The notes: generated from the letters alone by a model not told the origin. Shown: positions 1 through 64,000, counted from the first letter of the stretch. The stretch: 64,000 nucleotides of DNA from Elusimicrobiota bacterium (GCA_044221725.1 JBGAON010000004.1:275557-339556), one strand, 5' to 3'. Numbers and translations are program-made.

Positions 1-223
1 TATATAGAAGGCCTTTTGAATCCAAGTAAACCTTCAGTCCGTGCTGTTCGACGACGTTGTCGCTCTTTTGCGGAGCATCCCAGTCCGGCTCAATCTTGTA
101 TTCCATGCCCGAGCATCCGCCGGAAATCACTCGGATGCGCAGCGCGCCTCCGGGTTTGCCGGTTTTCTCGAGCAGTTGTTTCGCCTTGGCGACCGCTCGT
201 TCGGTTAATGTTAAGTATGTCAT
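1..223 (-). CDS. HesB/IscA family A-type Fe-S carrier, 3' end runs off the window
   Basis: Not in the ORF track. Manual translation from ATG at 223 gives MTYLTLTERAVAKAKQLLEKTGKPGGALRIRVISGGCSGMEYKIEPD...GLKVYLD, with the LT.RA start and GGCSG motif. Confidence 0.9.
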   Translation of the reverse strand, partial: MTYLTLTERAVAKAKQLLEKTGKPGGALRIRVISGGCSGMEYKIEPDWDAPQKSDNVVEQHGLKVYLDSKGLLY

Positions 224-263
224 TTGCTAGTTCGTCGCCCTACCAGGATGACGCCAAAATGCG

Positions 264-590
264 TCAGGCCTCGAAGGAATTGCCGCAGCCGCAGGATTTT
301 TTGGCGTTTGGATTTTGGATCGCGAATCCTTCCGATCCGAAATCTTCTTTGTAGTCGATCGTCGATCCGCCGATGAGTTTGCTGGTGTTCGGATCGATCA
401 CCAATTTAAAACCCTCGTATGCTTGTTCCGTATCGTCAAACTTACCGTCGTCGAATTTAAAACCGTAGGAATAACCGGAACAACCACCCGCTTCAACGAA
501 CACGCGGAGAGGTTTGCCAGCCAGCGACTGGTCCTGCGCATAGAATTCTTTAATTTTGGTAATGGCCCGGTCTGTTAACGTAACATTCAT
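264..590 (-). CDS. HesB/IscA/ErpA family A-type Fe-S carrier
   Basis: GGCSGYSY and C-terminal NPNAKKSCGCGNSF motifs; SD AAGGAG upstream. Confidence 0.95.
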   Translation of the reverse strand: MNVTLTDRAITKIKEFYAQDQSLAGKPLRVFVEAGGCSGYSYGFKFDDGKFDDTEQAYEGFKLVIDPNTSKLIGGSTIDYKEDFGSEGFAIQNPNAKKSCGCGNSFEA

Positions 591-660
591 CTTTATCTCC
601 TTAATTCCTTGGTCCTTTCGAATCGGATCTCCGACGGAAAATCGGTTGTATTGTACCTAA

Positions 661-890
661 AATAAGAACAGGGTCACGTAGCGAAGGTTTCCGTGTTGCG
701 GCTCTTCGGAACGTGACCCTGTCCTCGTGTGGTCGCGGTAGGTCTATGCCCCCGACGGACGACACTTTAAAGATGGGAGGATGTGGGGGATTTTAATTGT
801 TGGTGACCCACGCTCGGTTAGGGTGACCTCGCCCAGCAATCCTCCCAAAATTTTCACTTGGACTGCTTTGTAAAAGATCGTCGGTACTGA
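661..890 (-). ncRNA. Candidate structured non-coding RNA or 5' leader, family unassigned
   Basis: Lies downstream of a sigma70-like promoter. Contains stems GGGAGGAT/ATCCTCCC (775-846) and ACAGGGTCACGT/ACGTGACCCTGT (about 668-722), the latter followed by TCTTATTTT on the minus strand. Confidence 0.4.
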
Positions 891-896
891 TACGCC

Positions 897-925
897 AGAG
901 TAGGGCCGCCCGACGGAGAAGTCAA
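897..925 (-). promoter_or_regulatory. Sigma70-like promoter, TTGACT-17 bp-TACTCT
   Basis: -35 at 925-920 and -10 at 902-897 with a 17-bp spacer, pointing toward the Fe-S carrier genes. Confidence 0.55.
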
Positions 926-970
926 GTGAATTTCCAGTGACAAAGAAGAGAATGCGATTTGAGGCGAGAA

Positions 971-1008
971 CACGGAGTGACTTGGAATGTAACTTCGGTC
1001 ACTCCGTG
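971..1008 (-). terminator. Hairpin just downstream of trxB, possible terminator
   Basis: Perfect 11-bp inverted repeat CACGGAGTGAC/GTCACTCCGTG about 20 nt after the trxB stop; the U-tail is weak. Confidence 0.45.
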
Positions 1009-1027
1009 CAGAATTTCGCGGAAAGAA

Positions 1028-1948
1028 TTAGTGGCCGAGCGATTCCAAGTAGCGTTCCGCGCTGATCGCTGCGGCGCAGCCAGAACCCGCTGCCGTGATG
1101 GCCTGACGGAACGTGCGGTCCACAACATCGCCGCACGCGAAAACGCCAGGGATATTTGTTTCTGTCTTGTCGTTCGTCGTGATGTATCCCTCGTTGTCGG
1201 TGTTGATCACGTCTTTAAACAACGCAGAATTGGGGATGTGACCGATGGCCAGAAACAAGCCGTCCACTTTCAGTTCGGAATGGTCGCCTGTGCGCGTGTC
1301 CTTTAATTTTAATCCGGCCACTTTCCCGTTACCGAGCACTTCTTCGATGGTTTTGTTGAGAGCCCATTGAATTTTCGGATTTTTGCGAGCCCGGTCTTCC
1401 ATAATTTTGGAGGCGCGGAATTCCTCGCGGCGATGCACAACGGTCACCTTGTTGGCGAAGCGGGTTAGAAACTGTGCTTCTTCCATGGCCGAGTCTCCCC
1501 CGCCAATGACCGCGACTTCTTTGCCTTTATAAAAGGCTCCGTCGCAGGTGGCGCAGCTGGTCACGCCTTTGCCCCACAATCTTTTTTCGGACTCAATGCC
1601 CAGTTTCCGCGGGCCCGCGCCCGTGGAGATGATGATCGCTCCCGCTTCTACGGTCGTGTCTTCGTAGGTGACTTTAAACGGATGTTTTGTGAGATCGACT
1701 TGGCTGACGTCTTTGTAAAGAATGTCGGCTCCAAACCGTTCCGCCTGTTTGCGCATGTTGTCCATAAGGTCGGGACCCAAGACGCCTTCGGGAAATCCCG
1801 GGAAATTCTCAACCTCGGTGGTGGTCATGAGCTGCCCGCCGGCAGCGTATCCAGCAAGCACAAGCGGCTTTAAATTCGCGCGGCCCGTGTAAATCGCCGC
1901 TGTGTAACCGGCCGGTCCGCCTCCAATGATGACGACTTTTCGATCCAT
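1028..1948 (-). CDS. trxB: Thioredoxin-disulfide reductase
   Basis: GGGPAGYTAA FAD motif, CATCDG redox site, GGGDSAMEEA NADPH motif. Confidence 0.97.
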   Translation of the reverse strand: MDRKVVIIGGGPAGYTAAIYTGRANLKPLVLAGYAAGGQLMTTTEVENFPGFPEGVLGPDLMDNMRKQAERFGADILYKDVSQVDLTKHPFKVTYEDTTVEAGAIIISTGAGPRKLGIESEKRLWGKGVTSCATCDGAFYKGKEVAVIGGGDSAMEEAQFLTRFANKVTVVHRREEFRASKIMEDRARKNPKIQWALNKTIEEVLGNGKVAGLKLKDTRTGDHSELKVDGLFLAIGHIPNSALFKDVINTDNEGYITTNDKTETNIPGVFACGDVVDRTFRQAITAAGSGCAAAISAERYLESLGH

Positions 1949-2051
1949 AAAATTCTCCCTTGTTGAACATGAAACACATGTCGGTAAGTTTTGGTTCCGC
2001 GAGGGGAACCTGGGGGCGGCATCCTACAAGTTTTCTGGCATAATTCGCCCC

Positions 2052-3353
2052 ATGAAAAATGCGCCTCATCTGACGCGCCCTGTTTGGGCTTGGGCCATGT
2101 ACGATTTTGCGAACTCGGCGTTCGCCACGTCGGTTCTTTCGGTCATCTTCAGTGTTTATTTCGCGAATGTGCTTGTGCCGCACGAAGGGATTTTGGTGGG
2201 GCCATGGCGAATTCCTGGCGAATCGTTGTGGGGATATTTGATTTCGTTTGTCATGTTCTTCGTGATTGTGCTCTCTCCCACGCTCGGTGCGCTGGCCGAT
2301 CAACAGCTTTTGAAACGGTTCCTCCTATTATTATGGGCGACAGTGGGGGCTTTTTGCACCATGGGACTCGTGTGGGCGGCGCCCGGTCGTTTGGCGCTAA
2401 CAATGGCGCTTGTCTTTTTTGCGGTGCTCGGATTTGAAATGAGTCTCGTGTTCTACAACGCGTTCCTGAAAGATATTGTGTCCGACGAAGCGGCCGGGCG
2501 TGTGTCGGGTTTGGGATTTGCACTGGGGTACATTGGTGGCGGGTTGTGTCTCGCGCTAAATATGGTGATGCTAAACCGACCCGAGATGTTTGGGTTTTCC
2601 GGCACGGACAAAACGCTGCCGGTGCGCGTCGGAATGATGGTCGTCGGGGGCTGGTGGTTCCTGTTCTCGATCCCAATATTTTTGTGGGTGAAAGATGCCG
2701 GCCATCGGACCGCGAGTCGATATAAACTCAACACCACATTACGGCAACTGAAAGAAACCTTTCGCTCGATGCTGAGCAACCGGCCCCTGGCCCGCTTTTT
2801 GCTCGCGTTTGTTATTTATGACGATGGTGTGCAGACGGTCATCCTCATGGCATCGATCTTCGGTGCGAAGGCGCTTGGCATGTCGACCGGCCAACTAGCG
2901 CTTTGTTTCCTCATGATTCAATTCGTGGCGTTTATCGGGGCGCTTGTTTGCGGACGATTGGCCGACAGTTGGAGTCACAAGAAAGTAATTCTCATTACAC
3001 TCGCGATTTATGTTGGCGTGATCTGCTGGGGCGTATTTATGACGAAGATTTATGAGTTCTGGATTCTTGGCGCGGTCGTCGGTCTCGTCTTGGGAGGAAC
3101 CCAGGCGGCGTCGCGATCCTTGTTCGCGCTGATGATTCCAGCGGACAAATCGAGTGAATATTTCGCGCTATTTTCGATTATTGGTAAAGCGGGTTCTTTT
3201 CTCGGGCCGCTGGTTTTCGGTGTGGTGTCCCAATTCTTTGGCCTGCGCGTGGGCGTGGGTTCCCTTATGATCTTTTTTCTCGTCGGTGGAGGAATTCTCT
3301 TCGGTGTTATAGAATCTCCGTCTTCCTATGGAAACAAACCCAAACATGTTTGA
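2052..3353 (+). CDS. MFS transporter, UMF1/Atg22-like
   Basis: WAMYDFANSAF start motif, about 12 hydrophobic segments, GGTQAASRSL. ATG 2052 chosen because the track start overlaps trxB. Confidence 0.88.
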   Translation: MKNAPHLTRPVWAWAMYDFANSAFATSVLSVIFSVYFANVLVPHEGILVGPWRIPGESLWGYLISFVMFFVIVLSPTLGALADQQLLKRFLLLLWATVGAFCTMGLVWAAPGRLALTMALVFFAVLGFEMSLVFYNAFLKDIVSDEAAGRVSGLGFALGYIGGGLCLALNMVMLNRPEMFGFSGTDKTLPVRVGMMVVGGWWFLFSIPIFLWVKDAGHRTASRYKLNTTLRQLKETFRSMLSNRPLARFLLAFVIYDDGVQTVILMASIFGAKALGMSTGQLALCFLMIQFVAFIGALVCGRLADSWSHKKVILITLAIYVGVICWGVFMTKIYEFWILGAVVGLVLGGTQAASRSLFALMIPADKSSEYFALFSIIGKAGSFLGPLVFGVVSQFFGLRVGVGSLMIFFLVGGGILFGVIESPSSYGNKPKHV

Positions 3354-5178
3354 TGTGATCGTTATTGGCGCGGGTCACGCGTCGATTGAGGCGGCGCTCG
3401 CGCCGGCGCGTATGGGATTGCGCGTTGCAATGATTACGATGGACAAAACCAAGATTGGGCAGATGTCCTGTAACCCCGCTATCGGCGGCATCGCGAAAGG
3501 CCAGGTCGTCCGCGAAGTTGATGCGCTCGGCGGGGAAATGGGCAAGGCGACGGATGTTGCCGGCATGCAATTTCGAATGTTGAACCGCGGCAAAGGACCC
3601 GCCGTTTGGAGTCCACGGGCGCAATGCGACCGCGCGTTGTATCGCGATGTGATGACGTCCACCGTAAATTCCCAACCCAATTTACGGGTGATTGAAGACG
3701 AAGCCGTGGATCTTATGACAGCGAACGGTCGCATCTCCGGCGTGGTCGGCAGAAGTGGAAACCGATACGCGTCGCGTGCGGTCGTGGTAGGCACCGGAAC
3801 ATTTTTGAAAGGCCTGCTTCATTGCGGGCTCGACCATGTGGACGGCGGGCGTCGCGGCGAGCCGCCGGCCGCTCATTTGTCGGATGCGTTTCGTCGGTTG
3901 GGATTTTCTGTGGGCCGCCTCAAAACGGGAACGCCGATGCGGCTCGATGGTCGAACGATTGATTACTCTCAGTGTGAAATTCAGCCCGGCGACGAACGTC
4001 CGCTGCCAATGTCGCACTTCACGCGCGTGTTGCCACAGAAACAGATTCCGTGCTGGCTCACGCACACGAATTCCGAAACGCACGACATCATTCGCAACAA
4101 TCTGGATCGTTCACCAATTTATTCTGGGAAAATTTCAACGACCGGCGTGCGTTATTGTCCTTCGATCGAAGATAAGATCGTCAAGTTTCCGCACCACGGG
4201 CGGCACCACATTTTTATTGAGCCCGAAGGATATTTCACCGATGAAGTGTATATCAACGGTCTCTTCACGAGTTTGCCGGGCGACGTTCAAGAGCGCGTCG
4301 TGCATTCCGTTCCGGGACTCGAACACGCAAAATTTGTTCGTTACGGATACGCGGTCGAATACGACTATTGCCCGCCAACACAATTGAAGCCAACGCTCGA
4401 AACGAAATTAATTCCAGGCCTTTATTTTGCTGGACAGATCAACGGGACGACCGGCTACGAAGAAGCGGCGGGTCAAGGGCTGATTGCCGGAATCAACGCC
4501 GGCCTCGCGCTTCAAGGCAAAGAGCCTTTTATTGTTGGACGTGACGAAGCCTACATTGGCGTGATGATCGATGATCTCGTTACGAAAGGTGTGGACGAGC
4601 CTTACCGACTGCTCACAAGCCGCGCCGAATATCGGATACATCTGCGTTGGGATAACGCGGATTTGCGGCTGATGGAAGCCGGTCAAAAGTTCGGTCTTAT
4701 TGATAAGGAAGCCTTTAAATCGTTTGAAGCGTATCGCGCGCGGGTGGAAGCCGCGCTTTCGAATCCAAACGTTTTGGGTTCGCCAATGAAACCTTTTTCT
4801 GGAATTGAAAACGAAGATTTCCGAAACGCCGACGAAATTGATCCGTTGACCACGTTTGATATCGAATTCGGCGCGTGGTCCGCGCATCACGAGGCTTATC
4901 AAGTCTGGGTGCAACACAAATACAGAGGTTACATGGACCGGCAAAACGCTGAGATTAATCGGTTCCAATCGATCGAGGCGAAACGCATTCCCGAAAATTT
5001 TGATTTCAAATCAATTCCGGGGCTGCTTTTAGAGGCGCGCGAGAAATTTCATCGTGTGAAACCGGTGTCTGTCGGGCAAGCCTCGCGCATCCCCGGTGTA
5101 ACGCCGGCGGACATCAGCATCCTTTTGGTTTTCTTAAAGAAATATCAGGCAAACGAAGGAGTAAAGAGTGCAAGCTGA
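3328..5178 (+). CDS. mnmG: tRNA U34 carboxymethylaminomethyl modification enzyme
   Basis: MSCNPAIGG, RLKTGTP, RYCPSIEDK and GQINGTTGYEEAA motifs. Confidence 0.97.
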   Translation: METNPNMFDVIVIGAGHASIEAALAPARMGLRVAMITMDKTKIGQMSCNPAIGGIAKGQVVREVDALGGEMGKATDVAGMQFRMLNRGKGPAVWSPRAQCDRALYRDVMTSTVNSQPNLRVIEDEAVDLMTANGRISGVVGRSGNRYASRAVVVGTGTFLKGLLHCGLDHVDGGRRGEPPAAHLSDAFRRLGFSVGRLKTGTPMRLDGRTIDYSQCEIQPGDERPLPMSHFTRVLPQKQIPCWLTHTNSETHDIIRNNLDRSPIYSGKISTTGVRYCPSIEDKIVKFPHHGRHHIFIEPEGYFTDEVYINGLFTSLPGDVQERVVHSVPGLEHAKFVRYGYAVEYDYCPPTQLKPTLETKLIPGLYFAGQINGTTGYEEAAGQGLIAGINAGLALQGKEPFIVGRDEAYIGVMIDDLVTKGVDEPYRLLTSRAEYRIHLRWDNADLRLMEAGQKFGLIDKEAFKSFEAYRARVEAALSNPNVLGSPMKPFSGIENEDFRNADEIDPLTTFDIEFGAWSAHHEAYQVWVQHKYRGYMDRQNAEINRFQSIEAKRIPENFDFKSIPGLLLEAREKFHRVKPVSVGQASRIPGVTPADISILLVFLKKYQANEGVKSAS

Positions 5179-5899
5179 CGATTGGTACGCGCCGCTGAAA
5201 AAAACGCTCGCTCGCTGGGAAGTGTCGCTTCCACCGGATGGTGAGGAGTATTTTCGAATTTACTTGCATGAACTTGCCGTTTGGAACGAAAAAATAAATC
5301 TCACGGCGCTTAAAGAGCCCAAGCACATCGCGCTGGGTCATTTCGCTGATTCGTTGGCTCCGATGATCATCGATAAAGTTTTTGAAATCAAACACGCGCA
5401 CGCCATTGACATCGGAACCGGCGCCGGATTTCCCGGATTGCCCCTTAAAATTGCAAATCCAGACTGGCGCATGTCGCTCGTGGATTCGATAGGAAAGAAA
5501 TGCGACTTCTTGCGCGCGGTTGTGGGCGCGATGGAATTGAACCGCGTCGAAGTCCATCAAAGGCGATCGGAAGAGCTTGGTTATGAAAAGGATCATCGCG
5601 AGAAATATGATTTTGCGTTCGCGCGTGCTCTTTCGAGCCTCTCAACGCTGATTGAATACGGACTGCCGTTTTTGAAAATTGGCGGTCTTTTAATTGCGCA
5701 TCGTGGCCGCACGGCCGCCGAAGAAGCGTCGCGCGTGAACGTCGCGCTCGAAGAACTTGGCGGAGAAATTTCGGAAGTGCGGCATTACGAGATTGCCGAA
5801 CTCGGTGGATCGCGCTCGCTCGTTGTTGTTAAAAAAGTGAAGCCGACATCGAAGCATTACCCACGCCGAACCGGAGTCGCGTCCAAACGACCGCTGTAA
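5168..5899 (+). CDS. rsmG: 16S rRNA m7G527 methyltransferase
   Basis: WNEKINLT, HFADSL, DIGTGAGFPG and YPRR motifs; follows mnmG as usual. Confidence 0.95.
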   Translation: MQADDWYAPLKKTLARWEVSLPPDGEEYFRIYLHELAVWNEKINLTALKEPKHIALGHFADSLAPMIIDKVFEIKHAHAIDIGTGAGFPGLPLKIANPDWRMSLVDSIGKKCDFLRAVVGAMELNRVEVHQRRSEELGYEKDHREKYDFAFARALSSLSTLIEYGLPFLKIGGLLIAHRGRTAAEEASRVNVALEELGGEISEVRHYEIAELGGSRSLVVVKKVKPTSKHYPRRTGVASKRPL

Positions 5900-6568
5900 G
5901 TGTTTCCGCTTCGCGATAGTGTCCCGTCCCGCCGTTTTCCGTTTGTTAATTACTTCTTAATTCTTTCCAACCTTTTTATCTTCGTCAAAGAAGTTCAGTT
6001 CGCGCAGGCCGGGACGCTCGATGCGCTGATGAAAAGCTACTCGCTTATTCCCGCGCATTTCATTAACGATCCGGTGGTTCACCTTCGCGAAGTTTTTACC
6101 GCGATGTTCCTTCACGGAAGTTGGGGGCACGTGATCGGCAATATGTGGTTCCTTTATATTTTCGGTGACAATGTGGAAGACAACCTTGGCCACGGGCGGT
6201 ATCTGTTTTATTACTTGCTCATGGGTGTTGGGGCCGCGATCGGCCAGATTGCCGCCGCCCCGCACAGCACGCTACCAATGATCGGAGCCTCCGGCGCCAT
6301 TGCCGGCGTTCTCGGTGGATACATTGTTCTTTATCCGCGCGCGCGCGTGCTCACGTTTTTTATTTTCGTGATCTTCGTTCGATTCATCGAAGTGCCCGCG
6401 TATTTGTTTCTCGGTTTATGGTTCGTGATGCAAGCATTGAACGGCGTCGGCTCGCTGACGGTGCAAGCCGCGCACGGAGAAATGGGTGGCGTCGCGTGGT
6501 GGGCCCATGCGGGCGGATTTCTCGCTGGCTTTGTTTTTATTCCATTTTTCAAACGCAAGAATTCATGA
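5900..6568 (+). CDS. Rhomboid intramembrane serine protease
   Basis: MFLHG.WGH..GNM, GASGAIAG (catalytic Ser) and AWWAHAGG (catalytic His). Confidence 0.93.
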   Translation: MFPLRDSVPSRRFPFVNYFLILSNLFIFVKEVQFAQAGTLDALMKSYSLIPAHFINDPVVHLREVFTAMFLHGSWGHVIGNMWFLYIFGDNVEDNLGHGRYLFYYLLMGVGAAIGQIAAAPHSTLPMIGASGAIAGVLGGYIVLYPRARVLTFFIFVIFVRFIEVPAYLFLGLWFVMQALNGVGSLTVQAAHGEMGGVAWWAHAGGFLAGFVFIPFFKRKNS

Positions 6569-8593
6569 CGGCTCGCTCGCCCATTCGTACCAGCCCAATT
6601 TTTGCGGAATAACAAGTGGGATGTCGTCCCACGGTGGAACGCTCGGATGAAAGTCGCTGATCGAATGGGTTTCGACGACCAGATTTGGTTTTAAGCGCTG
6701 CAGAAATTCTTCGCGCCAGCGCCAATTTCGGGGAAAATGCGATTGAATCAATTCGTAGCGCTTGTTCCGAGAAAGAAGCCAATCTTGAGTCTTCAGTCGA
6801 AGCGTTTCGGTAAGCAAGATTTTATTTTTGCCGTCCGAGAATTCGAGAAAGGCTGCGTTGCACGCAATAACAGTGCTCACGTTTACCCACCTGGTGAGCG
6901 ATTCAATACCGTCGGTTTGTTCTCTGTTCGGATTTGTGATGAAGACGGCATCGAGATGGTGAATCCCGTGCTGCGTAAGAAACGGCATCAGCGTTCGCTC
7001 GGTGCTGTCGTACGGTTCTTTCGACCCGGGGTTAATGAGAACATTCTTCCCATCGGCGGTTTCTACCAGCGTCGTTAGCCGTTTGCCATTGTCAATCCAC
7101 GTGACGCGCAAACCCTTCGGCTTTTGGTGCTTATAATGCCGTTGGATTATGCCAACGCCAACACAAAGGATTCCGAGCGTGCACAAGGTACGCGCGAAAG
7201 CCGATTTGCGAACGAACACGATCGATAAACAAGTGACGTAAAAACCAATCGTGGTCATCATGGACGGCGGTGAAACCCACAGGCTTGTCCCAAGCCGATC
7301 CGCAAAAAATTTTACGAGAGCAATAAGACAGGACGAATAAATTCTCGCGAGTGTAACGATCGCTGAAATTCCGTGACCGATAACCAACGCCAGGCCGATT
7401 GGTAATCCGATTCCTGAAAATGGAACAACAAAAATGTTGGATACGACGCTCACCGGAAAGAAACGTTGGAACGTGGCGGCCGTAATGGGAACCAGCCAAA
7501 TTTGAGCTGTAAGGGTCGTCGCAAGAAGCCGAAGAGGCCACCGCAACCACAAAGGAATGTTTTGCATAGCGGGTTCGAGTGGCGTAAGAAAATAGATGAG
7601 ACCAAACACCGTCACGAACGACATTTGAAATCCAATATCGAACAACGCGTGCGGATCGAACGTTAAGATAATAAGCGCCGTGAGCCCGAGCGCGTTGTAC
7701 GGTTGATCGTTCCGCACCAATAGAAACGAAAACACGCCGATGGTGCCCATGAGTCCGGCGCGCGCGATCGGCGCATCGGCACCGGCCAACAAAACATAGA
7801 TCCAAATGCACGGCAGCGTCAGCGTGACGGCGATCTTAAGCGGGATTCCCAACAAGCGAAAGAAAATTAAACACAGCGCCATCACAAACGCCACGTTCGA
7901 TCCCGACGCGACGAGCACATGCATGGTTCCGGATTCAATGAAGATTCGTTTGATTTCCGGGTTAAATCGTGGCCTGTTTCCAACGACGAGTCCGGACAAG
8001 ACCGTGGATTGATCGCTGTTTAAATATGTTTCAAAAATTCGAACGGACTTTTGCTTAAGACCCCAAGCGATTCGCTGGAGAGTGTTGTGTCCTGCGTCAC
8101 CAAGAACTTCCACGGATTTCGAGCTCGTGTAAATGACGGTTCGAATTCCTTTGTCAGCGAGATAGTCCGCATAATCAAATGCGCCGGGGGTAAGCGCGGC
8201 TTTTGGAAATTGCAATCGGCCAACGGCGCGGACGCGATCTCCCGGTGAAGCAATGGGTGCGGTCGATTTAAGAATCTGGAGCAGCAACGATCCTTGAAGA
8301 CAACGGCGTTCATGGTTTTCAAATGTCTCTACCGTTTCTGCGTTTATGAGATAAACGCATCCGTTTGGTCGCGCGTCCGGCTGCGCGGTTACAATGCCGG
8401 TCACCGCGCAACGTTGACCATTCCAATGCGAAGGGTCGTGCTCGTCAACGCGGTCCCATACGCCGATTCTTTTTGCGATAAAAATTCCCGTGCAGAATGC
8501 CACAAGAATCCACAGCACCGGCCGCCGAAAAAAATAAAGCTGCCGCCAATCCCAAATTTCGTTCCGCAGTTCGGACCAATAGTGTCGAAACAT
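6563..8593 (-). CDS. comEC: ComEC/Rec2 DNA uptake channel with degenerate metallo-beta-lactamase domain
   Basis: N-terminal OB-like region with PGAFDY, competence motif GTMHVLVASGSNV, GFQMSF, and a C-terminal MBL-like region. Confidence 0.9.
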   Translation of the reverse strand: MFRHYWSELRNEIWDWRQLYFFRRPVLWILVAFCTGIFIAKRIGVWDRVDEHDPSHWNGQRCAVTGIVTAQPDARPNGCVYLINAETVETFENHERRCLQGSLLLQILKSTAPIASPGDRVRAVGRLQFPKAALTPGAFDYADYLADKGIRTVIYTSSKSVEVLGDAGHNTLQRIAWGLKQKSVRIFETYLNSDQSTVLSGLVVGNRPRFNPEIKRIFIESGTMHVLVASGSNVAFVMALCLIFFRLLGIPLKIAVTLTLPCIWIYVLLAGADAPIARAGLMGTIGVFSFLLVRNDQPYNALGLTALIILTFDPHALFDIGFQMSFVTVFGLIYFLTPLEPAMQNIPLWLRWPLRLLATTLTAQIWLVPITAATFQRFFPVSVVSNIFVVPFSGIGLPIGLALVIGHGISAIVTLARIYSSCLIALVKFFADRLGTSLWVSPPSMMTTIGFYVTCLSIVFVRKSAFARTLCTLGILCVGVGIIQRHYKHQKPKGLRVTWIDNGKRLTTLVETADGKNVLINPGSKEPYDSTERTLMPFLTQHGIHHLDAVFITNPNREQTDGIESLTRWVNVSTVIACNAAFLEFSDGKNKILLTETLRLKTQDWLLSRNKRYELIQSHFPRNWRWREEFLQRLKPNLVVETHSISDFHPSVPPWDDIPLVIPQKLGWYEWASEPS

Positions 8594-8666
8594 GGCAACT
8601 CCAATAAGAGTTGGCCGAAGGGGTGACCAGAAGGGAAGCGAATCTTAATTAATTGCGATGAAAGAA

Positions 8667-11600
8667 TTAAGCGCCGATGAGAGTGGCGCGAATGCGATCG
8701 AAATTTCTCAGATGATCGGCGTCCAACTCGACAACCTTCCCCAATTCTTTTGCGATGAGATTCACCAGGATGGCATCACGCAATTTCGGATCGGCGTTCG
8801 AGAGATCGAAGAAGTTCGCGGGCAGTGTCGCTATGTTTGTCGTTAACACAAAGCGCGATCGCGTCAGCACGCCGTTCGTCGCCGTCGCGACGTTTTGCAC
8901 GAATTGTGCCGCGGTCGCGCCTCGCACCTGGACCCGAACATTTGGGCGTGAATGTTCCCGAAGCCATTTCGAAAGTTGTTGTTTGGATGTTTCCGATTCC
9001 ACGGAAAAAACAATCGATTTGTTGGCCGGGAGCTTCTTGAACTGCGCGAGCCAATCGTTGGCTTGTGTTGCGACATCCGACTTGTCGTCCAGCATTGGAA
9101 TGATGTTCTCGGCGTCGGGCAACCGCTCAATGCGGTTGAGTAAAGCAGAATCATCGAATATGCGTTCCGCGGGAACCAGATCCACCAGTGTCTGGGATTT
9201 TGTGGCCGGCGTGGTTGCGGGCGTCGTCGGTGATGGCGGTTGCGGAGGCGTCGGGAATTCTTGTTGATTGAGTCCGGCCTCGTTTATCGCCTGCCAAACA
9301 AGAAATGTTGTGGCATAAGCGTTTAATTCCCGTTTCATAACTTGTTCCAAGAGCGCAAAATCTTGCTCTTCTTTGTTTTTGAGCGGTTTGTAATCGAGCA
9401 TTTCAAGCGCATGCGTTAACGCGGCTCGAGCCGTTTCCAATTGGTTCGCTTTTTCTGGGTCTTTCTCCTGGAAGGTTTCGGGTTTTGGCACTTCAGTGAT
9501 CAATGAGGATAGATCAGAATAAGCTTCCCAAAGGATTTCCCCGAATGGTGAATCTGAAGTTAGCGTCCAGCGCACGTCCGTAAAAAGACGGATTCGTTCG
9601 GCCATTTGTTCCAGTAGCGGCCGTTGTGAATTTAGGTGCGCCAACGATAAGAATCCGAACGAGCCACGGAACGCAACATTTCCCACGGCTTCCAAAACGG
9701 CGGCCGTCGCGAGCGCAGACAATTCATTCGACAAAATACGTTCGTGATGAATGGACGGCGGAACCGTCACAATATTCCTTTCCAAGGGCAGGCGTTTCAT
9801 CCACGAATAGACCAGTGTCCAAATCTGATATTCCGAACGAAGATAATTTCGGTCCGTTGGTGGATACGGCAGGTCCCAATGATCGATCAGTACCGCTCCC
9901 GAGGCCATCTTGTCCGACAATTCGTAAATGTCATTAAACGGATCGTATTTTCGAATCCTTGGTCTTGATTTCAAAGCAGCGACCATAAACTTTCCAATTT
10001 GGCTAGCGTCTTGGTGCCCGGATAATCGGAACATGGCGCCCAGTCGACCGGGCGTGGAGCGAATCCGTTTTAGAACCTGCAACATATCAACGTCGAATTG
10101 CTTCTCGATGCCCGATGCCAATTTCGCTCGATAAAAAGGCAACACATCGTCGTCAATTTGCACCGGAATTCTCTTGTAGAGAGCGATATTGCGGTTGGAC
10201 CCGTTGCCGGAAGAAAGTCCCAGTGCCAGATCCACGGCCCGATCGAGGCCGCCTTCGTGTTCAAGTCTTTGGCCGGTTGGCGTGCTAAGAAGTCTTTGCT
10301 TCAGTTCGCTTAAATCTTTTTCTCGTTGAACTGGGCCGAAATAAATAATGCGGACCCCTTGAGGGGCAAACTCTTTGGCCAATTGCCGAAAATGTATTTC
10401 CCGGGTTGCTCGGGCATCATCGTCGGTCGAATCATCCACCACGGTGAGCTCAACGCCATGTCCGAACAAAACGAAATTTTTCGCGTAGGCTTCCACCGCG
10501 CCGACGGCGTCCGCGCGATTGCGCGTGAGGATCGCCACGCGTTTGATTTCGTTTGCGTAAATAGATTCGTAGCGCCTCGTCGGATCTTGCATGAGTCCAT
10601 GGAACGCCTCGATCCACTCCGGCTCTGAAAAACTGAGATTGTTTGCCATGGAACTGATCGGATTTGAAATTATCAATCGGGAATGTTCAAGCGGCGTTGA
10701 CAAGAAGAAAGGTACCGGAATTCCTGTTTCCGCGTGCAACATGTTGGAGAAAGTTTCTAATTCCCGGTTTACGGCATCGCGCATCGCCACGGGATCGTTA
10801 TTATCAAGGGGTACGTTGACGGAACCGATATAACCTTGCATGACGAACTGCGCAAACTCCGTAGACGTGAAAGTTCTGGTGAGAATTTCTTTTATCAATC
10901 CTGCTGGTAATTGGTTTAGAAATCTTTTGATCGTGTTCGCGGCGCTCATGCGCTGATCCAATTGCTGCTCGGGTGTTAGAGTTAGTCTTGGCTTCTTATC
11001 TGATCCGGTGAACGCCACCGATCCGGGTTCGGGTGTTCTCACGATGGGTCCAGCTCCTCCGATCGTCAGCACGTTGGCGTTGGCACGAAAAACCGGATGA
11101 AGCACCGACGCATAGCTCATCCAATGCCAATCCGTTATCCATTTGATGAAGTTATGGACGACATGAAAGAAAACGACGAGCTCATATTTTTCGTGAGCCG
11201 GCAGTCCCCACGCATTCGAGGCCAGAAAACCGATGACGAGCGTCGGCATGAGCAGCCAGGCCGCATTCTGAAATTGTTGCTGAGAGTTTTTTATGAAGAC
11301 CGAGTTTACGACGAGGTGCAAAATATAAAAGAGAGCCATTGATTCGATGAGGCCAAGCCGTGGAAAAACAATTTCGAAAAGCAGGGATGCTTCTAAAAGA
11401 GGAGAAAGAAATCCAAACACCAGCAAGTCCGCGAAGAGGTTCTTCGTGAGCGGAACGGGCAACGGCGGCGTGTAACGCGGCATTCCGGCATCGTGTGCTT
11501 CTTTCAATAGGTCGCTGTAGGAGTCCGGCACAATCAGCGTGATTTTCGATTTGAATTGCGCGTCGATAAGATGGGCTTTGGCCAGCGCGGAAATTCGCAG

Positions 11601-14600
11601 CGTTACGGCGAATTTCGATGGCTCGGCCGGCGCGGCCTGAATTTCAACGTTTACATCGCTTCGCCGATTTGTAATTCGTGTCGGAAGAGTCTCGTGAAGT
11701 GGGAAATCGTAATCGTACTCTCGATTATGAACTTTTATTCTCGCTTGGCCGTTCTCGACGCCGATTTGGAATCGTCCAGTTCCCATTTCCAAATAGACCG
11801 GTTCATTTTTGAGCTCGAGCGTAAAGCTGCCGGACCGCGTAATGGGCAAAAACGTAAGCAATTTTCCGGGGTGGTGCTCTTGCCAGCGACCAACCCGGAC
11901 CACGCCAGCGCCCGGGAGTCGGAAAATGTGGAATTTTTCATTGAGGGAATAAGAACGATTAACAAACCGATTCACAACAAAATGAACAATCATTGGGGTG
12001 ATAATTTTGTTCGTTGCGTCCACCCAAACGTTCGTTATCGGAAGGTAATTTGTCACCAGTCCAACCGTCGCGATAATCGCAGCCGGTCTTGAACTAATCT
12101 TCGTGTGCAGAGCCTGCTGCAGGTGTGCGCCGAGGAAAAACGTCCATCGCATGAGGCCAATCCAGCGGAGAACGTCGGGCCGCAATTCAACGGGGCCGAG
12201 ATAACTGTTCGCAAGAAAAAATACAACGGACGCGAATGATATCGCGAGCATCAGGAACGGAATGTCATCGGCGTACCATGCGTGATGGCGCGCGTAAGCT
12301 TCATCAGACATTTCCGGGTAGAAGAAGTTTTTGAAGCTCAGCAATACCCCACCTTGAACACCAGTGGAAATCAATTCCTGCTTCGGACGTTTCGGTTTGG
12401 CAAGATAGTCGGAAAGCTCTTTGATTATTCGATCACGGTCTTCTGTTTTAAGCGTGGGCTCATCGCGCTCTTCTCTCAGCGTGCGTTTTTTGGCCGATGT
12501 TTCTCCTGCCATTTTTTTATGCGCATGGTCATACGCGACGACTTTTTGCAAGTAAGAAAAATTTGCTTTCAGTACGGCACGGCTGACGAGCTCATCGTAC
12601 AGTTCAAAAATGAATTGGTTCGACGCGCCTTCGTAACCAAAGTTGCCATAAAACGCGATAACGCGGAGAAGTGATTTCTGAAGATCGACCACGTTTTTGC
12701 CGATGTCGACCATTACCGCACGAAGGCCCCCTGCGTCGTTCACGACAAAGTTGCCCGCATGCATATCTTGGGGCATTGCGTTCATTTCCCATGCAATAGT
12801 AAGCAACGAACGCACGATTCCAGCTCGATCTTCTTGCGTCAGCAATCCTTGATCTTTTAATTCACGGGCCGTCGGACCTTTCACAAATTCTTCGAGGAAA
12901 TAATGGATCGGTCCTTCAGAATCTTCTTCCTTTATCTCGAAGCCAAATACCGGTGTGTGATCCGTCTCTTGTGAAAGGATCTTTAGCCACTCAATCTCGT
13001 GTTGCGAAATATCGCCTTCGGTTTTGGGTCGTTTCAGCGCGACGAGGACTTCGAACGGTTTGTGATTGTTTTTCTTTTCGAATTCCATTCGAAAAACCAT
13101 CTTGTGATACCCTTCTGCCTGATAACCTACTTTCACAACACCGGTGAAATCATCGGCAATAAATTCAACCGGCTGACGGGTTTTTGCATGCCATCCATTC
13201 GCATCCAACTTGTTCACAAACTCAAGAATTTCGTTGGTGCTTCGCTTTGCGAAATCACGTTCGAGGGCGCGCGCAAATCGTTCAACAAAATGTTCACGTT
13301 CCCGAAACTCGGCCGACGTTTCGTGGGGAAATTTTTTTCGGTCGACAACTTCGATGGTTGTGAAGATCGACGCCAGCGGTAGTTTGTTGATGAGACGTTT
13401 CGCCCACGAATAATGTCTGGCCGCAAAAAAATTCACAAAAAGAACGAACGCGTTATACGCGGAATGGGAGTGAAATGCGATTGATTCGGGATCGGACAAT
13501 CCAAGAAGATGGGGGAGACAGAACAAAGCGCCAAGAAAAGAACGTTGAACGAGATCGGACGCCCGGTTCGGCTGCTCAGCGCGCAGAATCCACGCGACGA
13601 TCGTGTGCGCAAACGCAAAACCGACGGTGGCAATGAAAAGCCCGATCCCGATGGCAAGTGCTGGATCAAAACCGACCGTTGATAAAAATACTGGCAACTT
13701 TGTGAGCGTTAGTTGATGAAACACACGCGTTTCCCACCAGGCCGATCCGAACACGGTAAGCACGGCGTACGCGCCGGGCATTTTTCTGAAAACCGGATCG
13801 AAAATGGATGCCATTCCGATGGGACGGAAAGATGCTCGCTCTTGAATTGGAAATGTCGATTGGAATATTTTCTCGAGATATTTCTGAAATGGCGAAGGAC
13901 GGTGCCGAGCATCTTGCATGAAACGATCGAATGCCCGAACATGCACGAGCTCCCGGCGATCTCGCGCATCGTCCAAATGGCCCAGCCAATCCGGATAAAG
14001 TTCAGTTAATTCATTGAGGATTTGAGCGGCTGATTTTCGTTCCTGTACACGCGCTCGTAGGGCTTGGAGAAACCATGGTTCGTTGATGAGAGAGAGGAGT
14101 TCCGAATCAGTCTCGGATGAGAACCTTGTTCCAAATTCAACATCCGAAGGCGTGGTTCGCAAAGTTCTTATCAGTTGCAAAACCATTGAACGTCGCAGCT
14201 CCAGATTCAAAGCATCTGTAATTCTCGCGTGCAAAAGAGACGATGTGAGTTCTTTCATCTCCGCTGGGAATTGTTTTTCGAAAATAGAAATAAAGGAATT
14301 CAAATTTTCTACAAACGATTCTTGTTTGATATCGGACATCAAGTAAGCATCCACGTCCGTCTCGAATCCCCCCAGCTTGCCGGTCGTGACCCACTGCGGA
14401 TTTGCTGCAAACCCATATTGCTGATAAGTCTCAGCGAGGAGTTTCCGTTCATCCGCGGTCGATAAATTTTTTCCGTTCCGTGCCGCCAAAAATTGCGCCC
14501 ACACTATCCTTTCGATGAGACGCCCGAATTGCCCGGTCGGATTTGGGCCGTTCGGCGACAATTCTTGAATCAACGGCTCGTAGTACGTTTCCAATAGCAT

Positions 14601-17600
14601 GTCGCGCGTAGATGAAAAGAAACCTTCGCCCGCGGAGCGAACGCGGTCAGCGGTTTGAATTTGAAATGACGGGGACAACAGCGTGCGTTCCACCGGAATC
14701 CGTTCCAGTAAGTCGGTGGAAGAACCCTCTGAGAATCCGCCGATTTCGGAAAATACGCGAGACCGTACGATCATGCGTGCCGCGCATTGCGCGGCCGGCG
14801 CTTTGCTCAACGGTCCACTCCAGAGGTGCCCCAACGCATTCCCAAGCTGGAATCGATACGTGCGTTTAAAATCTTCCTCGGAACCACCGCCTCCAAAAAA
14901 CATTTTCATGTCCGGCACGACGGCGTCAATGTTCGCGCGGCGCTGGTCTTCAATGAGTTCGGCGATGGAATTGCTGGTAACGGTCGTATCGGCTTCCATA
15001 AACCACACGAAACCGTTCGTTTGGATTGTATCGAAACGAGCGGTCGCGACATTCCCGACGGTGTTGAACAAAATGTCCGGCCGATTGTTAAGCCCGGCTG
15101 TGTTGTCCAAGGCATGAACCACAAGGCCGCTTTGCACAATTTTTTCGACGAGCCCACGATACTGCTCCGGTACAAACGACGGAATCCATCCGGCGGGTTT
15201 GTTTCGCAACCGTAAAAATGCGACGAGTTTTAATGTTAGTTGGTTATCGATAAATCCTTCGCCTCGGTTCGAGGCCAGTTCCGAGGAGTTGTTTACGTTG
15301 AGGATAATTTCAAATGAGTTTGAACTCACCGCGTTTTGATTGGCGAAGCTGGCCAACATCCGGAAAATATTTCCATTGGAGAATTCGCGGTACACGGGGA
15401 CAGCCACGCTAATTTTTAGTTGTGGGCTTGGTTTCGAAATGAGTGTCGGTTTGTTCCTGGTCGCTCGGTTTAGCGCGATGGCCAAATCCCGAATCTTCGA
15501 TCGTGGAATGATCAATGTGCGGGCTTCCTTCACTGGCACGAACTTTCGGAATGCCAAAGACAAAGAAGCGATATCGATAACGCGTTCGTACAAAAGAAGC
15601 CCCGGGTTTGGAGCTGGTTCAAAGTCCACCCCGACGGATTCTTGAATTTTCTTCCCCAGGGATGTGGACCACAAATGCGAATGAAGGACGAACGATTCGA
15701 ATGGGACAGAAGGATCCCCAAAATCGATCCGATCGGCGAGTTCGTTCACATCCTGCGCAATCTGCTGAAGGAGCGCGCCGGTCGAAAGCTTTCGCTGAGA
15801 TGCGAACGTATTGTTGAAATGCAGCGCTGCGGTGTTTTTTTGATCGGACCAAACCGTCGGATAAAGCTTTGTGACCCGGCCGACGGCGACGCCGTAAAAG
15901 CGAAGATGCAACAAGCAGCCGGCGTACAGAATGCTCGCTATGGCGAGCAGCATTTTCCCGAGCACGGAGGCAGAAAAGATCGTGCCGATGACCGTGAGGG
16001 TCGTCGGAAGCGAAAGAGAAATCATGGCCTGCAGCGGTGTCTTTGGCATCACGAAATGTCGGACCATTGTCCCGGCAAAAACGAGGCGCGACACGCCACG
16101 CAATCTCGGGAAGACGTTTCGAATTGAGAAGCGCAGTGCGGTTTCTCGATTGTCGATATTGATTCGTGGCGCCAAGAACAGCTTCTCACCGGAAAACAAT
16201 TTCTCGAGCGGCGTTTTTTCGCGTGCAAAAACAGATAAGTACGCGCTGCCATCAACACCGTCGATCTTTGAAATTCTCGGTGTTGCCACGATGAACGGCG
16301 TTTTTCGCTCCCGTAACATCGCGGTAATGGCCGGAGTATGGAAGCCGCCAACGATCAGGACGATCGTCCCTGCGGCTGTGTCCTTCGTGCTTCGATCGAA
16401 AAGATTCAGAACCATCTTTTCGCTACGAACATCCGCCTGCCGATAAAACTCTTCAAACGCGGTTAAATCAATGCCTTCACGACGCACGTCGTGCGACATA
16501 CGTCGTACCAGTTGATATCTCTCCCATTCTTTCGGTGTGAGCGCGAATTCTGTTAGTTTGCGCGTGAGCGCCAGGTGTTCGCTCTCCGCGAGAATTTTTT
16601 TCTGCTCGGGCGTGGTGGCCAGCGCCGATTGAATTTCGTTTTCGCGCTTCTCGATCTCTTCGAACAATGCGTTCGGTCGAATGTCGTTCGCGACAATCAC
16701 GTAACGCAGATAACGTTTGAAGGCCGGAGCCGAATTCAGCGCGACACCTTTGCTCGCGAACGTGTCGCGGAGAATTTCGTAGTAGCGACCCAGCGTCATT
16801 TCGCCTCGACGGTAGGCCAGACTCTGCGCCACCAAATCCGCGGATTCGGCCGGAGTCAATTTTTGGCCGAGCGCCCGCACCACCGCACGGCGTTCACTTT
16901 CGACCTTTTCAAAATCCAATTCTTGTTCGGTGTTGTACGCTTCAAGGAACCGAGAAAGATTTGGGAAGCGCGCGTCATTTTCTCTTAACAACGCCTGCGC
17001 ATAACGGCCCAGCCCCACGGTCCCATTCTCGTAAGCGCTCTTAAGGGCATCGAACGTTTTCAACTCGGCGGTAAAAGCCCGGTTTTTTTCCGTGTTGAGA
17101 GCCGCTCGACGGGCTGTCATTTCGTTCGTGACGTTTTTTTCTTTCAGGCGCGAAGCGAGATAGGCGTCGACGTTCGCTTGATAGTGAGCCGCGTCGTCAA
17201 TGCCGGTGAAGAGGGGGAGCTTAGCGGCGCTCGTGAGACCGGCGTAGGACGGTGCCGCGAGCTCATTTTTCATCAGCGCATCTTCGGCGGCCTCGTGTAA
17301 GACTTTTCGATCGATTCCGGATCGGAAGGGTTCAAAGGTGAACGGTGCAAACGCGCCTTCGACGCCCACGAGCTGAACCGGATTTTTTTCAATAAGTCGT
17401 TGAAGGGTGCTCCCGATATTTGATTGCGCCTCGGTGTTCATGTGCACGTCCTGAAGCACGATCACGGGCACCGGGCGCTTTTCGGCGGACCTCTCGGGAG
17501 AAAATACGTCCGCTATCTGTATATTTTCGCGCGGCAGTATTTCGAGCAAGCGTCTTAGGTCCGCTGGCAACGTCTCAAAGTGTTTTTCGATCACGGGCGT

Positions 17601-17816
17601 TCGGTTCGGAGGGACAATGCTGCTTTTAACTGCCAGCAGCTGTTGTTCAAACGCGGAAAAGGTAGGCGCGGCCACCAATTGCGCGGAGGCCGGCGTTCGC
17701 GCTTGGCGCCGTTCTTTCCAAATGCTCATTTCGGGTTGATTTGCCAACGCGATTTGCGTGGTGAAATAAACCAGAGAAAGCGTCAACGCGAGGGATTTTT
17801 TCACAGCGGTTTTCAT
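8667..17816 (-). CDS. Giant 3049-aa multidomain secreted/membrane protein: TraB/ChaN-like N-domain, two GT-A-like domains, kinase-like domain, three CPBP-like membrane modules
   Basis: Uninterrupted ORF with a signal peptide. Motifs QDVH/GVEG/GGFH, VAVPVYRE...EADT, VALK...DMHAGN...VDIG, ILTRNR...VVDD...RN...IDDD, and three FxxxH/HxxxN hydrophobic blocks. Confidence 0.8.
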   Translation of the reverse strand: MKTAVKKSLALTLSLVYFTTQIALANQPEMSIWKERRQARTPASAQLVAAPTFSAFEQQLLAVKSSIVPPNRTPVIEKHFETLPADLRRLLEILPRENIQIADVFSPERSAEKRPVPVIVLQDVHMNTEAQSNIGSTLQRLIEKNPVQLVGVEGAFAPFTFEPFRSGIDRKVLHEAAEDALMKNELAAPSYAGLTSAAKLPLFTGIDDAAHYQANVDAYLASRLKEKNVTNEMTARRAALNTEKNRAFTAELKTFDALKSAYENGTVGLGRYAQALLRENDARFPNLSRFLEAYNTEQELDFEKVESERRAVVRALGQKLTPAESADLVAQSLAYRRGEMTLGRYYEILRDTFASKGVALNSAPAFKRYLRYVIVANDIRPNALFEEIEKRENEIQSALATTPEQKKILAESEHLALTRKLTEFALTPKEWERYQLVRRMSHDVRREGIDLTAFEEFYRQADVRSEKMVLNLFDRSTKDTAAGTIVLIVGGFHTPAITAMLRERKTPFIVATPRISKIDGVDGSAYLSVFAREKTPLEKLFSGEKLFLAPRINIDNRETALRFSIRNVFPRLRGVSRLVFAGTMVRHFVMPKTPLQAMISLSLPTTLTVIGTIFSASVLGKMLLAIASILYAGCLLHLRFYGVAVGRVTKLYPTVWSDQKNTAALHFNNTFASQRKLSTGALLQQIAQDVNELADRIDFGDPSVPFESFVLHSHLWSTSLGKKIQESVGVDFEPAPNPGLLLYERVIDIASLSLAFRKFVPVKEARTLIIPRSKIRDLAIALNRATRNKPTLISKPSPQLKISVAVPVYREFSNGNIFRMLASFANQNAVSSNSFEIILNVNNSSELASNRGEGFIDNQLTLKLVAFLRLRNKPAGWIPSFVPEQYRGLVEKIVQSGLVVHALDNTAGLNNRPDILFNTVGNVATARFDTIQTNGFVWFMEADTTVTSNSIAELIEDQRRANIDAVVPDMKMFFGGGGSEEDFKRTYRFQLGNALGHLWSGPLSKAPAAQCAARMIVRSRVFSEIGGFSEGSSTDLLERIPVERTLLSPSFQIQTADRVRSAGEGFFSSTRDMLLETYYEPLIQELSPNGPNPTGQFGRLIERIVWAQFLAARNGKNLSTADERKLLAETYQQYGFAANPQWVTTGKLGGFETDVDAYLMSDIKQESFVENLNSFISIFEKQFPAEMKELTSSLLHARITDALNLELRRSMVLQLIRTLRTTPSDVEFGTRFSSETDSELLSLINEPWFLQALRARVQERKSAAQILNELTELYPDWLGHLDDARDRRELVHVRAFDRFMQDARHRPSPFQKYLEKIFQSTFPIQERASFRPIGMASIFDPVFRKMPGAYAVLTVFGSAWWETRVFHQLTLTKLPVFLSTVGFDPALAIGIGLFIATVGFAFAHTIVAWILRAEQPNRASDLVQRSFLGALFCLPHLLGLSDPESIAFHSHSAYNAFVLFVNFFAARHYSWAKRLINKLPLASIFTTIEVVDRKKFPHETSAEFREREHFVERFARALERDFAKRSTNEILEFVNKLDANGWHAKTRQPVEFIADDFTGVVKVGYQAEGYHKMVFRMEFEKKNNHKPFEVLVALKRPKTEGDISQHEIEWLKILSQETDHTPVFGFEIKEEDSEGPIHYFLEEFVKGPTARELKDQGLLTQEDRAGIVRSLLTIAWEMNAMPQDMHAGNFVVNDAGGLRAVMVDIGKNVVDLQKSLLRVIAFYGNFGYEGASNQFIFELYDELVSRAVLKANFSYLQKVVAYDHAHKKMAGETSAKKRTLREERDEPTLKTEDRDRIIKELSDYLAKPKRPKQELISTGVQGGVLLSFKNFFYPEMSDEAYARHHAWYADDIPFLMLAISFASVVFFLANSYLGPVELRPDVLRWIGLMRWTFFLGAHLQQALHTKISSRPAAIIATVGLVTNYLPITNVWVDATNKIITPMIVHFVVNRFVNRSYSLNEKFHIFRLPGAGVVRVGRWQEHHPGKLLTFLPITRSGSFTLELKNEPVYLEMGTGRFQIGVENGQARIKVHNREYDYDFPLHETLPTRITNRRSDVNVEIQAAPAEPSKFAVTLRISALAKAHLIDAQFKSKITLIVPDSYSDLLKEAHDAGMPRYTPPLPVPLTKNLFADLLVFGFLSPLLEASLLFEIVFPRLGLIESMALFYILHLVVNSVFIKNSQQQFQNAAWLLMPTLVIGFLASNAWGLPAHEKYELVVFFHVVHNFIKWITDWHWMSYASVLHPVFRANANVLTIGGAGPIVRTPEPGSVAFTGSDKKPRLTLTPEQQLDQRMSAANTIKRFLNQLPAGLIKEILTRTFTSTEFAQFVMQGYIGSVNVPLDNNDPVAMRDAVNRELETFSNMLHAETGIPVPFFLSTPLEHSRLIISNPISSMANNLSFSEPEWIEAFHGLMQDPTRRYESIYANEIKRVAILTRNRADAVGAVEAYAKNFVLFGHGVELTVVDDSTDDDARATREIHFRQLAKEFAPQGVRIIYFGPVQREKDLSELKQRLLSTPTGQRLEHEGGLDRAVDLALGLSSGNGSNRNIALYKRIPVQIDDDVLPFYRAKLASGIEKQFDVDMLQVLKRIRSTPGRLGAMFRLSGHQDASQIGKFMVAALKSRPRIRKYDPFNDIYELSDKMASGAVLIDHWDLPYPPTDRNYLRSEYQIWTLVYSWMKRLPLERNIVTVPPSIHHERILSNELSALATAAVLEAVGNVAFRGSFGFLSLAHLNSQRPLLEQMAERIRLFTDVRWTLTSDSPFGEILWEAYSDLSSLITEVPKPETFQEKDPEKANQLETARAALTHALEMLDYKPLKNKEEQDFALLEQVMKRELNAYATTFLVWQAINEAGLNQQEFPTPPQPPSPTTPATTPATKSQTLVDLVPAERIFDDSALLNRIERLPDAENIIPMLDDKSDVATQANDWLAQFKKLPANKSIVFSVESETSKQQLSKWLREHSRPNVRVQVRGATAAQFVQNVATATNGVLTRSRFVLTTNIATLPANFFDLSNADPKLRDAILVNLIAKELGKVVELDADHLRNFDRIRATLIGA

Positions 17817-17892
17817 TGCCTCTTCATTGTAAGAACCACGGATTAAAATCGCCTTAAAAGCCGGTAAATTTTTGGTAACGAAATTGGGCTAT

Positions 17893-17921
17893 TTGACAAT
17901 CCTCTAAGGCTTATCTATACG
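17893..17921 (+). promoter_or_regulatory. Sigma70-like promoter of the pgm gene
   Basis: TTGACA-17 bp-TATACG ending 8 nt before ATG 17930; no SD. Confidence 0.5.
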
Positions 17922-17929
17922 GCAGATCT

Positions 17930-19402
17930 ATGGCTATTAAGTTCGGAACATCCGGTTGGCGGGGAATTATCGCCGAAGAATTCACTCTTCCGTCGCTGCG
18001 CATTTGTACGCAAGCGATTGCGGAACAGATTTTCAAAGAAAAAAATCACATCAAACCCGTGATTGTTGGTTACGACACGCGGTTCATGTCCGAAAAGTAC
18101 GCCTCCGAAGTGGCCAGTATCCTCGCGAACAATGGAATCGAAGTTAAATTTTCGAACCGCGATGTGCCAACACCGGTCGTGGCGTTCGAAATTTTGCATT
18201 CGGAGGCGGGCGCCGGTTTGAACATCACGGCGAGCCACAACCCGTACACTTACAACGGGTTGAAATACTCGTCCTCATGGGGCGGGCCGGCTCTTCCGGA
18301 GACCACGCACGCGATTGAAGCGCTCTGCACAATTATTAAAGAGAGCGAAGTTGCCACTTCTTCCAAATCCGACGATCCGCGCCTCACGAACAAACTGATT
18401 CGCCCAGAAGATTTTCGTCCCGCCTATGTCGAGCACGTAAAAAAGCTTATTGATGCGGAACCGTTCAAGCAGAAGAAATTAAAGATTGTCGTCGACGTCT
18501 TTCACGGCACCGGCCGCGGCTATGTCGCGGAGATTCTCAAGGACCTCGGTTGCGAGGTGACGGTGTTGCACGAATCGAGAGACGTTTATTTCGAAGGCAA
18601 AGGTCCGGATCCGTCGACGGAAGGCTTGAGCGAATTGATCGCGGCGGTCAAAAAGCAAAAAGCCCATTTGGGGCTCGCGACGGACGGCGACGCCGACCGG
18701 TTTGGTGTTGTGGACGCCGACGGAACGGTTTATTCGGCGAACGATATTCTCGCGCTTTTAGCCAAATATCTTCATACGTCGCGCGGTTGGCAGGGCGTGA
18801 TTGCGAAAAGTGTGATGACGACCCATGCGATCAATGCGGTCGCGCGCAAATACGCGTTGACCGTCAAAGACACACCGGTTGGTTTTAAGCACATCGGTGA
18901 AGTCATGAAAGAGTCAGAATCGATTTGGCCGCAGCCGGACGGAGAATTCGTAATGGGCGCCGAAGAGTCTGGTGGTTTTACCATGCGTGGCCACGTGCCG
19001 GAGAAAGACGGAATTCTGGCCTGTTTGCTGGTGGCCGAGATGACCGCAACGAGCGGCGCAACAATCAAAGAGCAACTTAAGGATTTGCACAATGATGTCG
19101 GTGTGTTTTTGTCCCGCCGCATTAATATTGAGGCAACGCCGGACATCGTGCAGGCGCTCAAGGAACAGTTTGCAACCAAACCACCGGTTCAAATTGATGG
19201 TTTGCACGTTCAACGTATTGTTGATTTGGACGGCTTCAAGTTCGTTTTCCATGGCGGCAGCTGGTTGGGCGTTCGGTTCTCGGGCACCGAACCCATCGTG
19301 CGGTTGTACCTCGAGGGAAATTCCGAGGAACAGCTGAAGATCCTCCAAAAAGCCGGCGAAAGCCTTATCCATCCAAAGCGCAAACTCGCTCTCCAACACT
19401 AG
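17930..19402 (+). CDS. Phosphoglucomutase/phosphomannomutase family
   Basis: FGTSGWRG, TASHNP (phospho-Ser), DGDADR, AEESGG and RFSGTEP. Confidence 0.95.
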   Translation: MAIKFGTSGWRGIIAEEFTLPSLRICTQAIAEQIFKEKNHIKPVIVGYDTRFMSEKYASEVASILANNGIEVKFSNRDVPTPVVAFEILHSEAGAGLNITASHNPYTYNGLKYSSSWGGPALPETTHAIEALCTIIKESEVATSSKSDDPRLTNKLIRPEDFRPAYVEHVKKLIDAEPFKQKKLKIVVDVFHGTGRGYVAEILKDLGCEVTVLHESRDVYFEGKGPDPSTEGLSELIAAVKKQKAHLGLATDGDADRFGVVDADGTVYSANDILALLAKYLHTSRGWQGVIAKSVMTTHAINAVARKYALTVKDTPVGFKHIGEVMKESESIWPQPDGEFVMGAEESGGFTMRGHVPEKDGILACLLVAEMTATSGATIKEQLKDLHNDVGVFLSRRINIEATPDIVQALKEQFATKPPVQIDGLHVQRIVDLDGFKFVFHGGSWLGVRFSGTEPIVRLYLEGNSEEQLKILQKAGESLIHPKRKLALQH

Positions 19403-19486
19403 TTTTCCGAGGAAAAGCGTTAAAAATTGCTTTTAGCGCTCTTTTATTTAATCTGATAGACTCCGGCCCTCCCGTAGGAGAACCTT

Positions 19487-20314
19487 ATGTCAACCGCCCT
19501 TATCAAACCGAAAACCGGAGGATTACCGTCGAAGATGTTTAGTGTGCGTCAGAAAGGCAAAGGGAAAATGCCGTGGGTCGTTGGTCATCGCGGCGCGATG
19601 GGCCATGCTCCAGAAAATACCATGACCTCCTTCGAACAAGCGATTGCTCTTGGCGCTGACATGCTGGAATTCGACGTGCGCCTGACGAAAGATGGCGTGC
19701 CGGTCGTGGTCCACGACGCAAATCTCGATCGCACCTCGAACAAATCCCTGAATTTAACCGACCTTACTGCCGAAGATCTGATGGAATTGGACGCCGGCTC
19801 GTGGTTTGATCTTCGTTTTGCGGGCGAGCGGATCCCGAAGCTTTCGACGTTGCTTAAGTGGGCCCACAACAAGAAAAACAAAGCGGGCGACTTGATTTCA
19901 TTTTTTGTCGAACTGAAAGTGGATGGCGACGAGCGCCGTCGCGAAATGTTGATTCAGGCCGTTATGAAGGAACTTAAAGACGCAAAAGTAACAAACCGTT
20001 CGGTTCTCATTTCTTTCGACGAACCTATCCTCGCGTTGTGCAACCGTTTGGCGCCAACAATGAGCACGGGTTTCTTGTACTCGGATCTTCTCTACGACGC
20101 GCTGGATCGTGCGAAAAGTTTGAAAGTAAATCACTTGCTGCCGCGTAAAGACCGGGTCACCGGTGATTTGGTGCAAGAAGCGCACGATGCTGGCATGGCC
20201 GTTATGGCTTGGACCGCTGATCGTTTGGACGAGTTCCGCAAACTCGTCGTCTGGCAAGTGGACGCCATCGCCACAAATTACCCGGATAGATTAATCGAGT
20301 TTTACCAGCGATGA
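19487..20314 (+). CDS. Glycerophosphodiester phosphodiesterase
   Basis: GHRGA...PENT, EFDV.LTKDG..VV.HD and TNYPD. Confidence 0.93.
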   Translation: MSTALIKPKTGGLPSKMFSVRQKGKGKMPWVVGHRGAMGHAPENTMTSFEQAIALGADMLEFDVRLTKDGVPVVVHDANLDRTSNKSLNLTDLTAEDLMELDAGSWFDLRFAGERIPKLSTLLKWAHNKKNKAGDLISFFVELKVDGDERRREMLIQAVMKELKDAKVTNRSVLISFDEPILALCNRLAPTMSTGFLYSDLLYDALDRAKSLKVNHLLPRKDRVTGDLVQEAHDAGMAVMAWTADRLDEFRKLVVWQVDAIATNYPDRLIEFYQR

Positions 20315-20318
20315 TTCC

Positions 20319-20394
20319 GTCATCCCGGCAAGCCTCTGGCCGTACCGTTCCACAATAATATTAGTGTCGGTACGTACCCTTGGTACGGGATCCA
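20319..20394. repeat. Nested palindromic REP-like element at the queG 5' end
   Basis: GTCATCCCGG...GGGATCCA frame enclosing the inverted repeats CGTACCG/CGGTACG and CGTACC-ctt-GGTACG. Confidence 0.55.
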
Positions 20395-21507
20395 GATTTC
20401 CAAAAAATAAAAAAGGTTGCCTGGGACCTTGGCTTCGACCTTTGCTCAGTCTCTCCCCTAGAAATTCCCGCGCGCGACCAATCCGCTTATCTTGATTGGT
20501 GCGCCACCGGTTCGGCCGGAACCATGGCGTACATGACGCGCGAACCCGCGAAGCGCACACAACCGAAGGTCACGTTCCCTCACGCAAAATCTGTTCTCAC
20601 GCTGGGCGTCAGCTATTACCGCGGGGATTTTCCAAAAAAACCCGGGCCCGCTTACGGGCGCATCGCGCGTTATGCGTGGGGCGAGGATTATCACAACGTC
20701 ATCGGTGAGCGATTGCAAAAGCTAATGGCCGAATTAGAAAATCAATTTGGTGTTCACGGAGAAACGGCAGCGATCGACACCAAGCCGCTGCTCGAACGGT
20801 CGTTGGCCGAACAATCGGGCTTAGGCTTTGTGGGGAAAAACACGATGCTCATTGCACCGCGTTCTTCTGTAATCGACTTTCACGTTGGATCCTGGATTTT
20901 TCTGGCCGAAATTCTCGTAGAGACCCCTCTCCCGATCGCCTTCGGCGATCGACCTCCCCCTTCAGGGAGAGGCAATACCGGCTCCCTCTCCCTTCAGCGA
21001 GAGGGTTGGGGCGAGGGAAAAGGCTGCGGCGCCTGCACGAAATGCCTCGACGCTTGCCCGACCGATGCGTTCGAGGGGCCGTATCGCCTGCGCGCGAACA
21101 AATGCATTTCGTATCTGACGATCGAAAACAAAGGAGAGATCCCGGTCGAACTGCGCGAGAAAGTGGGCGATTGGCTTTTCGGTTGCGACGTGTGCCAAGA
21201 GGTTTGTCCGTTCAACGCGCGGGAATTCGAAAGTCGTTGGCCGGAATTTGAGCCGACGCGTGGTGCGGGCGCGTGGATCTCGCTCAAAGAAATTTTTGGC
21301 CTAACCGATGACGGTGCTTTTAAACTGCGTTTCGGGAAGACACCGCTCGCCCGCGCGAAACGTCGTGGGCTGCTGCGAAATGCCGCGGTCGTCGCCGGAA
21401 ATTCGGCGGATGCCTCGCTCATTCCGTTGCTGGAGAAATTGACGGATGCCGAAGATACGTTGCTCGCCGAGCATGCGCAATGGGCCATCCGCCGACTCGC
21501 CTTATGA
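20380..21507 (+). CDS. queG: Epoxyqueuosine reductase; true start uncertain
   Basis: IARYAWG.DYH, DTKPLLER, CGACTKCLDACPT, CISYLTIE, GCDVCQEVCPFN and a HEAT-like tail. Confidence 0.93.
   Translation: MVRDPDFQKIKKVAWDLGFDLCSVSPLEIPARDQSAYLDWCATGSAGTMAYMTREPAKRTQPKVTFPHAKSVLTLGVSYYRGDFPKKPGPAYGRIARYAWGEDYHNVIGERLQKLMAELENQFGVHGETAAIDTKPLLERSLAEQSGLGFVGKNTMLIAPRSSVIDFHVGSWIFLAEILVETPLPIAFGDRPPPSGRGNTGSLSLQREGWGEGKGCGACTKCLDACPTDAFEGPYRLRANKCISYLTIENKGEIPVELREKVGDWLFGCDVCQEVCPFNAREFESRWPEFEPTRGAGAWISLKEIFGLTDDGAFKLRFGKTPLARAKRRGLLRNAAVVAGNSADASLIPLLEKLTDAEDTLLAEHAQWAIRRLAL
20924..21017. repeat. Palindromic repeat element inserted in frame in queG
   Basis: CCCCTCTCCC-GATCGCC ttc GGCGATC-...GGGAGAGG...CCCTCTCCCTTCAGCGAGAGGGTTGGGGCGAGGG, translated as PLPIAFGDRPPPSGRG...LSLQREGWGEG. 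Confidence 0.7.
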
Positions 21508-22661
21508 GGACGACGTTTCCGAATCAAAATTGCGAGGCGCTGATCCGGCAAGAAATTGCACGCCGGGGGCCTATGAGTTTTTCAACGTTTGTGGATTTGG
21601 CGCTTTATCACCCATCGTATGGTTATTACAACCAGCCGGTGCCCCGGCGCGGCCGCACCGGCGACTATTTTACGGCGCTTCAAGTATCGGACTTGTTTCC
21701 GAAAATTTTTGCTGATGCCATCGTGAAAATGAAAGAGACGCTCGGGTCCGAACAATTTTCTTTGATCGAAGTGGGTTCGGGCAACGGCGAGTTTCTCGAA
21801 GGGGTTTTGAAAGCATTGGCCGAGAGGCAAGCACAGGATCACGCTCGTACGGGGTCGGTGCGCGTGTGGGCCGTTGAACGAAGCCGTCCCGCGCGCGATC
21901 TGCTTTATAAGCGTCTCTCGCGGTTTCAGCGTTGTCAGGTGGTTTCGTCACTCGATGACATTGAATGGATGGGCACGCTCGAGGGATGTATTTTTTCAAA
22001 CGAATTGTTTGATGCGCTGCCGTTCGAGCGACGTCGCTGGAATGGGGAGCGGTGGGAAGAGATTTGTGTGGATGCTCGGAATCAGAAATTCGAAGAGATC
22101 ACGCGAGAAATATCGAATTCGTTACAAACGAAAATCGAAAGTCGAGAATCGAAAATCGAAGCGGGACATGAAATTGAATGGCGGCCGCAAATTCCTGATA
22201 TTTATGCCGAATGGAGTCGGTGGCTCGCGCGCGGATATGTTTTGACCGTTGATTATGGGCATCCGCAGGAATCATTTTTTAGTCCGACCCGGGTTCATGG
22301 TTCTTGGATGTGCTATCACAAGCATCAAGCCACCAAAGCCGTGTACGAAAATATCGGCCAGCAAGACATCACGGCGCACGTGAATTTTTCTCAGCTGGTC
22401 GCCGCCGGAAAAGAATCCGGATTCGATCCGGCCCATTTCTGTTCGCAAGGTATCTTCCTGTCCCACATGGGGCAAAAACGCCTTGAAGAATATCTTGCCA
22501 CGGCCGATGAAACCACACGGCGCCACCGCGTGGGGGCCGTGCAACAGCTGATTCATCCCGACGCGATGGGCGAAGCCTTTTGGGTGCTGCTCCAAACAAA
22601 AGGCGTGGAAATGCCCAAATCCTTTGGCGCCATCCCGAGCCGCTTGCGTCGTTTGGTATGA
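21504..22661 (+). CDS. SAM-dependent methyltransferase, MidA/NDUFAF7 family
   Basis: LYHP.YGYY, GDYFTA, EVGSGNG, SNELFDALP, DYG and QDITAHVNF; ATGA overlap with queG. Confidence 0.92.
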   Translation: MRTTFPNQNCEALIRQEIARRGPMSFSTFVDLALYHPSYGYYNQPVPRRGRTGDYFTALQVSDLFPKIFADAIVKMKETLGSEQFSLIEVGSGNGEFLEGVLKALAERQAQDHARTGSVRVWAVERSRPARDLLYKRLSRFQRCQVVSSLDDIEWMGTLEGCIFSNELFDALPFERRRWNGERWEEICVDARNQKFEEITREISNSLQTKIESRESKIEAGHEIEWRPQIPDIYAEWSRWLARGYVLTVDYGHPQESFFSPTRVHGSWMCYHKHQATKAVYENIGQQDITAHVNFSQLVAAGKESGFDPAHFCSQGIFLSHMGQKRLEEYLATADETTRRHRVGAVQQLIHPDAMGEAFWVLLQTKGVEMPKSFGAIPSRLRRLV

Positions 22662-22748
22662 TCCTCGCCCCTCCTAAAAAACACTAACTCCGACGTAAAA
22701 AAGTATTTCTCTCCTCCTTACGTTCTCCTCCCGGGCAAAGGAGAAACT

Positions 22749-22946
22749 ATGCAAAGTCGAAAGAAAAACCGCCCCTCAGGAAATGCCGTTGTCGAATACA
22801 TTCTCATTACCGCGTTAACAGCGCTGGCCACCGTCGCGATTTTCCGAACGTTCCGCGCCGATGTGACCACCGCCTACAAAAAAGCCGGTGAAGCGTTGAT
22901 AAAAGGCGTTGAGGAAGGAACCGGAAGCGGGCCTGCGTCACAGTGA
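22749..22946 (+). CDS. Flp/Tad-type pilin-like protein
   Basis: Basic leader, class III cleavage site G|NAVVEY with E5 and Y6, hydrophobic helix, 65 aa. Confidence 0.75.
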   Translation: MQSRKKNRPSGNAVVEYILITALTALATVAIFRTFRADVTTAYKKAGEALIKGVEEGTGSGPASQ

Positions 22947-23683
22947 AGTCGGCAACGCTCATAATCACGGGCGTTTTTCTGCTCGCGCCATGGGTGGCCC
23001 TTCCCGCCCCGCGCGTAGCGCGAAAAGTGCCGATTGAAGTTCAGGTTGAGGTGAACGAAGTGGACAACGAACGCGCTGCCAGTTTGGGGATTGATTGGCT
23101 GGACAGTGCCACGCTTCAAGAAAAATCACCGGCCGGTATTCTTGCGATTGGGAAAGTGGAACGCGTCACTGCGCTGCGGGCGGATCTGCACTTTCTTGAA
23201 GAGGAAGGCGCAGCGGAGTTGTTGGCGAACCCGAACCTCGTTACCGATTCCGGCACCGGGGCCGCGTTCCATGCGGGCGGAGAAATTCCGTACATCACGA
23301 GTTCCTCGCTCGGCACGACAAACGTGCAGTTCAAGTCTTACGGAGTGTTGCTCGACGTGCACCCCACCTTGTTGGCCGACGGCCGAATTCAAATGGGCGT
23401 GCGCGCCGGCGTGAGCGCGCCCGACACGTCGGCCGGCACCATGGTCTCGGGGAATGCGGTGCCCGCGCTGCTCACGCGCGACGTCACATCGAACGTAACA
23501 ATGGAACCGGGGCTAACGATGACGCTTGCGGGTCTCGTCCAAACCCAAAAAACCGAAACCGAAAAAGGCGTTCCGCTGTTGCGCCGTATTCCATTTCTCG
23601 GACGGCTGTTTCGGTGGCGCAGGACAAATTTCCGCCGAACGACTATAATCATGTTCATTACACCTCGAGTAGCAACCCGATAA
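22943..23683 (+). CDS. Short secretin (RcpA/CpaC or T2SS-D-like), secretin domain only
   Basis: LGIDW, LANPNLVT.SG..A.F.AGGEIP, YGV.L.V.P, GVPLL.RIPFLGRLF and FITP. Confidence 0.88.
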   Translation: MKSATLIITGVFLLAPWVALPAPRVARKVPIEVQVEVNEVDNERAASLGIDWLDSATLQEKSPAGILAIGKVERVTALRADLHFLEEEGAAELLANPNLVTDSGTGAAFHAGGEIPYITSSSLGTTNVQFKSYGVLLDVHPTLLADGRIQMGVRAGVSAPDTSAGTMVSGNAVPALLTRDVTSNVTMEPGLTMTLAGLVQTQKTETEKGVPLLRRIPFLGRLFRWRRTNFRRTTIIMFITPRVATR

Positions 23684-23701
23684 CAAAGGAGAAATTTCCC
23701 C

Positions 23702-24496
23702 ATGTCCCAACCATCCGCACCGACGCGTCGCCCGCTCATTGCCGCTAATTGGAAAATGTACAAAACCCCGTCCGAGTCCGACGCTTTCGTAAAAGAGTTT
23801 TTGCCAAAAGTTTCGTCGAGCAACGACGTCGATATCGTGTTGTGCCCACCTTTCACCTCTCTTGCGACGGTCGGGGCAAATTTAAAAAACTCTAACGTGG
23901 CGTTGGGGGGTCAAAACCTCAATGAAAATGCGGAAGGCGCCTACACCGGGGAAGTGTCGCCGGGCATGCTAACAGCCGTGGGTTGCACCTACGTCATTAT
24001 CGGGCACTCGGAACGTCGACAGTATTTCGGTGAAACGGATGCGCTGGTGAACAAAAAAATCATCACCGCTCTGAAAAACAATCTGATTCCTATCGTGTGC
24101 GTCGGTGAATCGCTTGCCGAACGTGAAGCGAATTCTACGTTGGAGGTGGTGAGTCGCCAGGTAAAAGCCGCGCTCGCGGATATTCCCTCCGCGGACACCA
24201 AGAAAATTGTTTTGGCGTACGAACCGATTTGGGCCATTGGTACCGGCCGCACGGCCACGCCCCAACAAGCGCAAGAAGTTCATCTGGCCATCCGCGATAT
24301 TTTAAAAGACCAATACGGTTCTCTTACGTCGTTGGCGATTCGCATCCTCTACGGCGGTTCCGTGAAGCCGGAAAATATGGCGGAATTAATGGCCTGCGAA
24401 GACATTGACGGAGGTCTCGTGGGTGGCGCAAGTCTAAAAGCCGAATCGTTTGCTTCTATTGTCAATTATAAGTCACAAAAATTGGTGCAACGCTGA
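23702..24496 (+). CDS. tpiA: Triosephosphate isomerase
   Basis: ANWKM, IIGHSERR, AYEPIWAIGTG and YGGSV. Confidence 0.98.
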   Translation: MSQPSAPTRRPLIAANWKMYKTPSESDAFVKEFLPKVSSSNDVDIVLCPPFTSLATVGANLKNSNVALGGQNLNENAEGAYTGEVSPGMLTAVGCTYVIIGHSERRQYFGETDALVNKKIITALKNNLIPIVCVGESLAEREANSTLEVVSRQVKAALADIPSADTKKIVLAYEPIWAIGTGRTATPQQAQEVHLAIRDILKDQYGSLTSLAIRILYGGSVKPENMAELMACEDIDGGLVGGASLKAESFASIVNYKSQKLVQR

Positions 24497-24610
24497 CGCG
24501 CTTTTCCTTCTGATTTTTCGCAGCAAATTTCGGTCCGTGCTCGTAAGATAATCCTTGAAAGACCGGTTCCTTCCACGCATATTATTGGAGGGAAAACACA
24601 TTGAAAAACC

Positions 24611-25759
24611 ATGGATAATCACGAACCGACGCCACAACCACGGAAGGAAGTTTCTATGGACGGGTTGTTGGATGAGCTCCGAAATGTCTTGTCCGGCTTA
24701 AGTGGCGCCGAAGCAGCGCCGCCTTCGCCCAGCATCGAACCAGATCGAATTGCTCCGCCGGAGCCAATTCAGCGTGCGCCTTCGGCGCCACCCGCCTTTA
24801 TCGGCAATGCCGAGCCCACCGCCGCCCCCGCAACGTCGTCCGATGCCGATTTTTGGAAAGGAAACGTTCTCGGTTGGCCGGCCAGTGGCGCAGAAGCCGA
24901 GCAACCGGCCACGGCTTTTTCGGAAACCGCACCTTTTTCCTCGATGGGAGCCCCAGAAATTCCTGAGAAACCCGCTCCGCCCGCGCCCACGGAATCCGAA
25001 CGATCGGCAAACAATCCGTTTGTTGCGTACGGCGATCAGAAATTTCTGCTTGGCGATGACGCGCCCAAATTGGAAAAGCCGGCGTTGGAAGGCAAGCCGT
25101 TTTCTCTGGATACACCATTTTTAAGCGATGACTCTTTCACGAGCGAACCCGCAATCGATAAAACCGAACAACCGATATTCGAGCCGCCGCCTCGGCCGCC
25201 CATGGACCCGTCGTTGGTCGGCACTCAAGAATCGTGGAAACCCGAAGAGCTGATACCGGCACCTCCACTGCCGCCCGTATCCGCGCCGACGGCCCAATCC
25301 GTGATTCCAATTCCGGGCACCCTCACCAACGAAGCAGAGCCTCCGGCCAAAAAGATGAGCGACGCGGGTCTTGAATTGGATAAAGCCGAAGTAAAACCTT
25401 CCGGCTTCGTTCAAATTGCCTGTTTTTTCCGCGAAGGGCATGAACGCGCGGCTCAACAATTCGTAGGCAAATTAAAAGAACTCGCAGATAAATCAAAAGC
25501 TCATTTGAAGATTGAGCCGGTATTTTTGAACGCTTGGAGCCCCAGCGCGGCGGATTCGTCCGCATGGATTCAATCCGCAAAACTGTCTGGAGCCGATCTT
25601 ATGTTTGTGCTCGCACCCAAAGTTGAGCTCGATGCGTTTAGATCCTTAACGATCAATCCGATCCAAACCGGCATCCGGGTTCGTCTGATTGCGGTGGAAC
25701 AAATCGCATTGCGGACGCTGTACATGGATATTCTAATCGAGTTGGAGCGGGGGCGATAA
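24611..25759 (+). CDS. Pro/acidic-rich protein with a C-terminal alpha/beta domain resembling that of the next gene
   Basis: Long low-complexity ORF with a globular last ~120 aa; TAATG overlap with the dnaA-like gene. Confidence 0.75.
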   Translation: MDNHEPTPQPRKEVSMDGLLDELRNVLSGLSGAEAAPPSPSIEPDRIAPPEPIQRAPSAPPAFIGNAEPTAAPATSSDADFWKGNVLGWPASGAEAEQPATAFSETAPFSSMGAPEIPEKPAPPAPTESERSANNPFVAYGDQKFLLGDDAPKLEKPALEGKPFSLDTPFLSDDSFTSEPAIDKTEQPIFEPPPRPPMDPSLVGTQESWKPEELIPAPPLPPVSAPTAQSVIPIPGTLTNEAEPPAKKMSDAGLELDKAEVKPSGFVQIACFFREGHERAAQQFVGKLKELADKSKAHLKIEPVFLNAWSPSAADSSAWIQSAKLSGADLMFVLAPKVELDAFRSLTINPIQTGIRVRLIAVEQIALRTLYMDILIELERGR

Positions 25760-27417
25760 TGGCAAAGACCGAAGCCGCTTCCGGGCTCAAGCCACTTTAC
25801 TCGTTTGAAGAGTTGGTGATTGGTCCGCACAATCAGGTCGCGGTTGGTGCTTGCATGGAGGTCGTGAAGTCTCCGGGTGAAACATACAACCCACTTTTTG
25901 TCTATGGCCCTCCGGGCGTGGGAAAGACACATTTGATGCAGGCCGTGGCGCACGAGCTGTTAAAGAAAAATACAGAATTCAAGATTCGCTACATTTCGGC
26001 CGAACGCTTTATGAGCGAGGTTCTTACAGCCATTTCAGAAGACCGGATGTTGGACGTGCGTCGGTTTTACAGCTTGCTCGATCTTTTGATCATCGACGAT
26101 GTGCAATACATGACCGAGTCCAAAATTTCTCAGGAAGAATTGTTTCACGTTTTCAACAACTTGCACCAAGCAAATCGGCAAGTGATTCTCGCGGCCGATC
26201 GCCCTCCGAACCAATTAACGACTCTGAACAAAAATATTCGTAGCCGGCTGGAATGGGGTTTATCGACCGATATTCGCATTCCCGAAGAACCAACCCGCAT
26301 CGAAATTTTGAAGAAGAAACAGCACCAGCTTCAGGGCATCGATCTTACTAGCGAGATGTTTGCCTATGTCGCCCGGAATTTAAAATCAAATGTTCGCGAG
26401 TTGGAGGGGTTTTTAAAACGCATTCACGCCTACGTGACATTGTCGCACCAAGATCTGACAATGGATCTCGTGAAATCCGTCGTAAAAGAAATTTGTCCGG
26501 AGATTGCGAGCGAACCCGAAAGTCTCGAACCACCTCCAGCAAAAAAGAAAAGTTACACGAACGGTCATGCGGTTGGGGCGCCAGCGCCAAAAGCGGCGCC
26601 GCCACCTCCAGCGCCAGCACCACCCCCGCCGCCTCCGCCAAAACCAGCGCCTCCACCGCCTCCGGTGATCGAGAAAATAGCGGATACGCGGTTTGAAGAA
26701 CCCATTTCGCAAAAGCAGAGTGACCAAATTCCGTTCGATCTGTTTTTGGAATCCATCGAGTCGGTGCAGACGCCCGAATCTCTGCCAACGCCCGCTCGAC
26801 CGGCACCGCCGCCACCACCGGCGGCCGTTTCAGAACCCGTGAAACAAGCGGCGCCGCCTCCGCCACCGGTTGCTCTCGCACCCGCAAAGAAAGCGCCGCC
26901 GCCGTTCGAACCAGTGGAAATGGCGTCTCCGCCTCCGGCGCCAGCCGCGCCCAAAGCGCCACCCGCACTAGCCCCGTTGCCCGCGGTCCCCGAACCGGTC
27001 GCCGAAGAAGAGGCGGATGAGGATCAAAGCGCCCACAAAGAAATTTTAGCGGTCTTTTTCTATCCCGAAGCAGCGAGCGATGCGCTGGAGACCGTTTCGA
27101 AAAAATTTCAGGAAGTCATTCGCAAACACAAATTGAAATTTCGATTGAGAGGTGTGCACAACCAGCCTTACGTGTACAAAGGAAAAATAAACTATGCCGG
27201 TTTCGTCGATGTCTGCAAAACCAACAAAGTGCCCGTTGCGATCGTAATTGGGCCACCACCGGACAGCGCTCTCCCGCAACAAGATTTTTATGATCTGTTG
27301 ACGGTGACGCTCGATGTTCAGGGCGTGTCGTTGCAGCTCGTGAACTGGAGTGAAATTCATAAAGATTACCGTTACTTAAATCTTGCGTTGGATATTGCTT
27401 TGGTGAGATCGCGATGA
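25759..27417 (+). CDS. DnaA-like AAA+ ATPase lacking domains I and IV, with Pro-rich linker and unknown C-terminal domain
   Basis: YNPLFVYGPPGVGKTHL, LIIDDVQ, QEELFH.FN, DRPP, SRLEWGL and SNVRELEG; no DnaA helix-turn-helix signature follows. Confidence 0.88.
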   Translation: MAKTEAASGLKPLYSFEELVIGPHNQVAVGACMEVVKSPGETYNPLFVYGPPGVGKTHLMQAVAHELLKKNTEFKIRYISAERFMSEVLTAISEDRMLDVRRFYSLLDLLIIDDVQYMTESKISQEELFHVFNNLHQANRQVILAADRPPNQLTTLNKNIRSRLEWGLSTDIRIPEEPTRIEILKKKQHQLQGIDLTSEMFAYVARNLKSNVRELEGFLKRIHAYVTLSHQDLTMDLVKSVVKEICPEIASEPESLEPPPAKKKSYTNGHAVGAPAPKAAPPPPAPAPPPPPPPKPAPPPPPVIEKIADTRFEEPISQKQSDQIPFDLFLESIESVQTPESLPTPARPAPPPPPAAVSEPVKQAAPPPPPVALAPAKKAPPPFEPVEMASPPPAPAAPKAPPALAPLPAVPEPVAEEEADEDQSAHKEILAVFFYPEAASDALETVSKKFQEVIRKHKLKFRLRGVHNQPYVYKGKINYAGFVDVCKTNKVPVAIVIGPPPDSALPQQDFYDLLTVTLDVQGVSLQLVNWSEIHKDYRYLNLALDIALVRSR

Positions 27418-28781
27418 CTTCGATGATTGGCATGATCGGCAAGTGGAAAGGCAGCGCTGTTGTCGATGTATTGGTTGCTTTCGTCCAAGCGTGGGACGTG
27501 CGCGGTCCGGATGAAGTGTCCATTTGTTCGGGCACGCTCGATGTAATTCGCGCGTATCTGGGTGACCGGCCCTGTTGCGTATGGAAAAAACAGGGCGAAG
27601 GACTGATAAAGATTTGTGAACGCGGCATGATGGAATTGTTCTATTCCGAAAAAGAGCCGGAACATCAGGCAGCGTTAAAGCGCGCGCTCGTGACCGGTTC
27701 TTCCGAATTTGACGCTTGCCGCTTAAGCCCCCTTGCTTCCGATTTAAAACTCGGTTTTGACGGGCTGTTGCATATCCCAATCAAAGGCAAAGACGACATT
27801 ATGGGCATCATGTCGTTGGCCGTTGTAAAAAAAGAATCGCGGGACCGCGAATTTGTGCAGCCGCTCGAAGCGCTCGGTCGCCTCGTTGCGATTGCGCTCA
27901 ACTACGGCCGTGATCAAGAACAAAATATAAGCCGCGAACGCCGCCTCAAAGCCGAAGTGGAAGCAACCACGCGCGAACTCGAGGAAACAAACTCGCGCCT
28001 CATCGATCGCGTAAAGGAACTGAAAACTCTCTATAAAGAATTGCAGAAGCGCGTTGAGGAATTAACGAACGCGAACCGCGCAAAAGACGAATTTTTGTCG
28101 ATTGTCAGCCACGAACTGCGCACGCCATTAACGTCGTTAACCGGTTTCTTAAGCGTTTTGCTCGACGAAGAAGCGGGCAGTATCACCGAACAGCAACGCA
28201 AATTCTTGGGCATCGCGAAGCAATCAGCGACCCGACTCAATTTGATTATTTCCGATCTGCTGGACGTGTCCCGTATCGAATCCGGCCGATTGAACCTCGA
28301 AATGGGCGAGTGTTCGTTGCACGATATTTTGCAGACGAGCTACGAAGGGCTGAAAGCGGCGGCCGCCAACAAATCAATTCAGTTCCGGCTTCATGCGCTG
28401 CCCTCGTTGCCGCAGATTTGGGGCGATCCGAGTCGTTTGCAGCAGGTGGTGGACAACATTGTTTCGAATGCGATTAAGTTCACCGAGCGCGGTGGCGAAA
28501 TCGATTTGATCGGCGAAGAGAAAGGCGATTTTCTGCAAGTTTCGATTCGCGACACCGGCTGCGGCTTAACACCCCAAGAACAAGAGAAAGTGTTCGACAT
28601 GTTCTATCAGGCCGATGCGTCCACGCGCCGCTCGGCCGGCGGTGCGGGCCTTGGGCTCGCAATCGCACGCGGCATCGTAAACATGCACGGCGGCCAAATT
28701 TCGGTGCAATCCGAAAAAGGGAAAGGCGCCACGTTCATTTTCCTGATCCCGCGCAAGCGCGAACAAAAGAAAGCCGCGTAG
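27414..28781 (+). CDS. Cytoplasmic sensor histidine kinase (GAF-like, coiled coil, HisKA, HATPase)
   Basis: SHELRTPL H-box, NAIKFT N-box, DTGCG and GAGLGL G-boxes; ATGA overlap. Confidence 0.93.
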   Translation: MTSMIGMIGKWKGSAVVDVLVAFVQAWDVRGPDEVSICSGTLDVIRAYLGDRPCCVWKKQGEGLIKICERGMMELFYSEKEPEHQAALKRALVTGSSEFDACRLSPLASDLKLGFDGLLHIPIKGKDDIMGIMSLAVVKKESRDREFVQPLEALGRLVAIALNYGRDQEQNISRERRLKAEVEATTRELEETNSRLIDRVKELKTLYKELQKRVEELTNANRAKDEFLSIVSHELRTPLTSLTGFLSVLLDEEAGSITEQQRKFLGIAKQSATRLNLIISDLLDVSRIESGRLNLEMGECSLHDILQTSYEGLKAAAANKSIQFRLHALPSLPQIWGDPSRLQQVVDNIVSNAIKFTERGGEIDLIGEEKGDFLQVSIRDTGCGLTPQEQEKVFDMFYQADASTRRSAGGAGLGLAIARGIVNMHGGQISVQSEKGKGATFIFLIPRKREQKKAA

Positions 28782-28782
28782 C

Positions 28783-28959
28783 TCGTCCTTTCCTACCTTC
28801 CAAAGTCCGTCCTTCGACGGAAAAACGGCCGCAAAAGCCAAACGCAATTTGTTGGACGCCCTCAAGCTTTACATCGACGACTGCCGAGCCGACGGCACAA
28901 AAGTCCCACACTCCCACATCAGTTCCGCCCGAATAGAGACAATTTCTTTAGCCGCTTAA
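28783..28959 (+). pseudogene. 5'-truncated HicB-like antitoxin remnant
   Basis: Manual translation SFPTFQSPSFDGKTAAKAKRNLLDALKLYIDDCRADGTKVP...* resembles the HicB N-domain pattern; no start codon after the kinase stop. Confidence 0.6.
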
Positions 28960-29002
28960 ATGGCTGAAGCAAAAGAGCCCTTCGTTGTGGTATTCTTCCG
29001 TC

Positions 29003-29218
29003 ATGATCAGTGTAATTGATATCAATCCAGAAATTATGGGAGGAACCCCTGTATTTAAAGGAACGCGGGTTCCAATTCAGAACCTTTTTGATTACATTGA
29101 AGGCGACGAATCGCTTGAAGAATTTTTGGATGATTTTCCGTCCGTTTCGAGACATCAAGTGATCCAGTTGCTGGAAGAAATTAAAGCCCAAGTTATTAAC
29201 CCCCCGAAAGCTGCGTGA
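29003..29218 (+). CDS. DUF433 family antitoxin
   Basis: INPEIMGGTPVFKGTRVP...EEFLDDFP. Confidence 0.9.
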   Translation: MISVIDINPEIMGGTPVFKGTRVPIQNLFDYIEGDESLEEFLDDFPSVSRHQVIQLLEEIKAQVINPPKAA

Positions 29219-29535
29219 AAGTCCTTTTGGATGAGTGTGTCCCGAGAAAATTCGGGTCACTTTTGTCTGGGCACGCAGTAAAAACTGTCGTCCAGGCCGG
29301 ATGGAAAGGAATCACGAATGGTGAACTTCTCAAAACTGCATCCGCTGGTTTCGATGTTTTCATAAGCGTCGACAGAAATCTTTCCTTCCAACAAAATGTT
29401 AAAGCTCTCCCGATTCCCGTGATCGTTATTCACTCGCTTTCAACCAAGCTAAAAGATCTTGAGAAATTTGCCCCCGGTGTTCTTGAAATCATTCAAAACC
29501 CTCTTTCCAAGAACTTTTACCACGTGGGCGTATAA
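29215..29535 (+). CDS. DUF5615 family PIN-like toxin
   Basis: MKVLLDECVP, GWKGITNGELL and SVDRNL.FQQN; GTGA overlap with the DUF433 gene. Confidence 0.88.
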   Translation: MKVLLDECVPRKFGSLLSGHAVKTVVQAGWKGITNGELLKTASAGFDVFISVDRNLSFQQNVKALPIPVIVIHSLSTKLKDLEKFAPGVLEIIQNPLSKNFYHVGV

Positions 29536-29544
29536 GGTTCTTCA

Positions 29545-30438
29545 ATGGCATCAAAAAGTAAACAGACAAGTCGAAAATCTTTCGCGTCCGTGCGTGTCGC
29601 CGTTATTGGCGGCAGCGGCGTTTATGAAATTGAAGGTATGAAAGTGTTGCGCCGGTTTTTTCCTTCCACGCCGTTTGGCAAACCCTCGGATCCTATTACG
29701 ATTGGTTCGTACGAAGGTGTTCCGTGTGCGTTTCTTCCGCGGCACGGCAAAGGGCATCGGCATTTGCCATCGGAGATTCCGCAGCGTGCGAATTTTTATG
29801 CATTGAAAACGCTGGGAGTTGAACATGTGATCGCGATTTCCGCTTGCGGATCGCTTAAGCAAGAGTTGGCCCCGCGACAATTTGTGATTCCAGATCAGAT
29901 CATTGATCGCACGAAAGGACGCCCGTCCACTTTTTTTGGCGATGGGATTGTTGCGCACGTTTCGTTTGCGAATCCGTTTTCGAAAACGTTATCGAGAGCG
30001 TTGGCCGAGTCGGTCCAAGCCTTGGGTCTGCCGGTTCAGACGACAGGAACTTATCTCTGCATGGAAGGACCGGCGTTCTCCACGCAGGCCGAATCCTTTT
30101 TGCACCGTGACATGGGTTGCGACGTGATCGGTATGACCGCTGTGCCGGAAGCGAAGTTCGCGCGCGAAGCGGAAATGAGTTACGCGCTCTTGGCGATGGT
30201 GACCGATTACGATTGCTGGAAAGACGACGAGCACGTCACCATCGAAATGATCATCGGCCATTTGATGGCGAACGCCGACAACGCGAAGAAAATCATTGCG
30301 CATCTGTTGCCGCGATTGAAGGACGTGCCCAACGACGCCGCAAACGCGCTCAAGCACGCAATTTTTACAAATCCCAGTTACATAACACCTGCCGCAAAAA
30401 AGCGGTTGGCACCAATCATTCGAAAGTATGTCCAATAA
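29545..30438 (+). CDS. mtnP: S-methyl-5'-thioadenosine phosphorylase
   Basis: IGGSG, TPFG.PS, LPRHG, EGP.FST.AES, IGMT and TDYDCW. Confidence 0.93.
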   Translation: MASKSKQTSRKSFASVRVAVIGGSGVYEIEGMKVLRRFFPSTPFGKPSDPITIGSYEGVPCAFLPRHGKGHRHLPSEIPQRANFYALKTLGVEHVIAISACGSLKQELAPRQFVIPDQIIDRTKGRPSTFFGDGIVAHVSFANPFSKTLSRALAESVQALGLPVQTTGTYLCMEGPAFSTQAESFLHRDMGCDVIGMTAVPEAKFAREAEMSYALLAMVTDYDCWKDDEHVTIEMIIGHLMANADNAKKIIAHLLPRLKDVPNDAANALKHAIFTNPSYITPAAKKRLAPIIRKYVQ

Positions 30439-30444
30439 CGCCCT

Positions 30445-31131
30445 ATGATCAAAGCCGTCATCTTCGATCTCGACAACACGCTCGTCGACTTCATGCGCGT
30501 GAAGCGAGCCGCGGTGGCCGGCGCGGTGGACGCCATGATCGACGCGGGACTTAAAACCAGCAAAGAAGAAGCCATCAAGCGCGTTTTCAACATGTACGAC
30601 CGCGAAGGGATTGAAGACCAGCGCGTGTTCGACAAAATGCTCGTCGAAGCTTATGGTGAAATTGACCACCGTATTCTCGCGGCCGGTATCGTGGGCTACC
30701 GCCGAGCGAAAGAAGGGAATTTGATTCTCTATCCGCACGTGCGACAGACGGTTCGGCAATTGTTGCGGCTGGGGCTCAAGCTCGCGCTCGTGTCGGATGC
30801 GCCGCGCATGTCGGCGTGGACGCGGCTCATCTCGCTCGGCCTTGATTCCTTTTTTGACACGGTTGTGGCCAACGAAGACACCGGAAAAAAGAAACCGGAT
30901 CCCGCTCCGTTTCTGCTCGCGCTGAGTCGACTCGAAGTGAAACCAGAAGAGGCCATCATGATTGGCGACTGGGCCGAACGCGATATGGTGGGCGCGAAAG
31001 CCCTCGGCATGCGCACCGCGTTCGCGCGCTACGGAGACGACTTCAACACAAAAGAACACGGCGCCGATTATGAACTAAGTGACATCCACGAAATCGTTGG
31101 TATTATTGAGAAAATTAACGGAGCCAACTAA
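30445..31131 (+). CDS. HAD superfamily hydrolase
   Basis: FDLDNTL, KKPDP and IGDWAERD..GA. Confidence 0.92.
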   Translation: MIKAVIFDLDNTLVDFMRVKRAAVAGAVDAMIDAGLKTSKEEAIKRVFNMYDREGIEDQRVFDKMLVEAYGEIDHRILAAGIVGYRRAKEGNLILYPHVRQTVRQLLRLGLKLALVSDAPRMSAWTRLISLGLDSFFDTVVANEDTGKKKPDPAPFLLALSRLEVKPEEAIMIGDWAERDMVGAKALGMRTAFARYGDDFNTKEHGADYELSDIHEIVGIIEKINGAN

Positions 31132-31137
31132 CTCACC

Positions 31138-31950
31138 ATGTCCGATTTCTTCCAAATTTTCTTCAACGTCGCTGTGCCGGTATTGGCCGGTCTTGTTTAT
31201 TTCATGCTCGCGCGTTATGTGAAACACATCGGTCCCATGCGCACGCTTGTCACCGGCAAGCTCACGTACGACGGCGCTTACTGGGGATTTTTGATTCTTG
31301 GCGCCTATTTGGCCACGCGCCCGTTCCAAATTTTGTTGGGGCCGCATCCGGCTCCGCTCATCGTGAATTCGATTCGCGAGTTTGTGATGATGGGATTCTT
31401 TGGTCCCGCGGTCACCGTCGCGATGTTAAGCCTCGTTCTCGGCAGCGCGAACGTGCCGAAGATTCTTGTGCGCGTGTTGTTCGGCACGGGCCTCGTGTTA
31501 GCGACGTTGTTCGTGCTGATTAATCGCAAAGCGATCGGCGGAAGCGAAGTTATTTTTGTGATCGGAAACGTTCAGGTGCATGACGGCGTGTGGTTTCACA
31601 ATCAAGGAAGCGAAACGTCAAACCTCATGGCGCTGCTTTTCTTGTTGCGACTGCTCGATCCGGTGATGCTTGTTTTTGGTGCGGGCGTTCTCGTGTTGTG
31701 GCACGGGTACAACTACCCGATCGAAAAGAAAATGCTCTACAGCAACATGCCGAGAAAACTTTATTACATGGGCGCCGCATGCATTGCGTTCTCGTTGTCG
31801 ATGTTGTCCGTTGGACTTCTGTATTTGTTCGCTCACATTCCGAATCAGTGGTGGATTTATTACATCGGCGCTTTGGCCGCCGGGCTTCTCGAGACGAAAT
31901 CGTTGTCGTTGCCGCTTCGTCGCGCGGTCCAAATCACCGAGCATGCTTAA
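31138..31950 (+). CDS. Polytopic membrane protein of unknown function, about 7 TM
   Basis: Multiple hydrophobic segments; tightly packed between the HAD gene and hemB. Confidence 0.75.
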   Translation: MSDFFQIFFNVAVPVLAGLVYFMLARYVKHIGPMRTLVTGKLTYDGAYWGFLILGAYLATRPFQILLGPHPAPLIVNSIREFVMMGFFGPAVTVAMLSLVLGSANVPKILVRVLFGTGLVLATLFVLINRKAIGGSEVIFVIGNVQVHDGVWFHNQGSETSNLMALLFLLRLLDPVMLVFGAGVLVLWHGYNYPIEKKMLYSNMPRKLYYMGAACIAFSLSMLSVGLLYLFAHIPNQWWIYYIGALAAGLLETKSLSLPLRRAVQITEHA

Positions 31951-32947
31951 GAATCGCCCGCGGCGCCTGCGCGCTACCTCTGCCATCCGCAGTCTTGTGC
32001 GAGAAACACACCTTTCGGCGTCCAATCTCATCGCGCCTTATTTTGTCGCTGAAGGGAAACGCGTGCGCCGTCCCATTGCGTCGATGCCGGGACAATTTCA
32101 GCTTTCGATTGATGAATTGGTGAAAGAAGTGGCGCGGCTTGAGCCGCTCGGAATTTTGTCGGTGCTGTTGTTCGGTTTGCCGCGGAAAAAAGACGACATC
32201 GGTTCCGAAGCGTGGGCCGATGATGGCATCATTCAACGGGCCGTTCGAACGTTGCGCGCAAAATGTCCCGAAGTTGTCGTGATGACCGATTTGTGTTTTT
32301 GCGAATACACCACGCACGGACATTGCGGTGTCATCAAGAAGAAAACAAACCGTTCTTCCAGTGAATGGGAATTGGATAACGATGCGACGCTCGTGCAAAT
32401 TCAGAAGTCCGCCATCGCACAAGCGCGCGCCGGCGCCGACTTTGTGGCGCCGTCGGGCATGATCGATGGTTGCGTGCACGCGATCCGCACCGCTCTCGAC
32501 GAAAATGGTTTTAAAGACACGGGCATTCTTGCTTACTCGGCCAAATACGCGAGCGTGTTTTATGGCCCGTTTCGTGACGCGGCCGCGTCGACGCCGCAGT
32601 TTGGCGACCGGCGTTCGTATCAAATGGACCCGGCGAACGCGCGTGAGGCTATTCGCGAAATTCGCTCGGACATCAGCGAGGGCGCGGACATGGTAATGGT
32701 GAAACCGGCGCTGTCGTATTTGGACGTCATTCACGCGATCAAACCCGAAATCAAAATTCCGCTCGTCGCCTACAACGTGTCCGGCGAATACGCGATGGTG
32801 AAAGCGGCCGAGAAAATGAATTGGCTAAGCGGCGCCGACAAAAGCCGCACCGCTCTCGAAATTTTGACCTCGATCAAACGCGCGGGTGCCGATCTCATCA
32901 TCACCTACCACGCGGTCGACGTCGCGAAGCAACTCCTAAAAAAATGA
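31943..32947 (+). CDS. hemB: Porphobilinogen synthase
   Basis: RPRRLR, CFCEYT.HGHCG, FYGPFRDA, MVKPA and YNVSGEY; start reset to ATG 31943. Confidence 0.96.
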   Translation: MLKNRPRRLRATSAIRSLVRETHLSASNLIAPYFVAEGKRVRRPIASMPGQFQLSIDELVKEVARLEPLGILSVLLFGLPRKKDDIGSEAWADDGIIQRAVRTLRAKCPEVVVMTDLCFCEYTTHGHCGVIKKKTNRSSSEWELDNDATLVQIQKSAIAQARAGADFVAPSGMIDGCVHAIRTALDENGFKDTGILAYSAKYASVFYGPFRDAAASTPQFGDRRSYQMDPANAREAIREIRSDISEGADMVMVKPALSYLDVIHAIKPEIKIPLVAYNVSGEYAMVKAAEKMNWLSGADKSRTALEILTSIKRAGADLIITYHAVDVAKQLLKK

Positions 32948-33705
32948 AGCTGTCTTCGACAGCCCTGGCGATTTTTTTGGGTCTCACCGGATGTGCAATT
33001 AAGAAACTCTCTCCGAATCCCGGCAATCCGAAATGGGGTCTCGACGTAATGTGGCACGGGCACTCGTGCTTCACGTTGAAAGACAGCGTCGATCGGATGG
33101 TTGTTGTGGATCCTTTTGATGAAACCGTGGGTTACGGCCGGCTGGATTTGTTGGCCGACGCGCTGCTCATCACGCACAATCATTTTGATCATAATTATCG
33201 CCGCGCTGTCCGGTCGCATTATCACGAACTGAACGTCGTTGATAGCACGGGCACCTACACCGTGGCCGAAGGCATGCAAGTCACCGGGCTTCCCTCGGCG
33301 CACGACAAAGAGAACGGTCAGATAAACGGTCCCAACATTATTTATATTTTCGTCGAAGGCGGGTTGCGCTGCGTGCACATGGGTGATGTCGGTGTATCGA
33401 CGCTCACGGATTTCCAATGGAAAATGATTGGGAAAGTGGACGTTCTTCTTATCCCCGTGGGCGGACAGACGACCATCGATGCGGTGGAAGCAAAGAAAGT
33501 GGTGGATGCGCTAAAGCCTTCGGCCGTTTTTCCGATGCATTATGGAAACATCCGATTCTTCCCACTCGATGCGGTCGAAAAATTTACAGCGCTTTTTCCG
33601 CCCGACCAAGTTAGAATCCTTTCCGATTCCCATGTTCGCCTTCGGGAAGCCGACTTAACGGACAAGCCGGTTGTTTATATTCTCAGTCCAACTTCAAAAA
33701 ATTAA
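32944..33705 (+). CDS. MBL-fold metallo-hydrolase, probable lipoprotein
   Basis: Lipobox LTG|C, WHGHSCF, THNHFDH, HMGD and PMHY; start at the ATGA overlap 32944. Confidence 0.88.
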   Translation: MKLSSTALAIFLGLTGCAIKKLSPNPGNPKWGLDVMWHGHSCFTLKDSVDRMVVVDPFDETVGYGRLDLLADALLITHNHFDHNYRRAVRSHYHELNVVDSTGTYTVAEGMQVTGLPSAHDKENGQINGPNIIYIFVEGGLRCVHMGDVGVSTLTDFQWKMIGKVDVLLIPVGGQTTIDAVEAKKVVDALKPSAVFPMHYGNIRFFPLDAVEKFTALFPPDQVRILSDSHVRLREADLTDKPVVYILSPTSKN

Positions 33706-33715
33706 AGGATTTCCT

Positions 33716-35680
33716 ATGAACTGTCGTTCCGCTGTTGCTGGTCTCACGTTGTTGCTGCTGTTTCAAACCGGTTTCGCCGAAAATCGACCCACCACCCGCG
33801 CCGAGGCCGTGCCGTCCGATGACAAGCTAACGTTGGCATTTCCTGGCCTCAAGGGTCCGATCCCTTACGAAAAATTTGGAACGTTCCAAGGTCTTGGAAC
33901 CGAGAGCTATCGCTACGTGATCTCCGATAAAAAAGGTCTTTCGGCCGCCGCTGGTGAAGGAATTTTTCCGTACGAAGGAATAAATCGCGATCCGGCGTTT
34001 AAAGAACTTCAGAAACAGAAGGCTCTCGTGGGTTCGCACTGGAAGTTTGTGGACACGAACACGGCCGCCAAAAACTTTTATCGGTGGGCCAGCACGAACG
34101 AAGATCCCGGCGTGAAGCAATTTTATACGGCGATTATGTTGGAGCGCGCCGGGTTTTTGGAAACAGCGATCAAAGCGTTCTATGCGGTGGCCGTTCACTT
34201 TCCGAAGACTGTTTCTTACACCTATTACGACACACCGTGGTACGTCGCGCCTTCGTCGTTGGACCGCATTGAACAACTGCTACGCCGTCACCCGGAAATC
34301 AATATGCATCTGCAAGGCGCGCGCATCAAAATCGAAGGACGCTTCGATGCCGACACGAAGAACGATGTTTACTCCATTAATCCCGGGAAACTCATCGGCG
34401 GGCGCGGAAAAAAGGAAAAGGCCGTCAATTTCGCAAAGATGGCCGTCACAAAAACAATCGGCGGCCCGAAAGTCCAGTTGAAGCAATACAAGAACCGTCA
34501 TTGGCAATTGCTGGTCGACGGAAAACCATTTCCGATTCGCGCGGTTACCTATTCGGTGACGCCGGTGGGCCGCAGCCCCGACCGCGCCAATTGGGACGTG
34601 TCGAAAGATTGGCAGTGGGTCGACACAAACAACAATCACGTTCACGATGGTTTCTATGAGAGCTACGTCGACAAAAATCACAACAACAAACGCGACGAGG
34701 ACGAACCGGTGGTGGGAGATGCGCAGCTTCTAAAAGATTTGGGAGTGAACACGCTGCGCGCTTACCATCATCTCTACGATAAAGAATTTTTCCGAACACT
34801 TCACGATAAGTACGGTTTTTATTTCCTGTGCGGTGATTTGCTGGGCGGCTACGCGGTTGGCAGCGGCGCGACCTGGCAAGAGGGAACCGATTACGCGAAC
34901 AAAAACCAGCAAGACATGATGTTGGCCGGCGTGCAACGGATGGTCGAAGAGTACAAGGACGAGCCGTACATCCTCATGTGGGTTCTCGGCAACGAAAACG
35001 TTTATGGGGTGGCGAACAGCGCCGGCCGTGATCCGGAAAATTTCTATAAGCTGGTGAATCGCGCGGCCGAACTCATTCACAAGTTGGATCCGTCGCGTCC
35101 GGTGGCGATTGCGAACGGCGATTTGTTGCATTTGGACCTAATCCAAAAATATTGCCCGGCGATTGATGTGATGGGAGCAAACGCCTATCGCGGCGAACAA
35201 GGTTTCGGTAAGCACATGTTCCTGGATGTTCAGGATTATTTGGATCGGCCGCTTCTCATCACCGAGTACGGCGTGTCCGCTTACGCCGAAGGTTACACGC
35301 AAGACCAGGCGGATGCCTATCAGGCCATGTACGTCGCCAACAATTATGAAGATATGGAAGCGAACATGGCCGGCCACGGTGTCGGTAACGCGCTGGGCGG
35401 TGTGCTCTTCGAATACATGGACGAGTGGTGGAAAGCCAATTCCGATTTGCCCGAGAAGGTTCAGAAAGCGCGCGCGGAATGGTACGCGACGAAATCCGCG
35501 ATCTACAAAAGCTTGCAACCCGAGAATCACGACATTGTGCCGCAATTTGGTTTCCCGTTCCTCGACGGGTGGAGTTACGAAGAGTGGTATGGTCTCGTCG
35601 CCCAGGGTGACGGCAAGCAGAGTCCGTTTTGTCGTCAGTTGCGACCCGCCTACGAAACAATGAAGAAACTCTGGAGATGA
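33716..35680 (+). CDS. Secreted clan GH-A glycoside hydrolase (GH2 TIM-barrel-like)
   Basis: Signal peptide, GVNTLR.Y, W.LGNE (acid/base), ITEYG (nucleophile) and FEYMDEWWK. Confidence 0.8.
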   Translation: MNCRSAVAGLTLLLLFQTGFAENRPTTRAEAVPSDDKLTLAFPGLKGPIPYEKFGTFQGLGTESYRYVISDKKGLSAAAGEGIFPYEGINRDPAFKELQKQKALVGSHWKFVDTNTAAKNFYRWASTNEDPGVKQFYTAIMLERAGFLETAIKAFYAVAVHFPKTVSYTYYDTPWYVAPSSLDRIEQLLRRHPEINMHLQGARIKIEGRFDADTKNDVYSINPGKLIGGRGKKEKAVNFAKMAVTKTIGGPKVQLKQYKNRHWQLLVDGKPFPIRAVTYSVTPVGRSPDRANWDVSKDWQWVDTNNNHVHDGFYESYVDKNHNNKRDEDEPVVGDAQLLKDLGVNTLRAYHHLYDKEFFRTLHDKYGFYFLCGDLLGGYAVGSGATWQEGTDYANKNQQDMMLAGVQRMVEEYKDEPYILMWVLGNENVYGVANSAGRDPENFYKLVNRAAELIHKLDPSRPVAIANGDLLHLDLIQKYCPAIDVMGANAYRGEQGFGKHMFLDVQDYLDRPLLITEYGVSAYAEGYTQDQADAYQAMYVANNYEDMEANMAGHGVGNALGGVLFEYMDEWWKANSDLPEKVQKARAEWYATKSAIYKSLQPENHDIVPQFGFPFLDGWSYEEWYGLVAQGDGKQSPFCRQLRPAYETMKKLWR

Positions 35681-36180
35681 AGCGATTTTTATTCCTTCTG
35701 TTGTTGGGTGCGTCCGGAGCCTATTTGTTCCGCACCTACGCGTACGAAGGGATTTACGTGGCATCCGAATCGATGGAGCCAACGTTGCCGAAAGACGTTC
35801 ACGTGATGGTGAACAAATTCTCATTGCTGTTAAAGCCCCCGCGGCGCGGAGAGATCGTGATGTTCGAGTCGCCGATCGACGCGAAGAAGGGGCTTGTGAA
35901 ACGCGTGATTGCCACGGCCGGAGACACCATCGAAATTCGTGAAAAAAAAGTCTATTTGAACGGCCGGAAACTGGATGAGCCTTACGTTCAATTTTTAAAT
36001 CCCGATACCATCTATATGGGTGATAACGTTCCTCCGCTTGTCGTTCCCGAAGGTCATCTGTTTGTAATGGGAGACAACCGCGACGTTTCGGGCGACTCCC
36101 GTGATTGGAAAAATCCGGACGGAACCCCGGCGCCATTTCTCCCCACGTCCAAAATCCAAGGCATCGTGCGGTGGCAGTGA
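35677..36180 (+). CDS. lepB: Signal peptidase I
   Basis: SESMEPTL, VKRVIA..GD and MGDNR..S.DSR. Confidence 0.94.
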   Translation: MKRFLFLLLLGASGAYLFRTYAYEGIYVASESMEPTLPKDVHVMVNKFSLLLKPPRRGEIVMFESPIDAKKGLVKRVIATAGDTIEIREKKVYLNGRKLDEPYVQFLNPDTIYMGDNVPPLVVPEGHLFVMGDNRDVSGDSRDWKNPDGTPAPFLPTSKIQGIVRWQ

Positions 36181-37025
36181 TCAACGATCTCAAAGCCCGG
36201 CTTAAAAAAGGGCCCATCATTCGCAGCATCGGCTGCCATGACGCGTTTACGGCACTCATCGCCGAGCGTGCAGGTTTTGAAGTGTTGTTCGTGGGTGGGT
36301 TCGGTGCGACCGCGAGTTTGCTCGGGCTTCCGGACTTGGGAATTATCACGTTGAATGAAATGGCGGGTGTTGTCCGCCGCATTTGCGCGCGCGTATCGGT
36401 GCCGGTGATCGCTGATGGCGATACGGGTTTTGGCGGTGTTCACAACGTGCAACGCACCGTGGAAGAATTTGAAGCGGCCGGCGCGGCCGGCGTTATTCTC
36501 GAAGATCAAGTGTCGCCCAAGCGATGCGGGCACTTCGACGGGAAAAACGTCATTCCGGTGGCCGATATGGTGGTAAAACTAACGGCCGCGTTGAAAGCGC
36601 GGAAGAATCCTCGTTTTCTCGTTGTTGCTCGAACCGATGCTCGCGATGTCACCGGAATTGCGGATGCAATTCGCCGCGCGAACCGGTACCACGAAGCGGG
36701 CGCTGATATGGTTTTTATTGAATCGCCGGGCTCGGTGCAGGAGTTAAAATTAATACCGAAAAAAGTGAAAGCGCCTCTTCTCGCGAATATGTTGACCGGA
36801 GGAAAAACACCGAACATTCCGGTCGCGGAACTTGACGAGCTTGGCTACGCGATGGTGGTCTACCCGATTGAAAGTTTGCTAGCGACGGCGACGGCCATGA
36901 AACGGCTCAGCCAGTCCATCTTGCGCGACGGCTCCGTTGACCGTGTGAGAAACGACATGATCCCGTTTGGAGACGTGAAAGAGTTGCTTGGAATAAGGAG
37001 GCCCGCGCATGGGCGTCGCAGATAA
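36177..37025 (+). CDS. Isocitrate lyase/PEP mutase family (PrpB-like)
   Basis: GLPDLG, ADGDTGFG, EDQ..PKRCGH and ARTDA. Confidence 0.9.
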   Translation: MINDLKARLKKGPIIRSIGCHDAFTALIAERAGFEVLFVGGFGATASLLGLPDLGIITLNEMAGVVRRICARVSVPVIADGDTGFGGVHNVQRTVEEFEAAGAAGVILEDQVSPKRCGHFDGKNVIPVADMVVKLTAALKARKNPRFLVVARTDARDVTGIADAIRRANRYHEAGADMVFIESPGSVQELKLIPKKVKAPLLANMLTGGKTPNIPVAELDELGYAMVVYPIESLLATATAMKRLSQSILRDGSVDRVRNDMIPFGDVKELLGIRRPAHGRRR

Positions 37026-37563
37026 AATTCTTATGAAAAACGGTACCACCGCTCCGGCATTTTCGAACTTGCCTGGAGTGGATGGCAAAAAATACAGCTT
37101 GGCCGATTTCGCGGCCAGCAAAGCGCTCGTTGTGGTGTTCAGTTGCAATCATTGCCCGTACGTGCAAGCGTACGAAGATCGGATGATCAAGCTGCAGAGT
37201 GACTTTAAAAAAGACGGCGTGCAGGTCGTGGCGATCAATTCGAACGACGCTGCGAACTATCCGGACGATAACTTCGAGAACATGAAGAAGCGGGCGGCCG
37301 ATAAAGGGTTCAATTTTCCGTACCTTCGAGACGAAGATCAATCGGTCGCAAAAACGTACGGTGCCACGCACACGCCGCATCTGTTTGTTTTTGACGCAAA
37401 CCGAAAATTGGCTTACACCGGCAAAATCGACGACAATTGGCAGGACGCGTCGAAGGTGCAGCGACAATATTTGCGCGAGGCATTAACGGCGCTCGTGCAA
37501 GGAAAAAAGCCAGCCGAACCCGAAACCTTCGCTATCGGATGCACGATCAAATGGAGGTCGTAG
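37009..37563 (+). CDS. Thioredoxin-like AhpC/TSA family protein
   Basis: CNHCPYV, INSND, Y.GKIDD and IGCTIKW. Confidence 0.92.
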   Translation: MGVADKILMKNGTTAPAFSNLPGVDGKKYSLADFAASKALVVVFSCNHCPYVQAYEDRMIKLQSDFKKDGVQVVAINSNDAANYPDDNFENMKKRAADKGFNFPYLRDEDQSVAKTYGATHTPHLFVFDANRKLAYTGKIDDNWQDASKVQRQYLREALTALVQGKKPAEPETFAIGCTIKWRS

Positions 37564-38861
37564 AGACATTGTCGACCAAAGAATCCGAAAGGCTTTTTAA
37601 ACAGGCGCAACAGCATTTGGTGGGCGGAGTAAATTCGCCGGTGCGCGCGTTTCGTGCCGTCGGTGGCACGCCGCGTTTCATAGCGAAGGCGAAGGGCGCT
37701 CGAATACAGGATGTGGACGGCAACCGTTACATCGATTTTATCGGTTCGTGGGGTCCGATGATACTCGGACACAACGCCGATGTTGTCGTTAAAGCCGTTA
37801 AAGCCCAATTGGAAAACGGTACGTCGTTCGGCGCGCCGTGCGCGCTCGAGGCCGAGCTAGCAGAGATGGCCAAAGAAGCGTTCCCGTCGATCGAGCTTCT
37901 GCGGTTCACAAGTTCGGGCACCGAAGCCACCATGTCGGCGCTGCGATTGGCGCGCGCGGTGACGAAACGCGCGCGCATTTTGAAATTTGAAGGCGGGTAT
38001 CACGGGCACGTAGACGAATTGCTTGTTTCCGCGGGATCGGGCGCGACGACATTCGGAGTGCCCTCAAGCGCTGGTGTTCCGGAGTCCGTTGCGAAGAACA
38101 CGTGGGTGCTTCCCTATAATGATGTCGAACAGATCGAAGATCTTTTTGCGCGCCAGGGTCCGAACATCGCCGCGGTCATATTGGAACCCGTTTGCGGAAA
38201 TATGGGCGTCGTATCTCCATCCAAAGAGTTTTTGCACGCGGTGACGGCGCTCACGCGGCGACACGGAGCGCTGCTCATTTTTGACGAAGTCATGACCGGT
38301 TTTCGCCTCGGCTGGGGAGGTGCTCAAGGGCTCTTTAAAATCAAGCCGGATCTCACGTGTCTCGGCAAAATCATTGGTGGAGGCTTTCCGGTCGGTGCGT
38401 TTGGAGGCCGAAAAGATTTAATGGAACAGATCGCTCCACTCGGACCCGTTTATCAAGCGGGCACGTTGTCCGGGAACCCGATGGCCATGGCGGCCGGATT
38501 GGCCACGCTGAAAGCACTCAAGAAAAAGCCGCCCTACGAAGCGCTAGAAAAAACCACCGCGGACTTGGCCTCGTTTCTTCGGGCCGAAGCAAAAAAGAAA
38601 AAGGTGCCGGTGCAGGTGAATCAGGTGGGATCCATGTTCACGGTGTTTTTCAATCCGGGCCCGGTGACGTCGTATCTTTCGGCGACGGATTCGGACACGA
38701 AAAAATTTGCGGTCTTCTTTCAATCGTTGCTGAAGAACGGAGTCTCTATGCCGCCTTCGCAATATGAAGCCGCGTTCGTTTCCACCGAACACTCCGCAGA
38801 AATTGTAAACGAGGCCAAAGCCGCTTTCTCAAAAGCGTTCGCGGAGGTTGCAAAGGCATGA
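37551..38861 (+). CDS. hemL: Glutamate-1-semialdehyde 2,1-aminomutase
   Basis: GGVNSPVRAF, SGTEATMSA, DEVMTGFR, GKIIGGG and QAGTLSGNP; start approximate. Confidence 0.96.
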   Translation: MEVVETLSTKESERLFKQAQQHLVGGVNSPVRAFRAVGGTPRFIAKAKGARIQDVDGNRYIDFIGSWGPMILGHNADVVVKAVKAQLENGTSFGAPCALEAELAEMAKEAFPSIELLRFTSSGTEATMSALRLARAVTKRARILKFEGGYHGHVDELLVSAGSGATTFGVPSSAGVPESVAKNTWVLPYNDVEQIEDLFARQGPNIAAVILEPVCGNMGVVSPSKEFLHAVTALTRRHGALLIFDEVMTGFRLGWGGAQGLFKIKPDLTCLGKIIGGGFPVGAFGGRKDLMEQIAPLGPVYQAGTLSGNPMAMAAGLATLKALKKKPPYEALEKTTADLASFLRAEAKKKKVPVQVNQVGSMFTVFFNPGPVTSYLSATDSDTKKFAVFFQSLLKNGVSMPPSQYEAAFVSTEHSAEIVNEAKAAFSKAFAEVAKA

Positions 38862-39868
38862 AAATCGAATCCGATTTTCTCGGAAAGAAATTGCTGTGGC
38901 TGTCCGAAAAGGACGTGCAAAGTTTATTGACAATGGACGAGGCCGTGAAAGCGGTCGAAGAAGCGTTTCGTCTGCACGGTTCGCAGCAAACGCAGATGCC
39001 ATCGAAAGTTTATTTGCAATTCGACCCATACGACGGAGATTTGCGTTCGATGCCGGCCTACATCAAAGGATCGTTGTCGGCCGCGGGCGTGAAAATTGTG
39101 AACTCCACGCCGTCGAACCCAGAGAAAGGGTTGCCCGCCGTCTCTGGCATCATGGTGTACGTTGATCCGCAGACAGGCCTGCCGCTCGGAATTTTTGGCG
39201 CCGGAAATCTAACAGCGATTCGAACGGGGGCCGCTGGTGGTATCGCTGCAAAATATTTGGCACGCAAGGACTCGAAGACCATTGGTCTTATAGGGTGCGG
39301 CCGCCAAGCCGCCACGCAGCTCGAGGCGCTCAACAAGTTCTTTAAAATCGAAAACGTTTTCGTCTGGGGAAAAACTCAGGAAGAAATCCAAACGTTCTGC
39401 AAACTCAGCGGAGCGTTGCACCCGAACTTGCAACCGGTCCAAACCGTGCAAGAAGCAGCTCAGGCCGACATTCTTGTAACGACCACACCCGTGAAGCAAC
39501 CGCTGGTGAAAAAGGCGTGGGTGAAACCGGGCGCGCACATCAACGCGATCGGGGCGGACGCGCCCGGCAAGCAGGAATTGGAAACCGCTCTGCTAAAATC
39601 CGCGCACGTGGTTGTGGACGAGTGGCACCAAGCATCGCACGCCGGTGAGATCAATGTTGCGCATTCCGCCGGAGAATTTTCTGAAAAAGATTTGACCGCC
39701 CAGCTCGGAGATGTGGTAAGCGGAAAGAAAAAAGGACGTTCGTCCGATCAAGATATAACGATTTTTGATTCAACCGGACTCGCTATTCAAGACGTCGCCG
39801 TCGCGAAAGTCGTGTTCGAAAAAGCATTAAAAACAAAACAAGGTCAGGTGTTGTCGATTTATGGTTGA
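38858..39868 (+). CDS. Ornithine cyclodeaminase/mu-crystallin family (archaeal-type alanine dehydrogenase-like)
   Basis: GD.RSMPAY, GVK.VN, RTGAAG, IGADAPGKQEL and FDSTGLAIQD. Confidence 0.9.
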   Translation: MKIESDFLGKKLLWLSEKDVQSLLTMDEAVKAVEEAFRLHGSQQTQMPSKVYLQFDPYDGDLRSMPAYIKGSLSAAGVKIVNSTPSNPEKGLPAVSGIMVYVDPQTGLPLGIFGAGNLTAIRTGAAGGIAAKYLARKDSKTIGLIGCGRQAATQLEALNKFFKIENVFVWGKTQEEIQTFCKLSGALHPNLQPVQTVQEAAQADILVTTTPVKQPLVKKAWVKPGAHINAIGADAPGKQELETALLKSAHVVVDEWHQASHAGEINVAHSAGEFSEKDLTAQLGDVVSGKKKGRSSDQDITIFDSTGLAIQDVAVAKVVFEKALKTKQGQVLSIYG

Positions 39869-41153
39869 TATAGCTCCGTTCCGTGCGCTCCGTTCTTCCG
39901 TGGACAAAAAGAGCGCCGATGTTTCTTCGTTTATTTGTCCGCCTTACGACGTAATCTCTCCGCATCAACGCGAATCGCTTGAAGCAAAATTTCCGACGAA
40001 CGTCGTGCAGTTGGAATTGCCGAAAGGCATGAACGGCGAAAAATTTTCAAACGCCGGAAAAATACTTAACGAATGGAAAGCCAACGGTGTGCTGCAAGAA
40101 GACCGGATGGCGTCGTTTTATTTGCTGGAAACAACGTTTCAGATCAAAGATGCTTTCGCACCGAACAAGAAATTAAAGCGCTACGGCGTGTTTGTGGCGC
40201 TTCAACTTGAAACACCGGGCAAAGGCGCCGTGCACCCGCACGAAAAAACATTGCCGAAGGCGAAAGAAGAACGTTTGAATCTCATCACGGCGCTCAAGAC
40301 CGATGTGAGCCCGATCTTTGGACTCTTTTTCGATAAGAAAAGCGAATGGAGAAAATGGGTGGCCAAGGTGGTAAAACAAAAACCGCTCGTGAAGGGCCAA
40401 GAGTCCAAAGAATTGTCGCACCGGTTGTGGAAAGTGGAAGCGCCGGCGCTTCAGAAAGAGATCCGGTCGCTTCTGAAGAAGAAAGATCTTTACATTGCGG
40501 ATGGGCATCATCGTTACGAAGTGGCGTGGACCTACAGCGAACAACGCTTGAAAAGCGAGCCGCGTGCCGCGCTTGAATCCGGCTGGCGGCGGGTCATGAC
40601 GTACGTGTGCCCCATGGAAGAGCCAGGGCTCTTAATGCTGCCGACGCATCGCCTCGTCAAATCGAAACACACGGTGCAAGAATGGCGCGAACATCTTTCC
40701 AAATATTTCGTGATTGAGCCGGCGGCGAACGTTTCGGCGATTGTAAAAGAGTTAAAGAATCCGAAGCAGCGAAGAATCGGCTGGGTGTTTGCCGGGGGCA
40801 CCGCGTTTCTGAAGCCGCGTGCCGATGTTCCGCTCGATCAGTTGTTGCGCGCCCGACCGCCGGCGCTTCGCGCGCTTGATGTTATCTTGCTCCACGACGT
40901 CGCGCTTGGAGAACTAATTAAGCCCGAGTTTTTGGGCGAGCGCGAAATCATTTTCACGCGTGACCTGGACGGTATGGACGTGCTCGTCGAGAAAGATCCG
41001 TCGTGGGTTGGTTTTGTTCTCGCGTCGCCGGGCGTTGCCTCGTTGGCGCGCGTGGCCGAAGCGCACGAAGTGATGCCGCCGAAGACCACCTATTTTTATC
41101 CAAAGGTGCCAACGGGATTCGCGATGATGGGGCTCGAGCAAAGCATTTCATGA
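39861..41153 (+). CDS. DUF1015 family protein
   Basis: PPYDVI, PHEKT, YIADGHHRY and MPPKTTYFYPK. Confidence 0.9.
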   Translation: MVDIAPFRALRSSVDKKSADVSSFICPPYDVISPHQRESLEAKFPTNVVQLELPKGMNGEKFSNAGKILNEWKANGVLQEDRMASFYLLETTFQIKDAFAPNKKLKRYGVFVALQLETPGKGAVHPHEKTLPKAKEERLNLITALKTDVSPIFGLFFDKKSEWRKWVAKVVKQKPLVKGQESKELSHRLWKVEAPALQKEIRSLLKKKDLYIADGHHRYEVAWTYSEQRLKSEPRAALESGWRRVMTYVCPMEEPGLLMLPTHRLVKSKHTVQEWREHLSKYFVIEPAANVSAIVKELKNPKQRRIGWVFAGGTAFLKPRADVPLDQLLRARPPALRALDVILLHDVALGELIKPEFLGEREIIFTRDLDGMDVLVEKDPSWVGFVLASPGVASLARVAEAHEVMPPKTTYFYPKVPTGFAMMGLEQSIS

Positions 41154-41734
41154 GTTGGATTGACGTCGTCGCCATTGTCCTCGTTATCGTTTTTGTTGCG
41201 CTCGGCGCGCGCATGGGAAGCTTGTGGATTGGCGCCTGCTTGATCGGCGGATTTTTTGGTGCATTCCTCGTTGAGTATTACCAGCTTCCCGTTAGTGAGA
41301 TGATCGGCGGGTTCCCTGGTGCGCGGCTGGTGGCGGGACTTTTGCTTTTTGTCGGTGGCATTGTCATCGCGCTTGTGCCCGGATGGGCGTTGACCAAACT
41401 CACGCACGCCATGTTTTTGGGGGTCGTCGACAGTATTGTGGGTTTGTTCACGGGTTTTCTTGCTGGTGTTGTGGCCATTGCATTGATGCTGTTGTTTGTC
41501 GTCCCGCGGTTTCCGAGCATTGAAAAATCCGCGCCCTGGAAAAAATCGGTCGTGATCAAACCGCTGCACAACTTTTTGGAAGATTTGTTCAGCGATTCTC
41601 GTTTTCAAAAAACATCGGCCACCGAACAATTCAAAGACGATTTTGTGAAGGATTTTAAACCGGCGATCGAAGAGACGCAGAAATCCATCGAACACACCGC
41701 GAACACCGTCGCAAAGAAATTCAAAAAGAAATAA
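41150..41734 (+). CDS. CvpA family membrane protein
   Basis: MSWIDVV start, four TM segments, D.IVG..TG pattern; ATGA overlap. Confidence 0.75.
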   Translation: MSWIDVVAIVLVIVFVALGARMGSLWIGACLIGGFFGAFLVEYYQLPVSEMIGGFPGARLVAGLLLFVGGIVIALVPGWALTKLTHAMFLGVVDSIVGLFTGFLAGVVAIALMLLFVVPRFPSIEKSAPWKKSVVIKPLHNFLEDLFSDSRFQKTSATEQFKDDFVKDFKPAIEETQKSIEHTANTVAKKFKKK

Positions 41735-41754
41735 CGGCGTTGGACTAACCAAAC

Positions 41755-43071
41755 ATGAAAACGAGCGCCCGTGTTTTTTCCGCTGTACCGGGCGATTGTT
41801 TATGGTTCTGGCAACAAATCCATTCCGCTCCGACGAACGGATTCTTCTTCGGCCCTCCTGATTCGAACATTTCCGATCAATATATGTCGGCGGCGGAGCC
41901 GTTGCGCCAATGGCAGGTCCCCCTTGCTGGTGTGCCGGATCTGTTGAACAAAATTAAGCAATCGTTTCGAACGTCATCACCAGCGCCGCGCTACGTGGGG
42001 TTTCTTGGGTTTGAAGCCGGGCGCAGTTTTGACAAAGGCATTGGCCAGTTGCTGATGCGTCCAAATCCATTAAAGACACCGGTCGCATTGTTTGGTGATT
42101 ATGCTGCGATTGTTCGAGTGGATCGAAAAAAACGGAAAACAATTCTTTATTTTCGAGGCACGCCGCGGAAACGAGAAAAGCTCGAACGCAAAATAAACCA
42201 AATGCTCGCCTTGTCGTGCTCGGTACCGGTGCGTGAAACCAAGCGCGAACGAACCGGTGCGTTTTTCGAGCATCCCGACCAACACGCGTTTTCAACAATG
42301 GTCCGACGAGCGAAAGATCATATCGCGCGGGGCGATATTTATCAGGCAAATCTCAGCATCCGCTTTCAAAAAAAATTTGATGGTCGTCCGCTGAATTTTT
42401 ATCGCGCGCTCGCCGAACGAAACCCATCGCCTTATTCGAGCGTCATTAAATTTGGCGAGAAGTGGATTGTTGGTTCATCGCCAGAGCTCTTGATAAAGGT
42501 AGAAGGGCAACACGCAATCACGCGGCCCATCGCCGGCACGCGGCCGCGCGGCGCAACGCGCGCTGCGGACCGTCGGCGCCGCGGACAACTGTTGTTGTCG
42601 CCAAAGGAACGCGCCGAACATATTATGTTGGTGGATTTGGAGCGCAACGATCTCGGGCGTGTGTGCGCGCCGGGTTCGGTCAAAGTGACGGACCGGTTCT
42701 CCGTGGAAAATTATTCGCACGTGATGCACATCGTTTCGCAAGTGGAAGGCCGCCTCGCGCCAGCAAAAGATTCGGTGGATGCGCTCAAAGCGGTGTTCCC
42801 CGGTGGAACCATCACCGGTTGTCCGAAGATCAAATCGATCGAGATTATTGAAAGGATTGAGCGCATTGCGCGCGGTCCGTTTTATGGCAGCGCCGGATTC
42901 TTTTGCGAGAATGGCGACGCCGTGTTCAATATTTTGATTCGCACGGCACTCGTTTCCGATCATAAAATTTATATCCAAGCGGGAGCGGGCATCGTTGCGG
43001 ATTCGAACGCCAAGCGCGAGTACCGCGAAGTCATCGCAAAAGCAAAGGCCTTGTTGGAGGTCGCACAATGA
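41755..43071 (+). CDS. Aminodeoxychorismate/anthranilate synthase component I family, probably PabB
   Basis: GDIYQANL, SSPELL, PIAGTRPRG, EHIMLVDLERND and FPGGTITGCPK. Confidence 0.92.
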   Translation: MKTSARVFSAVPGDCLWFWQQIHSAPTNGFFFGPPDSNISDQYMSAAEPLRQWQVPLAGVPDLLNKIKQSFRTSSPAPRYVGFLGFEAGRSFDKGIGQLLMRPNPLKTPVALFGDYAAIVRVDRKKRKTILYFRGTPRKREKLERKINQMLALSCSVPVRETKRERTGAFFEHPDQHAFSTMVRRAKDHIARGDIYQANLSIRFQKKFDGRPLNFYRALAERNPSPYSSVIKFGEKWIVGSSPELLIKVEGQHAITRPIAGTRPRGATRAADRRRRGQLLLSPKERAEHIMLVDLERNDLGRVCAPGSVKVTDRFSVENYSHVMHIVSQVEGRLAPAKDSVDALKAVFPGGTITGCPKIKSIEIIERIERIARGPFYGSAGFFCENGDAVFNILIRTALVSDHKIYIQAGAGIVADSNAKREYREVIAKAKALLEVAQ

Positions 43072-43967
43072 AAGTTTGTTTGAATGGCAAGCTCGTTCGT
43101 GAAGAGAACGCGGTCATTTCGATCCACGACCACGGTTTCTTGTACGGCGACGGTGTCTATGAGACCTTGCGGGTCGCGGGCGGAAAAATTTTTGCACTGG
43201 ACGATCATTTGAAGCGGCTCGCGCAATCGGCGGCCGGGATTGAGCTTCGGTTGCCGGCATCGCCGGCAAAACTCGGGCAGTTTGCGCAGAAAACGGTCGA
43301 CGCGAACCAACACAAAGAGGCGTCGCTGCGCATCACGGTGACGCGCGGGCCGGGGCCGCACGGGTTTGACCCACGTCCGTGCAAAACACCCACGTGGCTC
43401 ATCGTATCGCGCCCGTTTCACGGGTATCCCGCCAGGTTTTATTCCGCGGGGGCGAGCGCCGCGGTCGTGAACGTGCGGCGCAATAGCGCGGCAGCGCAGC
43501 CGCCGTCGATCAAATCCACGAGTTGTTTGAACAATGTGTTGGCCAAGATCGAAGCGAACCGCCGGAATGTTTTTGAAGCCATTATGCTGACCGAACAGGG
43601 GAATCTTGCCGAAGGCACTGTGAGCAACCTTTTTTTGGTGAAGCGCGGCCGGCTTTTCACGCCGGTGCTGGACGGCCAACAACTGGCCGGTGTCACTCGT
43701 CAATTGGTGTGCCAAATTGCGCGTGAGCAAGGCATCGGCGTGACCGAGACCAAGTTGGGCGTGCGCGATTTGGCGACAGCCGACGAAGTATTTTTGACCA
43801 GCACGCTCATCGGAATACTGCCATTAACAAAGATTTTTGCGGTTCCCGATGATGCACGGGCTCGAAAGCTCGGCGTGGGGGCGGTCACCCGCGCACTTAC
43901 CGCCGGGTACAAAAAGTTGCTACACTCCGCGCTCGTTTCAAAATCCAACCGCCTCCGCGGAATCTAA
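43068..43967 (+). CDS. Class IV aminotransferase (PabC/IlvE-like)
   Basis: DHGFLYGDGVYETLR, EGT.SN.F, L.GVTR and DEVFLTST; coupled to the pabB-like gene. Confidence 0.9.
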   Translation: MKVCLNGKLVREENAVISIHDHGFLYGDGVYETLRVAGGKIFALDDHLKRLAQSAAGIELRLPASPAKLGQFAQKTVDANQHKEASLRITVTRGPGPHGFDPRPCKTPTWLIVSRPFHGYPARFYSAGASAAVVNVRRNSAAAQPPSIKSTSCLNNVLAKIEANRRNVFEAIMLTEQGNLAEGTVSNLFLVKRGRLFTPVLDGQQLAGVTRQLVCQIAREQGIGVTETKLGVRDLATADEVFLTSTLIGILPLTKIFAVPDDARARKLGVGAVTRALTAGYKKLLHSALVSKSNRLRGI

Positions 43968-43979
43968 ATTGAGAGAGTT

Positions 43980-44888
43980 ATGACATCCACGACGAAAAAT
44001 TCCACCTCGACGGCCAAACGCGTACTGAAGCTCGGTATGCCCAAAGGCAGTTTGCAGGAATCCACCACCGAACTATTTAAAAAAGCGGGAATCCGCATCA
44101 GTACCGGCGATCGGTCCTACTTCCCTTACTGCGACGACGATGAAATTGAAATCATGCTCGTCCGTTCCCAAGAAATGGGCAAATACGTGCAAGACGGTTT
44201 GTTTGACGCGGGCCTCACGGGTCAAGATTGGATTTTGGAAACGGGCGCCAAAGTCAAAGAAGTGTGCGAGCTCATTTACGGTAAATCCGGTTTCCGTCCG
44301 GTGCGCTGGGTGCTTGCCGTTCCCAACGATTCGAAAATTCAAACCGTGAAAGACTTGCAGGGAAAAACGATTGCCACCGAACTCGTGAACTACACGAAGA
44401 AATATTTGGCCGATCGCAAAGTAAAAGCGACCGTCGAGTTTTCGTGGGGTGCCACCGAGGCAAAAGCGGGCATGCTCGTGGATGCGATTGTCGAGCTGAC
44501 CGAAACAGGCCGTTCGCTCAAAGCAAACAAACTTCGGATTGTTGAAGATTTCTTGTCCTCGACCACGCGGTTTATCGCCAACGCGGACGCATGGAAGGAT
44601 GACTGGAAGCGCAAAAAAATCGAGAACATTGCGATTTTGCTCAAGGGCGCCTTGGCCGCCGAAGGAATGGTTGGTCTCAAAATGAATTTGAAGGAAGAAA
44701 GTCTGACGAAAATTATGAACATTCTTCCTTCCCTTAAACGTCCAACAGTAAGTAAACTTACGTTGCCCGGTTGGATCGCGATCGAAGTTGTCGTCGAAGA
44801 AACGGTGGTTAAGAAAATTTTACCGGAACTGAAACGCGCCGGAGCCGAAGGGATCATCGAGTATCCGCTCAATAAGCTGATTGCTTAA
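43980..44888 (+). CDS. hisG: ATP phosphoribosyltransferase, long form
   Basis: PKGSLQ, DAGLTG.D, SWGATE, TETG.SL.AN and a C-terminal regulatory domain. Confidence 0.96.
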
Positions 44889-44899
44889 GGGAGGGGCCC

Positions 44900-45133
44900 A
44901 TGAACTTTTGCAAGGAAACGCGTTGGCTTTGCGAAAACGCAAAATCGCTTGAGAAATTTGCTGGTCAATGGGTTATGTTTTCGGCGAACGAAGGCCTGGT
45001 CGGGAATGATGAATCATTTCTAAACGTATTCCGGTCCACGCGCAGCAAAAAATCCAAGTCCACTCCGTTTGTTTTCCATGTTCCGTCGAAAGAAGAGCTC
45101 GCCGCCCCGTTGCCTCTCATTGCGAAAAAGTAA
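44900..45133 (+). CDS. Small DUF5678-like protein
   Basis: WL.EN...L.KFAGQWV...PFVFHVP pattern; strong SD GGAGG. Confidence 0.65.
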   Translation: MNFCKETRWLCENAKSLEKFAGQWVMFSANEGLVGNDESFLNVFRSTRSKKSKSTPFVFHVPSKEELAAPLPLIAKK

Positions 45134-45139
45134 ACAGCT

Positions 45140-45550
45140 TTGCCGAAAGTTCAGCATTATCAGTTCCCCTACGTTAAATTCCACGGCAATTTTTATCCGT
45201 TGATTCCGCTCACGTTGCATCACAAGAAGAAGTCGGTAAAAACATTCGCGCTCGTCGACTCGGGCGCCTCGGTGTCGATGTTTCGTCCCGAGATTGCGCA
45301 CGCACTGCGTTTGCCCAAGGCGGGTCGCGAGGGAATTCGGCTCGGAACCGCGAACGGGAAAGTGGATATCGGCGTCGCTAAGATTGGCGTGGAAGTGGAA
45401 CAGACGAAATTTTCGGCGAAAATCGGTTTCTCGGAAACCTATGCTGCCAGCTTCAATATTTTGGGGCGCGAATCTTTTTTTCATCACTTCAGCATTTGTT
45501 TTAATGAAATGATGCGCACCGTCGTGCTCGTGCCGCTTCGATCCTTATGA
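45140..45550 (+). CDS. Retropepsin-like aspartic protease
   Basis: ALVDSGAS catalytic motif and NILGR. Confidence 0.85.
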   Translation: MPKVQHYQFPYVKFHGNFYPLIPLTLHHKKKSVKTFALVDSGASVSMFRPEIAHALRLPKAGREGIRLGTANGKVDIGVAKIGVEVEQTKFSAKIGFSETYAASFNILGRESFFHHFSICFNEMMRTVVLVPLRSL

Positions 45551-47034
45551 TTCGCGTTCGCTTCGCTCCATCTCCTACCGGTTTTTTGCACGTGGGCGGC
45601 GCGCGCACAGCTCTTTACAACTGGCTCTACGCGCGTCATCACAAAGGCACCTATATTCTGCGTATCGAAGACACCGACGAGGCACGTTCCACCGATGAAT
45701 CCATGCGCGCGATCATTGATGGGTTGCACTGGCTGGGTTTGGAATGGGACGAAGGTCCGGGCGTCCACGATACGCAAGCCTCCGTTGGCAACTTCGGCCC
45801 TTATTTTCAAATGGAGCGACTCTCGACCTACCGAAAACTGCTGGACGAGCTGGTGGCGAAACAAAAAGCGTACCCTTGCTTCTGCACCAAAGAAGATTTG
45901 GAACAAATGCGCACCCGCGCTATGCTCGCGAAGCGCCCACCGAAATACGATGAACGCTGCCGCGCCATTGCGCCAGCGGCGGCCGCCGAACGCGTAAAAA
46001 AAGGCGAACCCCACGTGTTCCGTTTTGCTCGACCGCACGGTGGAAACGTCGAGTTCACCGATATCGTGAAAGGTCAATTGAAATTTGAAAGCGAGCTGCT
46101 CGATGATTTCGTGTTGTTGAAATCCTCGGGCGTTCCGACGTTCATGTTTGCGGGCGCTGTCGACGATCACTTGATGGAGGTCACGCACGTGATTCGAGGA
46201 GATGACCATTTGTCGAACACTCCGCGCCAAATCCAAATTTTCGAAGCGTTCGGCTGGACGAAAATGCCGGTGTTCGCACACATATCGATGATCCATGGTC
46301 CCGACGGTTCGCGGCTATCGAAACGGCACGGTGCGACATCGATTGAGGAATTTAAAAAGGCCGGATATTTGCCCGAGGTGATGGTCAATTACTTGGCGCT
46401 GTTGGGATGGTCCACCACGGATTCGCAGCAACTTTTTAATCCGGCCAACAAATTTGAAGAGCTCGTCCAGAAGTTTGAATTGGAACGTTGCCAAAAAAGT
46501 CCAGCGGTGTTTGATACCGAAAAACTGAAATGGATGAACGGCGTTTACATCCGGCAATTAACGCGTGATCAATTGCTGGAGCGCACATGGCCGTATCTTG
46601 TCGACGCCGGCCTCGTTCCAGAAAAGGCAGACGACAAATTGAAACACTATGTGCACGAGGCGTTGATGCTCGAACAAGAAAAGCTTGTCGTCCTGTCGGA
46701 CGCCCCCGGTCTTATTGATTTCTTTTTGCGCGACGATGTTCCGTTCGATCCGGAATCGGTAGAGAAAGTGCTCAAAAAAGAGGGCGCAAAAAAAGTTATC
46801 GAAGGCGTAATGGCACGTTTTGAGGCTCTTCCCGGTCTTACGGCCACAAACACCGAACAAGCGTGCCGTGACCATGCGCAGCAAAACGGTCTTAAAAATG
46901 GGCAAGTTTTTCATCCGGTTCGTGTTGCGGTGTCCGGCCGCACGAAAGGGCCGAGTCTGTTCCACATGCTCGAAGTTATGGGAAAAACCGAGGTTCTTTC
47001 TCGGATGAAAAAGGCGCTTCCAATCGCTTCTTAG
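45547..47034 (+). CDS. gltX: Glutamate--tRNA ligase
   Basis: RFAPSPTG.LHVGG, RIEDTD, RLSKR and the anticodon-binding domain. Confidence 0.97.
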   Translation: MIRVRFAPSPTGFLHVGGARTALYNWLYARHHKGTYILRIEDTDEARSTDESMRAIIDGLHWLGLEWDEGPGVHDTQASVGNFGPYFQMERLSTYRKLLDELVAKQKAYPCFCTKEDLEQMRTRAMLAKRPPKYDERCRAIAPAAAAERVKKGEPHVFRFARPHGGNVEFTDIVKGQLKFESELLDDFVLLKSSGVPTFMFAGAVDDHLMEVTHVIRGDDHLSNTPRQIQIFEAFGWTKMPVFAHISMIHGPDGSRLSKRHGATSIEEFKKAGYLPEVMVNYLALLGWSTTDSQQLFNPANKFEELVQKFELERCQKSPAVFDTEKLKWMNGVYIRQLTRDQLLERTWPYLVDAGLVPEKADDKLKHYVHEALMLEQEKLVVLSDAPGLIDFFLRDDVPFDPESVEKVLKKEGAKKVIEGVMARFEALPGLTATNTEQACRDHAQQNGLKNGQVFHPVRVAVSGRTKGPSLFHMLEVMGKTEVLSRMKKALPIAS

Positions 47035-47060
47035 CAACATTTAATATACTCGCTCGACGG

Positions 47061-47771
47061 ATGGACAAGAAAGAATTTTTCAGCGAGATAGATTTCAACA
47101 AAACGTGGGATGAGGCCGATTGGGAACGGTTTTTTCAAGCCCAGGACGATTACCGCGTTTCCTGCCAAAGCAAACAACTGCGCAAGAAGCCGATGGCGAA
47201 GATCAAATTCATCGGTCCGGATGAAGTGCAAGCGTTCGATCCGATTATCCGCGAATACGGAGTCGTTGCGGGTCCCGCGATTGTCCAGCAATTGAACGGC
47301 CAGCCGTTCATTGGTGACGAAAACCCAGAAGAGGATTATCATCCCGCCACCAACGAAGATCCGCACTATTGGGGCGAGGGCGCGCCGTTGTCAACGGTTC
47401 TCATTTACCGTGACTGCTGTCGCTTTGCGATCTGCACCTCGCAAGAAATCGATCGGTACCTAAAACTGAAAGATTTGAAGTACAAAAAAACCTACGGCGC
47501 GGAATTTGAGTCGCTGCGTTTTCATTCAAACTGGATTGCGATCAATATCGCGCAAGGCCACACGATCGGCTATTCGGAGGAGCGTATTCGCGGAAACATC
47601 GCGAAAGCGCAACGCGCGCTCGCGCACGCCGACACCTGCATGGGGCTTTTAAGCCGAATTTCGCTGCGCACGAAATCTGTTCGTTTGCGTGAGGATCTGT
47701 TTTCGTTTGCGGTCCAGCTGAGGAACGGTTTGTTCCATTGGGTGGACGAGCTGCGCGCCCGCGTGCACTAG
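47061..47771 (+). CDS. Hypothetical protein; C-terminal half resembles four-helix-bundle (IVS/Avd-like) proteins
   Basis: Fills the intergenic space; LRFHSNWIAINIAQG resembles the LRRA..SI..NIAEG motif. Confidence 0.6.
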   Translation: MDKKEFFSEIDFNKTWDEADWERFFQAQDDYRVSCQSKQLRKKPMAKIKFIGPDEVQAFDPIIREYGVVAGPAIVQQLNGQPFIGDENPEEDYHPATNEDPHYWGEGAPLSTVLIYRDCCRFAICTSQEIDRYLKLKDLKYKKTYGAEFESLRFHSNWIAINIAQGHTIGYSEERIRGNIAKAQRALAHADTCMGLLSRISLRTKSVRLREDLFSFAVQLRNGLFHWVDELRARVH

Positions 47772-47780
47772 TCCCAAAGT

Positions 47781-49028
47781 TTAGAGCGTGTCGGTTTTTG
47801 ATTGGCGCAGGCGGGAAATTGGGATTCGGATCAAGAGCGCGGGATTTTCGGTCACAACCAGAATCTTTCCTGATTCAAATGCAAACCCGGTGGGTGTTGC
47901 TCCTTTCACGAACGGGTCCAAATCAAACATCCCAAGTTGTAGCAGCGGTTTCTGTAAGCGGTAGGCGCCGATGAGGCGCGATTTTCCGTCCAAAATCCAA
48001 AGCCTGCTTTTGTAGAACGTAAACGCGGTCATGCCCATTTCGGGCAGCGGAAACGTATCGCGAATGTCTTCGAGCTCGGTGCCGCGATGTCGGTACAGTG
48101 CGCGCTCACTAGCATCGGCCGACCACAAATCCAATCCATCCCAATAAAGCCCGACGGGCTTTGAGCCCGGCGTCGGAATTCCGGCTGTGATCTGGTGATC
48201 GACGGTCAGTGTGTGCGTGAGAATCTTTCGGTCCAGCGCATCGATGGTCCACAACGCTTTCTCCGACATCGCGATACCGGTTGCCATGTTGTTAATCACG
48301 GATTCAACGGATTTGATCGTGAGATTGGAGGAGTTCTCGTGCAGATAAATGGAGCGGCGGAACCAGTCCAGAATAAAAAGTCCCTTCTTATTAACAATGG
48401 GTCCCAATGTATGCGCGTACGGAATCGGTGTGACTTGGACGCGCTGCGACAAAGCATAGAACGCACCGGCCGAGACGAGGACGATCCCAGCGAGAGCGGC
48501 AAGAATTGTATTTTTTGAAAATCGTGTGGTCGGCTTTGACCATCCAAGCTGCAGCGGCTCCGGTGAGGAAGCGGAAAGCGATGGTCGAGAATGTGACGAA
48601 TGGGAGAAAAATGGCACGTGTCGGGCGGGACGTTCAACGCGGTGGAGTTCTTTTTGAAGCTGATCCATGAGGATTTTTAAACGCTCTTGTTCGGATCCGG
48701 ATTTTTTGCGCGGTTGTTCCGGAATCGGGCCTTCGAAGGCGGGCTCAACGCGGGACTTTTTGGGCGGTTCTTTTTCTTCCTCTTTGGGCGATGCAGGCGG
48801 CACGTTCGCATTTGCCACCACGAACTCTTCCATAATCCTGTTTATCTTTTGTTCGTAAGACGACTTTGCGGTTTCCCATTCTTTTTCCATTCGCCGTTGG
48901 TAACTGTCGATGTCACCAACAAGTTCGGCGGCGGCCGGTGGCAAATCATCGGGCAAAATGGCGTCGAGTTTGGGTTCTTCTTTCGGCAAATCGTCGCTGT
49001 CTTCCGGGCGTTTTTCGGGTTCTCCCAT
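47781..49028 (-). CDS. Single-pass membrane protein: charged N-terminus, TM, beta-propeller-like domain
   Basis: TM ILAALAGIVLVSAGAFYAL; repeated blades GIAM...LWTID, GLYWDG.DLWSAD and LWILD. Confidence 0.7.
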   Translation of the reverse strand: MGEPEKRPEDSDDLPKEEPKLDAILPDDLPPAAAELVGDIDSYQRRMEKEWETAKSSYEQKINRIMEEFVVANANVPPASPKEEEKEPPKKSRVEPAFEGPIPEQPRKKSGSEQERLKILMDQLQKELHRVERPARHVPFFSHSSHSRPSLSASSPEPLQLGWSKPTTRFSKNTILAALAGIVLVSAGAFYALSQRVQVTPIPYAHTLGPIVNKKGLFILDWFRRSIYLHENSSNLTIKSVESVINNMATGIAMSEKALWTIDALDRKILTHTLTVDHQITAGIPTPGSKPVGLYWDGLDLWSADASERALYRHRGTELEDIRDTFPLPEMGMTAFTFYKSRLWILDGKSRLIGAYRLQKPLLQLGMFDLDPFVKGATPTGFAFESGKILVVTENPALLIRIPISRLRQSKTDTL

Positions 49029-49051
49029 AGGTCCTATAAGTGTAGCGGGGA

Positions 49052-49097
49052 CCCCTTTTTTTATCCACCTCCTTATTATTAGGGGGAAAAAGGGGGG
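49052..49097. terminator. Inverted repeat after the barrel gene, terminator or REP-like
   Basis: CCCCTTTTT...AAAAAGGGG flanking an inner hairpin directly after the stop at 49098. Confidence 0.4.
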
Positions 49098-51323
49098 CTA
49101 CTCGACCCGGCGACGGATGCGTTCGAGTTCTTTGTTGATACGGCCGGCGCCCTGTTCTCCGAATCGGCGCAGCATGTCTTGCAAGAGTTCGATCTTCTCG
49201 TAGTCGGTGATGTCGCGTTCCGACACCGTACGGTAGTATTCCCAGGCGCGATCCAGATCCGCGTCCGCGGGAATCTTGAATCCGGACAAGTTCGTGGGCA
49301 CCGGCGTAACCTTCTTCGGTTTTGCCGTTGGTTTTGCGACCGGTTTTTCAGCCGGTTTCTTTGTGGCGGATGCCTTGGCCGGTTTGGCCGCGGGTTTCGT
49401 GATGGCCGGCACTGGTGTTGGTGCGATCGTCGGTGCAGCAACCGCGGGCGTTACGCCGTTCGCGTTCAGTTCGGCGAGTTCGCGATCGATCATTGACAGG
49501 TCGAAGTTTTGATCGCCGTACACAACTTTCATTTGATTGAGCAAGCCAACAAGTTCGTCGTGCGGCGCGTTCTGCGCTTTGCGAACCATGTAATAACCGA
49601 GCGCGGTTCCAAACGCGCGCAACAACGCATCGCGATCCGACATTTGCATCTGCGCCGGCGTCGCTGATTTCTCTTCGTGCGTTGACGGAGCCACCAGCGA
49701 CTGCGGCGCTTCGGGCAACGGTGCGGGTGCGGGCGCCGCCTCGTTCGCGTTAAATTTATCGGTAATCTTCGCGCGGCGCGCCAGAAGTTCGCGGTACGCA
49801 CGTAACACCACTTCATCCGACGGCAATATTTCCACCATGCGGCGCACGTATCCAATGCAGCCATCAAGATCCTGGCGTCGGTACGTCTGTGCCGCCAGTT
49901 CGGAAAGCGCCATCAGTGACAGAGAAGCGAGGCGATCGCTGCGCTGCGTGTTCGCCGGCATGACCGCCAGCCGCATAAGCGTCGACTTCGGATCGTTCTT
50001 CACAAGCGATTCGAGCGCGTCCATCGACATCGATTTTTCATCTTCGGGCACGCCTTTTAGCAACGCAAATTTCAGATGCGCCCAATCCATAGTGTTGTTC
50101 GCGTATTTGCGCAAAAGATCTTTCAAATCACCACTTACGTTTTTGAGGCCCGGATCATCCAGCGGATATTTGCGCATCAGCAAGAACATCAATTGGTCTT
50201 TGTATTCCGGCGTGAGTCCGCGCGCGAGACTGATGCGCGTTAAGAGAATGTGCGTCGTTAAACTATCCCACGCGAACGCGGAGATAAGATCGGTGTTCGA
50301 ATAGTCTCTCGCAAATTGCGTGGAGCTGGATCCGAGTTTGAACGCAAATCCAACGCGGTGCGTGCCGCTTGTGTCGGCCAAGTTGCTCACCGGGAAGCTG
50401 AACGAGTAATCCAAACGGAATCGAGAATACATATACGAAAGTCCCGTGGTGAGTGCGCGGTAGCCGCGCGAGCCCGTTGCGTATCCGCCGCGTAGCACCA
50501 GCGCACCGAGCGACGCAAACGGGAAGTTCCGTTCCGCGCCGAGCGCGACGTCGCTGTCGGTCTGGCCAACCAAGCGTTTCACGCGTCGATTTTCAATGGA
50601 GAGCGTGCCCCAACGCGGACGGTACGCAGCTCCCATCTTCACTCCGAGCGGCGCCTTGTCGCCGTCGCCGGCGATCGACACATCGGGTTGGTTGGCGTTG
50701 ATCAACGCAACGCCCGCCGTGTATTCGTACTTCGGACCAAATTGAGCGAGCGCGCCCAAGTCGAATGCGTACGTGTCTTTCGAATTTCCAGCGGTGAACA
50801 ATTGATCGTGTTGATTGGATGCCACGCCCGCATCGTTCAAGGCATTTTCGGTAAATCGGTCCGGTTCGTACTGACGGTGCAATTGTTTCACGTTACCGCC
50901 GAAGGAATAGATGCCGCGGTAGCCAAGCGAGTCGAGATCAATCCGCTGACTGTAACTCAAGATCAACGTGCGTTCGGAGAACAAGTTGTCGCCCTTGAAG
51001 TTGTTGTACGCAAACCCGATGGCACGATATCCTTTCACAAGAGGGTACGCGTAGCCCAAATACGTGGTGCCGAGAGTCGAACCATCACCGAGGCCTTTAA
51101 CCAGCTGGCCGTATTGTGTGCTGATCTGACCTTCTTGCATTTGCACGAGACCCGCCGGGTTGTAACCGATCGCATCCGCATCATCGGCGACAGCCGTAAA
51201 CGAATCCGCCATACCCGGAGCGCGCGCACCGCCACCCTGATCGTCGAAAGACGCGAGCGCGACCGGAGCCGGCAACTGCACCAAGAAAATCAGACTCAGG
51301 AGAAGAGCGAGTAGTTTCTTCAT
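49098..51323 (-). CDS. PorV/PorP(SprF)-like outer-membrane beta-barrel with long helical C-terminal extension
   Basis: Signal peptide, GARAPGMADSFTAVADDADAIGYNPAGL, amphipathic strands ending RLDYSF...GTHRVGFAFK, then ~400 aa helical and Pro/Ala/Lys-rich. Confidence 0.8.
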   Translation of the reverse strand: MKKLLALLLSLIFLVQLPAPVALASFDDQGGGARAPGMADSFTAVADDADAIGYNPAGLVQMQEGQISTQYGQLVKGLGDGSTLGTTYLGYAYPLVKGYRAIGFAYNNFKGDNLFSERTLILSYSQRIDLDSLGYRGIYSFGGNVKQLHRQYEPDRFTENALNDAGVASNQHDQLFTAGNSKDTYAFDLGALAQFGPKYEYTAGVALINANQPDVSIAGDGDKAPLGVKMGAAYRPRWGTLSIENRRVKRLVGQTDSDVALGAERNFPFASLGALVLRGGYATGSRGYRALTTGLSYMYSRFRLDYSFSFPVSNLADTSGTHRVGFAFKLGSSSTQFARDYSNTDLISAFAWDSLTTHILLTRISLARGLTPEYKDQLMFLLMRKYPLDDPGLKNVSGDLKDLLRKYANNTMDWAHLKFALLKGVPEDEKSMSMDALESLVKNDPKSTLMRLAVMPANTQRSDRLASLSLMALSELAAQTYRRQDLDGCIGYVRRMVEILPSDEVVLRAYRELLARRAKITDKFNANEAAPAPAPLPEAPQSLVAPSTHEEKSATPAQMQMSDRDALLRAFGTALGYYMVRKAQNAPHDELVGLLNQMKVVYGDQNFDLSMIDRELAELNANGVTPAVAAPTIAPTPVPAITKPAAKPAKASATKKPAEKPVAKPTAKPKKVTPVPTNLSGFKIPADADLDRAWEYYRTVSERDITDYEKIELLQDMLRRFGEQGAGRINKELERIRRRVE

Positions 51324-53470
51324 CTCGCCACCCCCACGGTTCCCGTGAAGGACTTCCCTTCGCCCGAAATGCGGTAAATGTAAGCGCCGCCGGGCACCAC
51401 ATTTCCGCGATCGTCTTTACCATCCCATATAAGCGTTGTGCCGATGCCGCTGTGCGAATCGGCCGGCGGGAGTGTGCGCACATGGCGTCCGTCTTTGTCA
51501 AAGATTTCGCCGGACACCGGCACGTTGTTCGGGTTCTCAAGAATAAAGTACACACGGTCGTTGAGTCCGTCGCCGTTCGGTGTAAACAACCGTGGATAGA
51601 CGTTGCCTTGGCTCAAGCTCAGCGTCGACGGATTGGCCGACACGCGCAATTGATAATTTCCGAGGAAAGATGACCGCGTCTTCACCGCTTGCGCAGGAAT
51701 ATCCACGGTGCCACCGATACGAACCCACGTCACACCGTTGAACCAATACATCGACAATTGATCGGGCGTGATTGCGCTCGCGCGCACATTTCCGCCGCGC
51801 GATCCAATCCCCGGTGCTCCGCCGATCACTTGTCCATTCTGTTGGTTGTATCCAACCGCGACGGTGGCTTGCGGTTGCGAAAACGCGAGATCATTGAGAA
51901 CCTCGCGCGTGTCGGTTCGGATCAGTTTCAGCCGGACGTTGCGAACAATAAGCCCATCCGCTGACAGCGGTTCGTCGGAAAGTTCGATCGTGAGCGGCAC
52001 GCCGTACTTGTTGTATGCAGACCGCAACAAGTCGTTCACGGTTTCGGGCATCATCACGTGCGACACGCCGTCCGTGCTGAGATAAATGATGTTCGCTTCG
52101 GGGCTCGAATCCGCGATCAGCGAATCGGGTGATTCGTTTCCAGCCAAGTCGACCGCACGAATCGTGTAGTAATTGACTTGGTTATTAACTTGGTCCGCAA
52201 ACGCAGCGACCGCGAGCGGTGCTGGTGTGAGTCGGATGCCGGGACCTGTCAACGAGTCACGACGATAAATGTAATAACCGGCGATGTCCGTCGCTGGTGA
52301 GCCATCGACGTTGTAGCGAACCGGTTCCCATGTGAGCGCGAACGCTCGACCGGTTGGATCCAAAAATCCTTTGAGTCCCGCGGGCGCAGACGGTGCGACC
52401 AGGTCGCCGCTTTGTGCCGTGAACACCGTAACAACCGAGCTCGGGTTCGATAAGAGACCATCTTCATTGATCGCGCGGACGCGGTAATAATAGGTCGTAA
52501 GTTGGGCGAGGCCCGTGTCTAGATACGTGACGACGTTAATCGTCGCGATCGGCGTGTAAGCAACGTTGTTGTTCGATCGCTCGAGGCGATAACGTGTTCC
52601 ACCCGGATTGTTGTTCGACGTCCACGTGAGTGAGACTTGAGATATTGTGATGCCGCTCGCCGCAAGATTCGCGGGAACGTTGGCCAACGTGTAAACCGTA
52701 ACCGGTGATGTGGGCAACGACACACCGGAGGCATTTCCTGATCGCAATATTCGTGTGATCGCTTCGTTCGGGGTGAATCCGAATTCATCAAACGAGAAGC
52801 CATTGGAATCGGTGACCGTAAGATCGCCCGGATACGTCGACAGTCGATAATACGTGGCACCAAGCGTGACGCCCCAACTCCATTGAATTGCGTGTGTTGA
52901 AATCGCCATGCCGGCGAAATTCGTCGGAGGCGAATTGAGTGTCGAAGAAACAAACGCGCGCGCTTGTTGCCCGATCGTTGAGGAATGCGTGTCAATCGGT
53001 GAAAGCAAGTTTGCGTCGTCGATGCTCTTGATAGCGAAGTAATACGTGACGCCGCCCGGCAATCCATTCAGCAACATGAATTCGGTGACGCCAGGATTTG
53101 ACGGCGGAGGTTCGCCCGTGACGTCTTGGGCGGTGTTCCACCACGTTGTGGTACTTCCAATGCTATCGGCGGAGAACGTGGCGATGCGAACCACGTATGA
53201 GGCCACCGGGTTTCTATCGCTGAACTGGTTGTTATTTTCGTCCGGCGATGACCATTGCAGGATCACTTGGCCCGCAGCTCCAGGAGCCGCGTTCAAATTG
53301 GTGATCGCTGCTGGCGGTGTCGTGTCGAGAGGACGGAACGTAACGGTGAGTGAGTCGGACGTCGCGGCAAAAGCCGGCCGCGCGAGGACAAAGAAGCCCC
53401 CGGCAATGGCCAACGTGGCCAACGCCCAATCACGAACGCGTTTAAAAATGTTCGTGCCCACGTGTTTCAT
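51320..53470 (-). CDS. Secreted Fn3-repeat protein with gliding-motility/T9SS type B-like (FlgD-Ig) C-terminal domain; putative fibre anchor
   Basis: Signal ending AFA, mature start ATSDSLTVTFRP, four Fn3-like repeats, C-terminal VYPRLFTPNGDGLND...WDGKD..G..VP.G.YIY. Start is 53470 or 53491. Confidence 0.8.
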   Translation of the reverse strand: MKHVGTNIFKRVRDWALATLAIAGGFFVLARPAFAATSDSLTVTFRPLDTTPPAAITNLNAAPGAAGQVILQWSSPDENNNQFSDRNPVASYVVRIATFSADSIGSTTTWWNTAQDVTGEPPPSNPGVTEFMLLNGLPGGVTYYFAIKSIDDANLLSPIDTHSSTIGQQARAFVSSTLNSPPTNFAGMAISTHAIQWSWGVTLGATYYRLSTYPGDLTVTDSNGFSFDEFGFTPNEAITRILRSGNASGVSLPTSPVTVYTLANVPANLAASGITISQVSLTWTSNNNPGGTRYRLERSNNNVAYTPIATINVVTYLDTGLAQLTTYYYRVRAINEDGLLSNPSSVVTVFTAQSGDLVAPSAPAGLKGFLDPTGRAFALTWEPVRYNVDGSPATDIAGYYIYRRDSLTGPGIRLTPAPLAVAAFADQVNNQVNYYTIRAVDLAGNESPDSLIADSSPEANIIYLSTDGVSHVMMPETVNDLLRSAYNKYGVPLTIELSDEPLSADGLIVRNVRLKLIRTDTREVLNDLAFSQPQATVAVGYNQQNGQVIGGAPGIGSRGGNVRASAITPDQLSMYWFNGVTWVRIGGTVDIPAQAVKTRSSFLGNYQLRVSANPSTLSLSQGNVYPRLFTPNGDGLNDRVYFILENPNNVPVSGEIFDKDGRHVRTLPPADSHSGIGTTLIWDGKDDRGNVVPGGAYIYRISGEGKSFTGTVGVAR

Positions 53471-53710
53471 CACGTGTCGATGCACTCCCATCGTTCTGAC
53501 ATTTGTCTCCTATGACGTCCGACGATCATCAGCCGCACTTGAGACGCAATGCGCCGTGCGGATGGACTTCGTCCGTGGACGTGCTTCGCCTGTTGTGTCG
53601 CTGGCGAAATCGCCCGACGTCGTGTTTGACCTATGCGTGCTGCCTGTTAGGCCGAGGTCATATGTCCTCCCAATTCGTCACATGTTTCTCTCGTGTTTCC
53701 TCCTTTGCGA

Positions 53711-54355
53711 TTAGCTCTGTGGCGCTGCGGCTCCGATCGTGATGCTGATGTTCTGGGCGTTGGAGCTCGTCGTCGTTGCTGGCAGACGGAAGAACAACCA
53801 CAGATGCGACTGGCTGCTCGCTGCTGGGAACGGATTCATGTCGTCCATGTCTTTGTTGTCGGGTCCGGAGCTGTTCTCGAACAGGTTGTTCACACCGTTT
53901 GCTGTTCCCACGAACTCCGCATTCGCGCTCACAACGTCGCTGTTGTTTTGGGCCGGTTGCGTGCCGCTGAAGTAATCACCGGTCTGCGCGGGTGCCGATG
54001 AACGCTGAACGGACGTGAACGTGGCCCACGTGGCGACTTTGTCGGCTTCGCTCGATGTGGTGACGTCATCAAACGACCATGGATCGCTTGCCGCGGTGAT
54101 TGCTCCTTGCAACTTCAGGTCCGTCGTGAGGTAGGTGCTGAGCACGGTAACGGTCGCTGGTTGCACGGTCTGCGTGGAAGCCCCGAGCGCGACGGTACCG
54201 AGGTTGAGCGAGACGTTCGCGGTGTCGATGTCGACCGAATAGAACGCATTCGGTGTGATCGTGACCGTCAACGTATCCGACGATGCGGCGTGTGACACGG
54301 CTGAGAGCCCGAGCCCGAAGGCCAAGGCCAGTGCGACTTTACTTGCACGTTTCAT
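53711..54355 (-). CDS. Secreted pilin-like subunit, copy 1 (214 aa, full length)
   Basis: SD AGGAG, Sec signal SHA|A, mature ASSDTLTVTITPN...HLWLFFRLP...ISITIGAAAPQS. Confidence 0.8.
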   Translation of the reverse strand: MKRASKVALALAFGLGLSAVSHAASSDTLTVTITPNAFYSVDIDTANVSLNLGTVALGASTQTVQPATVTVLSTYLTTDLKLQGAITAASDPWSFDDVTTSSEADKVATWATFTSVQRSSAPAQTGDYFSGTQPAQNNSDVVSANAEFVGTANGVNNLFENSSGPDNKDMDDMNPFPAASSQSHLWLFFRLPATTTSSNAQNISITIGAAAPQS

Positions 54356-54600
54356 TTTGTTTCTCCTTTTGTTTTTTGTTTTGAACTGCAAATCTGTTTG
54401 CTCGTACGTGGACGTCCGCGAACGAGCGTCATTCACGCGCGCACATGCACGGGTGAAATGCCACAAATCCTGCCGGTGACACGGCTTCCAACGCCTGCCA
54501 CAAGCGGATTTCTCGCGATTTGTGTTCGCTATGTTCTTCGCTAACTCAGCTCATATGAGCTCCATTTGCGTTCACATATTTCTCTCGTTCTCCTTTGCGC

Positions 54601-55143
54601 TCAGCTCTGTGGCGCTGTCGCTCCGATGGTGATGCTGATGTTTTGGGCGCTCGTTCCGGTCGTTGTTGCGGGCAGACGGAAGTACAGCCACAAGTGCGAT
54701 TGCGACGCTGCGCTGACGACATCGCTGCTGTTTTGGCCGGGCTGCGTTCCGCTGAAGTAATCGCTGGTCTGTGTTGGTGCCGACGAACGCGCGACGGATG
54801 TGAACGTGGCCCATGTAGCGATCTTGTCGGCTTCGCTCGAGCTTGTAACGTCGTCGAACGACCATGCGTTTGCCGCTGCCGTAATGACGCCTTGGAGTTT
54901 TAGGTCCGTCGTTGCGTAGCTCGACAGCACGGTGACAGTCGCGGGTTGCACGGTCTGCGTGGAAGCCCCGAGCGCGACCGTACCGAGGTCGAGCGAGACG
55001 TTGCCGGTATCAATGTCCACCGAATAAAACGCGTTCGGTGTGATCGTAACCGTCAGCGTGTCCGACGATGCGGCGTGTGACGCGGCTGTGAGCCCGAGCC
55101 CGAAGGCCAAGGCCAGTGCGACTTTTTTTATGGCGCGTTTCAT
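54601..55143 (-). CDS. Secreted pilin-like subunit, copy 2 (180 aa, 35-aa internal deletion)
   Basis: Close paralog of copy 1; SD AAGGAG. Confidence 0.8.
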   Translation of the reverse strand: MKRAIKKVALALAFGLGLTAASHAASSDTLTVTITPNAFYSVDIDTGNVSLDLGTVALGASTQTVQPATVTVLSSYATTDLKLQGVITAAANAWSFDDVTSSSEADKIATWATFTSVARSSAPTQTSDYFSGTQPGQNSSDVVSAASQSHLWLYFRLPATTTGTSAQNISITIGATAPQS

Positions 55144-55212
55144 GTGTGTCTCCTTTTTTTCGTTATGTGTTTCTCAGCTCATGCCTGTTTTTCCCTGATG
55201 CTTTTTTCATCG

Positions 55213-55731
55213 TTAGCTCTGTGGCGCTGTCGCTCCGATCGTGATGCTGATGTTTTGGGCGTTCGTGCCGGTCGTTGTTGCGGGCAGACGGAGCGACGCT
55301 GCGCTGACGACATCGCTGCTGTTTTGGCCGGGCTGCGTTCCGCTGAAGTAATCGCTGGTCTGTGTTGGTGCCGACGAACGCGCGACGGATGTGAACGTGG
55401 CCCATGTAGCGATCTTGTCGGCTTCGCTCGAGGTTGTAACGTCGTCGAACGACCATGCGTTTGCGGAGGCCGTGATGACGCCTTGCAGTTTCAGGTCGGT
55501 TAGCGCGAACGTCGAGAGCACGGTGACGGTCGCTGGCTGCACGGTTTGTGTGGACGCGCCGAGCGCCACGGTACCGAGGCTCAGCGAGACGTTTCCCGTG
55601 TCAATGTCGACCGAATAGAACGCATTCGGTGTGATGGTGACGGTCAGTGTGTCAGACGATGCCGCGTGTGCGGCGCCGCTCAGTCCCAGTCCGAAGACGA
55701 GGCCGAGCAGGACTTTCAGTGTGCGCTTCAT
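55213..55731 (-). CDS. Secreted pilin-like subunit, copy 3 (172 aa, further 7-aa deletion)
   Basis: Close paralog; SD AAGGAG before ATG 55731; lacks the QSHLWLYF segment. Confidence 0.75.
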   Translation of the reverse strand: MKRTLKVLLGLVFGLGLSGAAHAASSDTLTVTITPNAFYSVDIDTGNVSLSLGTVALGASTQTVQPATVTVLSTFALTDLKLQGVITASANAWSFDDVTTSSEADKIATWATFTSVARSSAPTQTSDYFSGTQPGQNSSDVVSAASLRLPATTTGTNAQNISITIGATAPQS

Positions 55732-55819
55732 GTTGTCGCTCCTTTTTTGTTGTGTAGTTTTTGTGAATCGATTCAACCGGTTGAATAATCTCTGCATGTG
55801 CGAATGAATTTTCATGACG

Positions 55820-56719
55820 TCACTCCTTCACGCTGATGTACACACGCACAGGCGCGTCGAGCCAAAACCCGGTCGTTAGCGATGTGCGTATGAGTGCCGC
55901 GTATTTTTTGCCTTTGTATTTCGGATCGTTGGGAATTGTGATGATCGGCTGGAACGAGGCAATCTGTTCGCCGGCAATCGCTTCCTGATCCTTTTTGAAA
56001 CTGACCCAATTCGAATCGGGGATGGGTTCGTATCCGGGCGGTAACGTGAGTTCTTGTTTCCACGCGTCGGTGCTGAGCTTGATGGACAGCGCGTCCGCCG
56101 AATAGTTCACGACGCGAATCGATTTGTTCTGTTCTTTCTTCGCGTCGAACTTGGTTCCGATCGGAACATCGGTGATGTAAAGCGCTTGCGGCGATACATC
56201 GAAGTCGAGTTTCGCCATCGCTTTCTGACGTTTCTCTTCTTGCAGCGTTTCGGGACCAGGCCCGATCGAGAAACGCAATTTGTTTTCGACCGCGACACCG
56301 ATGAGACCGGTGCCATCCGTGCGCGCTTTGATGATCGCGACGAAGTGCCGCCCGTTCAGCGATTTGTCGTCCGGAATCGACAGCAGGAGATCGAAGAATC
56401 CCTGCGCGTGCGCACCAATCCGCATTTTTCCAGGGATGGCTTTGACCCAGCTCGGATCCGGAATTGGCTCGTACGGCGCTTTCACGTACCGTGGATCGGT
56501 CGGCTCAATTTCGACGACCACATCCACATCGGCATTGCTGCGATTCTCGATACCAAACGGAATCTTCAGCACCTCGCGCAGGTTGTAGGTTTTTCCTATT
56601 TCGGCATTTTCAACGATGACATCGCCGAACCGAGCGGCGAGTCCCATGCTCCACGCGGGCATGCGCAGCATGATGCCGAGCAATCCCATGAGGATCGTTA
56701 TGCGGTACACGTGTTTCAT
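55820..56719 (-). CDS. Secreted protein with two Ig-like internal repeats, putative subunit chaperone
   Basis: Signal peptide; repeats PYEPIPDPSWV...LLSIPDDK.L.GR.F.A.I and GYEPIPDSNWV...IITIPNDP.Y.GK.Y.A.I; SD AAAGGAG. Confidence 0.7.
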   Translation of the reverse strand: MKHVYRITILMGLLGIMLRMPAWSMGLAARFGDVIVENAEIGKTYNLREVLKIPFGIENRSNADVDVVVEIEPTDPRYVKAPYEPIPDPSWVKAIPGKMRIGAHAQGFFDLLLSIPDDKSLNGRHFVAIIKARTDGTGLIGVAVENKLRFSIGPGPETLQEEKRQKAMAKLDFDVSPQALYITDVPIGTKFDAKKEQNKSIRVVNYSADALSIKLSTDAWKQELTLPPGYEPIPDSNWVSFKKDQEAIAGEQIASFQPIITIPNDPKYKGKKYAALIRTSLTTGFWLDAPVRVYISVKE

Positions 56720-56750
56720 TGTCTTGTCTCCTTTCTGTTTGGCCATGGCG

Positions 56751-57413
56751 TTAATCGGGCGCCACCGCCGTAATCGTCACTGAAATGTTTTGAGGCGTTG
56801 CCGATGTTGTTGCGCTCGGCAATCGGAAATAGAGCCACAGGTGCGACTTCGCGTTTGGATCGGGTTCGGGCGCGAGAGAATCCATGTTCTTTGCGTCGAA
56901 CCCGCTGTTGTTTTCAAAGAGATTGAAGGTGCCTTGGGTCGCGGAATCGCCCACGTAGCGCGATTGATTGTCGATCACGTCGCTGCCATTCGCGCCGGGT
57001 ACCGTGCCACTGAAATAATCCGCGGTTTGTGTGGGAACGCTGGAGCGCGCAACGGACGTGAAGGTGGCCCACGCGGATAACTTGTCGGTGTCGCTCGATA
57101 CGGTGTTGTTATCGAATGTCCACGGTGTGCCGGAGGAAGAAATCGAACCTTGAATCTTCAGATCGGTGAACGCGAATGTGCTTTGCACGGAAACCGTCGA
57201 TGGCTGCACCGTCTGCGTGCTCGCTCCCAAATTAACGGCGCCGAGATTGAGCGACACGTTTGCGGTGTCGATATCCACCGCGTAATAGGCGTTCGGCACA
57301 AACGATACGGTCAACGTGTCCGTGCTGCCGGCGCGCGCGACGTTGGCTGAGAACAAAAGCACCGCCATCGCCGGCACGGCCAATTTCAAAATCGATCGCA
57401 AGAGCGCGCGCAT
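56751..57413 (-). CDS. Secreted pilin-like subunit, divergent copy 4 (220 aa), putative adaptor
   Basis: ARA|GSTDTLTVSFVPN, aligns with copies 1-3 throughout; TGATG-coupled to the giant gene. Confidence 0.8.
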   Translation of the reverse strand: MRALLRSILKLAVPAMAVLLFSANVARAGSTDTLTVSFVPNAYYAVDIDTANVSLNLGAVNLGASTQTVQPSTVSVQSTFAFTDLKIQGSISSSGTPWTFDNNTVSSDTDKLSAWATFTSVARSSVPTQTADYFSGTVPGANGSDVIDNQSRYVGDSATQGTFNLFENNSGFDAKNMDSLAPEPDPNAKSHLWLYFRLPSATTSATPQNISVTITAVAPD

Positions 57414-60400
57414 CAGTCGGGCACCGTCGCTTTTCCTGTGATTCGGATTTGTTGCGCGTTACCGGTCGTCGTCAAATTCGGCATCGCCAACTTGAACCAA
57501 ATGGTGCGCGTTCCGCCGGGGGGAACGTCAACGCACGTGGTTGCCGCGTTGGTGATTTGAGACGAGGTGCAGCGCGTGTAACTTGCGGAATTTAGTTTGT
57601 CGTCAACAGCGAAATCGGTGGAAATCGGTTCGGTATCGTTAACAATGGCCCACAAAACAAAGTGATCGGTCGATGTGCTCGCGGCCATTTGCCACGGTGT
57701 GCCGGCGGTAGCGGTCGTTGCGTGGAATTCGAATGTTTCGTTGACGTTGCCATTGTTCGTAACAACGATGCCCGTTGAAATAACGAGCGTTGTGTTGAGA
57801 TTGATGGTGCCGGTGAGCGCGAGCGTGTCGGTCGAAAGTTGAATGCTGAGATTCAGGCTTTGAGCGTAGGTCGTTGCTCCATTCGAAATCGCGGACGTGT
57901 TCCCGTGGATGTCCTTCGTCCAGGCTCGGAAGTAATACGTCCCGCCGCTGATAAGCCCCGTAATTGTTCTGTGTTGCACCGATGATGCGGCGACGTTTGT
58001 TGTAGCGATGATGGTGCGATAAACGTAAGGGAACGGATCCGATGTTGGTGACCACGAACCGCCATTGGCGAACGAACTGTCTGTCGAATATTGGATTGTG
58101 AACGTGGAGTTGATGAGCGTGCCGAGCGACCCATCTTCTCCGGGCGCGGTCCACGTTAAATCGATTGAACTTCCCGTTCCGCTGGGGACCGCGGTCAAGT
58201 CGGAAATTGCCGTCGGCGCTCCGAAATCCCAATTTCTATTGTTGCCACCATCAACGCTCGGATAAAACGTTTGCATGACCGCGCCGGACGACGCGTTTGA
58301 GTCTTGCGCGGTCACATTCAAAATTGTCTGGCTGGAACCAGCGTACCGGAAGTACCATGTCGCGTTATTGGATGTTGAGCGCAGTGAAATATTTTCGAAG
58401 TCGAGAAGGCTGGTGACGTATTGCGTCGTTCCCGCCGTGAAGTACAGCGTGGTGTTCGGCGTTGTTGCGCGCAGCGCATAGAACGTTGTTGAGCCGGAAA
58501 GTGTGCTTTGTGTTGGTGCGTTAAATGTGACGGTCGACCCTGTTCCCGTAAATGAGCCGGAGGGGAATCGCCAATCGCCGCCCACCGAAATTGCTTTTGC
58601 ATTCGTGGTGATCGTGCTGCCCGCGAGATTGAAAGTTCCGTCAACCGTCAGCGCGTCTTGAAGCGTGAGAGTTCCGCCGGTTTTGCTGATCGTGAGATTG
58701 AAGAAGTTATCGGCGTTCGACGTGATGTTCTGATTGTTTCCGTTCGTGAACGTGACCGTCGAGCCGCCAGGCACCACGTTTGCACTCCCGGACTCAATCC
58801 AATCGCGCGCGACGCTCATCGTCGAATTGTTGAGATTGAATGTGCCGCCCGTAAGAATGACGTGGCTTGTTACCGTGACGGACCAATTGTTGCCCGTGTC
58901 AAACGTCCCACCGTTGAGCGTGAAGTTTCCGGTGGAATTGAGCATGGAAGCGAGCGTGGCGGTTCCACCGGTTTTGTTCACAAATACGTTCGCGACAATG
59001 GCGCCGCCTGTATGGATTGATTGGTTCTGTGACCCCGTGAACGCAACGGTGGACGCGGCCGCGTTAAACGTTCCGCCAGTGCGAATGAAATCGCCGCCAA
59101 TCGAAAACGTGTTCGTTGTGAGCGTGATCGTGCCGCTCACTTGCGTCACGTTGCTCGCGACGGTGATGGCGTAACCCTGTGTGTTGATGAGGCCGGAATA
59201 TCCCGAGACCGTGAAAGAAGCGATGTTGATATTCGTTGTGATGTTCGCTTGGCCGTTAAATCCACCGCCGCCATCGAACACGACGGTATCGGTCGATGTT
59301 GGAACCGGAGCTCCGCCCAGACTGCCACTCGCGTACGACCAGTTCGCTGCCGATGTCCACAGCCCGCCGCCCGAATTAACCCAGTAACGAACATTCGAAC
59401 CAGCGAACGCCCAATTTCTGTTGTTGCCGGCGTCTCGACTTTGGCTATCGGGGAAAAGCGCGGAACCGAAATTCGCATTGGAGTCTTGAACGGTGACATC
59501 GACAATGGTTTGGCTGGAACCGGTGTATTTGAAATACCAAGTCGCGTTGTTCGTGGTGGAACGTAGATACACGTCGCGGAATTCGACGATGCCGGTGACA
59601 TGGTTTGTTGAACCCGCCGTGAAATAGAGCGTGCTGCCATTCGTGATGGCCCGCAGCGAATAGAACGTGGTCTGACCAAGAAGTGTCTGTGACGTCGCGC
59701 TATTAAATGTGACTGTTGAATTTGTGCCGGTGTATGTCGCGCCCAGCGAATTGGTCCAGTTGCCGCCAATCGTGAGGGCTTTGCCGTTGGTGTTTATCGT
59801 TCCGCCGGCGATCGTGAAAATACCGTCGGCGTCAAAAGCGTCTTGCAGTGTCGCTACGGTGTTCGCGTTCTTGTTAATCTGAAGGTTGAAGAAATTATCG
59901 CCGCTCGAAGTAATGTTCTGCGCGAATCCGCCAATGAACGTAACTGTGGAGAATCCGGGATTCACGACTGCCGAGGTGTTCGTCCAATCGCGTTGCAGTG
60001 ACATCGTCGAATTATTGAGATTGAACGCGCCGGTGTTGGAAATGGAAACATGGCTCGCCACGGTGACGGACCAATTGCTGCCGGTGTCCAACGTTCCCGC
60101 GGAAATTGTTAAGTCGCCGTTCGTTGTTAACGGGGAGGCAAGAGTCGCTGCCGTGCCGCCGGATTTGTTGACGTTGACGGTATAAAAGGCAATCCCGTTT
60201 GGATTGATCGATTGAGCGACGGATCCATTGAATGAAACGGTGGATTGAATCGAATTAAATGTCGCTGCCGTGCGTGTGAAGTTGCCACCGACAAACATTG
60301 TGTTGGTGGTCATGTTGATGGTGCCGTTTGTGAGGAAGACATTGCTTGCGACGGTGATGGTGAACCCTTGTGTGTTCATGGTTCCGTTCAGGAAAGTGAG

Positions 60401-63400
60401 ATCACCATCAACACCGAGGTTGCCGTTGACGGCAAGAGTAGTGCCCGCGGTCTTGCTCGATACCAAGTGATAGAAGTCGGTGCCGCCGGAGGTGAGAATC
60501 TGAGCGTTGCCGCCGATGAAGGACACCGTGGAAGTTCCGGCGCTGAATGTTCCGCCGGTGTTCGTCCAGTTTCGTTGCACGGACATTGTTGAGCCATTCA
60601 ATTGCAAGACGCCGCCCGTGAGGGTCACGTGGCTTGTGACATTAACGGCCCAGTTGCTTGAGGTGGTATCGAGTGTCCCGTTGTTCACTGTCAAGTTTCC
60701 GTTTAAGTTGAGCGTTTGCACGAGAGAGGCGACGGTTCCATTTGCCTTGTTCACGTTTAATGTGAACAGCGCCGCGTTGCCGACGTTGATGGATTGATTC
60801 AGCGTGCCGTTGAGCGCTACCGTTGATGCGGCCGCATTGAATGTTCCGCCCGATCGGATTAAGTCACCGCCGAGAGTGAGAGTGTTGGTGGTGAGAGTAA
60901 TTATTCCACTGACTTGCGTCACATTGCTCGTGACGGTGATGTTGTAACCCTGTGTGTTGATTGTGCCGGTGTAGCCGGCGACCGTCATTGAAGCCACGCT
61001 GATAGTTGTTGTGATATTCGCTTGTCCGTTGAGCGTGTTGGTCGGGCCACCGTCAAAGACGACGGTGTCGGTCGATACTGGTATTGGCGCGCCACCGGTG
61101 CCGCCGCTCACGTACGACCAGGGGGCTGTCGTGTTCCAATTTGCGGCGCCCGCACTGATCCAGTAACGCGCACTCCGTCCACCAAATGCCCAGTTTCGGT
61201 TGTTCCCGAGATCGGTGCTCGTAATATCCGGGAGCAGTGTCGTCCCAAAGAGCGCATTTGAATCTTGCACGGCGACATCCGCAATCGTTTGGCTTGAGCC
61301 GGTGAATTTGAAATACCAAGTGGCGTTGTTGAGTGTTGACTGGAGCCCTATGTCCCTTAACTCAAGAATGCCGGTGACGTGATTGGTGGATCCTGCCGTG
61401 AAATAGATAGTGCTGCCGGGATTAATGGCCCGCAGAGAATAGAAAGTTGTCTGACCGAGAATTGTTTGAGTGGTCGCACCATTGAAGGTAACGGTAGAGT
61501 TTGCGGCGGTGAAAATTCCGGCCGCGCTGTTATCCCAGTTGCCAACAACGGTGAGAAGTTTTCCGTTGGCGTTGATGGTTCCGGCAGTGAGAGTAAAGGC
61601 GCCGTCGACATCGAGTGTGTCTTGCAATGTCGCCACGGTGTTCGCCGTTTTGTTGATTTGAAAGTTAAAGAAGTTATCGCCGTTGGACGTAATGCTCTGC
61701 GCAAACCCGCCAATGAACGTGACAGTAGAAAGTCCGGGGTTCACAAGTGCCGACGTATTTGTCCAGTCACGCTGCAATGACATTGTCGAGTTGTTTAAGT
61801 TGAACGCACCGGTGTTCGTGATTGCGACAAAACTCGCAACGGTCACGGACCAATTGCTGCCGGTGTCCAACGTTCCGGCCGAAATTGCTAAGTCGCCGTT
61901 CGTTGTTAACGGAGATACAAGGGTTGCGGTGGTGCCACCGCTCTTATTGAGGTTGACGGTGTAGAAGGTCAGGCCGTTGGGATTAATGGACTGATCAACG
62001 AAGCCATTGAACGCTACAGTGGAGCGGTTGGCGTTAAAGGTGGTGGCGGCGCGTGAGAAGTTTCCGCCAACGAAGAACGTGTTGGTGGTCATGTTGATGA
62101 TGCCGTTTGTGAGGAAGACGTTGCTCGCGACGGTGATGGAGAATCCTTGTGTGTTCATGGTTCCGTTCAGGAAATTGAGATCGCCATCAACCCCGAGATT
62201 TCCATTCACGGCGAGTGTAGTGCCCGCGGTCTTGCTGGAGACCAAGTGATAGAAGTCGGTGCCGCCGGAGGTGAGAATCTGAGCGTTGCCGCCGATGAAG
62301 GACACCGTGGAAGTTCCGGCGCTGAATGTTCCGCCGGTGTTCGTCCAGTCGCGTTGCACGGACATTGTTGAGCCATTCAATTGCAGAACGCCGCCCGTGA
62401 GGGTCACGTGACTTGTAACGTTAACGGCCCAGTTGCTGAGGCTTGTGTCTAACGTTCCGCCACTCACGCGTAAGCTTCCATTTAAGTTGAGTGTTTGCGT
62501 GAGTGTGGTGATGCCCGAATTCTTGGTGACGTGGAAATTGAAAAGCGTCGCGTTTCCGAGCGTTACGGTCTGATCGATACTTCCGATGACCGCGAGGGTG
62601 GATGCCGCTGTGTTAAACGTGCCACCGCTCCGCAGCAAATCGCCACCGAGGGAGAATGTGTTGGTTGTGAGGGTAAGCGTTCCGCTCGTCTGGGTGACGT
62701 TGCTTGTTACGGTGATGTTATAGCCCTGAGAATTGATCAATCCCGCATAACCGGAAACAGTCAGCGAAGCGATGTTGACAGTTGTTGTGATGTTCGCTTG
62801 TCCGTTAAGCGTGTTGGTCGGGCCACCGTCAAAGACGACGGTGTCCGTCGATGCTGGGATTGGCGCGCCACCGGTGCCGCCGCTCACGTACGACCACGGT
62901 GCTGTCGTGTTCCAATTTGCGGCGCCCGCGCTGATCCAGTAACGCGCACTCCGTCCACCAAATGCCCAGTTTCGGTTGTTCCCGAGATCGGTGCTCGTAA
63001 TATCCGGGAGTAGTGTCGTCCCAAAGAGCGCGTTTGAATCTTGCACGGCGACATCAGCAATCGTTTGGCTTGAGCCGGTGAATTTGAAATACCACGTCGC
63101 ATTGTCTGTGGTGGAGCGTAGAGATACGTCGCGGAATTCGACGATGCCGGTAACGTGGTTGGTTGACCCTGCCGTGAAATAAAGCGTGCTGCCATTTGTA
63201 ATCGCCCGCAGGGAGTAGAACGTGGTTTGCCCGAGGATTGTCTGAGTGGTGTTGCCATTGAAGGAAACGGTAGAGTTTGCGGCGGTGAAAATTCCGGCCG
63301 CGCTGTTATCCCAGTTGCCAACAACGGTGAGAAGTTTTCCGTTTGCGTTGATGGTTCCGGCAGTAAGAGTAAAGGCGCCGTCGACATCGAGTGTGTCTTG

Positions 63401-64000
63401 CAATGTCGCCACGGTGTTCGCCGTTTTGTTGATTTGAAGATTGAAGAAGTTGTCACCAGAGGATGTGACATTCTGCGCGAAGCCACCAAGCAATGTGACT
63501 GTGGAGAAACCTGGGTTCACAAGCGCCGAGGTGTTCGTCCAATTGCGTTGGAGCGACATCGTCGAGTTATTGAGATTGAACGCACCGGTGTTCGTGATTG
63601 CGACAAAACTCGCCACGGTCACGGACCAATTGCTGCCGGTGTCCAACGTTCCGGCCGAAATTGCTAAGTCGCCGTTCGTGGTTAACGGAGATACAAGGGT
63701 CGCTGTGGTTCCACCGCTCTTATTGAGGTTGACGGTGTAAAAAGTCAGACCGTTGGGATTAATGGACTGATCAACGAAGCCATTGAACGCTACAGTGGAG
63801 CGGTTGGCGTTGAAGGTGGTGGCGGTGCGCGAGAAGTTTCCGCCAACGAAGAACGTGTTGGTGGTCATGTTGATGATGCCGTTTGTGAGGAAGACGTTGC
63901 TCGCGACGGTGATGGTGAACCCTTGTGTGTTCATGGTCCCGTTCAGGAAATTGAGATCGCCATCAACCCCGAGATTTCCATTCACGGCGAGTGTAGTGCC
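57413..64000 (-). CDS. Giant Thr/Asn/Gly-rich repeat adhesin-like protein with Fn3 and C-terminal pilin-like domain; 5' end outside the window
   Basis: Over 2190 aa open to the window edge; beta-helix-like repeats, a Fn3 (PTAISDL...TWTAPG...TYYF) and a terminal domain ending TIWFKL.MP..TT...Q.I.IT...VPD. Confidence 0.88.
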   Translation of the reverse strand, partial: GTTLAVNGNLGVDGDLNFLNGTMNTQGFTITVASNVFLTNGIINMTTNTFFVGGNFSRTATTFNANRSTVAFNGFVDQSINPNGLTFYTVNLNKSGGTTATLVSPLTTNGDLAISAGTLDTGSNWSVTVASFVAITNTGAFNLNNSTMSLQRNWTNTSALVNPGFSTVTLLGGFAQNVTSSGDNFFNLQINKTANTVATLQDTLDVDGAFTLTAGTINANGKLLTVVGNWDNSAAGIFTAANSTVSFNGNTTQTILGQTTFYSLRAITNGSTLYFTAGSTNHVTGIVEFRDVSLRSTTDNATWYFKFTGSSQTIADVAVQDSNALFGTTLLPDITSTDLGNNRNWAFGGRSARYWISAGAANWNTTAPWSYVSGGTGGAPIPASTDTVVFDGGPTNTLNGQANITTTVNIASLTVSGYAGLINSQGYNITVTSNVTQTSGTLTLTTNTFSLGGDLLRSGGTFNTAASTLAVIGSIDQTVTLGNATLFNFHVTKNSGITTLTQTLNLNGSLRVSGGTLDTSLSNWAVNVTSHVTLTGGVLQLNGSTMSVQRDWTNTGGTFSAGTSTVSFIGGNAQILTSGGTDFYHLVSSKTAGTTLAVNGNLGVDGDLNFLNGTMNTQGFSITVASNVFLTNGIINMTTNTFFVGGNFSRAATTFNANRSTVAFNGFVDQSINPNGLTFYTVNLNKSGGTTATLVSPLTTNGDLAISAGTLDTGSNWSVTVASFVAITNTGAFNLNNSTMSLQRDWTNTSALVNPGLSTVTFIGGFAQSITSNGDNFFNFQINKTANTVATLQDTLDVDGAFTLTAGTINANGKLLTVVGNWDNSAAGIFTAANSTVTFNGATTQTILGQTTFYSLRAINPGSTIYFTAGSTNHVTGILELRDIGLQSTLNNATWYFKFTGSSQTIADVAVQDSNALFGTTLLPDITSTDLGNNRNWAFGGRSARYWISAGAANWNTTAPWSYVSGGTGGAPIPVSTDTVVFDGGPTNTLNGQANITTTISVASMTVAGYTGTINTQGYNITVTSNVTQVSGIITLTTNTLTLGGDLIRSGGTFNAAASTVALNGTLNQSINVGNAALFTLNVNKANGTVASLVQTLNLNGNLTVNNGTLDTTSSNWAVNVTSHVTLTGGVLQLNGSTMSVQRNWTNTGGTFSAGTSTVSFIGGNAQILTSGGTDFYHLVSSKTAGTTLAVNGNLGVDGDLTFLNGTMNTQGFTITVASNVFLTNGTINMTTNTMFVGGNFTRTAATFNSIQSTVSFNGSVAQSINPNGIAFYTVNVNKSGGTAATLASPLTTNGDLTISAGTLDTGSNWSVTVASHVSISNTGAFNLNNSTMSLQRDWTNTSAVVNPGFSTVTFIGGFAQNITSSGDNFFNLQINKNANTVATLQDAFDADGIFTIAGGTINTNGKALTIGGNWTNSLGATYTGTNSTVTFNSATSQTLLGQTTFYSLRAITNGSTLYFTAGSTNHVTGIVEFRDVYLRSTTNNATWYFKYTGSSQTIVDVTVQDSNANFGSALFPDSQSRDAGNNRNWAFAGSNVRYWVNSGGGLWTSAANWSYASGSLGGAPVPTSTDTVVFDGGGGFNGQANITTNINIASFTVSGYSGLINTQGYAITVASNVTQVSGTITLTTNTFSIGGDFIRTGGTFNAAASTVAFTGSQNQSIHTGGAIVANVFVNKTGGTATLASMLNSTGNFTLNGGTFDTGNNWSVTVTSHVILTGGTFNLNNSTMSVARDWIESGSANVVPGGSTVTFTNGNNQNITSNADNFFNLTISKTGGTLTLQDALTVDGTFNLAGSTITTNAKAISVGGDWRFPSGSFTGTGSTVTFNAPTQSTLSGSTTFYALRATTPNTTLYFTAGTTQYVTSLLDFENISLRSTSNNATWYFRYAGSSQTILNVTAQDSNASSGAVMQTFYPSVDGGNNRNWDFGAPTAISDLTAVPSGTGSSIDLTWTAPGEDGSLGTLINSTFTIQYSTDSSFANGGSWSPTSDPFPYVYRTIIATTNVAASSVQHRTITGLISGGTYYFRAWTKDIHGNTSAISNGATTYAQSLNLSIQLSTDTLALTGTINLNTTLVISTGIVVTNNGNVNETFEFHATTATAGTPWQMAASTSTDHFVLWAIVNDTEPISTDFAVDDKLNSASYTRCTSSQITNAATTCVDVPPGGTRTIWFKLAMPNLTTTGNAQQIRITGKATVPD
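58220..64000 (-). repeat. Intragenic tandem repeats of about 1.78 kb (592-593 aa)
   Basis: The RYW codon block CCAGTAACG occurs at 62936, 61160 and 59381 (spacings 1776 and 1779 bp), with long near-identical DNA tracts between units. Confidence 0.92.

Follow-up and report, generated by a model that had tools for sequence, protein, structure and literature searches.

The cassette analysed here, from an uncultured Elusimicrobiota bacterium (genome 94% complete), probably encodes a chaperone-assisted donor-strand pilus that uses the T9SS-like pathway of its phylum in place of an usher. That the genes make a fibre with the end parts described below is very likely; given such a fibre, passage of its pilins through a SprA-like pore is likely, with less assurance. 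Donor-strand pili of outer-membrane bacteria are thought to need an usher or else the lipoprotein route of type V pili. In the window (the whole 64,000-nucleotide stretch of DNA analysed) one minus-strand run holds a giant adhesin, subunit 4, a two-Ig protein, subunits 3, 2 and 1, an Fn3/CTD protein and a barrel (table 1), and the ORF coordinates match the order given in a preliminary description of this DNA. As also claimed there, neither usher, sortase nor pilus ATPase was found among the 38 ORFs scanned in the window. The start of subunit 4 overlaps the stop codon of the tip gene, and the base protein probably starts at 53470 rather than at 53491. A lone 246-aa secretin lies 25 kb from the cassette, and no ORF for a SipW-type signal peptidase stands between the listed cassette genes.

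Table 1. Features of the cassette, in positions of the window
Feature	Position	Strand	Basis or remark
Giant tip protein, C-terminal 2195 residues	57413..64000	-	ORF open, runs off contig end
Tip pilin body, without donor strand, acceptor only	57416..57850	-	hhalign
Subunit 4, a minor pilin or an adaptor; identity with subunit 1, 57%	56751..57413	-	
Two-domain PapD/WxLIP-fold chaperone (predicted), internally duplicated, no C-terminal membrane helix	55820..56719	-	fold match
Subunit 3, shaft pilin	55213..55731	-	42 codons missing at 55292
Subunit 2, shaft pilin	54601..55143	-	35 codons missing at 54702
Subunit 1, shaft pilin of full length (214 aa)	53711..54355	-	
Donor strand of subunit 1	54245..54283	-	monomer model and sequence
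Base protein with donor strand, Fn3 domains and a type-B-like CTD, lacking a pilin body	51320..53491	-	
Donor strand of base protein, mature residues 1-14	53324..53365	-	complex model, covariation
T9SS-like C-terminal domain of base (CHU_C / FlgD_ig)	51323..51604	-	profile matches
Barrel gene, entire	49098..51323	-	
PorV/PorP-like outer-membrane barrel domain	50328..51251	-	PorV_fam E 3e-13, below cut-off
C-terminal tail of barrel, presumably periplasmic, short helical-type repeat	49098..50327	-	

The four subunits conform to the sequence pattern first claimed for them. At its N-terminus each has a signal-like segment that closes with AxA (judged by eye, without SignalP), the Ala at -1 being nearly invariant across 89 pilin homologues, then the strand (S/T)DTLTV(T/S)xxP as mature N-terminus (SDTLTVTITP in subunits 1-3, TDTLTVSFVP in subunit 4), and each ends in ..LP..T....QNIS(I/V)TI. 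The claim of a Cys-free body holds for these four but not for the family, since 35 of 170 members have Cys beyond residue 30, nor for the tip, whose pilin domain holds two. Relative to subunit 1, subunit 2 lacks 35 codons and subunit 3 lacks 42; because public contigs carry in-frame sequence at both deletion junctions, these deletions are probably assembly collapses. For the four subunits no Pfam family was found at a meaningful score, NCBIfam gave no match for the pilin, and a PDB sequence search with the pilin and chaperone profiles was likewise empty. A search of the genome for the WxL domain PF13731 was empty at E≤10, with a control that responded, and the domain is not one of the 25 families, out of 27, listed for 150 pilin-family members. 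The Atlas gave a lead only, at 0.83 to a cluster with 22% WxL.

The model of the single-domain, 191-residue pilin (pLDDT 94.8) leaves residues 1-17, including the N-terminal strand, unpaired, not self-inserted as in a complete monomer. At E≤0.001 Foldseek returned only three matches, all donor-strand fibres (TasA 8AUR, TLP-1b and TLP-1a), the best at E 1.7e-4 and TM 0.40. The top VIA rows are TLP-1b (Z 7.3, rmsd 4.6, 145 aligned) and TasA (Z 6.5, rmsd 3.9, 148 aligned), and the best fold matches also include CfaB; these scores are middling, with Z under 8. When the pilin was modelled with base residues 1-145, the complex scored 0.63 against 0.34 for the best of three controls, base residues 1-14 lying antiparallel on pilin residues 177-186, the pilin's last strand; between runs at least 88% of the contacts recur, and the partner's pLDDT is at least 82. 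The mark set for complex models is reached by 116 of 157 solved pairs and by 2 of 215 mismatched ones, and resemblance to donor-strand fibres of solved structure may account for part of this pass. Across 40 loci the base strand resembles the pilin strand of its own locus (similarity 19.8 vs 10.6±0.9 shuffled), a covariation that persists in 15-19 lineage clusters (p≤0.002); it is alignment-based and covers 40 of 48 rows, those dropped having a gapped strand or no full-length pilin in the locus sequence used. Models and covariation thus bear out the strand donation proposed earlier, and the pilin is predicted to be an incomplete beta-sandwich completed by its neighbour's N-terminal strand.

The preliminary description read the parts as tip, shaft and terminator, an ordering typical of donor-strand-exchange fibres such as chaperone-usher pili. 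The tip, made up of beta-rich repeats, one Fn3-like domain and a pilin body, does end in the subunit body without the N-terminal donor strand: its last 145 residues match the subunit profile over mature residues 16-189 (hhalign 96.6%, E 5.7e-10). The open ORF at G000:C2:2-15520 (5173 aa) probably supplies the N-terminal part of the tip; joined across the two contig ends, between which no overlap was found, the tip would reach 7,368 aa or more. The genome also encodes a single chain of 13,689 aa in which repeats similar to those of the tip are fused to this base/CTD module. The base protein was rightly said to begin with the strand (SDSLTVTFRP) and to have no pilin body; it matches fn3, FlgD_ig and CHU_C, and among the 22 CTD proteins of over 300 aa in the genome it alone starts with the strand (19.9 bits, the others at most 7.5). 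The tip would accept only and the base donate only, which fixes the two ends. An acceptor-only tip and a strand-only base therefore stand; the label of terminator may be less apt, since T9SS export is CTD-first and the base may be the initiator.

The two-Ig protein was noted earlier without a role. It has a predicted two-domain pilus-chaperone fold and is soluble, its function being a prediction. WxLIP 9I1Y is its top VIA row (Z 12.0, rmsd 14.4, 205 aligned), with YadV (10.8), CsuC (10.3) and FimC (10.1) among the fold matches; since ciliary ASH/PapD-like domains score level with 9I1Y, a chaperone function does not follow from the fold. PF00345 is not among the 23 families matched by 111 chaperone members, and PF06030 was matched in 2 of the 111 (best E 0.027). 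A hydrophobic 19-mer in the last 80 residues occurs in 3 of 63 chaperones, and a periplasmic role fits a chaperone without membrane anchor.

Base and barrel agree with the T9SS-type tether that had been suggested. The CHU_C match of the base lies just over its cut-off (27.2 bits vs 27), with TIGR04131 below cut-off. The barrel is PorV/PorP-like as described, although its PorV_fam match (E 3e-13) stays below cut-off (50 bits vs 90); scores in the cassette-barrel family are mostly below cut-off, with PorP_SprF over it in one locus (L080). In the synteny survey that had been called for, the base occurs in 47 of 60 related loci and the barrel follows it directly in 45; in this genome 20 of 24 CTD genes adjoin PorV-like barrel genes. 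Cassette barrels usually have a long tail (46 of 52 barrels are at least 476 aa long); the repeat in the tail of the present barrel recurs in 26 of 53 cassette barrels, and the tails of related barrels vary, with TPR, LysM or OmpA domains. A SprA-like protein of 1799 aa is matched by TIGR04189 in three parts, all short of the cut-off (58 bits vs 200 for the best, E 3e-16), and has no Pfam or PDB sequence match; its homologues occur in 356 of 401 Elusimicrobiota genomes, most of the phylum, so that co-occurrence with the cassette says little. PF14349 (SprA_N) gave no match, its control being likewise silent.

From sequence, models and analogy we propose the following assembly. All parts would cross the inner membrane by Sec and lose their signal peptide, which would free the N-terminal strand. 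Each pilin would form a beta-sandwich in which a groove next to the last strand lies open, to be capped in the periplasm, by analogy, by the soluble chaperone, and the model and covariation suggest that donor-strand exchange links the pilins head to tail. The SprA-like translocon would take the base CTD and hand the base to the adjacent barrel, which would keep the fibre on the surface as PorP/SprF barrels hold type B cargo; the barrel's periplasmic tail may tie it to the wall, and the fibre would display its large, variable adhesin far from the cell. More tentatively, and with the balance somewhat against it, the whole non-covalent fibre could be a T9SS-type cargo grown in the reverse of chaperone-usher order. 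The CTD protein would then be drawn out CTD-first via the SprA-like translocon and docked on the barrel, pilins would join its free donor strand from the periplasm while the chain is threaded out, and the strand-less giant tip, added last, would end growth; the cassette would correspond to one of the giant single-chain surface proteins of the phylum, divided into parts and tunable in length. We know of no T9SS that passes a non-covalent polymer.

Pilins, tip and chaperone carry no CTD, a point against their passage through the SprA-like pore and in favour of another exit, which we consider unlikely: the same fibre and anchor, with pilins and tip leaving by a secretin-based type II or CsgG-like pore to polymerise outside and the T9SS-like route serving the base only. 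In this genome 3 matches to secretins and 7 to the CsgG family were found, and the monoderm Elr and Pam counterparts, in the available accounts, polymerise at the cell surface; yet no such pore gene lies between the labelled genes of 60 loci, with 13 of the 16 larger unlabelled ORFs scanned, export of a tip with more than 7,000 residues calls for a wide pore, and the chaperone is without membrane anchor. The chances are poorer still for a short stalk built of modules, with one pilin-like adaptor or a few between a swappable tip and the CTD protein, which would piggyback the tip out. Base and pilins share a run in most loci, some loci have a single pilin gene, and the periplasmic space would limit length if export were CTD-first after assembly; RNA-run contigs covering pieces of base, pilins, chaperone and tip leave room for it as well, since, being contigs only, they cannot rank expression or show transcription. 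However, up to seven tandem near-identical pilin genes (L038, L048) suggest high dosage, nothing limits homopolymer growth when each pilin donates and accepts, and the nearest solved folds are all filaments.

A divergent chaperone-usher system, with an unrecognised usher or with the PorV-like barrel and its tail as assembly pore, is very improbable. The PapD-like chaperone fold would suit it, and the long barrel tails could dock chaperone-pilin complexes, but these tails are variable, and PorV-type barrels, 14-stranded and plugged, are too narrow for a folded 20-kDa domain. Moreover, the check for an usher found no PF00577 match in this genome, with a control that responded in E. coli, and in the phylum 2 of 401 genomes matched weakly at E≤0.001, 1 of them over cut-off; that one is without chaperone match. 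Large ORFs within the loci were rejected as ushers, scans of 13 of the 16 unlabelled ORFs of at least 300 aa giving non-usher types (membrane/TPR, O-antigen-ligase-like, AAA or without assignment). Finally, it is scarcely credible that the subunits are self-complete monomeric surface proteins that share the strand as a motif for processing or sorting: conservation at the mature N-terminus can come from the preference of signal peptidase, but the strand is unpaired in the monomer model, docked in trans and covarying by locus, and it is present in bases and absent from tips and 21 other CTD proteins.

The preliminary description knew no system with this combination. This still applies to the T9SS-type, outer-membrane solution: searches of the openly readable literature gave no description of this system and no report of a T9SS in Elusimicrobiota. 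The usher-less logic, on the other hand, is known. The Elr/WxL pilus of Enterococcus faecalis forms by usher-less, chaperone-guided donor-strand exchange (bioRxiv 10.64898/2026.10.17.759780) and, in the readable part of that report, shares with the cassette a large tip with C-terminal pilin domain, small strand-bearing shaft pilins, a two-domain chaperone, a base subunit with strand and without pilin domain, and variable tip payloads. It is monoderm and described there as confined to Bacillota, with an LPxTG base plus sortase and a membrane-anchored chaperone (96.7%), whereas the cassette has a soluble, duplicated chaperone, no WxL match, no sortase (PF04203, none in the genome; control positive in 3) and a base ending in a CTD, with a PorV-like barrel encoded next to it; its fibre must also cross an outer membrane. 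Pam pili of CPR bacteria, usher-less donor-strand fibres with PapD-like chaperones, have as proposed base PamR, an N-terminal strand plus Fn3 domains (PMC13278184); according to the accessible text their two-domain pilins donate an internal linker, unlike our single-domain pilin, their chaperones and base have C-terminal membrane helices, and there is no outer membrane. Because the logic is thus already described, the new elements here are the pilin family and, in an outer-membrane organism, the T9SS-type anchor, and the three usher-less systems would differ only in how the strand-only base is fastened: LPxTG (Elr), membrane helix (Pam), or CTD and barrel.

The closest solved pilin folds, TasA/TapA of Bacillus subtilis and TLP-1a/b (8AUR, 9IKJ, 9IKK; PMC11494351), complete a neighbour's sandwich with an N-terminal strand, as is predicted for the pilin here, and TapA is described as giving the first strand (PMC11821415). 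They are 7-13% identical to the pilin, and the available portions of these papers describe no tip adhesin, PapD-like chaperone or CTD/barrel anchor; TLP-1 forms a wide n+4 helix and its producer is unknown. Chaperone-usher pili (type 1, P, CFA/I, Csu) share the incomplete sandwich, N-terminal extension and acceptor-only tip, and their periplasmic PapD-fold chaperone has its likely counterpart in the predicted fold of the two-Ig protein; the cassette differs in having no usher, no pilin disulphide and a separate CTD protein as base, and its growth direction may be reversed. As in type B T9SS cargo with cognate PorP/SprF barrels (PMC9143113, PMC12618676, PMC10994853), a CHU_C-type CTD gene adjoins the gene of its own barrel; CTD-first export of such cargo through SprA and its surface anchoring on the barrel are what we propose here too. 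The cargo in these sources, as far as available, is single chains in Bacteroidota, whereas here the CTD protein would carry a non-covalent polymer as its foot, and searches for the Gld/PorKLMN motor gave only a GldK match below cut-off and nothing for GldM, whose control was silent. Type V pili of Porphyromonas exchange strands without usher in a diderm, and their tip Mfa5 has a T9SS CTD (PMC7835359); in the accessible text they differ by lipoprotein precursors, protease-triggered exchange, the CTD on the tip and no chaperone, whereas the four subunits here, having no Cys, have no lipobox.

If the reading of the whole fibre as T9SS-type cargo is true, it adds a further way for a pilus to cross the outer membrane and extends T9SS-like secretion to Elusimicrobiota; the cassette would also give a poorly known phylum a concrete surface structure. 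The filament is predicted from genes and models; its small soluble pilin and chaperone are testable in E. coli without culturing the organism. A pattern scan of the genome_contigs collection found one locus only. A second cassette of the same genome has the same layout with a different pilin, which has no profile match to this pilin family (probability 0.2%), and the same design would then be filled with at least two unrelated pilin families. The pilin profile matches 94 of 401 Elusimicrobiota genomes, about a quarter of those sampled; all source names of the homologues seen are Elusimicrobia, and the top Atlas clusters are Elusimicrobiota.

Our findings support a pilus cassette that is real and widespread and, apparently, undescribed. 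All eight genes were found in the minus-strand order, and with the motifs, of the preliminary description: a giant adhesin (the tip), subunit 4, a two-Ig protein, subunits 3, 2 and 1, an Fn3 protein with a T9SS-like C-terminal domain or CTD (the base), and a PorV/PorP-like outer-membrane barrel. The source genome is 2.8 Mb long and 94% complete, and the window forms the end of its contig C1; those public runs that contain at least half of the window's words stem from bioreactors, wastewater or metagenomes without a label. The tip's reading frame is still open where C1 ends, and contig C2 starts with an open 5173-aa ORF that has a signal-like N-terminus and tip-type repeats up to 78% identical. 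If, as we infer, the two contigs join, the full tip probably has at least 7,368 aa; upstream of its start on C2, where an usher had been proposed as worth looking for, no usher-sized gene was seen by eye. As claimed, the tip ends in a pilin body devoid of the N-terminal donor strand (its final 145 residues align with the pilin profile, starting at profile residue 16), and the base has the strand without the body. By eye, the tips inspected from other loci likewise end in a strand-less pilin body. Across loci, the shortest tips have about 340 residues and the longest several thousand, and the payloads of 27 scanned include beta-helix, FG-GAP, propeller, laminin G, lamin-tail and metallo-lactamase-fold domains. 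Two loci, L045 and L047, have stray tip genes, giving more than one tip per shaft.

Positions of the cassette and of other features discussed (plain numbers, window; G000, source genome with contigs C1-C5; L numbers, loci fetched from genomes, L055 and L097 being stretches of G000)
Feature	Position	Strand	Remarks
Tip	57413-64000	-	
Base	51320-53491	-	
Barrel	49098-51323	-	
415-aa protein	47781-49028	-	3' of barrel, also in close relatives; central hydrophobic stretch, propeller-like C-terminal half
DnaA-domain protein	24611-28781	+	Long Pro-rich linker, C-terminal domain without known identity; neighbours: Pro-rich protein with similar C-terminus, histidine kinase
Lone secretin domain (PF00263), 246 aa	22943-23683	+	Flanked by methyltransferase and triosephosphate isomerase; no adjoining pilus genes
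3049-aa protein	8667-17816	-	No match in Pfam and NCBIfam searches; one of many giants in the genome with a common N-terminal motif, tail often short ..AA/GA/SA
SprA/Sov-like protein, 1799 aa	G000:C4:344418-349817 (L055:8419-13818)		SprA matches in three segments, below cut-off
13,689-aa chain	G000:C3:407319-448388		
Second cassette	G000:C3:384661-392621 (L097:6661-14621)		Same layout: barrel, 284-aa pilin-like, 271-aa chaperone-like, CTD protein, 1325-aa protein
Barrels of relatives	L079:7042-8973, L081:7634-9814, L034:5471-7624		End in TPR, LysM or OmpA domains or 57-residue repeat
CTD-only small secreted proteins (113-196 aa)	L035:13496-13837, L045:15928-16347, G000:C5:149475-149852, others		Often between base and barrel; 25 listed
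Single-domain chaperone genes	L050:6916-7389; L069, L072, L073, L076, L081, L084		Often after tip gene
Stray FG-GAP tip genes	L045:1245-8210, L047:12513-19454		Opposite strand, away from pilins
Cassettes of one family	L069:5069-9773, L072:2876-6969, L073:13188-17584, L074:9545-11356, L076-L078		Enclose membrane proteins that end in TPR arrays, plus one O-antigen-ligase-like protein

One database yielded 95 homologues of the pilin and a second one 118 cluster representatives, with no sequence family in Pfam, NCBIfam or PDB sequences. Subunit 2 is missing 35 codons and subunit 3 is missing 42, deletions that we take as collapsed repeats. At both junctions, public contigs with loose ends keep the reading frame and lead into the conserved SHLWL motif (X4 is the run concerned at 54702, X9 that at 55292); a 323-base contig of X1, the closest run, aligns over its first 175 bases only, ending at 54699, and one relative carries three full-length, near-identical pilin copies. 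The mature pilin is modelled as a beta-sandwich (pLDDT 94.8) in which residues 1-17 stay unpaired, and not as a complete monomer with the strand self-inserted, the arrangement that would speak against strand donation. In the Foldseek comparison suggested earlier, donor-strand fibres dominate the match list of this model, though scores are middling: the three matches at E<=0.001 are the TasA fibre, TLP-1b and TLP-1a, followed by CfaB, an archaeal thread, FimG, cannulae and bundling pili. A second, independent aligner placed TLP-1b (Z 7.3, rmsd 4.6, 145 aligned) and TasA (Z 6.5, rmsd 3.9, 148) on top.

When the base was modelled with the pilin, base residues 1-14 docked antiparallel on pilin strand 177-186, in the predicted groove, and contacted strand 15-20. 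The complex scores 0.63, against 0.34 for the best control, a mark that 116 of 157 solved pairs reached, versus 2 of 215 mismatched ones; at least 88% of contacts recur between model runs, with partner pLDDT of at least 82. The model supports, though it does not prove, binding of the base strand to the pilin, and likeness to solved fibres may contribute to its score. Further evidence does not rest on models. A short alternating strand lies between signal and first domain in 46 of 47 aligned bases, the 47th being mis-started. Across 40 loci, base strands are closer to the pilin strand of their own locus (19.8) than after shuffling (10.6+-0.9; 0 of 20,000 shuffles as high), and this persists when each chaperone cluster contributes a single locus (p<=0.002 for 15 or 19 clusters), a test in which kinship is lessened but still present. 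Among the 22 CTD proteins above 300 aa in the genome, the cassette base alone scores for the strand, at 19.9 bits versus 7.5 for the next, under a matrix that includes the window's own pilins; 36 of the 47 bases from loci exceed 7.5 bits.

In 401 sampled Elusimicrobiota genomes, 94 contain matches to the pilin profile, which also picks up tips, and 105 to that of the chaperone; two large families with small genomes have next to no matches (0/118; 0-1/89). The synteny survey, foreseen in the preliminary description, drew on 57 genomes and covered 60 loci, of which 20 surround pilin matches and 40 chaperone matches, favouring matches away from contig edges: a base lies downstream in 47, followed by a barrel in 45 of those, pilin, chaperone, base and barrel are all present in 39, and a tip comes first in 30. 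The 13 base-less loci either run to a contig end (9) or are lone chaperone genes (4). Pilin copies number 1 to 7 per locus. At more distant loci, a sensor-kinase-like gene often occupies the position of the 415-aa protein. The TPR-array membrane proteins inside the cassettes of one family look like TMTC-type glycosyltransferases, without a family match, and hint at glycosylated pilins.

By fold and gene position, we call the two-Ig protein a predicted pilus chaperone. It is an internal duplication (E 4e-9) without a membrane tail, modelled as two PapD/MSP-like domains linked by a helix (pLDDT 91.7). WxLIP of Enterococcus faecium (Z 12.0) and ciliary ASH domains lead its structural matches, and the pilus chaperones YadV, CsuC, FaeE, FimC, CupB2 and SafB match at Z of about 10; the Atlas leads, all <0.9, point to WxLIP and PapD_N clusters. 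Single-domain chaperones encoded after tip genes are possibly tip-specific; elsewhere a locus may encode two complete chaperones, or fusions of 770-840 aa.

How would such a fibre cross the outer membrane? The reported absence of usher and sortase from the window holds for the whole source genome, and ushers gave weak matches in 2 of 401 genomes of the phylum sample. The genome encodes 24 proteins with the cassette-type CTD and 27 PorV-like barrels; for 20 of the 24 CTD genes, a barrel gene is no more than 1.5 kb away, the layout reported for type B cargo and their shuttles (PMC12618676, PMC9143113). Together with the SprA-like protein, homologues of which occur in 356 of the 401 genomes, these parts would make up a T9SS-like pathway, no clear Gld motor having been found in the genome; we found no description of T9SS in Elusimicrobiota in the open literature. 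Cassette barrels mostly have long tails, with TPR, LysM or OmpA domains in some relatives, which fits a periplasmic wall tether. A 57-residue helical-type repeat ends other tails; it occurs in 26 of 53 cassette barrels versus 1 of 26 other barrels of the source genome. The CTD-only small proteins, one of which adjoins the closest paralogue of the cassette barrel in the source genome, are possibly placeholders or carriers.

The sequences themselves show the anatomy of the cassette, the homology of the tip's body to the pilin, the conservation and the lack of an usher, and models provide the pilin and chaperone folds and the base strand in the pilin groove; polymerisation, chaperone action, export and anchoring of the fibre we infer. 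Since the CTD is on the base only, the simplest single-route model would have the pilin chain follow the base out through the T9SS-like pathway, whose substrates are reported to exit CTD-first with a carrier barrel (PMC10994853). With the base exported CTD-first and the chain behind, the base would be a likely initiator, a role also reported of TapA for TasA (PMC11821415), and the strand-less tip would be added last. Alternatively, pilins may leave separately, via a secretin or CsgG-like pore, both encoded in the source genome, and assemble outside.

The cassette belongs among the emerging usher-less, chaperone-guided donor-strand pili. The preliminary description knew of no system with this combination; we likewise found none in the open literature, yet the Elr/WxL and Pam pili already share the logic of its parts without an usher. 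Elr/WxL works alike, with tip, shaft, a two-domain chaperone and a strand-only base, and in the CPR Pam pilus the base is strand plus Fn3. The cassette falls outside both, having no WxL, no sortase, a chaperone without membrane anchor and single-domain pilins, whereas chaperone-usher pili differ by their usher and type V pili by the lipobox that cassette subunits lack. The main text of the Elr preprint contains no mention of Elusimicrobia. What sets the cassette apart is a pilin family that is new and, for a diderm, a base of T9SS type.

Parallels exist within the same genome. The 13,689-aa chain is a covalent version of a pilus-type object: its first repeats are about 40% identical to the tip's, it ends in the Fn3/CTD module of the cassette base (E 4e-69), and a long Fn3 stalk lies in between. 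Further CTD giants have 8,766, 7,987 and 3,457 aa. In the second cassette, the CTD protein opens with the strand of the pilin-like protein, the 1325-aa protein ends in its body (33% identity, E 5e-22), and the chaperone-like protein matches PF06030 (E 2e-4), with no detectable kinship between the two cassettes' pilins. Second-type pilins match 38 of 371 genomes, including 14 of 89 in one family without the first type, and at several loci the strand is, by eye, common to the pilin and its CTD-type neighbour. Tips at several of these loci have carbohydrate-binding-like domains, and their neighbours are glycan-processing-like.
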